DNA of 64,000 nucleotides, taken from positions 61,001 through 125,000 of the forward strand of contig NW_027437442.1 in assembly GCF_964204645.1 (NCBI RefSeq), in the 5' to 3' direction. This DNA is from Tubulanus polymorphus. Lineage: Eukaryota > Animalia > Nemertea. Positions 1 through 64,000 of the stretch are shown here, one piece after another. Position 1 is the stretch's first letter; the number at the start of each line of letters is the position of its first letter. The position numbers were made by a program, and so were the translations under genes. The notes under the pieces were generated by a model. That model did not search any database. It saw nothing but the letters and a program-made list of their open reading frames with translations, and was not told the DNA's origin.

Positions 1-2095
1 TAAATCTACTAATTCTCCATGTTTTTTTTTATCTGAAAGTGATTCTTTTTCTTGAATTCACTTTTTTAGCTTGTAAATTACAATCTTCATGAGCAGCTCC
101 ACGATAACTTTCTCTAACTTTTTTATCAAATGAATGAAAACGTTTTTCACAGTAACAACAATGAGTTGCATAATTAAAATCAATTTCATCTTCTTTTGTC
201 ATAACTATTCTTTTATTTTTGTTTAATAATTGCGCAAAATCACTTTCTAATTCTATGATTTTATTACAAAATTCATTTACAACATTTTCACCTCCAAAAG
301 AAATATATTGACTTTCATATAATTCAAGATAATTTGATTTTATGTAAATGCCATAAGCAGCAGCTCTTTGATGAACATTCTTAATTGTATTTATAATTGG
401 TGGGCCTTGAATTATATCTTCATTTAGTTCATTTCCTTTATCCATTGATTTTGAAAATTGCTTTTTGTTATATATTTCTTTTCTATCTTGATCAGTTAAT
501 TCTTTATTCAACGATTCAAAATCCCCATGAATTATACAAATGGCACTATATTCTTAAATTTATGATTAGTAAATTTCAACTTACAATCTTTTTTGTTGGC
601 ATTTTTAATTTACAAGAATCTTTATTATCACATAATTCTTTATGTTTTAGTAACGCATTCTCAGTCATAAATTTAGATAAACATTTTCTACATAGATAAA
701 TTTTACGATGTTGATCACTTTCTGTTGTTCTTAAGAATAAATCTATTTGTTTTAACCACACATAATGTTCATTTTCATCTTTTTTGTAATATAACAAATC
801 TATAACATTTTCATCATCATAATATTCTGTTAAATATAAAGCTTCCGATGTATAATCTTTAATATTTTCACCTTTTGTCTCTGGTAATTGCATTAACTCG
901 AATACATTTATTTTTAAATTATTAACTTTTTCTATTTTAGGAATCATCTTTATAGTTAGTGGATATTGATAAATTTTATATAATGTTTCATATTTCCAGT
1001 AATCTGTTATTCTACAAACATTTTCCTGAGTTGGGTGTAAGCAACTTATAATTGACCATAGAAAGCATTTATTATCTTCATTTTGAACATTTATTACTGC
1101 TTTTGTTGTAAATGGTAATTTGATATAACTTGATGCTTTAATATCCTTTTCTGTTGTAAAGTTGGAATTATTTGTAAACATCGTATTACTTTTTGATGCT
1201 TTATTCCTTTTTGTATTATAAATATTTAAATCTAAAAATATAATTTCATTCTATGTTAAACCAGAACCCTCAAAATATCTTTCTTCAATATGACGTTTAA
1301 ATTCATTAAACATTTTTTCTAATTTCTCTTTTATTTGTGTTTTTGAAATTATTTCTTCAGAGTGTGTTTGAATATTATAATCCATTTTAACTTCTGATTT
1401 GATAAAACTTACTTTTCCAGAAATACTAATTTTTGGATATTCAACATCTGTTACCAAATCTTATATTTTTTCCATGATTTCAATAAATTTACTATAATCA
1501 TCTATTGTTGCTCCTTTAAAAAATCTAAATATAATAGCAGCAGGTCCAATTTTACTGCGTAATGTTTCCAGAATTTCAATTGTATCTTTTATTTCTAGTG
1601 AATCGATATAATTTCTAACATTTTCCATATAAGGTTTATTTGAAAAAGACTTAGTTTTTGAAACTGGTTTTTTACTTGCTGAGTTTTATCATCAAAATAA
1701 TCTGTTCCTAAAATATTATTACTTAAATTTTGTTTGTGTATTTGTGATTCGAGATGTCATTTATAATTCCGTTTTGCTATAAATTCATTACAAACTTCAC
1801 ATTTTATCTCATCCACATTCATATTTTCTAACCTTCTTTTCTTTCATTGGAATTTTCTGGAGTTTCAAAATCTATAATATTTTTTATATGATTTGCAGTT
1901 TTTTCATATTTAGATTTATAAGATTTATCGATGTATTTTTTATAATAAGTGCAATAATATTGATTTTTATTAACACCATTGTTTTCTGTCTGGTACTCAC
2001 TATCTCCCATTTATTAGGATAAAAAATTACTTGTGGTGATGAGTGGTGTGTCGTACTCTCGTACTCTGATCTGAAAGCCCACTTTTCCAATTACT
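1..2095 (-). mobile_element. Maverick/Polinton-like element, copy C (terminus plus 5' part of pPolB), running off the left edge; lies in intron 8 of the P450 gene
   Basis: Terminus ctgaaagcccacttttccaattact (2071-2095) is the reverse complement of the family terminal motif seen at 18727 and 30652. Downstream ORF fragments are close homologues of the pPolB N-terminus at 50333-52813. Confidence 0.9.
29..2010 (-). pseudogene. Fragmented protein-primed DNA polymerase B, N-terminal half (C2H2 fingers, EndoVII-like domain start)
   Basis: ORF pieces 1828-2010, 1251-1457, 576-1181 (KAVINVQNEDNKCFLWSII, YLCRKCL) and 29-511 (CxxC...YRGAAHEDCNL) are colinear with copy B pPolB, with several stops and frameshifts. 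Confidence 0.9.
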
Positions 2096-2099
2096 CTCC

Positions 2100-2600
2100 T
2101 GTATTCTCTCCTCTCGCGGGGAATCTACGGTGCAATTTGGATAGTAACAGTCGAAAACATGTTGGGCAGATTGGGCTAATAACAATCTAAGTAGTGAATT
2201 TTTCAAGCATTCGATTAAGCTTAGAATATGGCTGATCATTTTACGCAAGATATAATGGGTAATGTTAAAACTCATGATTATTGCATGAATTATCGTATTT
2301 CTTTAGATAGTTTTGGCTTTGCGCAGTATTTATCTGATTTGCCTGACTACATGAGACCTAAGCTAACCAAGTGTCGATTGGGTTCATTTAACATCCCGGT
2401 GTTCCGTTTGAGATTTTAACGACTTTCCAGAAGTTATAAGTGTAAAATGAGCGATGAGTTTCGTGTTCTCCTGAAATGAGATCATTATTCTAATTTGCAC
2501 CAGAAACATATACCACCAAAGTTTAATTGGCGGCGGCCAAACGTTATCAAGTTCAGGGCATTGCTTAGTAAAATTAATTTCCAGAAAAATTATCCTTAAT
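2100..2600 (+). mobile_element. Degenerate 3' fragment of a CR1/L2-group LINE (host site of copy C)
   Basis: ORF 2228-2419 (FAQYLSDLP...KLTKCRLGSFNIPV) resembles the post-RT C-terminal region also seen in 9938-10543. Confidence 0.55.
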
Positions 2601-3063
2601 TTCGAAGTTAATTTTGTAGGCTAGCATTGATGCAGAACTATCTCATTTATCCACGCTAGCGAAAATATTTATGAATAATTCCTCTTTTTTTCTGTAACGA
2701 AAGTATGGAAAACAGTTAAATTGAATTGATCGACGTAAGCGATGTAAAAAAAAAAAAATAATTATTATTTATTTGATCGATGTGAACGATGTAAATAAAA
2801 AAAATAGTAATTAGTCATTTGATCGATGTGAACGATGTAAATAAAAAAAATAATAATTAGTCATTTGATCGATGTCAACAAGAAAATAATGGCCATTCAC
2901 GCGTCTTAAGCCCAATATTTACTTCGTCGAGTTGGGTGTATTCTAACTTCAAATATGAATTGGACTACTTTAACCTGTTCTGGAGTTAAGCTCGGATTTC
3001 AGTTTCTTTTTCGTTATAAAAGTCGTTGTTTTTATTTTTCCACTGAAGATTTGATGTACCTAC

Positions 3064-4603
3064 TTTCTGTTGATGTTCGCGGCTTTCTATTATTTTCATT
3101 GCCATATCTTCTACCCATAATTGCGGATCTTGATACAGTCCACATAGCTCTAAAGGTTTTCGTAAACGCAACAGAAAATTATTCAATCCCGGAAAGATAA
3201 CTGAAAATAGACATGTCCCTTCAATTCAATTGATATTCTTCACAAGGCAATGGCGTTGCCATAGGGTTTATACATGTATCGCGACTGTAGAACTATACGA
3301 TGTTAGCTTTTCAGTGAATTCATTTGCTTCTAACAAATATATCTAACAAACATACACACTTCACATGTACGTCCGTGGTATATGTCTATGATTGAAAATA
3401 AAATGCGAACTTATCGCATCCGACATGTTATCAGCAATCCTCTAATGACTGAACGTACAAACATGTTTTCGGGACATTTCTAGTTCTGCCACTAGGTGGC
3501 GCACTGGGACCATTCTATACACTAAAACAACTAGACACCCATAGCAACATATAGCCATGTTTCATCAAACCACCGTTTTACACCAAGTTCACGAAGTTTC
3601 ATCCACGCCCTATTTCAACAAAACAGACACGCACACATGCAGACAGGCAACCGACAAGCAGGATACAGACAGGGTGACATACATACGATACGAGAATATT
3701 GGTCAAACGCAGGCCCGAGAACCAAAAAAGACTCACGCGCGGCTAAGACTAATATATTCGTCTGTGAAAAAATATTCGCAAAACATCGTTCACTTTCAAC
3801 TCTGAATCTGCTCTGCTGACTGCGCTGGGCCTCCATCTTTAATCCAAACGCGCACGAAGCGATCACGTCAAGGCTGTATTCACTAAACAAACTAGATTTT
3901 AGAAAACAATATCGGGTTTTCTTTCGTGTTTTTGGAGAAAGTAAGAGCCAAAAATAAATGATGTTGTTCTAAAGTATACTCGATGGAAGCAATGGAAAAT
4001 GAATATATCCGGGCTTGTTTTGTGGCCCTAGGTGTGTTGATTAAAAACGTCAATGGGCCGAAAGGATCATAGTCACATTTCGGAAATTACTTGAAGATTT
4101 GAAATATTAAGGGATAGAATCAGTTCTTAAATCGCCAGGACGAATTCCACTTAAAAATCCGTGCTGCTTTTGATATAAAAGTGTTCACTCTTGTAACTAC
4201 AGCTATAGCGTGTCGGGTTATTTGCACAGTCGAGGCTAGTCTCAGACCATCTTGTTATACAGCCAAATTGATAAATCAAATGTAGTATTATTTTTTCCAA
4301 GACTAAATTACGTATGTACGATTCGGCGATGGGGGCCTGAAATATTCGATGCCTGACAGAGATATAAGCCTTAACACTTTTGACACTGACCTCACCATGT
4401 CGAATGGTTTATTTTGCTTCGCTTTCGATTCGATGACCTCCAAGAAAATATCAACTGCTTCGTTCATCTGTGGCACCATCTATATGTTATAAGATGAACT
4501 ATAATATCCATAATAATAATAAAAATAATAATATCCATAATAATAATAATAATAATATCAATAATAATGATAGTAACTTATAATATCCATATTAATAATA
4601 TCC

Positions 4604-4641
<38 letters not shown>

Positions 4642-7600
4642 ATAATAATAATAATATTAATAATAATAATAATAATAATAATGATAATAATAATAACAAT
4701 AATAATAATAATAATAATAAACTATTAAAATGATTATTATTATCATTATTATTGATGGTGATGGTGATGGGTTGATAGCGGATTTGGGTTGATAGATTGA
4801 ACCCTCCCTTGTGGAACTGCAGACAACCTCAGATGTGAAGCAATGTGAAACTGCGTCACGAAGTCATATCAAACCGAAACTAAATTTCAAGCCGGGTCCA
4901 GAGTCAAATCAATCCCTCAGTAATCGTGGAACTGGATCCAGATTCAAATAAAATTCACAAAGCTCTGTAACTGGGACCCAATTTCTTTGGAAATGTGTCT
5001 ACAGTCAGGTTAGGTTTGACCCACCTCTGTGGAACTGGGTTCAAATCAAACACTCGATCAAGATTAATCAAATAACAAAATAATAGTGTTCTGCTTAATA
5101 TACCGGTACTACCTCATTCAATTTGCGAGCAGTAAAAGTCCTACTGACAATCGAACGGATTCGTTTCCAGCGTTTTCCGCTCATTATCGGTAACAAGGCC
5201 TCCTCGTGGTCATCGTTTGGGAAAAACGGTACTACCTAGAAACAGAAACCATATTCACGTCTTATTAATGTCTCTCAGATCCTTTGAAACTAGGACCTAT
5301 AATGATTGCCCCGATTGGCAAGTTTCTATCACATGACTGAGAAAAGGCTTCATATTGCTTATGTACGTACATCTGGCTATTCTAACCAGATGATATCATG
5401 ACACAGTTTATCCGCGATGTCATCATAAGCCAATCAAAAATCACGTTTTATTTAGCAGGGGTTATTTATTATCTAATATATTAGCAAAAAATGATAGTAC
5501 TGCCTTGTTTCTCTCAATTGGCCAGGTCATTTTGTATAAGATTGCAATGAAATATGTCATAACATTTTTACATCTTCCGGGTCTGTTAAAGGCATAGTTA
5601 GCTTGATCCACGTCATGAAAAAGTAATGTTCAGGGTAGATAGGGGCCGGCTGGGTCAGTTCTTAGGCTCAGCAGAAGGGAGAAACATGGTATCAAATATC
5701 CAATAGTATCCTTGGCGATTATACATTCAGAATGGGGAGCCACCAAGAATGCTAATATGGCAATCGGTATTAGTAGTTTCTCGGTCGTCTGCGTTCAATT
5801 TCTTCCAATTTCAGTAAAAAATAATGAACTCTACTGGTCTTTGGAAAACTATGCCTATCAATTAGAAAAATGAGTTTGATACATGTATGGTGGGTACTGT
5901 GGTAATATTTTGGTTTATGAACCTAAAAATATTTTAAATTTTAATTTAGTTAATTTAATAGTTAATTTATGGTGAACTAATTTTTTGCTTCGAATATTTA
6001 ACACGAAATATGCGAGTAGCGGCATACCTACCTTACGATTGGGAAAATTGCTGAAATTGCTGATATAGACGGATCTGATGATTTCTAGATCGGTTGTAGC
6101 AAGTACCGGAGTCGGTCCTTCGAAGTATCTGGAGAAAATAAATCATGCTCGGATATCGAAATGTTCGTCGAATGTTTCAATTGTTATTGAGGCTGCGTAG
6201 TTGAACTACGTAATACAACTATCACAAATGCTCCGTGCGACGTTTTGGATCAATTTGTTTTGTAATATATCTGCATTCAGAAATGAATTATGAATTGGCA
6301 TAAATTGGTTTGTTTTTATCTAGCGGCGATTGTTTATCTAGCATACGCTCGCGTAATGCTGAAAAACTCCCTTTTCGGCCCGTCACGTGGCGCCACCTAA
6401 TGTGTTTTGTTATGCTAATGAATAGGTGATGACGTCATAGCAACGTTTCCGAGCGTCCGCGCAACAGTTTTTGCAGTATTACGCGAGCGTATGCTGAGTT
6501 AACTATCGCTCATAAATGAAAACAAAAACTACTTTAGTAAATATTGTTGTTTACATCTGAATGCAAATTCCTCACTGAACAAATCGACGCATGATAAAGG
6601 TAGATAAAACGATTATTAATGAAATCACGGATCAAAACGTCGCACGGAGAGCATGTGACAAACAATAGCAAGAATTTTTTTCTAAGACCATTTTCCGCCT
6701 CTGCTCCTCGTCCATGGAACAGTTTGTCAACACATATTAGGGCAGAAAATTTCAAGTGCCTTTTAAACGATGCATTATCAGTATCATTTTTAACCATGGC
6801 TAACTGGATATATAACTGTTGAATTGCACGATTTAACGTAACCAGTGCCAAAATTGGAAGGCATAAGTCTTTTGAAACCGAACCACTCATTTCTTAGATC
6901 TACCAACCCCGATCTGCGCATTTTATTACTGAAGAATTACTTAGATAAATCTAATTTATTTTCAAATTGAAATTGCTTTTCCAAATCCTTTGCTAGAAAT
7001 TGCGAATAATGTTGTTTATTTTGAGGTCCTTTTTAACCAAAAGTAGCTTGAAATGCAAAGAGGTTTACCCGAAAGTCGGTCCATAATCATTATACCATTT
7101 GAAGAGAGTTTTACCGAGACCCTGAAAATATAAACTATCGACGTGCTCATGGCGCCATTACAATTTCAGCAGATTATCAAATACTAAGATAAATTTCATA
7201 ATTTTCGAATGGCGGTATTAGTTAACATTCGAAATATTTTACTATTACTATAATGAACGATTTTAATGAGGAAATGATTGTGGGATTTTAAGTAAACCTT
7301 AATAATATGCCATAGCAGCTGTTGGTATTTATAAAATCCTTTCGCGTTTTAGTTTGTGGTGGTTATTCTCGAAGAATATAAAGACCATGATGGTCTATTT
7401 CAATAAACTTAAACTTAAAACTTATAAATCAATCTAACGATGTCATAAAGGTATTTATAGATTTTTAAGGTATTCTTTTCATGATTAAGTAAAGATAGTC
7501 GTAGAGGTGAATGTAGATTTACCTGATCTGCCGCTTGTTTGAAATTACCGATAAACATTTCCGGATCGGGACCCGGAATCCCAAGTCTTTTGAAAATTCC

Positions 7601-7786
7601 GTAATTCCATTTTCTATATCTGCAAGCAAAGAACAAGTACGAGAACTGAGTGTATACAAAACGTTGAGAGGACATATAAAAATCTGTTTTCAAATGTCTA
7701 AAACGTCGATTTTCCATTAGTACTTACGTGTAAAAGATTGATGCGAGAATAATTGCAGAAACTGCTAAAATCGCTGTCAATGCCAT
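3064..7786 (-). CDS. Cytochrome P450, CYP3 clan (CYP3A/thromboxane synthase-like), exons 1-8; the 3' exons lie outside the window
   Basis: Exons read with GT-AG boundaries and consistent phase: 7786-7728 (MALTAILAVSAIILASIFY anchor), 7619-7523 (FKRLGIPGPDP), 7121-7069 (53 nt, YGPTFG), 6128-6032 (YFEGPTPVLATTDLE...NFPNR), 5235-5113 (WKRIRS = WxxxR helix C), 4479-4391 (89 nt), 3891-3737 (YSLDVIASCAFG), 3200-3064. The 53-nt and 89-nt exons match vertebrate CYP3A exons 3 and 6. Confidence 0.93.
4501..4750. repeat. (AAT)n-rich microsatellite in P450 intron 5
   Basis: Visible imperfect AAT run. Confidence 0.9.
6325..6510. mobile_element. MITE-like element with ~45-bp terminal inverted repeats
   Basis: agcatacgctcgcgtaatgctgaaaaact near 6340 is the near-perfect reverse complement of agtttttgcagtattacgcgagcgtatgct near 6466-6495. 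Confidence 0.7.
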
Positions 7787-10639
7787 TATCTAATTCACAG
7801 TGCTGCTCTGGAAATAACTACTACGATGAAGGCTCACCACAGTGTGACCGTAAACTACGTGTTTGACCCAATAACTGGTTTTGTATCGCATTGGAAATGT
7901 CTTTAACCATGAAAAATCATTATCAATTCAGCCGTTCAAAGTTCAAATAGTCGTCAACAATATTTCTCATAGTGTTGTGTACATAAATCAAAGTTATACG
8001 TATACCAGTTTTTGCAACTGAAATAGAAATCAGGTTTTGGTTTTAATGTGCCTTCTCAGCACGTACTACGTATGTAGATAAACATGAGCCCCAGGGGTGT
8101 TAAAATACTGCTTTTTATATTTACCGCTATCCTGTCACACGTTTGACCAGCATTAATCTTAAAGTTAGTTTATTTCTGTTGGCCATACTCATAATTTTGG
8201 TTGGATTTGAACTGTTGTTCAACGTGAGTCGTAGTTTGAAAGGTTAAGTACCGTACGTGTAATCCTCGGCTACGATGGCAAGCCAGTATTCCCCCGATAA
8301 AATCAGTTGAATATCGCAATCATATCACGGTTTTTATTCAAGTATGAAAACGTTAGTTGTTTTTGAAATTCAGTTGAAATTATGATTCTCAATATGAAAG
8401 GCTGAATCCAAGAACATGTCTATCACACTTTTGAGCCCAAACGTCTACTTTTACTTAGTAGCCACTTGAGAACAATAAGCAATTAACGATATCGGCTACT
8501 TTTCCAGTAGTATACATTTCAAAACAGTCACTCTGGAATAGTATTCCTTTCAATTCGGTTGGTTTTCTATAGTGGCTGTTTCGAAGAGTCTACTATTGAA
8601 AAGTGACCATTTTGAAACATCTGGTTTCGATAGTGCACACTAGCAGTAGAGGTGACTGTAAAACCACCCGCCTGTTAACAGTGACTTAGTGATAGTAACT
8701 CCTACCATAGCAGCTACTCTCAAAACACATCGTTTCTAAAAGTCAACTATTGAAAAGTGACCATTTTGAGATGGCATGGTTATTTCCTGTTCAAAATAGC
8801 AGCATCTGTTAAAGATTTGCAGTGATACGTGACAGGTTCAAAGGTACTGTTAAACCCTATATGCTTTGTATACAGAACTCTGTATGCTTTGAATACAGTT
8901 CTGTGAATAGAAAATCAAAGTTTTTGAGATGCTTAGAATTCCCTAAATTATATTACGCTCAACTGCTTTGGCCACCAAAAGACCACAAACCAAAACTAAT
9001 TACCTCTTAACATTGATAAACTTAGCACCGCAATATCTCTATGAAACTTTATTTCAAGGTGCCAATATAATAACATATATTATTATAATATAATATTATA
9101 ATATATAATAGAAAAAGAGTTTACTTGGAGAAAACTGATAATTCAGTTAATGAGTTAACTGATAATCTTATAATTCAGCGATTCATTGGTTCATCGATTC
9201 AGCGAAGTTCAAACACCGTACATTTTGGCATGTTATTATATTGGCACCTTGAAAAGTAGTAAACCTCATTAATGCCTAAATCGTTCGGCAGAGCTCGGTC
9301 AAGAGCCTGTAGAGCCTTTGTTTTTATTGTGACGTCACGCCGCGTGCCTATATAAGTGCCAAAGTACGTCTGTTTGTCAATCACAACTCGATTGTCAGAT
9401 CCGTCACGGTCTTTCAAAGCAAGGCTGAAGATTCCCTATTAGACTGTCTTATTCTACTTATTTCTCTCGGTGAGCGACTGAAGATGATTTTGATTATTTA
9501 TTTTTTTGTATTATAGTAGATTGTATCACACGAAATTATTTGGTATGGATGGTGACATATGGAAACCTTTAGTTTTCAAACTATGCACCTTTGAGATCTT
9601 TCAGCTTCTGCTCGTGTAAATAAATAAGTGTGAACTGTGAAGTGATATGAAGCACCATGTAAATAGATACTCAAATCAATGCGATAATTCAATTCAATTC
9701 AGTTAATTCTTTGTTCCGTTACGTAGTTAAACATTATAAGATTAAGTACAATAAAGACAGGGGAATAAAATATAACATTTTAAAAGATAGAGATAATAAA
9801 AACAATAACAGTTTAATATGCATATATACACGATGTAAACAGGTTTTCAGTAAGTGATTCAGTGATAGTTTAATTAATTAATGCCGATAACGGATACTGC
9901 GACGTAACACTACTGATTTCAGACAGTTGTTTTTTTTTCATGAGTTAGACCCTTTCTCAATGTATTTCTCTAAATATTTGGCCATTTCTACAGAGGACAT
10001 TTTAGTTACAAATTTGACTTTATCATTTACATTCGACATGCTAGGATATTGATTATAAAATTTATTCAACAGATCTGTTCTTAAATTATCAAATTTTGCA
10101 CACTCCATTACAAAGTGGAACTCATCTTCTACTACTCCACATCTGCTACATAAGCGCTCTTCCCTAGGGATACCTAGGTAGCGCCCTTTCTCAATCATAA
10201 GTTTGTGTGCACTGAGTCTTAATTTGGTTAGAGCTGTCTTAGAGGAAATTGGAATGTTCAGTAGTAAATAGGGTTCCAAACTGAATTCTGTTTTGAAGAT
10301 CTTATATGAGTCAAGTTTTTTAAAGCTTTGAATTTTTGTTTTCCAGAATATTTTATACCGCTCTTGGAGTATGTGTTTGAATCTTTTAATATGCTGATAG
10401 GACTGGCCAACTTCCAACAGGTTGAGACTATTTGTAGCAGACAAAATAGCTTTTAGGAAAACAGTCCAGTCATTTGTCTGGTTTTTCATAGAACACAAAT
10501 CTTTCACCGTTATATTTACAATACTATTTACATTTGTACACATATGGTTATAAAAGTTAATTATACGGGAAAATGCATCTATATAAATCGATAGTCTTCC
10601 TAATTCACCGAGTACTGTTAAATTGGTGGGTTTTTGTTT

Positions 10640-12350
10640 TTAGCATTGGTTGACGTCTATGACGTCATGCCAATGCTAGTAAAATGGATCGAAAATAGTA
10701 GTACGAAAAATAGCGCCGACTCTTCTCATTTTCATAGTAACTTCAAATTGTCACTCCGTTCACGTAAAACATTAGAAACAGCTGAAAATGACTTTAAAAA
10801 AGTTTAAATTATTCCCCACAACATAGCGTCGCCAGATTTCTGATTTAATGGTCCAAAAAGTTTTTCGATCGCATTTTTCTCGTTCATTATCTGGTTGATG
10901 AGGGCGGGTTAAACAATCGCGTAGCGATGTGTCTGCATTGATATTGGCAGTAAAGAATGGTGAACAGCCTCTTCTGAATAGAAAAACATAAAATTATGTA
11001 CCTCCAGTTTATAAATATCACAGTGTTTGGATATCACTGCAATTCCAACTATCAGTATCTATGGGATTATTTGGGATTAATTTTCAACGTCAGATTACGT
11101 ACTTCTAGAGCAGTGGAACGGTAGCCTACTCGTGACTGAAACCCGTATGTGATCGTGCGGGAACGCCTTTACTAAAGTTAAAAACCATTTCATGATGACA
11201 CGAAACATCAAACGGTAAACGGTAGGCTACCAGCTACCACCATGATACGATATCACCAATAAAGATGGATCATTTTATTCAATTTTATCAGAGTTGTTTA
11301 TTGGATGAAAATATCATTGTTAAGTAGCCTACGCCGAGAACAACCATGTTGTATCATTAATCAGTTGACTGACATTGTAGAATTCGATTCGGCTATATTC
11401 TAATATAAGTTTTCACTTTAGGATGCCCTACCCGCCTGCTGCGCACTCATAAGGCGGTAGCTCCCTTTTACGCACTCGGCAGAGATTCGCTTTGTAATGC
11501 GCGCCGGGAAAAAATACCTTTTATTATCTTTTCCATGCGTTAAACAACAGTGATTGAATTTACGCGTTGTTTGTCGTAAATTGCAATATTGCGATGGTTA
11601 TTTGCCGCTGCTGTAGTTTTTTGGAATTGAATCGAGCGGCCTCGGTAGCTCAGTGAGATAAGGCGTGATGCTGTTGAATCCACTATCAATGCTGAGTGAC
11701 AAGTGGGTTCGAGTCCTGCTGGCTGCGAATAGTGTGCGGGCAACACTTCAAAGGCCGCACCGTCGTCGTGAGGTTAAATGAACAATCCAATAGGAATAGT
11801 CTTGGGAAACCAAGATCCAAACGACGTACGTAAAGCCAAACAAACAAACAATCATCAGCCGGCATCAGTGACACCAACGCCGGCATCGCTCTCTGCGACG
11901 TGTTGCATGCGTACATGCATCAGAGCTTGGAGCTCTAAGATCGGAGGGTCTTGCAATTGCATTCAGAAAAAAACGTTCTGTTTTTGTTTTTGTTTTCATT
12001 ATTCAGTGGGGCCTAACAGTTCATGCGTAAAAATGGGTTTTTGTATCCAAATCTTGATTGATATAAATATCTTGGCTGGGACATGATGGAAAACATCAGA
12101 ATAAACTAGTTTCGTATTTTTAACAGAATCGCATTAATGAGGTTTAACAGTACAAATAGCCTAGGCTAAATCGTTCGGCAGAAAATGAATTCATTTTCAG
12201 GAACAAAATCGTACTAGACAAATAGACCTTTAAGTCTGTGGTCCTCCCAATCAACATCGTCATGGAAGATTTGCCGGCAGATGTAAAACATTATAACCAC
12301 TTAATACCACAGTATAATCTACCAATGCTTCAAGGCCCATGGGCCTCTTG
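10640..12350 (+). mobile_element. Non-autonomous Helentron/DINE-1-like (HINE) element inserted in the LINE
   Basis: Sub-TIR agcattggt (10642-10650) with a nearby short inverted copy (ccaatgct, ~10669), 3' sub-TIR accaatgct (12321-12329) followed by the perfect palindrome aggcccatgggcct (12333-12346); T-rich insertion site. Confidence 0.75.
11636..11727 (+). pseudogene. tRNA-derived sequence (SINE head or tRNA pseudogene)
   Basis: A-box tagctcagtgag, B-box ggttcgagtcc, acceptor-like gcggcc/ggctgc. The anticodon arm is irregular and over-long, and the sequence lies within a repeat. Confidence 0.6.
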
Positions 12351-15300
12351 TTTTGTTTACATGCAATATGAATTTGCAGAATTTGACAGTTAATTTATTG
12401 AGTAGGTCATCCTTTTCCATTACTTCCTCAATTGGGAATGTACCCTGGTTTTTGAATATTTTTTAGCAGTGCTCGTTTTTGGTAACCAAATCTCACAACC
12501 ATATAGTAGGATGGGTGTTACCAAAGTGTCAAACAGCTTTAACGATACATTGGGTGGACAATCATTTTTTGAATACTGAACATGGCTCGGTTAGCCGATT
12601 TGAATAGATCTTCTCTAGCTTTGTTAAAACACCCTGATGCTGTAAATATAAGTCCTAGATATTTGTACTCTTTTACTAATTCATCATTAATTCCATTTAT
12701 ATAAAAATGTGTGTTAATTGGTATATGGCCTTTCTTATTAAAGATTATTGCCTTACTCTTTTCAATGTTTATTTCTAAATCCCATTTTTGACAGTATTCT
12801 GCAATTTTGTCAAGGCAGTTTTGAAGACCATGTTTAGAATTCGACACTAATACAAGATCGTCGGCATATAATAAATAATTTATCAGTATGTCGCCCAGTG
12901 GAACTGGGTCACAAGACTCATCGAATATAGACATAATATCGTTAATAAAAATGTTGAAAAGCATTGGACTCAGAGTGTTTCCTTGTTGTAACCCAATATT
13001 TGAGCTGAATTTGCTGGATGTTTGGTACTTGTTAAGTTTCAGCCTACAGGTGATATTCCGATACATACTCTCAATGATGCGAATGAAGTGATCTCCCAAT
13101 TCTAATTGTTTCAATTTGTATATAAGAGCGTGGTGCCAGACTGAGTCAAATGCTTTTCGGAAATCAATGAAACAGGTATAGAGTTTATTGGATGAGGATA
13201 GTTTCTTATCGACAAGTCTCTTTAGTGTGAACATATGATCTGTGGTCCTACTTTTGGGCATGAAACCAATCTGCTGAGGTGCAATCAAATTGTTTGATTT
13301 CAAGTACTTTGTTAGTCTGACATTCAGGATATGACAGAACACTTTACCGAGACAACTGCTTAAGGTTATTCCCCTATAGTTATCGGGCAATGATTTATCG
13401 CCCTTATTATAGAGAGGAGCAATCAGGCCTTCAGCCCATGAATCTGCATAGAAGCCGCTAGAATAAACGTAGTTAAATAATTTTGAAAGGGGCTTGACAA
13501 GATAGTATTTCCCGTACTTTAAAATTCCGTTGGTTAATCCATCAGGCCCTGGTGACTTGTTGTTCTTCAGGGCTGATAGAGCTTCCGAGATTTTTCTTTC
13601 CGTAATAAGAATGTCAAACTCAGTAAAAGTAGGAAAATCATTTTGCGATATGAAGCATCTTTTCTTGAAGCACCCGACTTTGCAGCTTTGGGATACTTCA
13701 GCTAGAATCATCATGTAGATAGATCAATTCAATTATTTCGATGCAAATCACTTGTTGGAGCATCAAACTTAACGGTTTTGAGATGCTTTAGAACTCGTTT
13801 ACAATGATTTCGATAGCCAGATACGTAATCAAAGTACTATAAAAGCAGCTATGCTTCAAAGCTTATCAGTCGAGACTATGAATCTGAACCATCTGAAGCA
13901 TTTCCTGCTTCAAATCTGAAGCTTATAGCTATACTATAGCTTTATCACTTTTGCTCGCTGACTTTGACAGCTCTTGAATATACTTAATAATTGCGGTTCC
14001 CATCTGTCACCGTTATCTTATATATTGCGCTTCACGCAATATTTGTATAGACATGCTTATTTAAACCTAAGATAAGGTTTAAGAAAATCTATAGATATCT
14101 TTCTGGGACCTGCACTAACGAAGTTTCCGGCATGGTAGTGTTACATGAAATTTTACCAACTGAATATATTCAGTTTATAAACAGCCAAATATTTTGGCTA
14201 CTGTATATATTCAACGTAGCGAGTCTGTTGTTTGTGAAGCTGGGCATATCTGAAGAAGGAACACGAGGAGAGGAAAGTTGCATCATCCAAGTTTATATTT
14301 TAATAAGTCTTATATAGTCTTATAGACTTATAAGATTTAGACTAGTTGTTGCAAGGTACCCTGCGAGTTGTACGGGGGACGATTTTGTGAGTGGAATGAG
14401 TCATGACTGAGCCCTAGATGGATAAGTAATTATGATGAAAGCCTCTGAACGCGTTCTATCAAGAGGCAGGGCTGAGGGTAGTTATTCTGGCCAGATAACC
14501 TGGAGTCATGGGGAGAGCAGGAGCGACAACAGTGGAGTTGACAAACCTTAGTATGATAGAAAATCCTCGAAGCTTTAGTATTTTTCTATGTATGAATCCT
14601 TTTTCCCGGGGACGCTGCAGTTAAGGGCAGCTCCTTCTTTGCTTCACTCCCCGAAGCAAGGCGACCCGGGACGGACCTCGTAGCGGATCAGGACCACGTT
14701 ACTACCACGTTACTACCCGTTTTCCGCTACACCTCCCACACGCGTAACTAAAGGAGCTGCCAGCTCGTGCCTTCGGCGCTAGCCGTGCGCTTATAATTAA
14801 TTACCTCATTTGTGATAAGCATGGCAAAGCTGTTTGTTGAAGTCAATTAATGTTTATTGAGTATATCCGTGGTTAATTTTGGTTTCAAAGTTGTCATGAG
14901 ATAGATGAAAACAAAAACAACTTTGTCAAAAACCGTTGCTTATTTCTAAATGCAAATTCCTTACTGAATTAATTGATGCATAAGATCAACCGATTGTTAA
15001 CAAAATTATGGATCAAAACGCGCACAAAAAGTTCATGCAACTGCCACCAGGGGACTTTGAAAGCACCAAATATTTGGTATCTTCAAAGCAATTTCGACTT
15101 GACTTGGTACATCAGTACCTTTTACGTGGTAAATCTTATGGATCCACATATCCAGCATATTGTTGACCACTAGGTGGCGCCTCTTCGAAATAGTCATTTG
15201 TTATGGACTGCTTAGAATGATTTCGGGGACATCTGTGTACGCTTCCCAGTCCGACATTTGAACAAGTCATCGCAGAATCCCGTTATCGCTGCTAAGCAGC

Positions 15301-16954
15301 TATATCTTCAATATTGTTTTTTTTATTTCTGCGTATCTTTTCAATTAAGCCTTTTAAAACATTCAACAAATTACATTATATGTGTAACAACACTAAATTA
15401 TTATATACGAGTTCTCCTTTTTAATTGAGATTTATATCCCATATTGGGCATCATTTTTATCAGTATGAAATAACCATTTCATACATCATATTCAATTTTA
15501 TATTATCTGACTTTTTGAATATCAAGTATTTAGTAAATCAAAACAGTCATACTCAAGCAGAGCTGACACGTCTTTGATTACAATACAACTCCGATAGAAA
15601 GTGACATCTGACTCGAGTGTGTTTTTATCTGAGTTAAAAGAAAATACTTCAACCAAAAGTCCGTCCATTAGTGGACAAAACTATTAGGCAAACTTTCACC
15701 CGTGTAAACACCTTGGTTTCTACCCACCAATCGGTTTCCTGGTCCAAGAAGGCGGAGCCAAAACCAAGAAGGTCCAGCAAAGACCGTTCTGCATCATTCT
15801 GGTTTTGGACTCTCAATAATAAAGAACGACTATTATATATCCTCGTGTTTTTGGTCTTCTTGGTCATTACAGGTAAGCAAACCGTGTAACTTGAGTTACT
15901 TATGAGATGAGAAAATTTGATGAAACTGACTACAAGTGGAAATAGTAACCTAGTTTAAGACATGGTGCCCTTTGATTAGATTCATCAATTGTACTATGAA
16001 TTAAGTACAAACTTTTGTGCTCGCGATAAAGATTCTCACTACGATTTCCAGATTTAAGTTATAATTTACTTTTTTCCTACTATAGTTACGCATGAATGAT
16101 TTCGAATATAAAGACTCGAGGTTGATGGGAAACCAAGAAACGACATCGGAAGGTAATTTTATAACTCATGAGAAAGAACCCTCTTGAACCTTCCCCGTGA
16201 AGGTTGTTTTCCAGAGACATCCTGGCAGAAAAACAACCTTCATTAGGACAGAGTAATATTATTAGCAAAGTAAGTGCAGAAAAGACTTACATGTACCATG
16301 ACTTATTATGAGAATTTGAAATCCCACCCCCATAGTTTGAATCTTAGTAATACACCTCCTCTATTTACTTTATTAAGGCCTGTTTCAGTCGACTGTAGAG
16401 GTGTTGGGTATAGGTGGGTTTGGGGTTTACTTTTGGCGTCGGGGATTATTTGTGAGATTATTTTACGAAGTAAGGGAAGGGAGTTGGAGCTGTGATCTGG
16501 TGGGCAGGACCAATGTTGTTTCCCCCCAATACCATTAACAGCAGAGCTGAGAACACTGATCAGTGTAAATATCATACAATTTAGCTCTAGGCAACACGAA
16601 AAGAAAACCATGTTTCTCGGGCCGACCGTATACGTAGCCGACAAAAGCTCCGTATGCTCGTGTTTTGTTCTTATTTTGTATCAATTCGGCACTGAGATCG
16701 ACATCGAAGTATTTTATTACATCGGATTCAACTATTTGACTCTGGAAATGGTACAGCTGTGTTAGAATTGATGGGACCTTGGATTGAAAATTCCTGGAAG
16801 GAATTTCTGCACCGCCGAACCACTTGCCAATTGCTTAACGGGAAATTTAGTCCTGCAAAATATTATTTACGGTACCTAACCGTCATGGGGAATCCTCGTT
16901 TTTCAATAATAAGTGAACCCATCGGGGTCAACATCTGCAGATACCTGTTTCGAT

Positions 16955-17932
16955 TCATCTCCTGAATACATCGTTTAAAGATTTTCGAAACTTTGAACTC
17001 GCAATGCAATAAAGAAAGAAATTAGCGCACGAGTCAAGCTGAGAAAAAAGATGTCCGCTCAAGTTGAAATAAACGGGTTGTTTCATGTATTGTAAAATAC
17101 GATTTATACCGATAGGAGCTTCCAAAATCAGATATGAACCTACAGACATTAGTGCTAAGGCCGTGGTCTGTATGTCGTGTTTCGCATTTTGATTAGTGGT
17201 GAATGCGGATCTCCTCTTGGTCGATATAACCAAACTTCTTATCAGAGCTGCATTCGTAAAACAAAGAATTAAAAACGGGAGGCAAATGATGGTACTAAAG
17301 TTTACAAGATTGCTGTATGTCGGTCCGCCGTAATTGACTCGGCGCATCGTTCTTGCAAATATCGGGCAAGTGTTGAATACAAGGATAACACGATGGAGTC
17401 GCCAACGATAACCTTGAACAGCAGCGCTGATCAGCAATAGGCACATCACTATTATATTGCATTTGCGCTGTGTAAAGAATACACGAGCCCACAACGGGAA
17501 TGATAATTGAATCAATCGCTCAACACTAATCAGAATAATGACCGAGTTCCGATGCATCTTCGCTGTGTGGTGGAGTGCGTCTCCGTACACATTAAATGCC
17601 GCTGACGCTCCGAAAAAATAACTCAAATATCGGAACTTGGCCAAGCCGTACGTCCACAATGATACGTATTCCTTCAAGGAGGTGAAGCAGAATAATGCGA
17701 CCAGATAAATCGAATCAACAATCGCTAATATTCTGAGCAAGTGGTACGTGTTCACGCGGGACGACTTCATACGCGTTAACGCAATGAAACTTATTGCGTT
17801 GAATACGACGCCCGAAACGCAGACGACAGTTGCAATATGCCCTTGGATCAGCAGCCGATCCAACATTTTCTTCTGAAATGTCGGCTGCAGACATACATGG
17901 TGGGTATCTACCGAAACGTTGGCGCTCGCCAT
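16955..17932 (-). CDS. Intronless rhodopsin-family (class A) GPCR, FMRFamide-receptor/Srw chemoreceptor-like
   Basis: 325 aa with seven hydrophobic segments; LAIVD in TM2, SVERL at the DRY position, CLPF in TM5, EAP in TM6, NFFLYC..S.KFR at TM7/helix 8. Confidence 0.9.
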   Translation of the reverse strand: MASANVSVDTHHVCLQPTFQKKMLDRLLIQGHIATVVCVSGVVFNAISFIALTRMKSSRVNTYHLLRILAIVDSIYLVALFCFTSLKEYVSLWTYGLAKFRYLSYFFGASAAFNVYGDALHHTAKMHRNSVIILISVERLIQLSFPLWARVFFTQRKCNIIVMCLLLISAAVQGYRWRLHRVILVFNTCPIFARTMRRVNYGGPTYSNLVNFSTIICLPFLILCFTNAALIRSLVISTKRRSAFTTNQNAKHDIQTTALALMSVGSYLILEAPIGINRILQYMKQPVYFNLSGHLFSQLDSCANFFLYCIASSKFRKSLNDVFRR

Positions 17933-18838
17933 AGTTTCCTGGCTTTAATCACGGTAAACCTAGACTGATTCAGCATCAGTCATATTGACAATAACAGAGT
18001 TGTAAAAGTCGACGTGCTGGAAGTATTGATCAAACAATATCTGTACACATGTCATCATACGGCGACCATAACCGGTTATTTATATAAATATACTATATAA
18101 TAAAGTGATGCGTGTGGTATGGACCATTAAGATGAACTAAAATTATCAAACCTAAATCATCATAAACGATCCCTATGTGAGCTGAAAGAAATTTTCCGTT
18201 TTCGCTTAATATATCGGTACGTACATATATTACATACATGATTCTATTATCATGTATTGGTGTGGTCGCGGCTAATGGCACGCATGGGGACTGGTCTAAC
18301 CAAATTACGTTTTTCATAATTGGGATCCGACGAAAGGAAAACATTAATGATAATTTCAGGTCCTGCCTACCCAACTGCATCTTCCAAAAGCGTATTACTG
18401 GTGCCGAACGGAAAAATAGCCAGGGAAATATGACCATGGAACAATGTCTTAGATACTTACCTAGGTAAAATGGCCAAGGAAAAAGGCAAGTGGGCATGTA
18501 TTGGAATAAAGTCGTGATATCCGCTCAATCCGGATGGGTTTAATTAGTGCGTGTTTTATTTGTTTACTCTACACTGAAGTTAATATCAATTCACTATAGT
18601 TATAGTCATATAATATAACATCATTTATTAACGTCAGACCCTTCACCCAAAGGTGAAACTAGCAATGGTCTACATGTGATATGAACCACCGCAGATCAAA
18701 AGAAGAGGGCCAGATTGACGGATACAAGTAATAGGGAAAGTGCTTTTTCAGATCAAAGGTCGAAAGGCCGTGCTCATGAAAAAATAAAAATTAATTCTCA
18801 CACAATCGATTTTATTTTTATTTCTTACTCACTCAACC

Positions 18839-18877
<39 letters not shown>

Positions 18878-19316
18878 CGTTATTATAAAAGAATATCATA
18901 TATATATATGAAAATCAATATAAAAAATATGTATAATAAATGTAGAGTAAACAAACACACAGTGAATTCTTAAAAAGAATTAAAGATACTACAAATGTCA
19001 AATCTGTAGATTATAAATTTAAAAAGTTAAAACAATTTACGTTACATAAGAAATATTCAATTACAAATATTGAAACAATACTAATAGATATGGTAATAAA
19101 TTAGTTATTCACTTAGAATATATGAAGGATTGAAAGGAAATAAATATACATTCAGAACATATTTACCAGATAGATTTCATAGATTAGTGAAGATATTGAA
19201 GAATTATATTCAGGTGATTTCATATATAAATGTAAGAATAAAAAGGATGTCATGATATAGATTTCGAATAATATAAAATTTTTTGATAAGATTTTAATAA
19301 AACATTTATATAATAA

Positions 19317-21676
19317 ATGGAAGCAAATAAGAAGTACTACTGTCCAACATGTAAAATCAATATAGATAAATCTTAAAAAGCAAGACATAATAATGCTAAA
19401 TCTCACTTAGAGAATAAATTGAAATTAGAAAGATAGATGATATATTAGAAACAAAATTAGATGAATTAAAGAATGAAAAAGAAAAATATAATTGTCATAC
19501 ATGTAATCAATCATTCAGTAACAAAAGATATTATGAACAACATTTAAAATCTAAATATCATATTAGAAATATTAATAATGATATTTTAGGTGAAGGTTAT
19601 TTTGATAAAGATATTAATAAGAATCAAAACATAATTAAAAGAATAAAAAATAAATTAAACAATCAAGACCATATATGGAAGATGTTAGAAATTATATTTA
19701 TTCATTAGATGATAAAAAAGATATTGAAATAACCGAAGCATTTAAAAGTTATATCGGACCAGCTGCTATTGAATTTAAATTTCATATAGGTAAAACATTA
19801 GAAGAAAATTAAAAAAAAACATTTTGAAAATATAAAAAATATTATAAGAATAATAACAGACGTAGAATAACCTAAAATTAGTGTATTTGCTAAAGTTAAA
19901 TTTATAAAATCTGAAGATAAACCAATTATAATATGAATTCTCATTCACAACATATTATTTCAAAACAACATATCAAAGATGATAGATTAAATAATTGTAA
20001 TAATGAAATAAAAAATAAAATAGAAGAGAAATATTTTGAAGGATCTGGTTTGATATTTGATGAAATAATATTTATGACTTTATTTATAAATGCAAGTTAT
20101 GTTAAACTACCATTTAACACTAATGCTGTTATAAATAATTTGTCATTAATTGGTCAATATTTGTATAGTATCAAATTATAAACAATTTGAAAATAATTGT
20201 AAGATAGATAATTATCCTGATAAAATCAAATATTCCAAATATAGAAAAAAACAATAATCTAAAAATAAATGTATTTGATTTAATTAAATTACCAATTACA
20301 ATAGGTGATAATATCAAACATTAAACATTAGAACCTTAAAACAAACATTATACATTAGAACCTTTGTATTTATCAAAAGATCATGATTCAAATGGTGTTA
20401 TAGACATATTATATTATGAGAATCATTTTATGTGGATAAATCAAATTGATTTATTTTTTAAATCAGAAAATGATTATATTCGTAAAATATATCTATGTAG
20501 AAAATGCATTCTAAATTCAGTAATGAAAGTGCATTATTAAATCATAAACAATTATGTATGTGATAATCATGATTATTGTAAATTAATTTTACCAAATGAA
20601 AAAGATAAGATATTGGAATTCAAAAAATATGATTACAAGTATAAAGTACCATTTGTAATATATGGAGATTTTGAATCTTTAAATAAAGAATTAACTGACC
20701 AAGATAGAAAAGAGATATATTATAAAAGAAAGAAATTAAATTCTGGTGTAAATGATTATTCAGAACCACCAATAACAAATACTATTTAAAAAATTCATCA
20801 AAGTGCTGGAGCTTTTGGATTATATATAAAATCTGATTATCAAGAACTAATTAAAAGTGAATATTATGATTATAGAAATTAAAATGTTATCAATTATTTT
20901 TGTGACTTATTAATTGAATATGAAATGAAATTCAATGAATTATTAGATACAAATAAAGAAATTTTACTGACAGAACAAGATAAAGAAGAATTTGATTTTG
21001 CAGATAAATGTTATCATTGTGAAAACTATTTAATCTAAAAGATACGAAAGTAAAATATCATGATCATTTAAATGTTAAATTTAGAGGTGCAGCACATGAG
21101 AATTGTAACTTACAAGCTAAGAAAATCAATTTTGTTCCAGTTATATTTCATAATTTATCAGGATATGATGCACATTTATTCATTAAACAACTATGTAATA
21201 AAATCAAAGAAATCAATAATGAAACAGAAAGATTAAATTCAAATAGATCAAAAGATGTTGCTAAAATACCAACTTATAAATTTAAAATGTTAGCTAAAAC
21301 ATCTGAGAATTATATATCTTTTCAATTCGGTGGTTTGAGATTTATAAACTCATATAGATTTTTAAGTAGTTCATTAGATAATTTATAAAAATCATTAGTT
21401 GATGATGAATTAAAAATATTGAAACAACATTATCCAAATAATGATGACTTACAATTAATGAGATACAAGGCGCGATTCCATATTCATTTTATAAAAATCA
21501 TAATCATTTCAATATAACTGAATTTTTGAGAAAGATTTTTTCAAACTAATGAATAATGCATTCTATGGTAAGACTTGTGAAAATATTAAAAATAGAAATG
21601 ATATTGATTTAGTTAGTAATGGTAAAAGAATTAGACATTTACAAACATATCCTAAATTTATTGGTAACAGAATATT
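19317..21676 (+). pseudogene. pPolB pseudogene of copy A (internally deleted, truncated)
   Basis: Starts MEANKKYYCPTC like copy B. FVIYGDFES, FHNLSGYDAHLFIK and FKLMNNAFYGKTCEN are readable, with many stops. Confidence 0.9.
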
Positions 21677-22884
21677 TCGTCTATATAATAAGTCTAACAA
21701 ACTAGATTTACAGTTATAGATAGATCAGTTAGGTAAAGCAATGTAATTTGTTGAGAAATGGAATAGTGACCCACAGAATGAGCCGTATACTGAGTCTTTA
21801 TTAAGCGCTTAGAAAACCGGCAACTCACGATGTCAAACTGCCTGTATATAGTTATTCATAAAACTACATAGCTCTAGTTTGAATATAAAACATCTGTCAT
21901 ACAATTGCTCACATATTACTCAAATTGATTGATCAAACAGATGTTACCATTCAACGTTTCATTGAATAGCAAGCAGTTAGATATAAGCATGCAATGCATA
22001 CGCACAGGATATTTCTCTCTTGTAATACAATTCGGAGTTTTCGGTTCCAGCTATAAATATAAGTACCGTTTTTGTTGTTATTAAGAAGTCGGGATAGGGG
22101 TTACTTAATGAGAAACCTTTAAATATGTTTTAAGTGTATTAATCTATATTTGGCAACTACAACTTCAAGTTAATTCTATTAGACGTTTATCACCAGAAAG
22201 AGAAGATGTAGAATCAGAAATTATGAATGATACATCTAATGAGACTGTAGCTGTTTTGTCATACTGTAGAGATTTTCGATGTATGATATTTGCAGGAATT
22301 GCAGTTTCGATTGAGATATTAAATCCTAATTCAAATAGAAAGTATTAAAAATTACATATCATTAACTAGCTATTGAATTCTATTATATTTTTAATATATT
22401 CTTATTCAATTCTAATTAACACTAGATTAAATAGATTTTGATAAGAATTGAATAAAAATTACATAACTTCAAATAGATATTCAAATCTAATATTTCTAAT
22501 ATTTCTAATAATAACATATCAAGAACTAGATGCTGTGGAACCAGATAAAGAAATGAAAGATTTTTAAATATATGGAGAAGCTAGATTTGTCCGAATAAAT
22601 GATACTATTAGTGATAGAATAGTTAAATGTTATTCTAAGTTATGCAACCGGATAATACCAATCGATGATGAAAATAAATTATATACTGATTTAAAAAATG
22701 ATTACTTAGTTATGACAGGATTGCAAAAATGGGTTGGGTTTGCTTCATTCCAATTAGATGGAATAATGACATTAATTTCTACTGGTGTAATAAAATTTTC
22801 TAAAATCAAAACTATAGAATAAAAAGATAAAAAATCAGATAATATCGAAACAGATATTGAATCAGAACAAAAATTAACTAAAAC

Positions 22885-23920
22885 AAGGCAGTTCGATACT
22901 ACGTATCTATGTCCCCCGCGATTGCCAGTAGGGAATGAATGACCCCTGAAGACACTGATCTTTGGTATAGAAAAATGATGAGTGTATCCAGGGATAACCA
23001 TACTATGAAATATCATTTTCCTTCTATGAATGGTTATTTAACAATTGAGTTTACAGGGTTTTAGGCAAAAGACGTCTACCAACCTTGACCTTTGACCCTA
23101 GAACTCCAAAATCACTAATGCACATCCTCTCCCCAGGGGTAATCATATGAAATAGCATTGTTCTGTTATCAATGGTTCTTCTTGAATCGTATTTACAAGG
23201 TTTCACAGAAATGATATCTATGTGACCTTGACCTTTCCCCCAAAATCAATAGGGCTCATCCTCTCCCTAGGGGTAATCATGCGATGTAATATCATTGTAT
23301 TGCTATCAACAGTTCTTTCTGAATCACATTCACGACACAAGGTTTCACATGAATGACATGAAGTGACCTTGACCTTTGATCCTTGGAGCCCAGAATTAAT
23401 TGGGCACATCCTCTACATAGGGGTAATCATAGTACGTATCATGGTCCTGCTATCAACGGTTCTTCTTGAATGACGTTCACAGGGTTTCACATGAATGACA
23501 TGTAGTGACCTTGGCCTTTGGTTCACAAGCTTTCACATGAATGACATGTAGTGACCTTGACCTTTGGTTCACAAGCTTTCACTTGAATGACCTGTAGTGA
23601 CCATGACCTTTGGTGCTTGGACCCCAAAATCAATAGGGCACATCCTCTCCCTAGGGGTAATCATACTACGTAATATCATGGTCCTGCTATCGAGAGTTCT
23701 TCTTGAATCACGTTCACAAGGTTTTACATGAACGACCTTTAGTGACCTTGACCTTTGATCCATGGACCCAAGAATCAATAGGGCACATCCTCTCACTAGG
23801 GGTAATCATACTGTGTAATATCATAGTCCTGCGATCTACGGTTCTTCTGGAATCGCGTTCACAAGTGGGCAAACGGAGGCGGATACAAAGTCCCCGCTCG
23901 CGGCCTGCGCGGGGGACAAT
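22885..23920 (-). mobile_element. Non-autonomous Helentron-like element with internal ~140-bp tandem repeats (gtgaccttgacctttg core)
   Basis: Cleanly interrupts aaattaactaaaa|ataaatgagtgatg, which is contiguous in copy B (34133-34158). Matching tgtcccccgcg / cgcgggggaca sub-TIRs. Confidence 0.8.
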
Positions 23921-24286
23921 AAATGAGTGATGATATTAAGAAAAAGCCTAGATCTGAAAAACAAATTGAATGGGCAAAGGAATTAGGTAAAAGATCTTCT
24001 GAATTAAAAAGAGAAAAGAAATTAAAGAAATTAACTGATGTAATTGAATCACAGAAATTATCTGATATTAATTCAAATGATAATCCATCTAATTCTTCTA
24101 AAACTGGAAGAAATAATATCTAATATTACAATTGGATTAATCACAGTAATTATATTCACTGGTGTAATATGTAAATTCAAATTTATTAATAATGATGATG
24201 ATGATAAACCAATTATACCAGAAAATAAATCAAATGACAAAATCATTGAAAATAAATCTAAATCATTAATAATGGATTGAAATAAG

Positions 24287-27047
24287 ATGAAAAAAGAACA
24301 ATATTTAAGAGAATTATATAATAACCCAGAGAGTGAAGTATCATATTCTTGGTTTCAGAATTATGGGATGAAATAAAATCTGGCAATGAAAATATAAAAT
24401 ATAGTGAACTAAAATTATGGTTATAAAATCAACCAACATATCAAATCCATAAGAAAATGGATAAAAATTATTTAACAAGAAAAGTTTTAGTTTCATATGT
24501 TGATCAACAATGGCAAGCAGATTTAATTGACATGAAAAACTTGGAAGAATACAATAAAGGATATTTTTGGAATCTATCCCAGATAAGATACAATTTGATG
24601 AGGGTAAAGAATTTTATAATAAACATTTTTAAAAATCATGCACTGATAACGATGTAGAATATTTTTCAACACACTCAGATAAAAAAGCATCTATCATAGA
24701 AAGATTTAATAAAACATTGAAATCTAGAATGTGGAAGTATTTTACTGCTAATGAAACATATAAATATATCGATGTATTAGATGATTTAGTGAAAGGTTAT
24801 AATAATTCTAAACATTCAAGTATTGGTATGAAACTTATACAAGCTAGAAAAGATGATAATTCAGTTCGGAATAATTTATATGGAGCGTTTGTTACACATG
24901 ATTTTTGAGAACCTAAATTTAAAATTGGACAACATGTTAGAATATCTAAATATCGAAAAACATTTTTCAAAGGTGTTAGAAAAATGTACCGATTTTTTAT
25001 TTTTAGACTACTACTGAATCTATATAAGGAGGAGTCATAGACAAAGTTGATTTGCTTAGCTGGAGACACTTCTTGTCAAGTACATCATCTCAAGTACTGG
25101 GTGTTTTGTAAGTTTAATTTCATTATTTATTTACAAAGTGCTGTTCCCTCGGACCTCAGTGCTTTCAAACTAGGCCCCACATAGGCTATATAGTCCAGGG
25201 TGTATTAGCCACTATTCTTTTATTTCCTACTTAAATGCACCTTTTTCTATTTTTAGACTCGGGCTTAGAATGTGCACATTTTTTGAGATACTGAGAAATC
25301 AGCTGGCACCAGTAAACTTCAACTGCGAAATTTGCAGCAGGATAGCTGAACGACACAATTTTTTAAAAATAAAATGGCTATTCGAATGCTCTTTCAATAA
25401 TAACTTGATTCAACCAGATAAAAATAAGTCAATTGCCGATGTACAGTCCACCCACGTTTCTTCCCTGTTATCCTGGTACCAAATTTCTAGTCTTAAGCTA
25501 AGCGATATTCTAAGGTATGCTAGTGGATTTCATTAGGATATGAAGCAATGGAATCAGAATTCTAGCCCGAGTTAAGCGAACTATTGATTCTGATATAATG
25601 TAAGAACTGATTTCCTTTGTATACTCTTGCACAATGTGTTATGTTTTATTTCAAGCTGTTAAATAGTATAGTTAGACAAACGTCCAATTATTGGGTCTTT
25701 CTTGTTGACTCGTTTAATTTTGTGAGTTCAGAGTTCCAGTCAATCCACAATGTGCAGTGCCTAGCCTTCATCTACACTAAAGCCAAGCCTGTGTATGGGA
25801 AAATGTTGTTCGACTCCTATAAGCCAGACAAATTAAAGCATGCAATACATTGCAGATAGTAGTCTCCAGCAAGTCGAAAGAGAAAGTAATCCAGGTTTTA
25901 CCCCGTAGCCTAACCGGGAACAAAGACACTTAAAGACTCCTTCCTCCTTGTAGAAATTGTAGAAATATGGCACCCAATCGTAGCAATGCTAAGTACAGTA
26001 TACTATGACGGTTAAACCTTTATTAACGAATTTCAATGGCACCGAAAATAGAATCAAAATAATCATAAGTTCCATGCTAGCTCTTAATTTGGGTTATCAG
26101 GTTCAGCCTAACTGTACTTTCATTCAGCTACTCCTTGTATGAGACTTGGCAATGATAAGTTGCTAGAAATCACCAAACATAAGAAAAAGAATTGTGAATC
26201 AATATTACTGTAATTAAGAATTTAATCAAATGAAGTGATAACTTCATTGTTAGATCGTACCGGTATATGCACATAAAACTATGGTAAAAACACATCTGAC
26301 AACCCACGCAATCCGCAATCGATCAAGTCGAACATGGCGACGTTCTAAGGCATGTCTCTGTAACCGAAGGTAGAGCATAAAACACGAAAGAGGATTCGGC
26401 AGCGGACACCGGCCCGGAAAATATTTCAAAACGTGTATCGTCGGTACCTAGCACGATTTCAGCGTTTTTCGGGAATTCCCTGAAATTTCGGCGTTTTTCG
26501 GAAATTCCCTGAAATTTCAGCGTTTTTATTTCAGCGTTTCAGCTTTTCAGTGTTTCAGCTTTTTCAACGAAGTTCAGGAACCGTAAGAAATATTCTCTGG
26601 TGAAATCTAACGGGTTTGATGATAAATTTAATGAATGGATATTATCTAGTAAAATTAAAAGATAATTAGATAATTGTATTAAAATAGCAATTGATATTTA
26701 TAAAGGATCAAATACATTATTTATCATAGATGATAGTGCTAATTTACATGATTCAAAAATTAGAGAAAGTGAACTATGTTATCTAGCTTTCTCTGGGAGA
26801 CATTTTGGGATAACAACGTGGGTTTTAAATCAAAAATATAAATCAATGGTGAAAGATTTTAGAGAGAATATAAATTTTTAGTTTTATTCTACACTAAAGA
26901 TAGAAAATCTATGCAAAAATCATTAGAAGAAAATCAAATTATACCTACTGAATTACATGATGAATATATGAAAAAATTAAAAAGGAATAAAGGTTCCAAA
27001 TTATTACTGAGACTACAATTTCCCAATGAATATAAATTTATAAAATA
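24287..27047 (+). pseudogene. Integrase and packaging-ATPase remnants of copy A, interrupted by an unrelated ~1.6-kb insert (about 24972-26583)
   Basis: QQWQADLIDM, IERFNKTLK and VRISKYRK, then KFNEWILSSKIK and FIIDDSANLHD...LAFSGRHFG, matching 39003-40718. Confidence 0.85.
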
Positions 27048-28399
27048 AAATTAGAATAATTTAATTTATTTCAAATTAATACCCCGTTGTGTCTTTATTG
27101 TCTTTAGTACTTTTAGTACATAAAGAATATATCTTTACTTTATTAGTACTTAGAAAAAAATATATATATAATTTTTATATATAATAAATCTATGATATTT
27201 TTCATTATTGAAACAGTAATATATAAAATCTATCAGATGAATAAATATTATTATCATTATCTATCAGATGAAACAGTAATATATAGAAATCTGTGAAATA
27301 AATATGATATTATTATTATATCAAATATATAATGTGAGATTAATAAATATTATATTATACAAATTTTTTATTAGTCTTAACTAAATTAAGATTTAATATA
27401 TAAAATATTTTTTTTTTTTTTCATTTTTATTTTTTTCAAGTACTAATAAAATAAAGATATATTCTTTATGTACTGAAAGTACTAAGACTACTAAGGAGAT
27501 AAAGACATAGATGGGTATTATGATTTTTATTTTTCAAGTACTAATGATATAAAGATATATTATTTATGTACTAAAAGTACTAGAACGACTAAAGACATAA
27601 AGACACAGGGGGTATTATATTCATATTGAAAATTACTTTTCTGATTCTAATTCTAACCACAATTTGAGCCATTCATTTCTTAATTCAAATGATTTTCTAT
27701 TGCCTTCACCTAATTGTTTGGATTGATAACTATCAACAGATCTCAAACCCTTAGCATTCAATTCATAATTCAAATCAATATATCTATCCAATTGATCTTC
27801 GCTCATATTTTCATATTCTTTTTTTGCATCATTTTTAATTTCATTTATAACATCTTGTGAAAAATCTTCATAACTGTAATATTGAATTATTTCATCAAAG
27901 TTATCACTTTTATCATCATAATTATCATTAGCAGCAATTTTTTTCAATTCTGGCAAAAAATCTCTTTTTAAATTTTATGAAATAAAGCATACCTGAATAA
28001 TCACCTGGAAATGTATCTATGTCTGTCCAATGAGTTTTTAGATCTGATAATACTTCTTTTGGATTATTTCTTACACAATCGATAAAAATTTATCTATATA
28101 ATTTCCTATGATTATCGTTTTCGATATCAAAAAATACAGTTGGTACTCTATAAAGACGTTTTGAATCAATAGCTTTTATTGTAACTAAGGTTTTTGAAGT
28201 TAAGAGAGTTGGGGCGATTAAGCAAAAAGTTATGTAACACAAAGAAGAAAAATAAAGAAGAAGTGTGGTCGTAAAGAAGACTTGTTTCAACTTATATTCA
28301 CTCAAGAAAGAAGATAGCTGAGGATAAATAGACAAGCCGGTCAACATCATTAGTGAAAGGAGTCACACACCAACTATTAGAAGGACTCCGTACCACAAC

Positions 28400-29764
28400 A
28401 TGTTCAATTGATTCATGTAGTGATATGTTTGACAGTATAAGTGGTCCCATCTAAAAAAGCATACAAGTCGAGGAACAGAGTCATTGCCCATTGAGACAAT
28501 GTCAGAATTCGTATTCAAACAAGTCCTCATTTGCCAGTCACTTATCAAGGAAACATCGTCGTCCGTGGAAACATCCACCACATAAAGGAAAGTCTGACAT
28601 AGCCACAAATATCGATGATATGCAGCCAATAGAAATTGATGATAATGATCACAATGAGCTCCCCAAGATAACTTTAACTTTAAGTAAACGCCCGCAGGTG
28701 CCATCAAGCAGCAATTAGATAATAGTTGATGAACTTGCCTCGCTGTTCAAAGTTCATTAAAAATTAGTTCGATCTAGTCTATTAGAAAAACTAATAAATC
28801 AAAACATGCAAATAGAGACAGCCGAACAGATAATAAGTGAACTGGAGAGAGATGATATTTTCCATAATATTGTAGATCCAAAAACAGGAGTTTTCAGAAA
28901 ACAACATTGTAGGAATCGATATTTTAAAGAAAAATTGAATTTTGTTGCCCGACAGAAAGTACTTTCAGGAAATGATGGGGTTATTGGTCATTTTATGTAC
29001 TACATTCATATTGAAAATGTTATAAGAGTGTTGTTGCAAGATTCCTCATTCTTAGTTCAATTAGAAAATCCAATACCTCCTGAAGATGATATTTTTCAAG
29101 ATATACATGATGGCCGTGTTTACAAATGCATGAGAATTGCAATGAATAATGATAATTTCCTCGAATTGGTATTGAACCAGGATGAATTTGAGTTGGTTAA
29201 TCCTATATGCAGCGCTAAAAAAACATAAGTAATAAGCCTGCTATTACACTTATACGAATGTTTACAAATGGAATAGATCGAAGATAGATCAGATTCAACT
29301 TGCTTTCCTCTGTAAAACTCATTCTGTAAAGATATTCGGCATACAAAAAGTATTCAAAAAACTTGTTCATGATCTTAAAAGTCTTGAAATCACTGGAATT
29401 CTTATTTCAGAGCAATATCTCTCCCAAGAAAGTCAAAGTACTATTTGTTCTTAGGGACAATCTTGGTTCAAATGCTCTTGGCTGACCTTGTGAAAATTTC
29501 TCAAAAGCACAATATTGGTGTAGATATTGCCTGAAATCTTCTGATGAGCACAGAGTGAACAATGTTCAGCCCAAATTAAGGAGAAGAGTCCTATGATGAT
29601 TCATTGTCAAAATCAGATGAACATTCTCCAGTGCCTTCGTTTCAAGGAATCAAGAAGAATGCAGTTTTCAATGATTTAATATCACTTTTATGTATGCAAT
29701 CCTGGATTGCCACCCAGTATTGGCCATGGTATTTTTGAAGGTGTACTCAAAGTTGATCTTAAAC

Positions 29765-29769
<5 letters not shown>
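28400..29769 (+). mobile_element. CACTA/EnSpm-type transposase pseudogene, 5' part
   Basis: C2H2 fingers, DIHDGRVY, DEFELVNPI, RSKIDQIQLA, GDNLGS, CRYC and GHGIFEG motifs typical of animal EnSpm transposases. Confidence 0.75.
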
Positions 29770-29824
<55 letters not shown>

Positions 29825-30651
29825 GCGGCAAGAGTTGGTCGCTTTTTGAACTGCGGTCTTATAAGTACTTGAATCTGATGTCAAAACAAGACTTTGAAGC
29901 TCTGACACAACCGTAGTGGACATTTTGATTAAAACTTTTACTGTCATTTGAAAACGGAGATTCGGGAACTTCGCTAAGTGTTATATTTGGAGGTTTTATT
30001 TGGAGGTTAAACTGGAAAATGTTAAATTCCGACCAGAGGGATTTAATTTGTTGAAGACATGCAAACTCTCAATCGCGAAAAAAGGTGACTGTGCTTCCTA
30101 TATACTATTGTTGATATTGTTTCGCAAATACTGTGTTATTAACTGTGTTTCGTTGACTTTGCCAATTTCTACAATTACTGCAAGACGTGTATATAATCGT
30201 TCGTAATACATACACGATATACGGTCAACGATTGGTTACCCATGAATAAACATGACAACTGTTAACTGCAACGGCAATGCAGTTCTTAACTGCCCCTGTC
30301 CAAACGGGCAAGAAGAATCTGCTGAACTGCGGAACAATGACACGCACTTATGTCACCTATGCAACAACATTATGACCGGAAACATTATAGTAAATGATCT
30401 GTTATGCTATCTCTACAATAACCTTGACACATTCAAACAGGACGTATTGGTCAAAATGTGCGTCGATTCTTTTTCGGATACTGAGATTGAACTAGCAAAT
30501 TCGATTCTATTAAAAGTCTGTGAAACTGACCCAGCGGAAACGCGAATAAGGAAACGCCAGGGCCCGAATAAGTCCCTTTAAAATCTAGAAGATATGTTTC
30601 TACTGATTGTATTGACTGATAAAAATATTCTACCGAGTTTCCTCAGTGAGC
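29770..30651 (+). mobile_element. 5' part of a full-length CR1/L2-group LINE: (AAT)18, 5' UTR and ORF1 N-terminus (30252 onward)
   Basis: ORF1 (VNDLLCYL...EIELA...RKRQG) continues in frame after the Maverick and one TSD copy are removed: ...LPSFLS-ERLKLPKLDG (53297 onward). Confidence 0.88.
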
Positions 30652-31140
30652 AGTAATAGGGGAAATGGGCTTTCAGGCCAAAGGTCGAACGGTCGAGCTC
30701 ATAAAAAATGAAAAATATGAAAATAATAACAATTTCTACTTGAATTAGTCGCGAAACTCATAAAAAATGAAAAATAATTCTCACACACTCGAATTTATTT
30801 TTCATTTTTACTCGCTAGAAAAAAGTGTGAGTAAAGTGTGAGTGACATAAATTCGAGCGTGTGAGAATTATTTTTCATTTTTTATGAGTTTCACTCCTAA
30901 TTCAAGTAGAAATTGTTATTATTTTCATATTTTTCATTTTTAATGAACTCGACCATTCAACCTTTAACCTGAAAGCCCATTACCCCTATTACTCTTAAAA
31001 TAATCATATACATGAATAACATTTAAATTGACAGATTATTCAATATAAAAGTATATATTTACAACATTATTTCAATATTCATATTTGTGTGAGTTAGATT
31101 TTTAAACATTAAAAGTGTTAGTAAAGTGTGATTGAAATAA
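30652..31140. repeat. Left terminal inverted repeat region, containing a 342-bp fold-back (30652-30993)
   Basis: The outer 34 bp match the right end, and about 30942-31140 is near-identical in inverted orientation to about 52872-53071. Confidence 0.92.
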
Positions 31141-31859
31141 TGCATAGCTGTTTATACTAGAACATGATTCTATTTGAGCCTATATACATTTCATGTAATG
31201 AACTATTGAATAAATCTATAAATTCACAGCTGTTACAGCTGTTACTATGACGCCGAGACATATGAGTCATAATATTGCAAACGTGTAGAACACTCTAGAA
31301 CCGGAACCAGATGACGTGGCAAGAAATGAACAGGCGCTGTAACATTACGCTCAGGATATTCTATCTCTCGAAACGAAATTAGGAGTTTATAGTTTACAAT
31401 TCTAAATCTAAATGTAAGTACTGTTTTTTGTAGTTATAAGGGCTATTAAATATGAAACCTTTAGATATATTTAAGTGTATTTAGTATATCTTTTAGATGG
31501 CTAGAGTTGCCGCTAATATCTTTTAGATTAATAAAACGCCATACGCATCAAGAAGTGATAGAGAAACTCAAGATACTCTTTCTGACTGAGGAATCAACAG
31601 CAATGGGGATATCGAACCAATAGAAATTAGCACAAGAAACACAAGAATCGCCAAAAGATCGACGAAGAAACTATGTAAGAATTTCAAAAACATTAAGACT
31701 CCAATGATTAAGTTTAACATTTGTTGATGTAGTTAAATATTTACCAGCAATTGAAAAAATGTTTGTAATTATAAATTGTATTTATAGAAATCAAATGATG
31801 TATTGGAAGAAACGGCCGAACAACTTGTATAATGTATTGTGTAAATCTGATTGGTGAAT

Positions 31860-32445
31860 TTTTATGTTCGGTCGTTTCTATTCAGAATGAATATATAATT
31901 AGGATTAGCGCATGCGCATTGATCAAAAGCGCGCACGAATGCGCGGTTTGCTCAGTGGTATGATTTAGATATTTCATGTCGGTTGTTTCTATTTACATAA
32001 TGAATATATAATTATGATTAACGCATGCGCATTAAGCAAAAGCGCGCATGAATGCGCGGTTTGCCTAATGCGAACACGTTTAGATATTTCATGTCGGTTG
32101 TTTCTATTTACATAATGAATATATAATTATGATTAACGCATGCGCATTAAGCAAAAGCGCGCATGAATGCGCGGTTTGCCTAATGCGAACCCGTTTAGAT
32201 ATTTCATGTCGGTTGTTTCTATTTACATAATTATATATAATTATGATTAGCGCATGCGCATTGATCAAAAGCGCGCACGAATGCGCGGTTTTGCCTAATG
32301 CGAACACGTTTTGATATTTTCTGTGTTCGGTTGTTCCTATTTTACAGAATTTACATAATGAATATATAATTATGATTAACGCATGCGCATTAAGCAAAAG
32401 CGCGCATGAATGCGCGCTTTTGCCCAGTGGTATTATTTAGATATC
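31860..32445. repeat. Five tandem ~115-bp repeats inside the virus
   Basis: Unit anchors aatgaatatataatt (or a variant) at 31886, 31999, 32114, 32229 and 32357; each unit has cgcatgcgca and aaaagcgcgca. Confidence 0.92.
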
Positions 32446-32561
32446 AAGGAATCGAAACAACTTATCAAAAGCAGCGAGGAATGAAAAAGGATGACGTTGG
32501 TAGAAGAAATGGAAGAGGATTCTAAAATATTAACCAATTTAGTAAAAAATACATATAATAA

Positions 32562-33242
32562 ATGGAACCAGAACAACCACAAATTATCAATATTACAAAT
32601 AACACTGCTGGTGTTATAAATATATACTACAAGAAGTGTTCTAAATCTGAATTAGATAAATTAGCTATAACAGAATTTAGTAAGCGTAAGATTAGCAAAG
32701 ATGGTTTTCAATATTGTTGTAAAACTTGTTTTAAACTATATACCAAACAATATCGAGAAGATAATAGAGAAGCTTATAATGATTATATGACAGAATATAT
32801 GAGAGAAAGATATCAAACAGATCTTAATTTTAGATTGAAACAATGCTTAAGATCTAGATTAACACAATTATTCAACAAAGAAACACATTCAGAAACACTA
32901 TCTAATTTATTGGGTTGTTCACGTAAATTTCTTAAATCATGGATAATATATCAATTCGATGATAAAATGAATATAGATAATTATGGTGAATACTTTCATA
33001 TTGATCATGTGTTGCCGATTTCTAAATTTGACATGAGTGATGATTATAATAAGAAGGTAATATCGAACTGGAAAAATTTAAGACCTTTAGAAAAGAAGGA
33101 AAACATAATTAAATCTAATAAACTAGATTTACAGTTATATTTAGAACAGTTAACAAAGGCAAAGAAATTTATTGATCAATGGAACAATGATCCAAATAAT
33201 GAAGAATACGTTGAGGAATTTGATATCAAGGATCCGAAATGA
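32562..33242 (+). CDS. HNH-type endonuclease of the kind common in large DNA viruses
   Basis: Degenerate N-terminal zinc ribbon (KCSK...SKDGFQYCCKTC), LLGCS, FHIDHVLP...NWKNLRPLEKKENIIKSNK. Confidence 0.8.
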   Translation: MEPEQPQIINITNNTAGVINIYYKKCSKSELDKLAITEFSKRKISKDGFQYCCKTCFKLYTKQYREDNREAYNDYMTEYMRERYQTDLNFRLKQCLRSRLTQLFNKETHSETLSNLLGCSRKFLKSWIIYQFDDKMNIDNYGEYFHIDHVLPISKFDMSDDYNKKVISNWKNLRPLEKKENIIKSNKLDLQLYLEQLTKAKKFIDQWNNDPNNEEYVEEFDIKDPK

Positions 33243-33551
33243 CTTATCTGGACAGTTATAATTACTGCTCCTAATAGATAAACAAAACTAGTGAGATATC
33301 AAATAGAATTCAAATAAAATATATTAAAAAAACAATAACTTCAACTAGCCATTATTTCTATTTTAATTTCTGATATTTTCTTTTACAATTCTTTTCAAAA
33401 GAGAATACTTTATATCACAAATAAAAAATACTAAAAAAACAATAACTAATACTAAAATTCTTTACCTTTAACTAAGCTAGTATTAATCTAAAGAGATACT
33501 GGTATCATTTTATAATACTTATATTTTTTTTCGCTTTTTTCTCTAATATAA

Positions 33552-34156
33552 ATGTCAAAGAAATCGAGTAGAAGAATAGTATTGATATTGAAAAGACATT
33601 AGATGATTTGGGTATAAGTGATAATAAAGATACAGTTGTAACTAATTGTACTCAAGTTAATGGTAATATTGATTATGAATACTATTTATATTGTAAACAC
33701 CATCTAGAATTATTAATTGCTGGCGGGAAATGTAATCAGTTTATCGGGAAAATAATTACTTTTCAAGAATTAGATGCTATGAAACCCGATAAAGTAATAA
33801 AATATTTTAAGATTTATGAAGAAGCTAGATTAGCTAGAATAAATGATTCTATTTCAGATGGTATTGTCAAATGTTATTCTAAGTTATGTAACCAGTTAAT
33901 ACCAATTAATGATGAAAATAAATTATATAGTGATTCGAAAAATGACTATTTAGTTATGACTGAATTACAAAAATGGGTTGGTTATGCTTCATTCCAATTA
34001 GGATCGGTTATGACATTAATTTCTACTGGTGTCATAACATTTTCGAATATCAAGCCTATGGAATATAAATCAGGTAAGAACGAAACAGATGTACTACAAC
34101 CAAACGTCGAAACAGAAAATGAATCAGAACAAAAATTAACTAAAATAAATGAGTGA
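33552..34156 (+). CDS. Conserved viral hypothetical protein with a hydrophobic C-terminal segment (5' end frameshifted; track ORF 33608-34156)
   Basis: Homologous remnant in copy A (~22500-22885); TAAATG start at 33552. Confidence 0.65.
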
Positions 34157-34714
34157 TGAGTTAAGAAAAAGGCTAGATCTGAAAAACAAATTAAATGGAC
34201 AAGAGAATTAGGTAAAAGATCTTCAGAATTAAAAAAAGCTAAGAAAAAGAAATTAACTGATATAAATGAATCACCTGATATTGATTCAAATAATAATCCA
34301 TCTAATTCCTAATGCTGGAAGTAATTATAAATTATATAATATAGCTGCAAAGCCGCGATAACGGGTTTTCTGCACAGTCTTAGAATCCTGTTCAACGGTG
34401 GATTTCAACAAAGCATTTGATAAGGCTCAATATCAGCCATTGCTAAACAGGCTATTAGGAAACAGTATCAATGATAGGTCGCCCAAATGGCTCAGCAGTT
34501 ATCTCTGAACGGAAACTTGTAACCGAAATCAACGGAACGCCTCATCTTGGAATGAGACGGTCTAACTAGTAGCGTCACGCAAGGTAGTATCCTAAGTCGT
34601 CTTCTGTTTAATGTCCTGACAAATGACATACACAGTAATCCAAAATATACCAGACCGAGTAAATTTCCAAAACGATCTTAACACACTGTTCGACCAAAAA
34701 ACTTAATGTTCCGA

Positions 34715-37700
34715 CAAAACCACGGGTGACAAAACCAAAATTATGAATTGTCGCGGGTGACAAAACCAAAATATTGAATTGTCACGGGCGACGAAACAAA
34801 AATAATGAATTGTCGCGGGCGATAAAACCAAAATAATGAATTGTCACGGTCGATAAAACCAAAATATTGAATTGTCGCGGGCGATAAAACCAAAATAATG
34901 AATTGTCGCAGACGACAAAAACAAAATATTGAATTGTTGCGTGCGACAAAACCAAAATAATGAATTGTCGCGGGCGACAAAACCAAACTAGGGGTCCAGG
35001 GACACCATGCTCACTTAAGAAGTGGTTTCAAATGCTCAACAATCTAACAATTTCAATACATAACGCCCTCTAGTGACCATATACAAAAACCAATGACCTT
35101 GAAACCCACCACAATCATAGAACACGTGAGCAGCTATGATTTTGTAATCGATTGTGATAACAAAATATGCCTCGTTACCAATTTAATATGGAAATACTAA
35201 GTTATTCTACTATTCAACGCCCCCTGGTGACCATATGCAAAACCCAATGACCTTATACAACTTTGCAATTGATCATAGTAACAAAATATGCCTAGGTACC
35301 AATCTTATAAGGAAATGCTAAGCCATTCTACTATACAACGCCCCCTGGTGACTATATGGAATAATTAATGTCCTTAAAAACTCACCACAATTATAGACGA
35401 TGTCATGAACTACAACTTTGCAATTTATCATGGTAAAAAAATATGCCTTGGTACAAATATAGCAATACTAAGTTATTGTATCATTCAACGCCCCCTGATG
35501 GCCACATACAAAAACCAATGACCTTGAAACTCACCAAAATCATAGAACACGTTATGGGCTACAACTTTCCAATTGAATATAGTAACACAATATGCTTAGG
35601 TATCAATTTAATGTGGAGAAACTTTTTCCCACCTACGAATGAGTACTGATGACACCAAGATGGCCGCCAATTGCGTCATAATTGGCTGATCAAAGATACC
35701 TGTCCCAGGTATAAAACATCCCTCTCTAAAGAATACCCATCAGCAATTGCAATGAGAAATGGCAAACCAGTAGGAAGCTACGTGACCTAGAATTCTGGCC
35801 AAAATTGACATTTTTGGGCACTAAAAAGGTCATAGGACTGCCATCTTGAGTCAGATCGACCCAATTTTCTTATGCTGATGGGCCTTTGGTAGATTCAAAT
35901 ATAAACCATATAAACGAAAGATCAAGGTAATTGATCAAAGCGTCTTCAAAATTTCCCACGAAAACTTCGAAAATGTTTAAACAGTGCTGATTTTGGCAAA
36001 CAACAATGGCTGCCAGTCGGCCATCTTGAATCTGACAGGGCCAGTTTTTGGGCTGACGATGTGTCTAGGGTAGATACATGTATAAACCAAATATCGAGAC
36101 ATTACCTTGAAGCGTCTTCAAAACTTCCGAAAATAACTGGATTCCGTCTATGGACGGACTAAAAGTGAACGCAATAGCCCGCAGGGACTAAAGTCCCAAG
36201 TGGACTGAAAAATAATTGTCGCGGGCGACAAAACCAAAATATTGAATTGTCGCGGGCGACAAAACCAAACTAATGAATTGTCGCAGGCGACAAAACCAAA
36301 CTAATGAATTGTCGCGGGCGACAAAACCAAACTAATGAATTGTCGCTGGCGACAAAACCAAACTAATGAATTGTCGCGGGCGATAAAACCAAACTAATGA
36401 ATTGTCGCGGGCGACAAAACCAAACTAATGAATTGTCGCTGGCGACAAAACCAAACTAATGAATTGTCGAGGGCGATAAAACCAAACTAATGAATTGTCG
36501 CGGGCGATAAAACCAAACTAATGAATTGTCGCGGGCGATAAAACCAAACTAATGAATAGTCGCGGGCGATAAAACAAAAATATTGAATCGTCGCGGGCGA
36601 CAAAATCAAAATAATGAATGGTCGCGGGCGATAAAACCAAAATAATGAATGGTCTCGGGCGACAAAACCAAAATAATGAATTGTCGCGGGCGATAAAACC
36701 AAAATATTGAATTGTCGTGGGCGACAAAACCAAAAAAAGAATTGTCGGGGTGACAAAACAAAAATAATGAATTGTCGCGGGCTATAAATCAAAATTAATG
36801 AATTGTCGCGGGCGATAAAACCAAAATAATGAATTGTCGCGGGCGACAAAACCAAAATGGTGAATTGTCGCGGGCGACAAAACCAGAAAGGTGAATTGTC
36901 GCGGGCGACAAAACCAAAATGGTGAATTGTCGCGAGCGACAAAACTAAAATAATGAATTGCCGCGGGCGATAAAACCGTAATAATGAATTGTTGCGGGCG
37001 ATAAAACCAAAATAATGAATTATCTCAGGCGACAAAACAAAAATAATGAATAATCGCGGGCGATAAAACAAAAACATTGAATTGTCGCAGGCGATAAAAC
37101 CAAAAAAGAAAATTGTCGCGGGCGACAAAAACAAAATATAAAACCAAAATAATGAATTGTCGCGGGTGACAAAACCAAAATAATGAATTGTCGGTGGCGA
37201 TAAAACCAAAGTATTGAATTGTCGCGGGCGATAAAACCAAAATATTGAATTTTCGTGGGCGACAAAACCAAAATATTGAATTGTCGCGGGCGACAAAACC
37301 AAACTAATGAATTGTCGCGGGCGACAAAACCAAACTAATGAATTGTCGCGGGCGACAAAACCAAAATGGTGAATTGTCGCGGGCGACAAAACCAGAAAGG
37401 TGAATTGTCTCGGGCGACAATACCAAAATGGTGAATTGTCGCGAGCGACAAAACTAAAATAATGAATTGCCGCGGGCGATAAAACCGTAATAATGAATTG
37501 TTGCGGGCGATAAAACCAAAATAATGAATTATCTCAGGCGACAAAACAAAAATAATGAATAATCGCGGGCGATAAAACAAAAATATTGAATTGTCGCAGG
37601 CGATAAAACCAAAAAAGAAAATTGTCGCGGGCGTGACAAAACCAAAATAATGAATTGTCGGTGGCGATAAAACCAAAGTATTGAATTGTCGCGGGCGATA

Positions 37701-38032
37701 AAACCAAAATATTGAATTTTCGTGGGCGACAAAACCAAAATATTGAATTGTCGCGGGCGACAAAACCAAACTAATGAATTGTCGCGGGCGACAAAACCAA
37801 ACTAATGAATTGTCGCGGGCGACAAAACCAAAAAAAGAATTGTCGGGGCGACAAAACAAAAATAATGAATTGTCGCGGGCTATAAATCAAAATTAATGAA
37901 TTGTCGCGGGCGACAAAACCAAAATATTGAATTGTCGCGGGCGACTAAACCAAAATATTGAATTGTTGCGGGCGATAAAACCAAAATAATGAATTATCGC
38001 GGGCGATAAAACCAAAATATTGAATTGTCGCC
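34715..38032. repeat. 31-bp tandem satellite (aattgtcgcgggcgacaaaaccaaaataatg) in two blocks, about 34715-34988 and 36212-38032
   Basis: Directly visible head-to-tail units, each with the ttgtcgc-gg-gcgacaa palindrome and no unique spacers. Confidence 0.95.
34988..36209 (-). mobile_element. Second Helentron-like element nested in the satellite, with ~120-155-bp internal repeats
   Basis: Interrupts the array. End hairpins ggggtccagggacacc and gggactaaagtccc; ggacggac micro-repeat; four internal units with cgccc(c/t)ctg/a motifs. Confidence 0.7.
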
Positions 38033-39002
38033 GAATGATGCAATCGTGAGTTGAAATAATACCTGAAAAAATCGATGCACAGACATTTACTTTATATATC
38101 TACTTGAACAATCGAGCCTACTCAGTAATATACTCAGTTTTTACGAAACCTGGAGTTTTTGTTTCAGAGAAATTTGAGTATCAGTATCCGATGCTATATA
38201 CTAACGTTAACGTTAGTTATCATCGCTCCGTCATGCTAAGTTATACATTTCATGTCAACCAGTATCTACGGGCAGCTGTACAGTGTGTACACACTATATC
38301 TGAATACGAGGCTGGAATAACAGGCTCACTTCACGTAGGTTCATGATGAGGAGAAACTCGCAGCTGATCCCCGGAACGACGATGTAGTAACACACGTCGA
38401 TTCGTCGATGTTTACGGCTCGACAGTGCTTTTAAAATCTAATGTAGTAAATTTCCAGTGTATCGGTAATATGATTTGATGAGGAAAATGGGCTATTGTTA
38501 AAATCACTGTTTGAAGACCACGACTGAATGTGAAGTCTGCGGCAATAAATTAGTTCATTTATACTTGAATTGATAATCGAAGTGACAGTCGGCCTGCGGG
38601 TTGATTTCGGGATGACGACTCGAAAAACATGTCGCCCCATTGAATGGGGCTAAATTTTCGATGTTTACGGCCCGACAGCGCTTTTGTAACGATGATTCGT
38701 GAAAAAACACGCGGGCTATTTGTAGATCTCAGTGAGCTGAACGATATTATATGGATTGTATATGAAACAGCGGTAAGGTAACAAAGCCTATGTTCTTTTG
38801 GTAAAAATAGTGTGGAAGAAAATAATAATAATAATAATCACGCGGATATCAATAGGGTTTTCTGTGAAATAACAGAAAACCCTAATTACAATTGGATTAG
38901 TAACAGTTATTATATTATCCGGTGTAATATATAAATCAAAATTCAAATCCGATGATAAAGATGATTGCAATGACAATATTATTATTAATGGATTAAAAGA
39001 AG

Positions 39003-40115
39003 ATGAAAAAAGAACAATATTTAAGAGATTTATATTATAACCCAGAAAGTGAAGTATCATATTCTAACGTTACAGAATTATGGGGTAAAATTAAATCTGA
39101 TAATGAAAATGGTGCCGTACGGCACCCACATGGTGATATAAAATATAGTGAATTAAAATCATGGTTACAAAATCAACCAACATATCAAATCCACAAGAAA
39201 ATCGATAAAACTTATTTAACAAGAAAAGTTATAGTTTCATATATCGATCAACAATGGCAAGCAGATTTAATTGACATGAAGAACTTAGAAGAATACAACA
39301 AAGGATATTTCTGGATATTAAATGTTATAGATATATTCAGTAGATACGCATGGTCAATTCCAATCAAAAATAAAACTGGTATAGAAGTTACAAATGCTTC
39401 TAAATCTATATTTAAAGAAGCTATTCCAGATAAGATACAATTTGATGAAGGTAAGGAATTTTATAACAAACACTTCAAAAAACTATTATCTGAAAACGAT
39501 GTAGATTATTTTTCAACACATTCAGATAAAAAAGCATCTATTATAGAAAGATTTAATAAAACATTGAAAACTAGAATGTGGAAATATTTTACTGCTAATG
39601 AAACATATAAATATATCGATGTATTAGATGATTTAGTGAAAGGTTATAATAATTCTAAACATAGTTCTATAAATATGAAACCTATACAAGCTAGAAAAGA
39701 AGATAATTCGGAAATAGTTTGGAATAATTTATATGGTGCGTTTGTTACACATGATTTCGGAGAACCTAAATTTAAAATAGGACAACACGTTAGAATATCT
39801 AAATATAGAAAAACATTTTATAAAGGTTATACCCCAAATTTTACAGAAGAAATATTCAAGATTAAAAAGATAATATTAACTAAACCTTTTGTTTATAAAC
39901 TAGAAGATCTAAAAGATGAAGAAATATTAGGTTATTTCTATGAACAAGAATTATCACTTGTACCAAACCCAGATGAAATAGAATACAAAATAGAAAAAGT
40001 ATTGAAAACAAAAACTCTTAAAGGAAAAAAGTATTCTTTGGTGAAATATAAAGGATACGATGATAAATTTAATGAATGGATTTTATCTAGTAAAATTAAA
40101 AGAATAAATGAATAA
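39003..40115 (+). CDS. Retroviral-like (rve) DDE integrase with a C-terminal chromo-like domain
   Basis: Intact 370 aa: WQADLIDM, IDIFSRYAW, QFDEGKEF, IERFNKTLK, YNNSKHSSI..KP, FKIGQHVRI, YKIEKVL...LVKYKGYD..FNEWI. Confidence 0.96.
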   Translation: MKKEQYLRDLYYNPESEVSYSNVTELWGKIKSDNENGAVRHPHGDIKYSELKSWLQNQPTYQIHKKIDKTYLTRKVIVSYIDQQWQADLIDMKNLEEYNKGYFWILNVIDIFSRYAWSIPIKNKTGIEVTNASKSIFKEAIPDKIQFDEGKEFYNKHFKKLLSENDVDYFSTHSDKKASIIERFNKTLKTRMWKYFTANETYKYIDVLDDLVKGYNNSKHSSINMKPIQARKEDNSEIVWNNLYGAFVTHDFGEPKFKIGQHVRISKYRKTFYKGYTPNFTEEIFKIKKIILTKPFVYKLEDLKDEEILGYFYEQELSLVPNPDEIEYKIEKVLKTKTLKGKKYSLVKYKGYDDKFNEWILSSKIKRINE

Positions 40116-40718
40116 AGATTTATTTATATTCGAACCGCATAATATGTTAGTTACTGGTGTAACCAATTGTGGTAAAACACATTTCATATTAGATTTGTTA
40201 GAAACTATTTATAAGAATCATTTTGATAATATAATATTATTCTGTCCTACTTATGAAATGAATAAAACATATAATAGAGATATAGTTAAGATAAAAAAGT
40301 TTATTATATTAAATCCTAAAACAGTAAAAGAAAATTTAGATAATTGTATAAAAATAGCAATTGATACTTATAAAGGATCAAATACATTATTTATTATAGA
40401 TGATTGCGCAAATTTACATGATTCAAAAGTTAGAGAAAGTGAGTTATGTTATCTAGCTTTCTCTGGGAGACATTTTGGGATAACAACATGGGTTTTAAAT
40501 CTAAATTTATTTCAATTGTTAAAGACTTTAGGGAGAATATAAGATTTCTAGTTTTATTTCATAACAAAGATAAAAAATCTATGCAACAATCATTGGAAGA
40601 AAATCAAATTATACCTACTGAATTACATGATGAATATATGAATAAATTAAAGAATAATAAAGGTTCAACATTATTAGTGAGATTACAATTTCCTTATGAA
40701 TATAAATTTATAAAATAA
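40108..40718 (+). CDS. A32/FtsK-like genome packaging ATPase (frameshifted near 40505)
   Basis: Walker A GVTNCGKT, Walker B FIIDD, SGRHFGITTWVL arginine-finger region; the C-terminus is in the 40446-40718 frame. Confidence 0.92.
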
Positions 40719-41276
40719 AATTTATATACCTATGTATTAGATACCCTATTAGATACCCTAATACCTGATACCCTATTAGATACCCTCATACCTGATACCC
40801 TATTAGATACCTTAAATACTTAAAACCCCCTTTTTTAAAATAAATATTATTTATACAATTTTCAACCAATTTATTTTTATTTTTTCAACTAATATATGAA
40901 TAAGTTTGAAAATAATAAAGGTTATTTATTATTACTGAGGTTTCAATTTCCATATGAATATCAGTTTATAAAATAAGATATTTTATGTATTAGATTGTAT
41001 TAGATATGTATTAGATATGTATTGGATACCTTAAATACCTTAAATACTTAAAACCCCCTTTTTTATTTACTATTATTTTATACAATTTTCAACCTTTATT
41101 ACTTTTTGAGTTAAATATAATTAATATCTTAATCACTGTCACTATCAGACCCCCCTAACAATTTATTCAAATTCTCTATTATTTTTATACTTATTTTTCA
41201 CCTTTTTTACCGCATCATCAATAGTTGTTTCATTGTTATGCTTATTCATCCAATCAAATTTATCATTATTTTCTAC

Positions 41277-41939
41277 TTAATGTTTCATAGAATCTTTATT
41301 AGTGTTTGCTCCTAATATTTTATTTACAGTGTTTGATCCTAATATTTCATTAGCATCGGTTAGATCTAATTCATCTTTATTAGGTGTTGCTAATAATAAA
41401 TCTTCATATATTTTTTCACCATTTACTTTTTGATTTGAAACAAACTTTGTAACATATCTAAATGGGTGTTCTATAAATTCTTTTAAACCAACACGTTCTA
41501 TAACATTATTTATATGTACCCTTGTATTCATATGTTTATTCCAATTTGATGTAGCGTTTGAAAATTCACTTTTACAATATCCACAATAATTTCTATTTTC
41601 ACTAACATTTAATATTATTTCATTATTAGATGTAGAAGGTATTACATTATTAGATGTAGTAGGTATTACATTATTAGATGTAGAAGGTATTACATTATTA
41701 GATGTAGAAGGTATTACATTATTAGATGTAGGAGGTATTACATTACTATCAATTACATTACTTAAATTATCAACAACACCACTTTTATTATTATCGATTT
41801 CTATTAGTTTAGTTTTATAAATTTTGAAAATAGGATCAAATATCAAAGCTATATTACAAGGTATTACATAATATAAACCATCATTATTTTCATGTGTATC
41901 GATGTATGGAATATGTTTATATACTTTACCTCCTTCCAT
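41277..41939 (-). CDS. Viral hypothetical protein with NNVIPSTS repeats and a C2H2-like finger
   Basis: 220-aa ORF; 24-bp tandem repeat ~41620-41750; YCGYC...HMNTRVH. Confidence 0.7.
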   Translation of the reverse strand: MEGGKVYKHIPYIDTHENNDGLYYVIPCNIALIFDPIFKIYKTKLIEIDNNKSGVVDNLSNVIDSNVIPPTSNNVIPSTSNNVIPSTSNNVIPTTSNNVIPSTSNNEIILNVSENRNYCGYCKSEFSNATSNWNKHMNTRVHINNVIERVGLKEFIEHPFRYVTKFVSNQKVNGEKIYEDLLLATPNKDELDLTDANEILGSNTVNKILGANTNKDSMKH

Positions 41940-41971
41940 TTATTATATAAATTTTTATTAAAGTTAAAATT

Positions 41972-43220
41972 TTAATACATAACACTATTTAATTGAGAAT
42001 TTACAATAATTAATTGCGCGTCAGATATAATATAAATGTGCATTTTGAAATTTTTGATTCCTTTATTCTTTGTCCTGAATAATTGTATTCCATCTTTAGT
42101 GTTTTGCAGTTTTTTTCCAGAACCATTTAATGAATTATTCTCTGTTGTTCTAAAATCTAACCATAATGCATATTTATTACCGGTATAATAATCAATTTGA
42201 TTAATGTTACAATTTTCAGATGATTTCACTTTTTCATTCATAAAATGTTTTCTAATTTCTGGCCATTGATCTATCATTCTCATTCCTTGACAAAATATTT
42301 TATTTGCTATTCCTTCGATAGTTATTTCTACTTTTATTATTTCAGGATTATAATAATTATCAACATTTATTGCGCCATTAGTATATGTTGGAATGGTAAA
42401 AAAATATTAATATACCTTTAATAGATCTTATTGGGAAGTTAATATTCTCATTAATAATTTCATCATTTGCATTAATAGTTACAGTTTTAAATTTATCAAT
42501 ATAATCATATAATAATGAAAATCCTTGATTGTATTGAGTTTGAATTATACTTGAAATATTTTCATCAGTTACTGTATCATATTCTAAACATATATTCGAT
42601 AATTTATAACTCATATCTTTATTAACGCTAGATATTACAATTTCATTTACAGGAGCAAATGTTATTTCGAATATAACGTCTTCTTGAATTGCGTATTTAT
42701 ATAAAGGTGCATTGTTATTTATCAATTCAAAGTCTAATGGAATTTTATATTTGCTTCCATATATACTTTTTATCAATTTATCTACAGCATTAGTTAATAT
42801 TGCGCTATTAGCTTCTGATCTTAATTTATTTTGGTTTTCTGATTGGATGCCTTGAAATATCATATTATTTCTATTTTCTTTAGTTAACCATAAATCTTTA
42901 TAATGCATAAATAAATTATAATCATCAAATGAGAAAACTGTTTCGGGACCAATCTTTATAGTTAATTTTTTAATCAAATATCTTCCAACATTATCAACAA
43001 CATAATTATTATTATTACCGGTTACGTTTATATCGGCTGATAAATAAGTACTATTTGGAACATAAAAAGTATTTTGTGTTAATCGAGGAATTCTAACATA
43101 TAAAGTTTCATCAGGATTAATATTAGAAGGGTTATGAGTAATTATATGATGTGATCTTTCTGCTTTAATAGCATTAGATATTCTATGATTCTTAGAAGGA
43201 TTGATATAACTCCCACTCAT
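41972..43220 (-). CDS. Probable major capsid protein (double jelly-roll), frameshifted near 42400
   Basis: About 415 aa when joined; beta-rich pattern (THNPSNI...LYVRIP, NVGRYLIKKLTIKI, YKIPLDF, ICLEYDTV, YALWLDFR) recognised as a polinton-like virus capsid type; position in the structural block. Confidence 0.75.
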
Positions 43221-43240
43221 TTATTTAACAAATAAATTAA

Positions 43241-44701
43241 TTATTTATTTTTTATCATGTTTAGTAACCCAAAAATAATTGCACTTACAACTGTAATTAA
43301 AAATAAAATAATATGTTCAGCAGCAAAGTTAATAATGTTTCCTGCAGATTTCAATATAAAACCAACAATTGATGCAATAACTCCTGGCAATGCAGCAGCA
43401 GATTTTTTAGATAGTTCCCATAAATATTTTGCTAATTTCTTTAAACCATCCTTAACTTTATCTTGTATAGAATTATCATTCGGGGGTTTATCTGGTTTAT
43501 TTGGAGTAGGAGTAGATTTTAAAGCATTTGATATTGCTAAACCAATTGTTGTAAATAACATAGTTACAGCTGTTAGAAATGAAAGAATTGTTATTCCTTC
43601 TAATTCAAATAACAATTTTATTCTATCTTTCAATGATATTTCAGAATTTGGTTTTATCAACAAATCTTTAAAAATAACTTTTAATCTATTAATATTATAA
43701 TCATATGATTTTAATAATAATTTAATTTCTTCTTTTTGTAATTCTATGTTATAGTCTAAATCATCTTTTTCTTTTTCTAAATACGCATTTCTTTTTTTAA
43801 ATTCGATTTCTTCAATAACTTTATTATCTCTATCTAATTTTAGTTGTTCCGATTCTTTTCTTGATTTAAATAATTCATCTTCTAAAGTTCTAATTTTTAA
43901 ATCTCTTATACTTTTATCATGCGCAATTTTATCAGATGCAAGTCTTATACTAATAATTTCTCTAATTGCTTTATCAGAAAATATATTATTTAAATCTTCT
44001 AATTGTTGATCTGTTGCATCAAGTAATCCATTTGGTAAAAGTTTTTCAATTGGAACTTTATTTGATTTAAGTTTACTAGTTTTGGAATTTATATTCTGTT
44101 CGGAGTTTCTTTCTGGTTCTAAATTATTATCGATTATTTTTAATAAGTCATCAATTCTTTCACTAAATACTCTTATATTATCATCTCTTTCTTCTTGTGT
44201 AACATCAGTTATTTCATTACTAATACTTATTCTTTTAATTATATCTGGTTTTAATTTTCTCAAAGTTGATTCCGCTAATATTTTATTTAGTTTTGTCTTT
44301 TGATTAGTGATATCAATATAATAATCATCTTTCAATTTATAATAATATTCACCATTTAAATATTTTAAATCTTCTACTAAAAATCTGGCACCTCTGTAAT
44401 TTATATTATATCCAGATCTTTCAAATGCACGTTGAAACTTATATATAAATTCTTTATTTTCAAAATCTCGACTCGATAAACCTTGATTTCCATTTTCAGG
44501 ATTTATTCTCGATTTAGTTCTTCTATCAAATTCATCTGTTAATGGGGCTTTAGAACCACTATCTGCTAAATTAGAATTATATGTTGATTCATTACCATCA
44601 TCAATATTAGTTTCTGCATCATTATAATCATCATCAATATATCCTTCATTATTATTTCCCATTTCTCCCATTTCATAATCTTCTCCACCTTCTACATCCA
44701 T
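43241..44701 (-). CDS. Coiled-coil protein with C-terminal hydrophobic/amphipathic helices (putative virion membrane or entry protein)
   Basis: Intact 486 aa: acidic N-terminus, heptad-rich middle, TM-like segment, Pro linker, then two further hydrophobic helices. Confidence 0.75.
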   Translation of the reverse strand: MDVEGGEDYEMGEMGNNNEGYIDDDYNDAETNIDDGNESTYNSNLADSGSKAPLTDEFDRRTKSRINPENGNQGLSSRDFENKEFIYKFQRAFERSGYNINYRGARFLVEDLKYLNGEYYYKLKDDYYIDITNQKTKLNKILAESTLRKLKPDIIKRISISNEITDVTQEERDDNIRVFSERIDDLLKIIDNNLEPERNSEQNINSKTSKLKSNKVPIEKLLPNGLLDATDQQLEDLNNIFSDKAIREIISIRLASDKIAHDKSIRDLKIRTLEDELFKSRKESEQLKLDRDNKVIEEIEFKKRNAYLEKEKDDLDYNIELQKEEIKLLLKSYDYNINRLKVIFKDLLIKPNSEISLKDRIKLLFELEGITILSFLTAVTMLFTTIGLAISNALKSTPTPNKPDKPPNDNSIQDKVKDGLKKLAKYLWELSKKSAAALPGVIASIVGFILKSAGNIINFAAEHIILFLITVVSAIIFGLLNMIKNK

Positions 44702-44717
44702 TTACATAATAAAAAAA

Positions 44718-46133
44718 TTAAAATTTAAAATATAATATTCCTCCGATTACAATTCCTATACAAGTTATAGCTAATTTAGTATTTTCATGGGATTTATTAT
44801 CATCATTTAGTTTAATTATATCATGTTGAATATCACCGTGTGGGTGCCATACGGCACCATTATCAGTTTTTATATTTTCTGATGTATTGTAATCTTTTAT
44901 TTTAGAATCATTATTTAATTTAATATTCTTAGTTTTAGTTTCTGTTGATTGAATATGTTTTTTATTTTTTTCACCTACCATTAATTTTGGAGCAGTAATA
45001 ATCTTTTTATTTATATCATTCAATCCAAATGAATTATTTATTGTTGCAGTTTTAATTAGATTATTATAACCAATTATATTTCCCATCTTTAATACTAAAT
45101 CATTAGAAATAATTGATAGATTAGGGCCTATACAATAATTTAGTCTTACATGTGATTTATCTAAATAATTTTGATATCTTACAATGTTTTCTGGAATCGA
45201 TCTATTTTTATCATTATGAATAGAATCTTCAAATGATACTTTGAATTGTTTCTGTGTATCAAATGATGTATTTAAATTTCCAATTATTGGGGATCTTGTG
45301 TCAACTTGCGCACCTAAAATACATATCAAATAAGTTCTAATAGATTGATTTATTCTTTTTACACCTGATTTTGTAAAACCTTCATTATTTTCTAAAATGA
45401 AATAAACCCAACCATTATTGTTTTCTTGTTTTAAATTATCATAAAATGTCGGTAATTTATTGAAATTTAATGTTTCTAAATCCTTAGTTTCTATTTTACC
45501 ATAACCTAATTTATTACTATAGATATTATACAAACTATTAGATGGTATGGGAAGTGCACAATATTCTCCAATCTTTTTAGGGCAAGGAAGTGATCTTATT
45601 GTTCCAATTTTTGTTCAAAAATCAGAATTATTTATATCTATATTAAATTCATTACAAATTTTATAAAACTTTGATAAATTAATATTATTATCTAATTCTT
45701 TAAAATACCTAGATCCTGGTAAAGCGCACTCTAATTCATTTAATATTATTCTGATTTGAAACTATGTATGAAATCTAAATAAACTTTGAATTAATTTATA
45801 TTTAGAATTATTCAAATGATCATTCCAACTAATTCCACAACCTGTTGTTGCACAATAAACTGCAAAATTTAATTGGTTCTGCCAATACTTCATATTAGAT
45901 TTTAATAACCATTGTTTTTCATCTTTCAATTTTTTAAAATTAATTGTATACACATGAAATATATTTTCCATCTTTGCATTAAAATTATTAGTTTCAGTTA
46001 CATAAATTTCTAAATTAGTAAATGAATCTAAAACTTCATTTCTATATGTAATATCTTTATTAAAATCTATTGCTGGAATATTATATTTAATTGATTTATT
46101 ATATTGGAAAGCTTTTGGAAAACTATCTACCAT
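44718..46133 (-). CDS. Conserved viral hypothetical protein with C-terminal TM anchor (disrupted; track ORFs 45762-46133 and 44718-45533)
   Basis: WQNQLNFAVYCATTGCGIS N-terminal block; coding-like sequence continues through the gap; terminal LAITCIGIVIGGILYF. Confidence 0.7.
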
Positions 46134-46157
46134 TTATTTAATTAAAAAATTAATAAT

Positions 46158-46584
46158 TTATTTATTCTTTTAATAATTTATCTTGTTCTTCAACTGTTAT
46201 ATGACCATTTAAACTTATTATATAATCTAGTGTATTCTTCAATTTATTAATTTCTTTTATATTAGTTTTAATTTTTTCTTTATTACTTTTTATATTTAAT
46301 TTTGAACTTATACCAGTTAAAACACTTGAACTTAATCCTTATACACCAATTGATATAGCTAAAGGTGTTAATGGGCTGAATATTGCTAGAAATGTTATTA
46401 CAGAACTAATTGTAACCGAACCACTGATAGTAAGATAATATATAATTTTACTTTTTAAATATTTTTTCTTTTTAACTTTTAAGTCACTTTAAAATTCTAA
46501 TATTTGTTTTTCTAAATATGTTTTTAATTTAGTTTTATTTATATCATGAGCAATAATATCAATATTATCAACATTATCTCCCAT
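46158..46584 (-). pseudogene. Small 2-TM viral protein gene with two in-frame stops (not in the ORF track)
   Basis: TAAATG start; reads MGDNVDNIDII...YYLTISGSVTISSVITFLAIFSPLTPLAISIGV*GLSSSVLTGISSKL... Confidence 0.65.
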
Positions 46585-46603
46585 TTATTTAGCAAAAAAA
46601 TTA

Positions 46604-47026
46604 CTAATTAGTAAACTTATACGCCACAAATATAACAATAACTGTTCCACCTAAAATCCAAATTATTTCATATTTCTTCTGTTCATTACTTGGGGTATAA
46701 TAATCTGATAATTTAGGTTTGTATAGATGTAATTTTTCTTTATTTGTTACTGCGTTATATAAACTCATTGCATCATCAACTGATTGAAAATCTCTATGTG
46801 AAATCTTCTGATCATATAATTCTTTATTGATGTAATCCATATAGTTTTGTCGTTTTTCTCTATATTCTTCCGCTGCTTTATTGTATTTCTCTAATGCTAA
46901 GTTATGTCTTTTTTGTTCTCCTAATGAACTATTTTTATCAATATGCTTAAATAAATAACCGCCACCAGTAAATGCTAAAGCGTTAACAATTGCCGATCCT
47001 ATAATAGTTATAATTGCAGAAGCCAT
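46604..47026 (-). CDS. Small viral protein with N- and C-terminal hydrophobic helices
   Basis: MASAIITIIGSAIVNALAFTGGGYLF...EQKRHNLALEKY...IIWILGGTVIVIFVAY. Confidence 0.8.
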   Translation of the reverse strand: MASAIITIIGSAIVNALAFTGGGYLFKHIDKNSSLGEQKRHNLALEKYNKAAEEYREKRQNYMDYINKELYDQKISHRDFQSVDDAMSLYNAVTNKEKLHLYKPKLSDYYTPSNEQKKYEIIWILGGTVIVIFVAYKFTN

Positions 47027-47050
47027 TTATTTAGCAAAAAAATTATGCAT

Positions 47051-47272
47051 TTATATGGGAGGAATATATTTTTGTTTTTCTAAATAATCAATAGTTAAAT
47101 TAGATAAAGTAACTGCTAATGTTAATTTTAAAATATCATTGATATCAAATCTATCAACATTAACACTTCCCATTTTGAATACTTTTTTTAATACCATTGA
47201 ATAACCAACAGTTCCAACTGATAGTAATGCTCCATTATATAATCCAGTTATTATCCACTTATTATCACTCAT
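47051..47272 (-). CDS. Small hydrophobic viral protein
   Basis: 73 aa, tightly packed, TAAATG start, two hydrophobic stretches. Confidence 0.75.
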   Translation of the reverse strand: MSDNKWIITGLYNGALLSVGTVGYSMVLKKVFKMGSVNVDRFDINDILKLTLAVTLSNLTIDYLEKQKYIPPI

Positions 47273-47614
47273 TTATTCATCAAAAAAATTACTATCATCA
47301 AAATATTTAGTTAACTTATTTATGATTAATTCAACATTTATTTCATTACTACTTTTATGATTATCATATATTTTGGTTAATATGTTTTTAATATCATCAA
47401 TAATTCCATCTTCGTTTAATTCATAATATTCTAAAGGTGATTTAATTAAATCAATTACTTTTTCTATATTATAATTTTCTTTATTTATCATTGATGCATT
47501 GTTAAATGATTTACTTTTTATATCAGTAATTACATCATTTAGTTTGATTCTCATTTCTTTACCATGTTTAAAATCAAACCCAAAACATATACTCGGTCCA
47601 ACAGTTATATTCAT
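47273..47614 (-). CDS. Viral hypothetical protein
   Basis: 113 aa, abuts its neighbour, TAAATG start. Confidence 0.7.
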   Translation of the reverse strand: MNITVGPSICFGFDFKHGKEMRIKLNDVITDIKSKSFNNASMINKENYNIEKVIDLIKSPLEYYELNEDGIIDDIKNILTKIYDNHKSSNEINVELIINKLTKYFDDSNFFDE

Positions 47615-47631
47615 TTATATAGTGAAAAAAA

Positions 47632-48390
47632 TTACTCTCTACATCTTATAACTAATTCATAAATTACAGGGAAATTATTTAAATCAATTAAGTATCCATT
47701 ATGATTTCTAATTTCTAATCTAAAATTATTAAAACGAGGAATGCATGGTTTGAAATCACATTCTGTTAAATTATAATTTTGCGTTCCAAATTCTTTAACA
47801 TTCTTCAATGGTAAAATGTTTAGTAAACCAGAATTACAAGTTATATCTTTAGTTGCTTCGAATGTTTTTGTAGGATCGATTAAATTGCAATAAATATAAA
47901 AATGCGTGTAAGGTATTAAGTTTGGTGTAACAGCATCAATATTTGTAAAAGATCTATCTGGAAGAATTCCTAACAGTTTAGCTATAGGTTTTTTTACCAT
48001 AAATTTATGTTTTTCACTATTAGACAACCTTATCTTTATTCTATCAGAACTATCACTTTTTAAAAATCTAATACTAAACCCGGAACTACTACCTAATTTG
48101 TGCCAGGCTTTTCTATTAATTTCTTGTGCTAATGTATCTAAATTATATAACCCCGGTTTTAAATATATATAGACCCATGAATCTATGTGTCTATTAAAAA
48201 CTAAAAAGGCTCTATGTTCAATAGTTTTATTCGATATATTATAAAAAGAATTGCATAAACTTATATTAACTAATTTTAAATCAACACAATTCTTAAATTC
48301 TCTATCTAATTGTACTAGTAAATTATGAGATTTATAATTTGTAAGTTTTCTTGAATCAACAAATATTCTGTATTCTTTTAATTCCGCCAT
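47632..48390 (-). CDS. Probable minor capsid protein (penton, single jelly-roll)
   Basis: IFVDSR start, LVNISLCNSFYNI, LKPGLYN, AKLLG, FYIYCNLI, LEIRNHNGYLIDLNN: the pattern typical of polinton/virophage pentons. Confidence 0.78.
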   Translation of the reverse strand: MAELKEYRIFVDSRKLTNYKSHNLLVQLDREFKNCVDLKLVNISLCNSFYNISNKTIEHRAFLVFNRHIDSWVYIYLKPGLYNLDTLAQEINRKAWHKLGSSSGFSIRFLKSDSSDRIKIRLSNSEKHKFMVKKPIAKLLGILPDRSFTNIDAVTPNLIPYTHFYIYCNLIDPTKTFEATKDITCNSGLLNILPLKNVKEFGTQNYNLTECDFKPCIPRFNNFRLEIRNHNGYLIDLNNFPVIYELVIRCRE

Positions 48391-48404
48391 TTATTTTACA
48401 TATT

Positions 48405-48758
48405 TTATTCGAAATCTATTTCGTGATGCCCTTTTTCATTCTTACCTTTGTATACGAAGTAGAAATCTCCAGAACATAATTCTTCTAGATCTTCACTTGA
48501 TAATCTATGAAATCTATTCGGTAAATATGTTCTGATTTTATATGTATTTCCTTTGAATCCTTCATATTCTAAGTGTATAACTAATTTATCTCCATAGTTA
48601 TTAGTAACTGTATCAATATTTGTAATTAGATATTTCTTATGGATTGTTAATTCTGTTAACTTTTTGAATTTATAATCTACAGATTTTACATTTGTTATAT
48701 CTTTAATTCTATCTAGAAATAATTTGTTGTTCTCACTGTGTGTTTGTTTACTCTCCAT
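48405..48758 (-). CDS. Small viral protein, possibly an OB-fold ssDNA-binding protein
   Basis: FKKLTEL...YLIT..TNNYGDKLVIHL...TYLPNRF...FVYKG; homologue in copy A. The fold assignment is a guess. Confidence 0.6.
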   Translation of the reverse strand: MESKQTHSENNKLFLDRIKDITNVKSVDYKFKKLTELTIHKKYLITNIDTVTNNYGDKLVIHLEYEGFKGNTYKIRTYLPNRFHRLSSEDLEELCSGDFYFVYKGKNEKGHHEIDFE

Positions 48759-48787
48759 TTATAATACATATTTTTATTAAAATTTGA

Positions 48788-51700
48788 TTAACACGTTAGA
48801 ATTCTTTTCATTATCTCGTTCTCTTTTGTTTCTTCTCTTTTAAATTTTAAGTATTCATCTAAATTACAACCATAAGCAACTGTATGAATTCCATCATCTA
48901 AAATATATCTTTTATCATCAAATGGGTTTAGACTTATCTTTTCAATTTCTTCAATAAACATTTCATGATCTTCAGATCTTAAACATATCATCTTATGTTT
49001 TCTAACTTCTTCATTGAATATACAATTGATGTAATCTTTGAAATGAATATTCTTTTCTACTACACTTTTGGTTATTCCTTTTAACTTTTTAGCTTCATGT
49101 TCTTTAGTTTTATATGAATACATTTTAGATCTAATACCTATGAACTCTATCATTTCTTCACCACCTAATTCACGGGAACTTTTTTATTATCATTGCTAAA
49201 CAATTCATGATCTTTAGGATAGTTACTAAAATCAAAATGATGTTTTAATGTTTTTAAATCATCAGTTATGTTATATGTTTTTATCTTTAATATGTAAGAA
49301 TCTGTATCAAAGTATAATATTTCTATATGTTTTTATCCAAAAAGTGGTTGTAATACATTATAATAGAATTCATACATTAGTAATTTTGATAATTCTAAAA
49401 CTGAAGCGCCAACATAGATTGGTTTATTAAATTTCATTGATGTTCTTCTCATTTTAACTGCGGCTAAATTTTCATCAAATATTCTGTTACCTATAAATTT
49501 AGGATATGTTTGTAAATGTCTAATTCTTTTACCATTACTAACTAACTCAATATCATTTCTATTTCTAATATTTTCACAAGTCTTACCATAGAATGCATTG
49601 TTCATTAACTTGAAGAAATCATTCTCGAAATCAGTTTTAGCTTCAGTTCTCTGTTTGGTGTTAAAATCTATATATTTTTCTAACCACTTAGATTGACTAA
49701 ATGAAATATATCTATGTACTTTTTTTAGAATCATTCCTTGTTTTAGATAAAACTTTAACATTCTGTAATGTACTACATAATTATATTTATCTTCTTGAGT
49801 TACCATTAACTTTTCTGTATGAATAAAATTTTCGGGTTTAATTCTTTTTTGATAATTTGATAATTCTTCATGAGTAACGGTTTTATGTTCGGGACAGTAT
49901 GCTAGATTTCTAGATTTAAATTTAATATGTTCAGGATATTCTAAATCTACAACAAAGAAGTAACCAGTATCTGAATCATCTGCAATATCTAGAATTCTTT
50001 TCTTCCAATCAAATTTATCATTATTTTCATTCTGTAAAACTTCACTTATTTCAAATACTCCATAAGGTTGTGGTTCCATCATTGCCCAACCATACAAATT
50101 ATTTGCATCTATATATAATAACTTATCCAGGGTTATCATTTACATTGAAATATCTATCACCTAATACACCTGAAACTCCTCCTCTTATAGATTTTTCAAA
50201 TAATAATAATTGATCTATATTTGTTAACAAATCCATTTTTATATCTGTAAATTTTAATCCACAATCCCATGTTAAACCTGGGCTAGAATAACAATGACAA
50301 GGATCAATATTGAAATATTTTAGGTTTACATCTCAAAACCTTTCGAATATATCGGTTAATAATAATACATCTGATTTTAAATATAAATCTACTAATTGTC
50401 CATGATTTTCTATTTTGAAATGATTCCAAATATTCAATGTTCTATTATATACTTCATCTTTAACATATTCATTTTTTAATTCATCATAGAATTGTTCTTT
50501 TAATAATTCAGTTATATTGAAATCATTATGATTTTTATAGAAAGAATATGGAATTGCTCCTTTATATCTCATTAATTGAAAATCATCATTATTTGGGTAG
50601 TGTTGTTTTAATATTTTTAATTCATCAGCAACTAATGATTTTGATAAGTTATCTAATGAACTATTTAAAAATCTATATGAATCTATAAATCTTAAACACC
50701 CAAATTGGAATGATATATAATTCTCAGATGTTTTAGCTAACATTCTAAATTTATAAGTTGGTATTTTATCTTTTGATCTATTTGAATTTAATCTTTCTAT
50801 TTCATTATTAATTTCTTCTATTTTATGGCATAACTGTTTGATGAATAAATGTGCATCATATCCTGATAGATTATGAAATATAACTGGTACAAAATTAATT
50901 TTCTTAGCTTGTAAGTTACAATTCTCATGTGCAGTGCCTCTAAACTTTCCATTCAAATGATCATGGTCTCTTACTTTTTTATCTCTAAAATTAAATATCT
51001 TTTCACAATAATAACATTTATCTGCAAACGCAAATTCTTCTTTATCTTCTTCTGTCATTATAATTTCTATATTTGTATTCAGTAATTTACTAAATCTTAT
51101 TTCATATTCAATTAGTAAGTCACAAAAATGATTGACAACATTTTCATTTCTGTAATTACAATATTCACTTTCAATTAGTTCTGGATAATCAGATTTAATA
51201 TATAACCCGAAAGCAGCAGCTGATTGATGAATCTTTTTAATAGTATTTGTTTTTGGTGGTTCATCTGAAAAATCATTTTCATTAGAATTTAATTTCTTTC
51301 TTTTATAATATATTTCTTTTCTATCTTGATCAGTTAATTCTTTATTTAATGATTCAAAATCTCCATATATAACAAATGGAACTTTATCTTTGTAATCTTA
51401 TTTTTTGAATTCTAATATTTTATCTTTTTCATTTGGTAAAACTAATTTACAATAATCATGATTTTCACATAATTGTTTATGATTTAATAATGTACTTTCA
51501 TTACTGAATCTATGTAAACATTTTCTACAAAGATATATTTTATGGTGATCACTTTCTGTTCTAAAGAATAAATCTATTTGTTTAATCCACATATAATGAT
51601 TCTCATAATATAGTATATCTATAACATCGTTTGAATCATAATCTTTTGATAGATATAAAGGTTCTAATGTATAATGTTTTATATTGTTACCTTTTGTATT

Positions 51701-52813
51701 TGGTAATTTGATTAAATCAAATACATTTATTCTTAAATTATTATCTCTTTCTATTTTTGGGATGTTTTTAATTATAACAGGATACTTATCTATCTTATAA
51801 TTATTTTCAAATTGTTTATAATTTGTTAATCTATAAGTATGTTTATTATAATCTTCAACTGGGTTTAAGCAACTTATTATAGCCTATAGAAAACATTTAT
51901 CATCTTCATTTTGTACATTTATTACAGCATTAGTTTTAAATGGTAGTTTAATATAACTTGATGCTTCAATATCTGGTTCTTTATAATATGATACATTATT
52001 TTCATCAATTGGTTTTGATTTAGTTAACTTATTATATTTTGTGTTATAAACATGTAAAGTCATAAATATTATTTCATCAAATATTAAACCAGATCCTTCA
52101 AAATATTTCTCTTCTATGTTAGTTTTTACTTCATTATAAGATTTATCTTATTTATCATCTATATGTTGTTTTGAAATAATATGTTGTGAATGAGAATTTA
52201 TATTATATATTGGTTTATCTTCAGATTTTATGAATTTAACTTTAACTGATATACTAATTTTAGGATATTCAACATCAGTTATTATTTTTATTATTTCTTT
52301 CATATTATCTAAAAGTTTTTTATTTTCTTCTAATGTTTTTCCTTCATGAAATTTAAACTCGATAGCTGCTGGACCAGTATCACTTTTATATGCTTCGGTT
52401 ATCTCTATATCTTTTTTATTATCCAATAAATTAATATATTTTCTTACATCTTCCATGTATGGTCTTTTATTGTTTAATTTATTTTTTATGTTTTTAATTG
52501 TCTTCTGTTTCTTATCATTATCTTTATCAAAATAATCTTCACCTAAGATATCATTATTGATATTTCTAATATGATTTTTAGATTTCAAATGTTCTTTATA
52601 ATATCTTTTATCACTGAATGATTGATTACATGTATCACATTTGTATGTTTCTTTTTCATTGTTTAATTCATCTAATTTAGTTTCTAATATATCATCTTTA
52701 TATTCTAGTTTCAATTTATTCTCTAAATGTGTTTTAGTTTTATTGTGTCTTGCTTTTTGGGATTTATCTATATTGATTTTACATGTGGAACAGTAGTACT
52801 TATTTGCTTCCAT
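48788..52813 (-). CDS. Protein-primed DNA polymerase B with N-terminal C2H2 fingers and an endonuclease VII-like domain (several stops/frameshifts)
   Basis: Exonuclease motifs YGDFES, FHNLSGYD, YLKSDV; RDHDH...GTAHENCN; polymerase motifs IRGGVS, YIDANNLYGWAM, FKLMNNAFYGK, YFDTDS (~49300), IRSKMYS, KLKGI. Confidence 0.96.
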
Positions 52814-52871
52814 TTTGATATCAAATTTTTTTTTTAAATTGATTTTAGAAGTTCAATGATTTATATCATGT

Positions 52872-53296
52872 ATTATTTCAATCACACTTTACTAACACTT
52901 TTAATGTTTAAAAATCTAACTCACACAAATATGAATATTGAAATAATGTTGTAAATATATACTTTTATATTGAATAATCTGTCAATTTAAATGTTATTCA
53001 TGTACATGATTATTTTAAGAGTAATAGGGGTAATGGGCTTTCAGGTTAAAGGTTGAATGGTCGAGTTCATTTAAAAACAAAACATTAAAAGTAATTTAAA
53101 ACTATAATATATTTTCATAACCGTGTGTATTTCAGTTGAATAATAGAATAATTATTATTATTAAAATATATTTGATTATATGAATTTGTGTATTTTAAAT
53201 AAATCAATTGGTCGCGGAGCGGAGCGGTAGCGAAGTGGAGCGACCAATTGATTTATTTATTTACCTTTGGCCTGAAAGCCCATTACCCCTATTACT
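52872..53296. repeat. Right terminal inverted repeat region, with an inner terminal-motif copy at 53020 and a 20-bp stem hairpin
   Basis: agtaataggggtaatgggctttcagg at 53020 faces the true terminus at 53263-53296; stem 53196-53215 / 53240-53259. Confidence 0.92.
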
Positions 53297-56200
53297 GTGA
53301 GCGACTTAAACTACCAAAACTAGATGGACGTCAAACGGACGTCTCTTCGCTATCACAACAAATGAAAGACCTTCAAAAGACTATAACTTCACTCCAACTC
53401 CAACTGACCAGTATGAATGCTGATATAAGTGCTGTAGAGAACCACAACAAAACTGTTATTATTCCAGATCATGATATGCCAGTACTCACACCAGAGACTA
53501 CGGTCCAATGCAGTGCGACAGTTAGTCTTCCAGATACGAAAACGTTAGAAAGCACGACTGTAAGATTACCTCCCGAATTTCGGCCACAGTCATTCCCTAA
53601 ACCGAATCAATCGAACCTGCAAGACTTTGCTGCCGGTCTTACTTATAGCGATGTCGTTAAACATGGGCAGACTGATCCTCACACTGACGATGAAGCAACC
53701 CCTTGGACTGAAGTTAATCGCCAGCGTCGAAAATCTAATCATCCGAAAAAAAACTGAGAAGAGCTTTAAGATACAGGGAGTGCCGCGCGCAAAGTCCCCA
53801 GTCGAGCTGTTTATCACCCGCTTGCGACCTGGAACTACGGCCGATAATGTCTCGAACCACATACGGGAACAGTGCGGCATTAATTCTTGGTGCACAAAAC
53901 TTAGACCAAATATGATACTTACTCCTCCTTCAGGGTTAAAATACCTGGCGGGAATTACGAACAGGTCACGAACCTTGAAATGTGGCCGCAATATACATTC
54001 ATAAAAAGATTTAGAAAACCGAGATAAGACAGAGATGTACAACTACAGAAAACAGAAAACAGAGACGCGTGGTGGCAAGGCTATGAAATGCCAGATGATG
54101 AACACAGGTATGATCACCAGTATCGACAGCAATATGAACGATACGACAACGACTGGTACGAACACAATTAGAATAGCGACGCTCAACTGTCACTCTCTGA
54201 AAAACAACATCTTAGATGTAAACAAACTTTGTAACGAAAGTGCTATCGTTCTCCTTCAAGAACACTGGCTTTTACCCCAAGATCTTAATTTCATGGACAA
54301 GGTCCACCCCAATTTCACTCATTTTTGGGAATCTGCAGTCGATACTTCTCGTGATATTTTGGTTGGCCGTCCATACGGCGGCACAGCCTTTCTATGGCGC
54401 AAATGTCTAACTTCGAAAATACATCGAATATCATATGGTGATCCGAAAATCATCGGAATCAAACTTAACGACGCTCATTTCTTGGTAATGGGAGACTTTA
54501 ACGCGTCACCGTCTGCCAACTTTGGAAATATTCTCCGACGCTTTACCGAGGATCACAGTCTTATTTCTGCCGACCTAGAAAATCTCTCACCAGATACCTA
54601 TACGTTTATTAGTGATGCGCATTGAACAACATCATGGCTGGATCACATTCTGACTAGTTATCAGATTAATCGAAAAATTACAAAGTACGAAGTTAAATAT
54701 CAATATATTATCTCCGATCATAGACCCCTGTGTTTCGAGCTTTCGCTGTCAAAAAAAGTCAAACAAATTCCATCGACGAAAACAGATAGGTCAACGAAAC
54801 GTTGTGTCCGATGGGACAAACTATCTGATACTGAAATCTCGCGATATAAACTTAAAACAGACGACAATCTGTCAGCAATCACAATCCCTTCAGAACTAAT
54901 ATGCTGTAAAGACCATAGCTGTGCCAATCCTACTCATTTGATCGCTGTTGACACTTTTTACGGAAACATCATTGACGCAATTCAGTCTGCGCAACATGAC
55001 ATATCGAGCATTACCGCACATACTGAAAACCAATTCGATATACCGGGATGGAACGACTTACTGCGAGAAGATCATGAGCGTGCCAGGGAAGCATTCCTGG
55101 CATGGCGTACAGTCGGTAGTCCAAAAAAGGCTATGAATACCAACGCATGCGCTTACTAAGATCGCGTTTTAAGCTGGCGTTGCGAAAATGTAGGAAACAG
55201 GAGGAAACTTTTAAATCCGATTCTTTAGCAAATAGCCTATACGCCAAGGACCCGTGTCAATTCTGGAACAAAGTTAAATGTTTCAATAATAAGTGCGCAC
55301 CTGTATCAACGTCTATCGATCACGCTACTGGTGATGAGGAAATAACCGAAAAATGGAGAGATCATTAACAGAAATTGTTTAACTACGTTACTAATGATAG
55401 AAATAGATCAGATGTAGAGGAATTTCTCTCTTATAGTTTAGATGACCACCTCGTGATTTCGCCCAACGACGTGGATCGTGCAAGTCAATCCACTTATAAA
55501 GTCAATTAAAACTGGAAAAGCTCCAGGTATTGATAATTTGCAAGCTGAAAGTTAAGTAAATGCGTCACCGATTATCGTTATATTACTGTCAATGTGTTTT
55601 ACATGTATGCTACAACACTCGTTTTTCCCCAACGTCTCTCAAAAGTTATAATTAATCCAATACCAAAAAACAAGACTGGGGATATGTCCAGTGTTAGTAA
55701 TTACAGGCCCATAGCTTTAGTGACAGTCATATCTAAAGTGTTTGAGAAAATAGTTTTATTTATTTGTGAGGATCTGTTAATAACCACCGACAATCAGTTC
55801 GGTTTTAAAAAGCGTCATTCAACTCAACATTGTATATTCGTTCTTAAGGAGACAGTCCAGCAGCAGTACATGGATGCTGGAGGTCCAGTATTTGCCTGCT
55901 TCCTAGACGCTTCAAAAGCATTTGACCGGATAAATCACTGGACTATGTTCAAAAAACTTGTAGATCTAAAAATTAATAGTAGGTTGATTAGGATACTTTT
56001 ATTTTGGTATAGAACTCAACAATATCATGTAAGATGGAACGGAGCTTTATCAGACGGCTTCAATGTGTCCAATGGAGTGAGACAGGGTGGGATTTTGTCA
56101 CCTCTCCTTTTTTGTATATATTTAAATGACCCTAGTGTCAAACTCAATTCTTTCAACATTGGCTGCATAAACTATGGTACTCTAATAAATCATTTAATAT

Positions 56201-56989
56201 ATGCCGACGACATTTGCATTTTTTGTCCGTCTGCAAAGGGTCTACAAACTCTAATGAATATTTGTAATAACTATGCAAGCCAACATGACATAACATTTAA
56301 TATAGATAAAAACTCAGTGTATAGTTTTTAAGCCATCTGGCTTTGTTTTCTATGGCAATGTTGTGCCGCCAGTGTATATGAATAATTGCCTCATAAAATA
56401 TGTAAATGATGTAAAATATCTAGGATATTACATTTCATCTGCTTTATCTGATGATGCAGACATGATTTATCAAACCAAATTGCTCTGCATCCGTGCAAAC
56501 TCTATTATCCGTAAATTTTCTTCCGGCAGCAATGTTGTGAAAAACAAACTGTTTTCTAGCTATTGTACGTCTTTTTATAGTATGCCTATTTGGTCAAATT
56601 TTTCTAAACAAACTTACAACCGCTTACGTGTGTGTTTCAATAATGCGTTCAGGCGCCTGCATCATTTTGAACCGGTGTAGTGCTGCCGCAATGTTTTTCA
56701 ATAATCATGTGAAAAGCTTCGGCGAGATTTACCGCAAAATAGTCTACTCTTTTAAATCCGGTATTCTGTCTCATCCAAACACTCTTGTTCAATCGATCTC
56801 TAGCTCAATTTCATTCTACTTTTCATCACTATTTAAAACATGGGACAGTATACTGTACACACAATAAAGTCGTAACCTTAAAACAGTGCTATGTATTTTG
56901 TATATTTGTCATTATAATATTTTTGTAAAAAAATTTGTTATATGGACATATGTCTGAAATAAAACATAATAATAATAATAATAATAATA
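53297..56989 (+). mobile_element. 3' part of the CR1/L2-group LINE: rest of ORF1, fragmented APE-RT ORF2, AATAAA and (AAT)n tail
   Basis: APE motifs ATLNC, LLQEHW, GRPYGG, MGDFNA, WLDH, SDHRP; RT motifs NYRPIAL, QFGF, LDASKAFD, GVRQGGILSP, YADD, KYLG; tail at 56958-56989. Confidence 0.93.
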
Positions 56990-57960
56990 AAATTATATCT
57001 TTCGTACTTGATTAAAAAGAAATGGTTCTCAGCCGAACAATTTGTTTCTAGGGTTAATGAATTTAAGTATATTGGTTATGATTCTAGATATTCCGTCAGT
57101 TTCTGTAAAAAAAAAGAAATCTGAAATCAAGATTCCAGGCAGAGCTATTCAGAATTGGACATTACTTCGACTGCTTCCTGTTATCTTATCAGATGATATA
57201 TATAAGATACTGATGATCCCGTCTGGAAACTAATTATTTTATTCCGGGAACTGGTAGAAATTGTTTGTTCACCTAAGCTTACGAGGAGAATGGTTGCAAT
57301 TATGGATTTACTTATCAAATGAATACCTACATCTTCGAAAATTTCATTTTCCTGAATCACTTTTAAAACCAAAACACCATTTTCTATTACATAAGACTGT
57401 TTCATTTGGCCCTCTTATACATATGTGGACCATGAGGATGGAGGGAAAGTACTCTTATTTTAAATGAGTGACGCGTCGCATTCAGAATTTTAAGAATATT
57501 CTGATATCAGAAAACACCAGTTTTTACTCGCTTATTACTCCTGTGGTCACATATATGAAATGGAGCTTAAGTTTGAAAAAATGTTGCAACTGTTTTCATT
57601 GATAGGATATATTCTTAAGATGTGCAACATTGTATTAGGGCCTGTTTAGCAGAACAAACTGAAATTTCTACGGTCAAAAAGTTATCATGGAGAAATGTTG
57701 GGTATAAAGCTGGTTGTGATATGTTCGTAATTTTGTGATGTTCACATGATGGACTTATTCTAGGTGATATTTTGTTGTTGTTGATCAGAAACCAGCAAGC
57801 ATTCTGTGTGCTTGAAAAGCACCATGCCAACTATGATGGTAGCTTTGGAGTACGGACTTCGAGTAATTTTCTTGAGAAACTCTGTTTGTCGCGAAAGCAA
57901 TTTTTTTTATTTCTAGTGACTGTTAGGTGCTGCCACCTTTTCTGGTGTGCAAGTTTCATT
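56990..57960 (+). mobile_element. CACTA/EnSpm-type transposase pseudogene, 3' part
   Basis: Continues 29769 (DLKLY|LSYLIKKKWF); GRAIQNWTLLRLLP, LKPKHHFLLH, FGPLIHMWTMRMEGK. Confidence 0.78.
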
Positions 57961-58278
57961 TTTTCCTAAAATTAGGGTTTTAGTTCCAACTTAATTGAAA
58001 CTTCCTGTGAAAACAAAATAGATGGAACATGAATACTGCTCGAATAAATTCGACATAAGAGAAGGAAAGTAGTTACTTATGGTTTTATTTTCTGATTGAG
58101 CTTATTCGCAACACTGTTTGCATCTCGGATCTATCCTGGACTATAATCCATTGTTTTCATACAACATGCTTAATCGAGCCGTAATTGTTTTGAAGCACAC
58201 ACCAAACAGAGCATTATAGAAGCAGTAAGTTAAGATCTTAGATCCTGACAAATTTAGAAATAATGAATAACAATATAT

Positions 58279-58921
58279 CTGTGTTCACATGACGAAATTT
58301 AGACCGATCTAAATTGGCACGGTCTAAAAGAGCGAACCAGATCCGGTCCAAATTTTGGACCGGTCTAAATCTATGTGCGTGGACAGAAACTAGTACCTGG
58401 TCCGGTCTAAATCGTAATTCTGAATCTCTGCGGTAGATGCTGCGACCTCTGCGGTAGAGTGTGAGTCCAGTTAATTAAGTTTTAAATGCTTTAATTACCA
58501 TTTATGTAATATATATCTAAAACCCAATCCCATGGAAATGTTTTGGTGTAACAAATATTCGTATGTCGCAATCATCATCCGTTTTACTTCCGTGTTTTGA
58601 ATCGTGTTAAAACGACACTTTGAGTTTCAGTGTGATAAAATTAAATCTAATTCGCAATAAATGGCTTAACCTGACAGAGGATCGAATTGACCAAATGAAG
58701 AATGTCTTGTTCTATTTGGAATCGGGAAGCAAGACTTCACCCAGGGCCCGTTAATTATTTAGCATATGGCGACATCTTGTCGGCCCGGTGACAAGCAAAT
58801 TTATCAACGCGTGCCAAAAACGCCGTGCGAACGCTTAACAAAATTTGGTCCGGTATAAATTTGGACCGGACCAGGTACGGACCCATTTAGACCGTCTAAC
58901 TACTTTTTGTGTGAACGCGGC
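58279..58921. mobile_element. MITE-like element (PIF/Harbinger-like ends) with internal ggaccgg/tagaccg repeats
   Basis: ctgtgttcaca... and ...tgtgaacgcgg ends, with multiple subterminal gaccg motifs in both orientations. Confidence 0.55.
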
Positions 58922-60010
58922 TTATGTGTAATTTTAGTGAAAAGTTAATGGTATTATGAGTTGTGTAGGTGTCACAATGAAAATAACATAGAAGAGAATT
59001 TTTTTCAGAATATTTGGCATGCGCATCCTGTCCCTAATGATGAATTTAATGAATATAATGTCACTTTAATACTGTAATTTTTCCATTCTGTCCCTACATC
59101 TATACATTTGTATTTGTTTGTCTCTGAATCTTTGCAAATGTCTCTCCTAGATACAATTCATGGAAACTACTCGATTGTTGATGGATGTTCCAACACCATC
59201 GGCAAGTATTATCCAATTTTGATAATGTTATGACAGAGATTTTTGATTTGTAAGCTTTTTCAAACAAGATGCTTTTTGCAGTAGTTTATATGAATAAATG
59301 TTCATTGAAATAATGACAATCATAATGGTCATTTGCCGTGTCCTAAGCATCCTGCATCTCATGCAGCAGAACATCGTGTTACAATTTGTATTTGAAAGTT
59401 CAAATTACATGTCTATCAATTGATTAGAATAATTTTCTTTTTTTTGTAGGCTCATTGAAATTACTAGCCTCTCCATACGAAATACAACTCAATCTATCTG
59501 ATAGAACTGAGATGAAGATGTTTGTGAGACATTGCTTAATGATGACCCTATTGTACAGCTGAAGATTAATAAAGCTTAGAACATTGATTGGTGAATTTGA
59601 GAATTGGTGAATTTGAGAATTATGTTCCAAAAGGAGTTGTTTATGAGTAACTGAAAAGTATGGGGGAGTAAAGTTTGAAAAAAATCTATCAAACAGGTGT
59701 CAGGGTTGGTCTAGGGCTAGAAAGTAATCCATTGCGTAGCCGTCTTTTATCATAGCAGTAGTGAGATTTTGAGCCTATATTCCTCAAATTTGCAGTGCCT
59801 ATCAAGCTGTAGTTTTGTTTTCATTTCAGGGTCGGATATGTTAGATGCCTTGAATGTATTTCAGGCCGGCGACCTTTAGTTGAAAGGATAATAAAGCATA
59901 AAACTGATGGAAGCGAATCATTGAAAGCCAATTCGAACAAAACCAAATCCAAAATAACTATAGCTCGTAGTAGTGAATTGAGCGGGATATTCACTTAAGC
60001 TAATGCATCA

Positions 60011-60520
60011 ATGGGTCCAATGACGAGGAAACTAAACGAGATTCTTCATCATATTGGAGTGGATAGGGAAGCCTATCAATCAAATAGTTTTGTGAGAAAC
60101 ATCCACAAAATGATGAAAATTAATGAAACAAACGGTATAAACAACCCCCAAAAACTTTGTAATGTTCTCGAGGGTCATGAAGAATTGGGAATATTTAACG
60201 AATTATTTCAAACATTCCATAAGATTTACTCACTTTAAACAGCTGCACGATTTCTCTCTCACAACGAAATAGATCTGCTTGAGAACTTGTGCCACAATTT
60301 TGGCATGTTCTTCACAGAAAAATTCCCCACATCAACTATTACACCAAAGTTCCACATGCTATTAATATTTCATGTACCAGAATTCGTCAGAATTTTGATC
60401 TCTCGGCATCTTCAGTGAGCAGGCACTTGAATCGATTCATGCAAGTATGAATAATGACGTGCGAACATAAGCATAATCAGGGATTAAGTTCGCCGGGCTG
60501 AACATCTATTTAGAAACCGA
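60011..60520 (+). pseudogene. DDE transposase C-terminal remnant of Transib/Chapaev (RAG1-like fold) type
   Basis: REAYQSNSFV, then after a stop TITPKFHMLLIFHVPEFV...LGIFSEQALESIH. Confidence 0.6.
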
Positions 60521-61120
60521 GGTTCATAGTCATAAAAAAATGTTGAAGTTATATTCGCTTAAACGAAAATGTCCTTGCGGAGGCTTTTATATGAAGCAGT
60601 TGTCTGATAGTTCGGTAATGATCTCTCAGACTTGCAAGAAATCTAGCACCTAAAAAGTAAGAAAGTACAATAGTTATCTCGTATATATCTATTTTTTCAT
60701 GTGTTTTTGCATACTTGGATATAAGTAATTACTTCTAAATATTATATATGTAAATGCTATCTTTAAAAAACTAGAGGACCATCGGTCCTGTGCTCTCGAG
60801 GCAAAGGTTTTTTTATAATATCAATGAAAACATATTACATTGATCATTCTTAATCTTTTAATTATGCAGATCTGTTCGCTTCACAAATGCCCTGTCCACT
60901 TCGGTGGAACTGGGGCGCCTCAAGATAGTGGAAGGCAGAAAAAATACGTCAGATCGATTTGTTATGGCCGGTTATAGTACAAAAAGATCGACGGACCAAT
61001 GTATATGTAATAGAGTGATTTTTGATATGTCAATCTCAATGGAATTGGGATTGAATGGGTTAAAACTGCATTACTATATTGTGGCGCCTCTGTGACAAGT
61101 TGAGGTACTAATCTGTCTGC

Positions 61121-61579
61121 TGATCCTATTGTCACTCTGTTAAGGAAATTCAGCCATGTAGGGTGAATTTCATGTAGGAAAATAAAGTTGATACTATATT
61201 GTACTCTGTCTATTTTCGTCTCTTTAGGTAAGATTTATATTTATTTATGCATTGTATTCTAAGAGTTAATGTTGCTAGACCGTGCTCTTATGGTAAAAGT
61301 ATTTATATGACTGAAACTGGACCATTCTTCAGAATAGATGTTTGGTCGGTGAGTATTTTAATATGGAATATTATGGTTATGGAAATTAATTGATTTTGCA
61401 TGTCTGTTGCGTATGATAATGAATTAAATTAAATTAATGAATCAAATGTGTTTATACAAGAAAACTATTGTAAGTATTGATCCTATGGTCACTCGGTTAA
61501 GGAAATTCAGCCATGTAGGGTGAATTTCATGTAGGAAAATAAAGTTGATACTATATTGTACTCTGTCTATTTTCGTCTC
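61121..61579. repeat. 102-bp direct repeat pair (61121-61222 and 61478-61579)
   Basis: Near-identical tgatcctat...tattttcgtctc copies. Confidence 0.85.
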
Positions 61580-63309
61580 CCCGGATCGGTGATATAGATC
61601 GGTGGTCAGTTCGACCGTAACGAGGAGAGATTGGAGACTGGTTAGCCTTGTTAACGCAGCACGGCTACTCGAGATAGTGGAATGGCACACCTGGGAATCC
61701 TGTCGTTTTGATTCGCGTTTCGAATTACGCAGTTCGGGAAGAAAATAAATATATATATATATAAAAAATCCACACTGAGAGTTTACGTGTAATTTACTCG
61801 GAGGAAAATACCGCTCTGCGACATATATAACTTTCAAAGTCTTTTTAGTAATAATGTGACCGATAATAACTTAAATGAAAATCTATGATAAAGTTAACTT
61901 CATTCAAAGAAACTTATTTCACTGTATGAAAAACGCGCGTATTCATAACGCGCGCATCAATATGAGCCTATGCCACTCTGTCACTGTAGTGTGTGCAGTG
62001 TGAGATACTAGTGATCTGCCAGCGCACGCTTGCCTCGCGTAGTATGGCTAGACGCCAACAGCTGCCACGCAATACGTCTGCAGTAAATGAATAAGCACAC
62101 GCCACACTGTCATACAACTCGGTGATAATTTCGGTCTGACTGTAAAAATTTCAAGGACATTGTCTGCCAACCTTTCGAAGTTAAAGACTCCCACTGATTT
62201 TCCCAGCAAAAAACGAGGAATTTAAGACTGCTACGGTACCGACCCTTGGTGCAAGGTGCCCGTTCACACCCGAGTGATGTAGTCATCCGCATATTAACTC
62301 ACCTTGTAAAATAAATCTATCCGAATGAATTATTAGTAAAATATTATTCAAAAATCTTTTCAATATCAACTTCTATCACCATTCAACCCAATTTAATCTG
62401 AAATAATCTTGAATACAAATTGCCGGATCTATTTTTGCAGCGGATTTAAACCCATTTATCGGATCTTTCGATAATTCAATGACTGTAAAAATGGTGTGCT
62501 TTGGTTCGCGGTAAACATACACAACACGATACCGACACGCTCGTAATAGCTCTCTCGTTCCTCGAGAGCTAAAAATGAAATTGTACATAGTAGGCTTAGT
62601 TAAGTTTGATTAACTTGACCACGGGGATACTTGTCGAAATATTTTCGTGAACCCTTAAAATATTTGACGATTCCACAAAATGTTGCTAATGATCCGTCGA
62701 TTTAATGAGAATTTTGAAAAATGAAAGATTTGTTTAATTCCATTCACAATCCAAAACATCCAATATAACCTTCCGGTTATTTATTTAAAGGTAACTTACC
62801 AATCCATTTGTAAATGTATGATGTTTCAATTGAAAGGAAGTTAAGATCTTGTTTTACTGGCTGAGACATCAAGCTAAACAAACATTATCAATAGAATTAA
62901 AAATGTATGAACAATGAGAACAATGAATCGTGGTTGAATAATTCATTCATCAGTGAAATAAAGTACACTTAATTGAAATTACTGGTTGTCTAAATTTTTT
63001 GTCGTGCAGTTGAAGGGAAAACCAGATTTGCAGAATATTTGTGCCAGAATCGAATGAGTTTGTGAATGTTCATTATCAAAAACAATGGACCCGCGCCACT
63101 CAAGGCTCATGCTATTTCTTACTTTGTTTTCTTCTATCGCTTCCTTTACTGAATAAATTAATTGAATTCGACTTACTTTTTAGTGCTCGCAGTCGCACAA
63201 ACTGCAGCCGTACGAATAGGCTAGTGTGCTCAACTCTATTTCAGCACATATCATCACACAATCATAACGTGTCTCCTATCGTTGATATGATTGTCAAAAT
63301 TAGCAGGTC

Positions 63310-63847
63310 ACCTGTGTCATGTCCATAATGTGGAAATAAACAGGGATTTATTTGATTCCCGTCGGTCTCGCCAAAATCAATTATATAGGAAGCTTCTTCA
63401 AAGTTCTCTAATTCTGATCCTAATAGTGTGCTCATGGGAACTGACCTTTCTGAATTGATTCAACTGTTAGAACTGTATCAACCGTCGTTAGTTCCATTAT
63501 TTCAAGAGTTTCAAGCGTCACCTGTCGTTCCTTTAACATGTCCACTGAAATATCAAAACCTTTTGAAAGCTGTAAGTAAAGCGTCTCCTGTGTGTGCTTT
63601 TGTACCACACAATTGCAAATTGCACGAAGTTTTCATCGATATATCGTCGCAGAAGAAAAACATTGATAACTTAGCAGTTGTACAGCAATATTCTCCGGTA
63701 TCGTTCGGTTTTGTTTCTATGATCGGTAGCTTACCAGTATTCATACAGCCTGTATTTCAGGAGTTGGTCCGAATTTCGCAAAATACATTCCCAAGTGATT
63801 CGCACGGTATTCAGCTAGTTTATAGTTATATTTTAATATTAAAGTGA
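63310..63847 (+). pseudogene. Possible KDZ/CxC-type transposase fragment
   Basis: SCP*CG followed by the ORF 63428-63847 containing CP..YQNLL...SPVC; weak recognition only. Confidence 0.3.
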
Positions 63848-64000
63848 CTCCTCCTGAATTGCAAATCTGCCTTAACTTATTAACAGTTGTTGCGCCATTA
63901 ATCGGACACAGAAGCCCGGTATTGTGTGTTATAATATATAAATTAAATTAAGTTACTCTGAGAGTTTTAGGATTTCAAAAGCGTTGTTTCATATAAAGAT

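Follow-up and report, generated by a model that had tools for sequence, protein, structure and literature searches.

Mavericks/Polintons (Polintoviricetes; 'adintoviruses', PMC8502044) combine a protein-primed DNA polymerase B (pPolB), an rve integrase with a chromodomain, an A32/FtsK ATPase, a double jelly-roll capsid, a penton and terminal inverted repeats, and are integrated in animal germlines. Animal Polintons may be nuclear viruses that live autonomously, transposons, or satellites of large DNA viruses. In the literature, we found neither an established helper for the canonical animal Mavericks nor a paper describing poxvirus-type late promoters in them; the word 'promoter' is absent from the main text of PMC8502044. 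Provirophages, such as mavirus/EMALEs of Cafeteria with CroV (10.1101/068312) and Tetraselmis PLVs with TetV-2 (10.1101/2025.10.09.676808), are also integrated, code for capsids and are devoid of an RNA polymerase. Their promoters match the late promoter of a large DNA virus, with a motif that differs between clades, and virophages share the late promoters of their helper (10.1101/068312). Entomopoxvirus-associated PLVs (Barth et al. 2024, PMC11296320) are Polinton-like and have been proposed to be poxvirus hyperparasites in animals. They are ~12 kb long, were obtained from occlusion bodies, and have divergent capsids; where no tyrosine recombinase is present, no integrase was detected. The main text of that paper contains no promoter analysis.

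Copy B, a decayed provirus in the 64,000-nt stretch of DNA analyzed here (the window), shares the listed features of Mavericks/Polintons but differs from them in its poxvirus-type promoters, and an adenain protease was recognized in none of its 16 genes. With provirophages, it shares integration, capsid genes and a late-promoter match, but those elements reside in protists, have a known cultured helper, and have been shown to reactivate and to protect, whereas copy B has an animal host and a poxvirus-type motif. Unlike the entomopoxvirus-associated PLVs, it is a canonical rve/pPolB Maverick in a multi-copy germline family. The post-replicative promoters of poxviruses (vaccinia late and intermediate) and the promoters of yeast pGKL elements (PMC6211774) resemble those of copy B and its relatives in having TAAAT fused to ATG, a T-rich core ~6 nt upstream and CATTTA...TAAATG pairs; poxviruses and pGKL2, however, encode their own polymerase, and none was found in copy B.

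Structure and gene content

Mavericks/Polintons have AG...CT ends and are flanked by a 6-bp target duplication. Copy B possesses terminal inverted repeats, AG...CT ends and the 6-bp duplication GTGAGC at 30646–30651 and 53297–53302, and its extent (Table 1) is larger than the 33530..52835 given in the original prediction. The GC content of the element core is 21–24%. Several genes are broken, including those for the capsid, the ATPase and the polymerase, and the small conserved gene contains an insert of ~4.5 kb, composed of tandem and host repeats, at ~34330–38880.

Table 1. Features of copies A, B and C, with positions in the window
Feature	Position	Strand	Remarks
Maverick/Polinton provirus copy B	30652..53296		22.6 kb; 5'-AGT...ACT-3' ends
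Left terminal inverted repeat	30652..31145	+	holds internal fold-back 30652–30798 / 30847–30993
HNH-like endonuclease gene	32562..33242	+	start TAAATG
Conserved ~205-aa gene	33552..34156	+	broken near start; T6 run + 8 nt + TAAATG
Small conserved gene	34149..38996	+	start TAAATG; split by insertion
rve integrase, C-terminal chromodomain	39003..40115	+	no TAAATG; Pfam rve E 7.8e-9, Chromo E 8.9e-5
A32-type packaging ATPase	40108..40718	+	frameshift near 40500; TAAATG; Pfam Pox_A32 E 1.8e-9
Zinc-finger protein gene	41277..41939	-	shorter than relatives; AATAAAA + 10 nt + TAAATG
Double jelly-roll major capsid protein	41972..43220	-	frameshift near 42400; start TAAATG
Conserved 486-aa gene	43241..44701	-	T7 + 6 nt + TAAATG
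Conserved ~440-aa gene	44718..46133	-	internal stops; T6 + 7 nt + TAAATG
SLATT-like two-helix membrane gene	46150..46584	-	broken; T7 + 6 nt + TAAATG
Conserved 140-aa gene	46604..47026	-	T7 + 6 nt + TAAATG
Conserved 73-aa gene	47051..47272	-	T7 + 6 nt + TAAATG; sole stop-start case of copy B
113-aa gene	47273..47614	-	T7 + 7 nt + TAAATG
Penton (minor capsid protein)	47632..48390	-	AATAAAA + 9 nt + TAAATG
117-aa gene	48405..48758	-	AATAAAA + 10 nt + TAAATG
pPolB	48788..52813	-	broken in several places; CAAAATG behind A-tract
Right terminal inverted repeat	52868..53296	-	
Copy C	18727..27050	+	more decayed; TAAATG at pPolB 19317, 117-aa homologue 18940, small gene 23923
Copy A	1..2095	-	partial; pPolB (ATG 2010): T6 + 7 nt + TAAATG

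One piece of pPolB matched Pfam DNA_pol_B_2 (PF03175, E 2.4e-5) and Endonuclease_7 (E 2.2e-5), and a tblastn search with an intact 1176-aa relative recovered the gene with E 5e-171. The model of a capsid homologue (P0002, 77% identical) reached a pLDDT of 91.6, and its top folds were the capsids of iridovirus and PBCV-1 (E 2e-16). These capsids (TM 0.62–0.68) outranked that of mavirus, placed at ranks 47–50 (TM 0.50–0.52), and the capsid is accordingly not of virophage type. The penton model was of low confidence (pLDDT 62), with the mavirus penton as its top fold (E 1.3e-6). The HNH-like label derives from a weak Pfam HNH match on a homologue only (E 0.0055), and the SLATT-like label from a weak, below-cut-off match of a homologue. 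The 117-aa product is possibly a single-stranded DNA-binding protein, a lead given by its nearest named Atlas cluster, phi29 SSB (score 0.85); the Atlas comparison gave no explanation of the zinc-finger protein. No protease family was found by Pfam in the 19 window ORFs; several conserved genes carry no assignment. A PDB sequence search with the capsid profile yielded no match, and neither the capsid gene nor its alignment had relatives in viral_contigs or genome_contigs. The ATPase alignment search returned one weak viral match and four short contigs in bacterial genome bins, three of which show Maverick-type genes without a TAAATG start.

TAAATG at gene starts

TAAATG was found at 14 of the 16 gene starts of copy B. 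The original prediction had counted 13, and TAA does precede each of those ATGs; the HNH-like gene, set aside as a TAAAATG exception, in fact reads TAAATG, raising the count to 14. The two other exceptions stand: AAGAAGATG at the integrase (39003) and ATCAAAATG at pPolB (52813). TAAATG at pPolB of copies A and C, also predicted, is present as well; the copy C integrase does not have it. TAA precedes 27 of the 296 coding-strand ATGs between 41000 and 52850, real starts included, so that the background (9.1%) is higher than the roughly 1 in 16 assumed earlier. The binomial P-value for at least 14/16 is 3e-13 at this background and 2e-11 at 12.5%. Gene overlap, suspected behind a few of the sites, accounts for one of the 14 (47272, a true stop–start overlap), and this one also carries a T7 run. 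One host GPCR gene start reads GGAAACTATG.

Upstream elements were of two kinds. T6–7 runs, attributed in the original prediction to most structural-block genes, end 6–8 nt before half of the TAAATG starts of copy B (seven, marked in Table 1); the other half, including the major capsid gene, has no run of at least five T. The A-rich element foreseen at 41939 and 48758 is AATAAAA at both; it also lies 9 nt upstream of the penton gene and 11 nt upstream of copy C pPolB. This element was thus located 9–11 nt upstream of four starts in the window and of 6/79 anchored starts, among which the capsid, 486-aa and 140-aa genes did not have it.

We compared copy B with 45 related elements from 48 loci using homology-anchored starts; three loci (L036, L044, and L047) had no anchored start and were left out. 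The motif proved to be all-or-none: it was present at 82 of 89 anchored starts in 25 elements (positives) vs. 0 of 88 in 21 sister elements of the same capsid group (negatives), or at 79/86 vs. 0/77 once identical contexts were removed. Among the 28 elements with at least three starts, 13 scored 0, 15 scored 0.67–1.0, and none fell between. L012 (0/2) was counted as negative, although it is nested in the positive clade and an out-of-frame TAAATG immediately precedes its capsid start. The gene most often without the fused motif was the integrase (4/5). In one positive relative, a promoter of this type precedes a deoxynucleoside kinase gene; a search with this kinase returned four close relatives, all of them unnamed and without a link to any virus.

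The GC content of positives reaches 36–44%, and that of negatives falls to 26–31%, which excludes base composition as the cause. The promoter grammar is thus lineage-specific and independent of composition. Elsewhere, TAAATG was found at 1/13 starts of a 22%-GC pPolB-bearing element and at 7/124 starts of 45 viral loci with GC content below 30%. Under the Kozak purine rule, A at position -3 marks a host-type start context. This position is T in 91% of positive-class starts and A in 76% of negatives.

Comparison with poxvirus promoters

The poxvirus late promoter consists of a T-rich core, a spacer of 5–7 bp and TAAAT(G/A), according to PMC5294985. Both components were found in the positive Mavericks, with TAAAT(G/A) overlapping the start codon and the T-rich core at the corresponding distance. 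Of 30 runs of at least five T, 27 end 5–8 nt upstream of TAAATG (mode 6), and the same register was observed for 15 of 18 runs in five chordopoxvirus stretches (mode 6). The T profiles of Mavericks and poxvirus late promoters correlated with r = 0.67, best at zero shift, with P-values inflated by the non-independence of orthologous promoters. Of the 13 poxvirus stretches, five were used for this comparison and three for the depletion test described below. A T run was present at 27/79 start sites vs. 12/178 non-start TAAATG sites. Head-to-head CATTTA...TAAATG starts were found in ten relatives with gaps of 15–30 nt; the gap at poxvirus A10/A11 is 14 nt. The promoter grammar is therefore poxvirus-like in both sequence and spacing, as originally proposed. 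In a set of 120 IMG/VR loci picked by a single T-run-TAAATGG site, the motif recurred at most other starts (5/7) solely in L108, a chordopoxvirus; in all 120 loci together, it was found at 30/457 starts. The T runs were also considered as trans-splice acceptors, a reading dropped because no conserved AG follows them.

In one respect, the two groups differ. Poxvirus coding regions show a depletion of internal TAAATG (O/E 0.63, z about -2), whereas those of positive Mavericks do not (O/E 1.03); the depletion tests excluded seven loci that were near-duplicates or ambiguous. The separation of T-run and A-rich starts into late and intermediate promoters is suggestive only, since the A-rich cores do not fit the quoted intermediate consensus AAANAA-N11-13-TAAA (PMC7911368) exactly; according to PMC12917281, the intermediate core has no consensus.

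Proposed transcription of the lineage and its implications

The TAAATG starts and the poxvirus late-promoter spacing suggest that a co-infecting pox-like virus probably provides the RNA polymerase that transcribes the lineage. We consider it probable that copy B is a decayed Maverick/Polinton provirus of a satellite read in trans in this way, and the lineage would then be virophage-like, in an animal. Two features of a virophage lifestyle were found in copy B: the late-promoter match to a large DNA virus and, in line with the original prediction, no RNA polymerase gene among the 16 genes between the termini, although a very divergent small subunit would escape the profiles. No RNA polymerase subunit was found in the 48 loci and the window. 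Poxvirus polymerase and transcription-factor families had no Pfam match among the 19 window ORFs and 33 positive-class proteins (32 of 68 listed ORFs and one capsid protein), and 220 ORFs of the poxvirus A4–A24 region gave only one chance match, to a host gene, in the 48 loci and the window. No pox-like helper was identified for the host or any of the 48 loci. A single sequencing run, presumed to be RNA, contained five partial contigs matching 38800–53300, which speaks neither for nor against transcription.

Under the proposed pox-type transcription, RNA synthesis would start inside AAA, which would leave the T at -3 outside the mRNA and provide the latter with a slipped 5' poly(A) leader. The T-run promoters of structural-block genes would act as late promoters, and an intermediate role is possible for the A-rich cores found at the SSB-like, zinc-finger and penton genes and at copy C pPolB. 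TAAA is recognized by the poxvirus polymerase core itself (PMC12917281), and the mavirus model, in which a late factor enters the nucleus, hence fits less well. Because this core is active in the cytoplasm, expression would require a non-integrated copy to get to the factory of the helper; there, its own pPolB would replicate it and its own capsid would enclose it. The integrase would put copies into the germline, where they decay.

An unlikely alternative is that host nuclear RNA polymerase II, alone or with a factor encoded by the element (e.g., the zinc-finger protein), recognizes a compact T-core/TAAA initiator, or that TAAATG is a translation signal; the pox likeness would then reflect convergence or a dependence that has since been lost. 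Integration of the element in the nucleus, the lack of avoidance of internal TAAATG and the absence of any helper from the results would all fit, as would the transcription of other polintoviruses in tissues of their hosts or upon demethylation, with no known helper (PMC8502044; PMC11244446). Yet T at -3 is a poor context for scanning and is not what the sister elements show, and the core–initiator spacing equals that of poxviruses and is far shorter than that of a Pol II TATA at -25 to -30. AATAAAA also argues against this alternative, since AT-rich positives contain it ~4 times per kb of coding sequence, without depletion (O/E 1.00; negatives 0.83, not significant); for the poly(A) signal AATAAA, O/E was 0.99 in positives, 0.83 in negatives (not significant) and 0.98 in poxviruses.

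A source of trans-acting pox-type polymerase that is not a poxvirus, i.e., an autonomous sister element, a pGKL2-like cytoplasmic plasmid or another nucleocytovirus with the same initiator, seems unlikely as well. We know of no poxvirus from this element's kind of host, which would favor such a source. Poxviruses are also not alone in using TAAA initiators: in yeast virus-like elements, which have a poxvirus-related RNA polymerase of their own, TAAAN serves as an initiator with slippage (PMC6211774), but behind an early-type upstream sequence rather than a T run ~6 nt before TAAATG. The motifs of the other families reviewed differ (TATA in ASFV, AAAAT-type in mimivirus and iridovirus, TCTA in CroV), and the polymerase subunit such a source would need was found in none of the loci searched. 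TAAAT does occur in some ranavirus promoters. Finally, the idea that TAAATG reflects AT richness and tight stop–start packing without promoter meaning was rejected: the AT-rich core, TAA being the second most common triplet before any ATG, and the 5/82 positive-class sites that are stop–start overlaps speak for it, but it is refuted by the low background, the AT-rich negatives and other AT-rich controls, the motif kept in GC-richer positives, and the head-to-head pairs, which cannot be such overlaps.

If transcription by a pox-type polymerase is the right reading, a sequence-readable promoter signature would sort elements into helper-dependent and host-type classes and predict the kind of helper. 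A broader, tentative view, which we hold with less than even confidence, is that animal Mavericks comprise several germline-integrated satellite lineages, which would each be tuned to the late transcription apparatus of another cytoplasmic large DNA virus: poxvirus-type TAAATG occurs in at least two capsid lineages, and an asfarvirus-like T-core/TATA in one (L018/L019). Such lineages might be signs that marine invertebrates harbor undiscovered pox-like viruses, may be inherited antiviral agents, and could represent a polymerase-borrowing stage before polymerase capture by the yeast cytoplasmic virus-like elements. For the element family described here, satellite status would extend provirophage biology to animal germlines and flag unseen pox-like viruses in invertebrates.

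Copy B and its surroundings in the window

Copy B encodes an rve integrase with a chromodomain, an A32 ATPase and a protein-primed DNA polymerase B (pPolB), all identified with Pfam profiles. Its major capsid protein has a double jelly roll fold, based on a 77%-identical homologue modelled at a pLDDT of 91.6 that matched iridovirus and PBCV-1 capsids in a fold comparison (E 2e-16). The 252-aa gene is identified as the penton from a model with a pLDDT of 62 that matched the mavirus penton (E 1.3e-6). Labels such as HNH-like, zinc finger and SSB-like were based on weak matches or on motifs. Copy B belongs to the Polintons, not to the Lavidaviridae. Disruptions affect the genes for the capsid protein, the ATPase and pPolB as well as several small genes, a repeat insertion of ~4.5 kb interrupts one gene, and particle production is impossible for this copy. 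The window contains two further decayed copies, A and C. The host carries multiple copies of this family: in run X1, 18,751 contigs matched the window in four identity classes, a count that is not a copy number. The ORFs flanking the elements (putative GPCR, LINE-like and P450-like) mark the host as an animal.

Features of the window and of related metagenome loci (L handles)
Feature	Location	Strand	Remarks
Maverick/Polinton provirus, copy B	30652-53296		AGT...ACT ends, terminal inverted repeats, 6-bp target duplication GTGAGC
Left end of copy B	30652-30993		fold-back, 147-nt arms, 93% identity
Right end of copy B	53020-53296		fold-back; terminal ~35 nt repeated in inverted orientation around a smaller hairpin
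Region common to copies B and C	31346-31481 (B); 21999-22140 (C)		short, 69% identity; copy B part with GTAAGT...TTTTAG intron-like signals and no clear ORF; could be a remnant of a host-transcribed gene
Five ~115-bp repeats	31851-32436		GCGCATGCGC palindromes; inside copy B, upstream of HNH-like gene
31-bp tandem repeat, long arrays	34607-35092; 36075-38030		in the insertion splitting a viral gene
LINE-type reverse-transcriptase fragment	12539-13714	-	between copies A and C
Intronless GPCR-like host ORF	16955-17932	-	between copies A and C
TAAATG-negative Maverick	L018:623-8918		49% GC; near-duplicate L019
Deoxynucleoside kinase gene	L001:10340-10981	-	Pfam dNK E 1.7e-31; within a TAAATG-class Maverick
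207-aa membrane-protein family	L010:2348-2956; L013:238-903; L023		N-terminal PSAP/PTAP and YPxL-like motifs

The start-codon motif in the window and in related elements

The original prediction listed TAAATG at 13 of 16 gene starts, with the HNH gene among the exceptions. All 13 were borne out on re-reading the sequence, and the HNH-like gene proved to start with TAAATG as well, giving 14/16. TAA precedes 27 of 296 background ATGs (9.1%), and the binomial P for 14/16 is 3e-13. Gene overlap, raised as a caveat, does occur, as a stop-start overlap at one of the 14 starts. The upstream elements were likewise found where they had been claimed: T6-7 tracts lie 6-8 nt before seven starts, and an A-rich motif, AATAAAA, lies 9-10 nt upstream of the zinc finger and the 117-aa (SSB-like) genes, and also of the penton. 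The pPolB genes of copies A and C both start with TAAATG, as predicted, that of copy C with AATAAAA 11 nt before the start. The intermediate promoter consensus quoted in PMC7911368 is only incompletely matched by these A-rich cores.

The proposed comparison with related Maverick elements was based on 48 metagenome loci recovered by capsid alignment. Starts were anchored through protein homology in 16 gene families, which yielded at least one anchored start in 45 loci and the window. The TAAATG fraction separated by class and was not graded: with a cut-off chosen after the data were seen, TAAATG was present at 82/89 anchored starts in 25 elements (positive class) versus 0/88 in 21 elements (negative class). 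After removal of identical contexts, the counts were 79/86 and 0/77. None of the 28 elements with at least three anchored starts scored between 0 and 0.67. Stop-start overlaps made up 5 of the 82 sites, and head-to-head CATTTA...TAAATG starts were found in ten loci. The integrase contributed four of the seven exceptions within the positive class, three of them with TAAAT or TAAAAT just upstream of the ATG. On an unrooted capsid tree (35 rows), the class label required three changes, at least two of them forced by starred branches, versus 11.8 in shuffles; an ATPase tree (29 rows) required four. By these change counts, the TAAATG trait marks more than one lineage.

Several other features were observed in the relatives. 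Of the nine anchored starts of L018, eight had TATA 1-16 nt before the ATG, in most cases together with a T-rich core ~9 nt upstream. A pattern defined post hoc in this one independent element occurred at 6/9 starts versus 7/390 other ATGs. The arrangement is similar to the late promoter of ASFV and could point to a helper of asfarvirus type. TATA near the ATG was also seen in L015 and L017. The kinase gene of L001, whose close relatives are unnamed, sits behind a T-run TAAATG promoter. The motifs of the 207-aa family are ones that we take to be ESCRT-recruiting late domains. Three short contigs from bacterial genome bins (L186, L187 and L188), recovered with an ATPase alignment, carry a Maverick-type ATPase and neighbouring genes and are probably animal DNA binned by mistake.

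Comparison with poxvirus promoters

Position -3 was T in 91% of positive-class starts and A in 76% of negative-class starts, and the positive class had a T peak at -15 to -10. The published late promoter, as given in PMC5294985, consists of a T-containing core, 5-7 bp and then TAAAT(G/A). Our poxvirus reference comprised five of 13 stretches fetched around the A11 gene, in which 60 starts read TAAATG. T runs of at least five ended 5-8 nt upstream in 15/18 poxvirus and 27/30 Maverick cases, with a mode of 6 in both. The T profiles correlated at r = 0.67 over -22 to -4, with an overstated P value because sites are not independent; the maximum was at zero shift, falling to 0.58 at +/-1, -0.31 at -4 and -0.02 at +4. 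A T run preceded 27/79 TAAATG starts versus 12/178 non-start TAAATG sites. Within coding regions, internal TAAATG was scarcer than expected in poxviruses (19 sites against 30.2 expected), a deficit that positive-class Mavericks did not show (68 sites against 66.0 expected). For the poly(A) signal AATAAA, observed/expected ratios were 0.99 in the positive class, 0.83 (not significant) in the negative class and 0.98 in poxviruses.

A scan of 12 of the 64 parts of IMG/VR for the T-run-TAAATGG pattern returned 120 loci, in which TAAATG was found at 30/457 other ORF starts. Among these, only L108, a chordopoxvirus A10-A18 region, had TAAATG at most other starts (5/7). Poxvirus-derived genes were found neither with Pfam profiles, on 19 ORFs of the window and 33 proteins of positive-class loci, nor by comparing 220 poxvirus ORFs with the window and the 48 loci, where the single match was a chance one to a host gene. 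Judged from sequence, the putative promoter architecture is lineage-level, composition-independent and poxvirus-matched.

Source of the transcribing polymerase

The most likely reading, which we consider fairly probable, is that the element is a satellite: a co-infecting virus would provide the pox-type polymerase for transcription of its genes, and its DNA would be copied by its own pPolB and packaged in its own capsid. The polymerase core reads TAAA directly (PMC12917281), and 5' poly(A) leaders arise from slippage on TAAAT-type initiators (PMC6211774). Because a cytoplasmic polymerase core reads the initiator, the template would probably be a copy that is not integrated and is located in the factory of the helper. 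The case for helper dependence is well grounded but inferential, and no pox-like helper virus was identified for the host or for the 48 loci.

Transcription by host Pol II, with the promoter grammar perhaps a relic, is unlikely, even though other polintoviruses are expressed without a known helper (PMC8502044, PMC11244446). A pox-type polymerase from a non-poxvirus source seems a slimmer prospect still; yeast virus-like elements also have TAAA initiators (PMC6211774). That base composition explains TAAATG is highly improbable, as positives with 36-44% GC (L006, L007, L008, L037, L038 and L043) keep the motif and negatives with 26-31% GC (L015, L020, L022, L035 and L041) lack it.

Barth et al. 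tied PLVs to entomopoxviruses, with no promoter analysis in the main text (PMC11296320). Among titles and abstract openings, with supplements and most subscription journals outside coverage, no description of TAAATG-type promoters in polintons or adintoviruses was found. As a satellite transcribed by a helper's polymerase, the element would work like a provirophage while its membership lies with the Polintons, and by analogy with mavirus it may act in antiviral defence.

Follow-up and report, generated by a model that had tools for sequence, protein, structure and literature searches.

A gene-less 27-bp GC-rich insertion that is polymorphic among copies of a Maverick/Polinton family and resembles mitochondrial GC clusters and double-hairpin elements

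Introduction

Rickettsia palindromic elements are bacterial sequences of about 100-150 bp. The element that we describe here, a 27-mer found in a 64,000-nt stretch of Tubulanus polymorphus DNA (hereafter the window), is about one-fifth of their size and is likewise palindromic; judging from gene and structure models, it too would lie in frame in surface loops of unrelated proteins. Unlike MITEs, the 27-mer lacks terminal inverted repeats that would link it to an autonomous partner.

Mitochondrial systems provide further likenesses. The double-hairpin elements (DHEs) of Allomyces and the repetitive hairpin-forming elements (RHEs) of sponges (PMC2800124) and the small inverted repeats of placozoa (PMC7813641) are, in the available portions of these sources, very short, GC-rich and gene-less, consist of two adjacent hairpins, occur both between and inside genes, and are sporadically present or absent among close relatives. 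The 27-mer shares all of these features, although its second hairpin is weak. The Allomyces elements are said in the accessible text to have no flanking duplications (PMC2800124), whereas the 27-mer has an AT ambiguity that can be read as a duplication or as a blunt insertion. Yeast GC42, as far as the portions available of its description go (PMC4478555), is likewise a palindromic GC island in AT-rich DNA with clean empty sites, co-converted flanks, and an endonuclease-assisted mobility that has been proposed but is unproven; when the AT ambiguity is read as a duplication, the target duplication is 2 bp in both cases, AG for GC42 and AT for the 27-mer. In those same portions the mechanism of movement is left open, GC42 measures 42 bp against a 25-bp core here, and most GC clusters are intergenic, whereas the 27-mer is mostly in frame in genes (PMC4478555). 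DHEs and GC clusters are also organellar, while the 27-mer resides in a nuclear virus-like transposon. By analogy, then, the 27-mer behaves like mitochondrial GC clusters and DHEs, and we do not claim its membership of either.

The carrier has the terminal inverted repeats, 6-bp target duplication, rve integrase, pPolB, and A32 ATPase of a Maverick/Polinton, following the definition in the available part of bioRxiv 10.1101/2023.08.22.554363. Internal hairpin micro-elements go unmentioned in the accessible text of the Polinton papers that we searched by term; the palindromes that one of them describes are terminal. A literature search covering mainly the main texts of open-access papers returned no report of such elements inside Mavericks.

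Results

The carrier Maverick and its candidate nucleases

On sequence grounds, the carrier is a Maverick/Polinton integrated in the nuclear genome and flanked by host repeats. This copy, copy B, spans 22.6 kb (30652..53296), with terminal inverted repeats whose tips are identical at 34 of 40 positions and with GTGAGC as a perfect 6-bp target duplication on both sides. Pfam recognizes the core genes rve (E 7.8e-9) and Pox_A32 (E 1.8e-9); DNA_pol_B_2, in a gene that is in pieces, scores E 2.4e-5, below the curated cut-off, and pPolB homologues were found. We infer the capsid label of ORF 42378-43220, for which, as for its 415-aa homologue in the related locus L001, Pfam gave no match.

Two candidate nucleases are encoded. 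The first is an open, EndoVII/HNH-like ORF of 226 aa (32562..33242, plus strand; PHROG 1035, E 6.3e-14) with no significant PDB match and no Pfam HNH match, whose L002 homologue has a weak Pfam HNH match (E 0.0055). The second is a piece of the broken protein-primed DNA polymerase B gene with an EndoVII-like domain (50333..51058, minus strand). The flanking host DNA contains reverse transcriptase (RT)-like fragments at 54035-56680, identified from motifs.

Two copies of the element in the window

The first-pass annotation had placed the 27-mer in two unrelated genes, at 39111-39137 on the plus strand and 44858-44832 on the minus strand. These coordinates are right: the copies are identical at 25 of 27 positions, and each is in sense orientation at a codon boundary of its ORF. 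They are the only matches in the window at up to 3 mismatches, a level at which none of 100 shuffled controls gave a match, and a scan at 9 mismatches added nothing but self-palindromic echoes of the same two sites. As had been reported, the first 16 nt of the integrase copy form a perfect palindrome.

Copy 1 (39111..39137, plus strand), a 25-bp core at 39111-39135 followed by a duplicated AT, encodes GAVRHPHGD, residues 37-45 of an intact 370-aa rve integrase with a chromodomain (39003..40115, plus strand). Copy 2 (44832..44858, minus strand) encodes GAVWHPHGD near the C-terminus of a 271-aa reading frame (44718..45533, minus strand). This frame had been described as a TM-anchored ORF; it does have a hydrophobic C-terminal tail, but it is only part of a broken gene of about 440 aa, forming the 3' end, while ORF 45762-46133 forms the 5' end. 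The copies differ by two C/T changes, both in predicted loops. Since both are transitions at CpG positions, loop-only variation does not demonstrate structural selection, and stem changes also occur among the read variants listed.

The minimum-energy fold of copy 1 places a first hairpin with a 6-bp stem at 39111-39126 and, with no spacer, a second at 39127-39135 that is weak, having a 3-bp stem and being missing from the centroid structure. Fold z-scores for the window element are modest (-1.4 to -2.3). When the integrase site was mapped onto an AlphaFold2 model, residues 37-45 fell between two helices, 23-35 and 48-56, and pLDDT was low at 38-40. The insert is thus predicted to occupy a loop, as an in-frame surface-loop insertion would. 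Among the 45 of 70 aligned homologues listed, 2 were without the region, and 10 of the remaining 43 have a loop longer by at least 5 residues.

The insertion is derived

Copy A of the Maverick was said to lack the element in its integrase, and exactly 27 bp are missing there, at about 24393; the empty orthologous site (24392..24395, plus strand) reads gaaaat/ataaaa, split after gaaaat. The integrase site is also empty in the relatives L001, L002, and L003, and the second-gene site is empty in all 5 close homologues. From this distribution across orthologous sites, empty in copy A and in every close outgroup examined, we read the 27-mer as a derived insertion, and an ancestral motif lost in copy A is ruled out. 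A common host repeat is very unlikely as well, as all placeable flanks among the reads listed match Maverick DNA and the host DNA in the window (a 27-kb flank) holds no copy. Taken together with an assembly artefact, these explanations are barely credible: the element is absent from outgroups and host flank, and raw reads as well as contigs from two studies contain it, with natural variation.

Searches farther afield were negative. The element peptide, in any of six frames, is in none of 249 retrieved proteins; no approximate copy (up to 6 edits) occurs in any of 81 related loci; and the exact 25-letter pattern has no match in viral_contigs or metagenome_contigs. A 17-letter part has 7 viral matches, which stop at the first hairpin and which we set aside as resembling terminators or chance. 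Rfam gave no match over 38400-53400, and ARAGORN gave no genes.

The proposed 27-bp length of the insert is borne out, with a boundary that is ambiguous by 2 nt, so that a 25-bp core and one duplicated AT, set into an ATAT target, describe the insert equally well. This AT duplication does not discriminate among a staggered cut, microhomology, and a blunt 27-bp insertion. GGTG stands at both ends of the element, in direct orientation. At copy 1 there is a 6-bp direct repeat (39109-39114 and 39130-39135), and it is found at both filled window sites and at none of the empty ones. The repeat is therefore part of the element, leaving a target duplication of at most 2 bp.

These details bear on the possibility that the Maverick integrase moves the 27-mer by cut and paste, as a mini-transposon, with a 6-bp remnant as its excision footprint. 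A repeat flanking the core that equals the Maverick duplication in length would suit such a transposon, as would an allele 21 bp shorter that leaves 6 bp and is common in reads (72 reads). Integrase-driven insertion is nevertheless rejected on the length of the duplication. The element also lacks terminal inverted repeats and is unlike the Maverick tips, and we regard this alternative as highly improbable.

Alleles and further sites in reads

At the integrase site, reads from the same species include filled, empty, -21, and +6 alleles. In run X6, with 857 reads aligned, all 6 indel rows listed are multiples of 3, namely -27 (7+4 reads), -21 (68+4), and +6 (21+7).

Reads also place the element at two more sites, both empty in the window, which we located by eye from read ends using the loose ends listed. 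One is an ATAT target in the second gene (44872..44875, minus strand), with its junction 44874/44873 at a codon boundary 15 bp upstream of copy 2; reads with loose ends 39105 and 39143 indicate a filled state in other copies. Of 581 junctions, only this one matches the integrase flanks for 6+6 bases. The other target is intergenic (33296..33299, plus strand; junction 33297/33298), 55 bp past the stop codon of the EndoVII/HNH-like ORF, and its filled state in other copies is indicated by 68 reads (loose ends 39109 and 39145). Here only about 2 bases are shared with the integrase left flank, and so long homology is not needed everywhere. The view that the element sits in genes thus holds for the two window copies, but the element is not confined to genes. 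Two additional X6 loose-end groups (33 and 29 reads) had no confident placement, and contig ends from X1-X3 that resemble the tail of ORF 41277-41939 were left out of the site count.

All four junctions are AT/AT, split between the two AT, and the 5 X6 loose ends listed from other sites all retain AT beside the element. Each of the three coding sites that could be placed is in sense orientation at phase 0 even though 5 of 6 frames are open; the chance of all three falling in one class, calculated by hand from phase counts, is about 0.04.

Strict sense orientation would suit movement through an RNA intermediate and the reverse transcriptase of a host LINE, a route like those put forward for yeast GC42 and the Allomyces elements in the available parts of PMC4478555 and PMC2800124, and the RT-like fragments in the host flank would accord with it. 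Against it stand the lack of a poly(A) tail and of a long target duplication, ends that are identical at all sites, and a confinement to Maverick DNA that a host enzyme explains poorly. We consider an RNA route doubtful.

Hairpin elements in a sister Maverick and other lineages

In a sister Maverick, a double hairpin of 37+2 bp that is unrelated to the 27-mer occurs at 6 places, 5 of them coding and all 5 in one frame. All 6 copies follow the local gene direction, on both genome strands. The two hairpins abut, with z-scores of -5.0 to -2.5, and a 45-bp gap relative to both window polymerases spans the copy in pPolB. Three L001 copies that share one gene may be intragenic duplicates. An 18-mer of this element had no viral matches. 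A scan of 81 loci for double hairpins found at least 8 against 2.3 expected, mostly in L003 and L006, a lower bound because the scan overlooked the L001 copies. The window has 2 double-hairpin matches, L003 has 1, and L006 has 3, with 0 expected in each (3 resamplings each); L002 and L005 have no such double hairpin.

The first-pass annotation had offered a dispersed cis-signal as an alternative, and the orientation of these copies keeps it in view. The sequence could be a functional viral signal (a transcript 3'-end hairpin, a pause, or a nicking or packaging mark), with copies dispersed around the virus and accommodated in protein loops. All copies of readable orientation, on both genome strands, follow gene direction; intergenic copies lie just behind stops, 55 bp after the EndoVII/HNH-like ORF and right after the L001 capsid-like gene; and several coding copies sit in C-terminal tails. 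Yet the sites are polymorphic within one family, copy B being without two of them, and sister lineages have unrelated sequences or none. As 3'-end signals, moreover, the copies at integrase codon 37 and in mid-polymerase would truncate transcripts. Site polymorphism and lineage-specific sequences weaken the cis-signal explanation, and we retain it as an unlikely rival.

Another possibility is that the element arose once and reached its other sites by ordinary ectopic gene conversion between the hundreds of integrated copies, the hairpins playing no part. Read depth marks the carrier family as high-copy (several hundred in 1.9 Gb of reads), and at one new site 12 of 12 flanking bases agree with those of the integrase site. 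Precise ends at every site, and an abutting double-hairpin architecture in three unrelated lineages (the window, L003, and L006), make conversion by itself improbable.

Discussion

The earlier reading of the 27-mer as a mobile micro-element is strengthened by the further polymorphic sites and by the parallel family in a sister Maverick. With little more than even confidence, we lean towards a gene-less 25-bp core plus AT, whose presence varies at several ATAT sites in one Maverick family and which spreads by template-switch copying. Filled and empty alleles at four sites, AT/AT junctions, a frame-keeping length, and the loop in the integrase model are the observations on which this reading builds, alongside the sister family.

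Spread by template-switch copying, as opposed to excision, could occur when a nicked or stalled strand of a replicating Maverick switches template to a filled copy, guided by short flanking homology. The abutting hairpins may fold on the strand displaced by the protein-primed polymerase, and there stall it or be nicked. The AT duplication could come from a 2-nt staggered break at AT, for which the Maverick's own candidate EndoVII/HNH-like nuclease is the most plausible source, or from 2-nt microhomology. Because the A-rich, codon-periodic sense strand would offer homology mainly in the same frame and orientation, new copies may tend to arise in frame, while selection would clear the others. 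Since many copies share each junction, insertions probably arose in active elements and were later amplified. The -21 allele may reflect slippage between the 6-bp direct repeats.

More tentatively, Mavericks in this clade may harbour double-hairpin micro-transposons that differ from lineage to lineage and measure 3n-2 bases (25 and 37 bp). The Maverick's own EndoVII/HNH-like nuclease would insert them at ATAT with a 2-bp duplication, so that the reading frame would be kept by construction.

The movement of GC clusters, double-hairpin elements, and Rickettsia-type palindromes is a long-standing question. The same behaviour is now found in a replicon that has about a dozen genes, two of them candidate nucleases, and that occurs as many integrated copies per host genome. 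This allows direct counts of filled, empty, partly deleted, and extended alleles and assays of candidate enzymes on short oligonucleotides. The element also accounts for odd peptides in loops of Maverick proteins, and it serves as a sub-lineage marker for dating Maverick bursts. If the nuclease-insertion reading is true, the 27-mer would be a parasite of a parasite and among the smallest mobile DNAs, and its mobilising enzyme would be identifiable in a genome of about a dozen genes.

Results

A derived 27-bp insert in two Maverick genes

The 27-bp feature is real. The first-pass annotation had placed one copy in the integrase and another in an unrelated gene, and we recover both, at 39111-39137 (+) and 44858-44832 (-), with 25/27 positions identical and the two differences being C/T changes at CpG positions. 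Its further claim of a shared frame and sense orientation also holds, and each copy begins at a codon boundary; five of the element's six frames are open. At up to 3 mismatches the window contains no third match, and 0/100 shuffled sequences gave any; raising the tolerance to 9 adds only palindromic echoes of the two copies. Searches of viral contigs, metagenome contigs and related loci found no copy elsewhere, and an artefact or a host repeat is a scarcely credible account. The predicted fold consists of two abutting hairpins, the second with a weak stem.

Both copies lie in a Maverick/Polinton (copy B, 30652-53296) whose tips match at 34/40 positions and are flanked by a perfect GTGAGC duplication. 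It carries an intact rve-chromo integrase, an A32 ATPase, a pPolB gene with an EndoVII-like domain that is in pieces, and an open EndoVII/HNH-like ORF of 226 aa (32562-33242) matching PHROG 1035 endonuclease VII (E 6.3e-14). An animal host is suggested by the flanking repeats and by named relatives from nematodes and insects. The second host, previously called a TM-anchored ORF, does hold copy 2, but it is the 3' fragment of a broken gene of ~440 aa. The Maverick is interrupted immediately before the integrase (34400-38780) by ~4.4 kb of DNA made up mainly of a 31-bp satellite, with other host-like sequence. Each terminal region (30652-30993 and 52868-53296) has its own internal inverted repeat, and 336 reads of sequencing run X6 switch strand at 53132-53255, hinting that the termini are invertible or hairpin. 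Two additional Mavericks, more decayed, lie at 1-2000 and 18727-27100, ~70% and 81-90% identical to copy B; the gene order of the second of them, copy A, is of the type seen in metagenome contig L003.

The integrase of copy A, ~90% identical to that of copy B over aligned columns, has a gap of exactly 27 bp at the site, in agreement with the insertion proposed earlier. The gap slides by two bases, so the insert reads equally well as 25 bp of core sequence placed in an ATAT target with duplication of AT. DNA alignments further show no insert at the integrase site of L001, L002 or L003, nor at the second site in L005. Each of the five close homologues compared with the second gene is missing exactly nine residues at that position, and the element peptide, in any frame, occurs in 0/249 fetched proteins. 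By these alignments the insert is derived rather than an ancestral motif. In an AlphaFold2 model (mean pLDDT 73.6), integrase residues 37-45 fall between helices 23-35 and 48-56, in a loop that has five or more extra residues in 10 of the 43 homologues showing it, among 45 of 70 listed. A second integrase loop, near residue 97, has unrelated insertions of 8-11 residues in three homologues (P0008, P0013 and P0020).

Polymorphism and additional sites

Sequencing runs from two studies were used, and one may be where the window itself came from. The Maverick family bearing the 27-mer is high-copy in the source species, with 1.9 Gb from run X6 covering it several hundred-fold. Over 39040-39210 (857 X6 reads), each of the six indel rows listed has a length divisible by three: -27 (7 and 4 reads), -21 (68 and 4) and +6 (21 and 7). 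A further 26 reads have loose ends as expected of the empty allele. The -21 allele is loss of the span between 6-bp direct repeats at 39109-39114 and 39130-39135.

Among the rows listed, five further X6 loose-end groups (48, 68, 33, 29 and 26 reads) put the element at other places, with AT kept beside it in all five. Three of these, excluding the 33- and 29-read groups, were assigned to sites by eye. The 48-read and 26-read groups fit junction 44874|44873, which lies 15 bp upstream of copy 2; the 68-read group, together with a contig end from run X3, fits intergenic junction 33297|33298. Both junctions are empty in the window. Among 581 ATAT junctions in the part of copy B examined, a 6+6 match to the integrase flanks occurs at 44874|44873 alone. 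All three placed coding sites are sense and in phase 0, for which the chance of three sites in one class is ~0.04 (by hand, from phase counts). Read ends suggest that other Maverick copies may hold the 27-mer near the tail of ORF 41277-41939, which has a tandem 24-bp in-frame repeat at 41592-41772.

A parallel family in sister Mavericks

Two metagenome contigs, L001 and L003, whose integrases are 83% identical to that of the window and 98.8% to each other over their overlap, hold six copies of a hairpin element unrelated to the 27-mer: three in a zinc-finger-like gene and one each in pPolB, in the tail of a nuclease ORF and directly behind a capsid-like gene. All five coding copies are read in the same frame, with a peptide ending in FPEHSS or FPEHSF. 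Each of the six runs in the direction of the local gene, though the strands split two versus four. The best copy, 37 bp flanked by two ATs, has a predicted fold of two abutting hairpins (z -5.0), and the pPolB copy lies within a 45-bp gap relative to both window polymerases. Related locus L006 has three more abutting double hairpins, different in sequence, one of them an integrase loop insertion.

Various GC-rich hairpins and abutting double hairpins also occur within ORFs of L006 (119-147, 628-650, 915-941 and 2092-2140), and four loci less closely related each have one GC-rich double hairpin (L031 343, L048 2107, L078 406 and L079 1927). A related Maverick, L005, has an ORF at 10340-10981 with a GLIGAGKTT P-loop, a putative deoxynucleoside kinase. 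The pPolB homologues P0139 and P0165 carry Pfam PF14890, and P0139 also PF14528, which we take to be intein and LAGLIDADG families.

Discussion

The element is derived, polymorphic, multi-site, ATAT-centred and frame-keeping. We lean, at somewhat better than even confidence, towards its being copied in replicating Mavericks by template switching or break repair. Short flank homology on the sense strand, which is 45% A, would set frame and orientation, and a 2-nt stagger or microhomology would leave the AT duplication. The product of the EndoVII/HNH-like ORF would be a natural candidate for making the break; an element copy lies at or right behind the 3' end of that ORF in both lineages, a position that is suggestive only. 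The copying reading is weakened by the short homology at the intergenic site, by the weak second hairpin and by the assignment of the extra sites by eye. Among the rival readings, a cis-signal is unlikely, an RNA route and plain ectopic conversion are each slightly less likely still, and cut-and-paste by the integrase is very improbable. The EndoVII/HNH-like gene itself has another position and the opposite strand in L002 (1296-1811) compared with the window (32562-33242) and L003 (4079-4849), and is not evident among L005 ORFs; such shifting might be expected of a homing-endonuclease-like gene.

Hairpin-element behaviour is already known from organelles and bacteria. The Rickettsia elements are far longer than the 27-bp element. 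According to excerpts of the yeast literature (PMC4478555), GC clusters leave a 2-bp duplication and clean empty sites by a mobility mechanism that is not settled; the 27-bp element is like them in this behaviour, as it is like the hairpin elements, double or repetitive, that occur in the mitochondria of fungi, sponges and placozoans (excerpts of PMC2800124 and PMC7813641). Unlike both, it is not organellar, and we do not file it with them, the likeness noted here being one of behaviour. Excerpts of Polinton papers searched by term contained no internal hairpin elements, and our literature search found none reported inside Mavericks; subscription papers and supplements, outside its scope, may bear on novelty. 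Such elements appear to be undescribed in Mavericks so far. With a small Maverick genome and many countable alleles, the question of how such hairpins move becomes testable.
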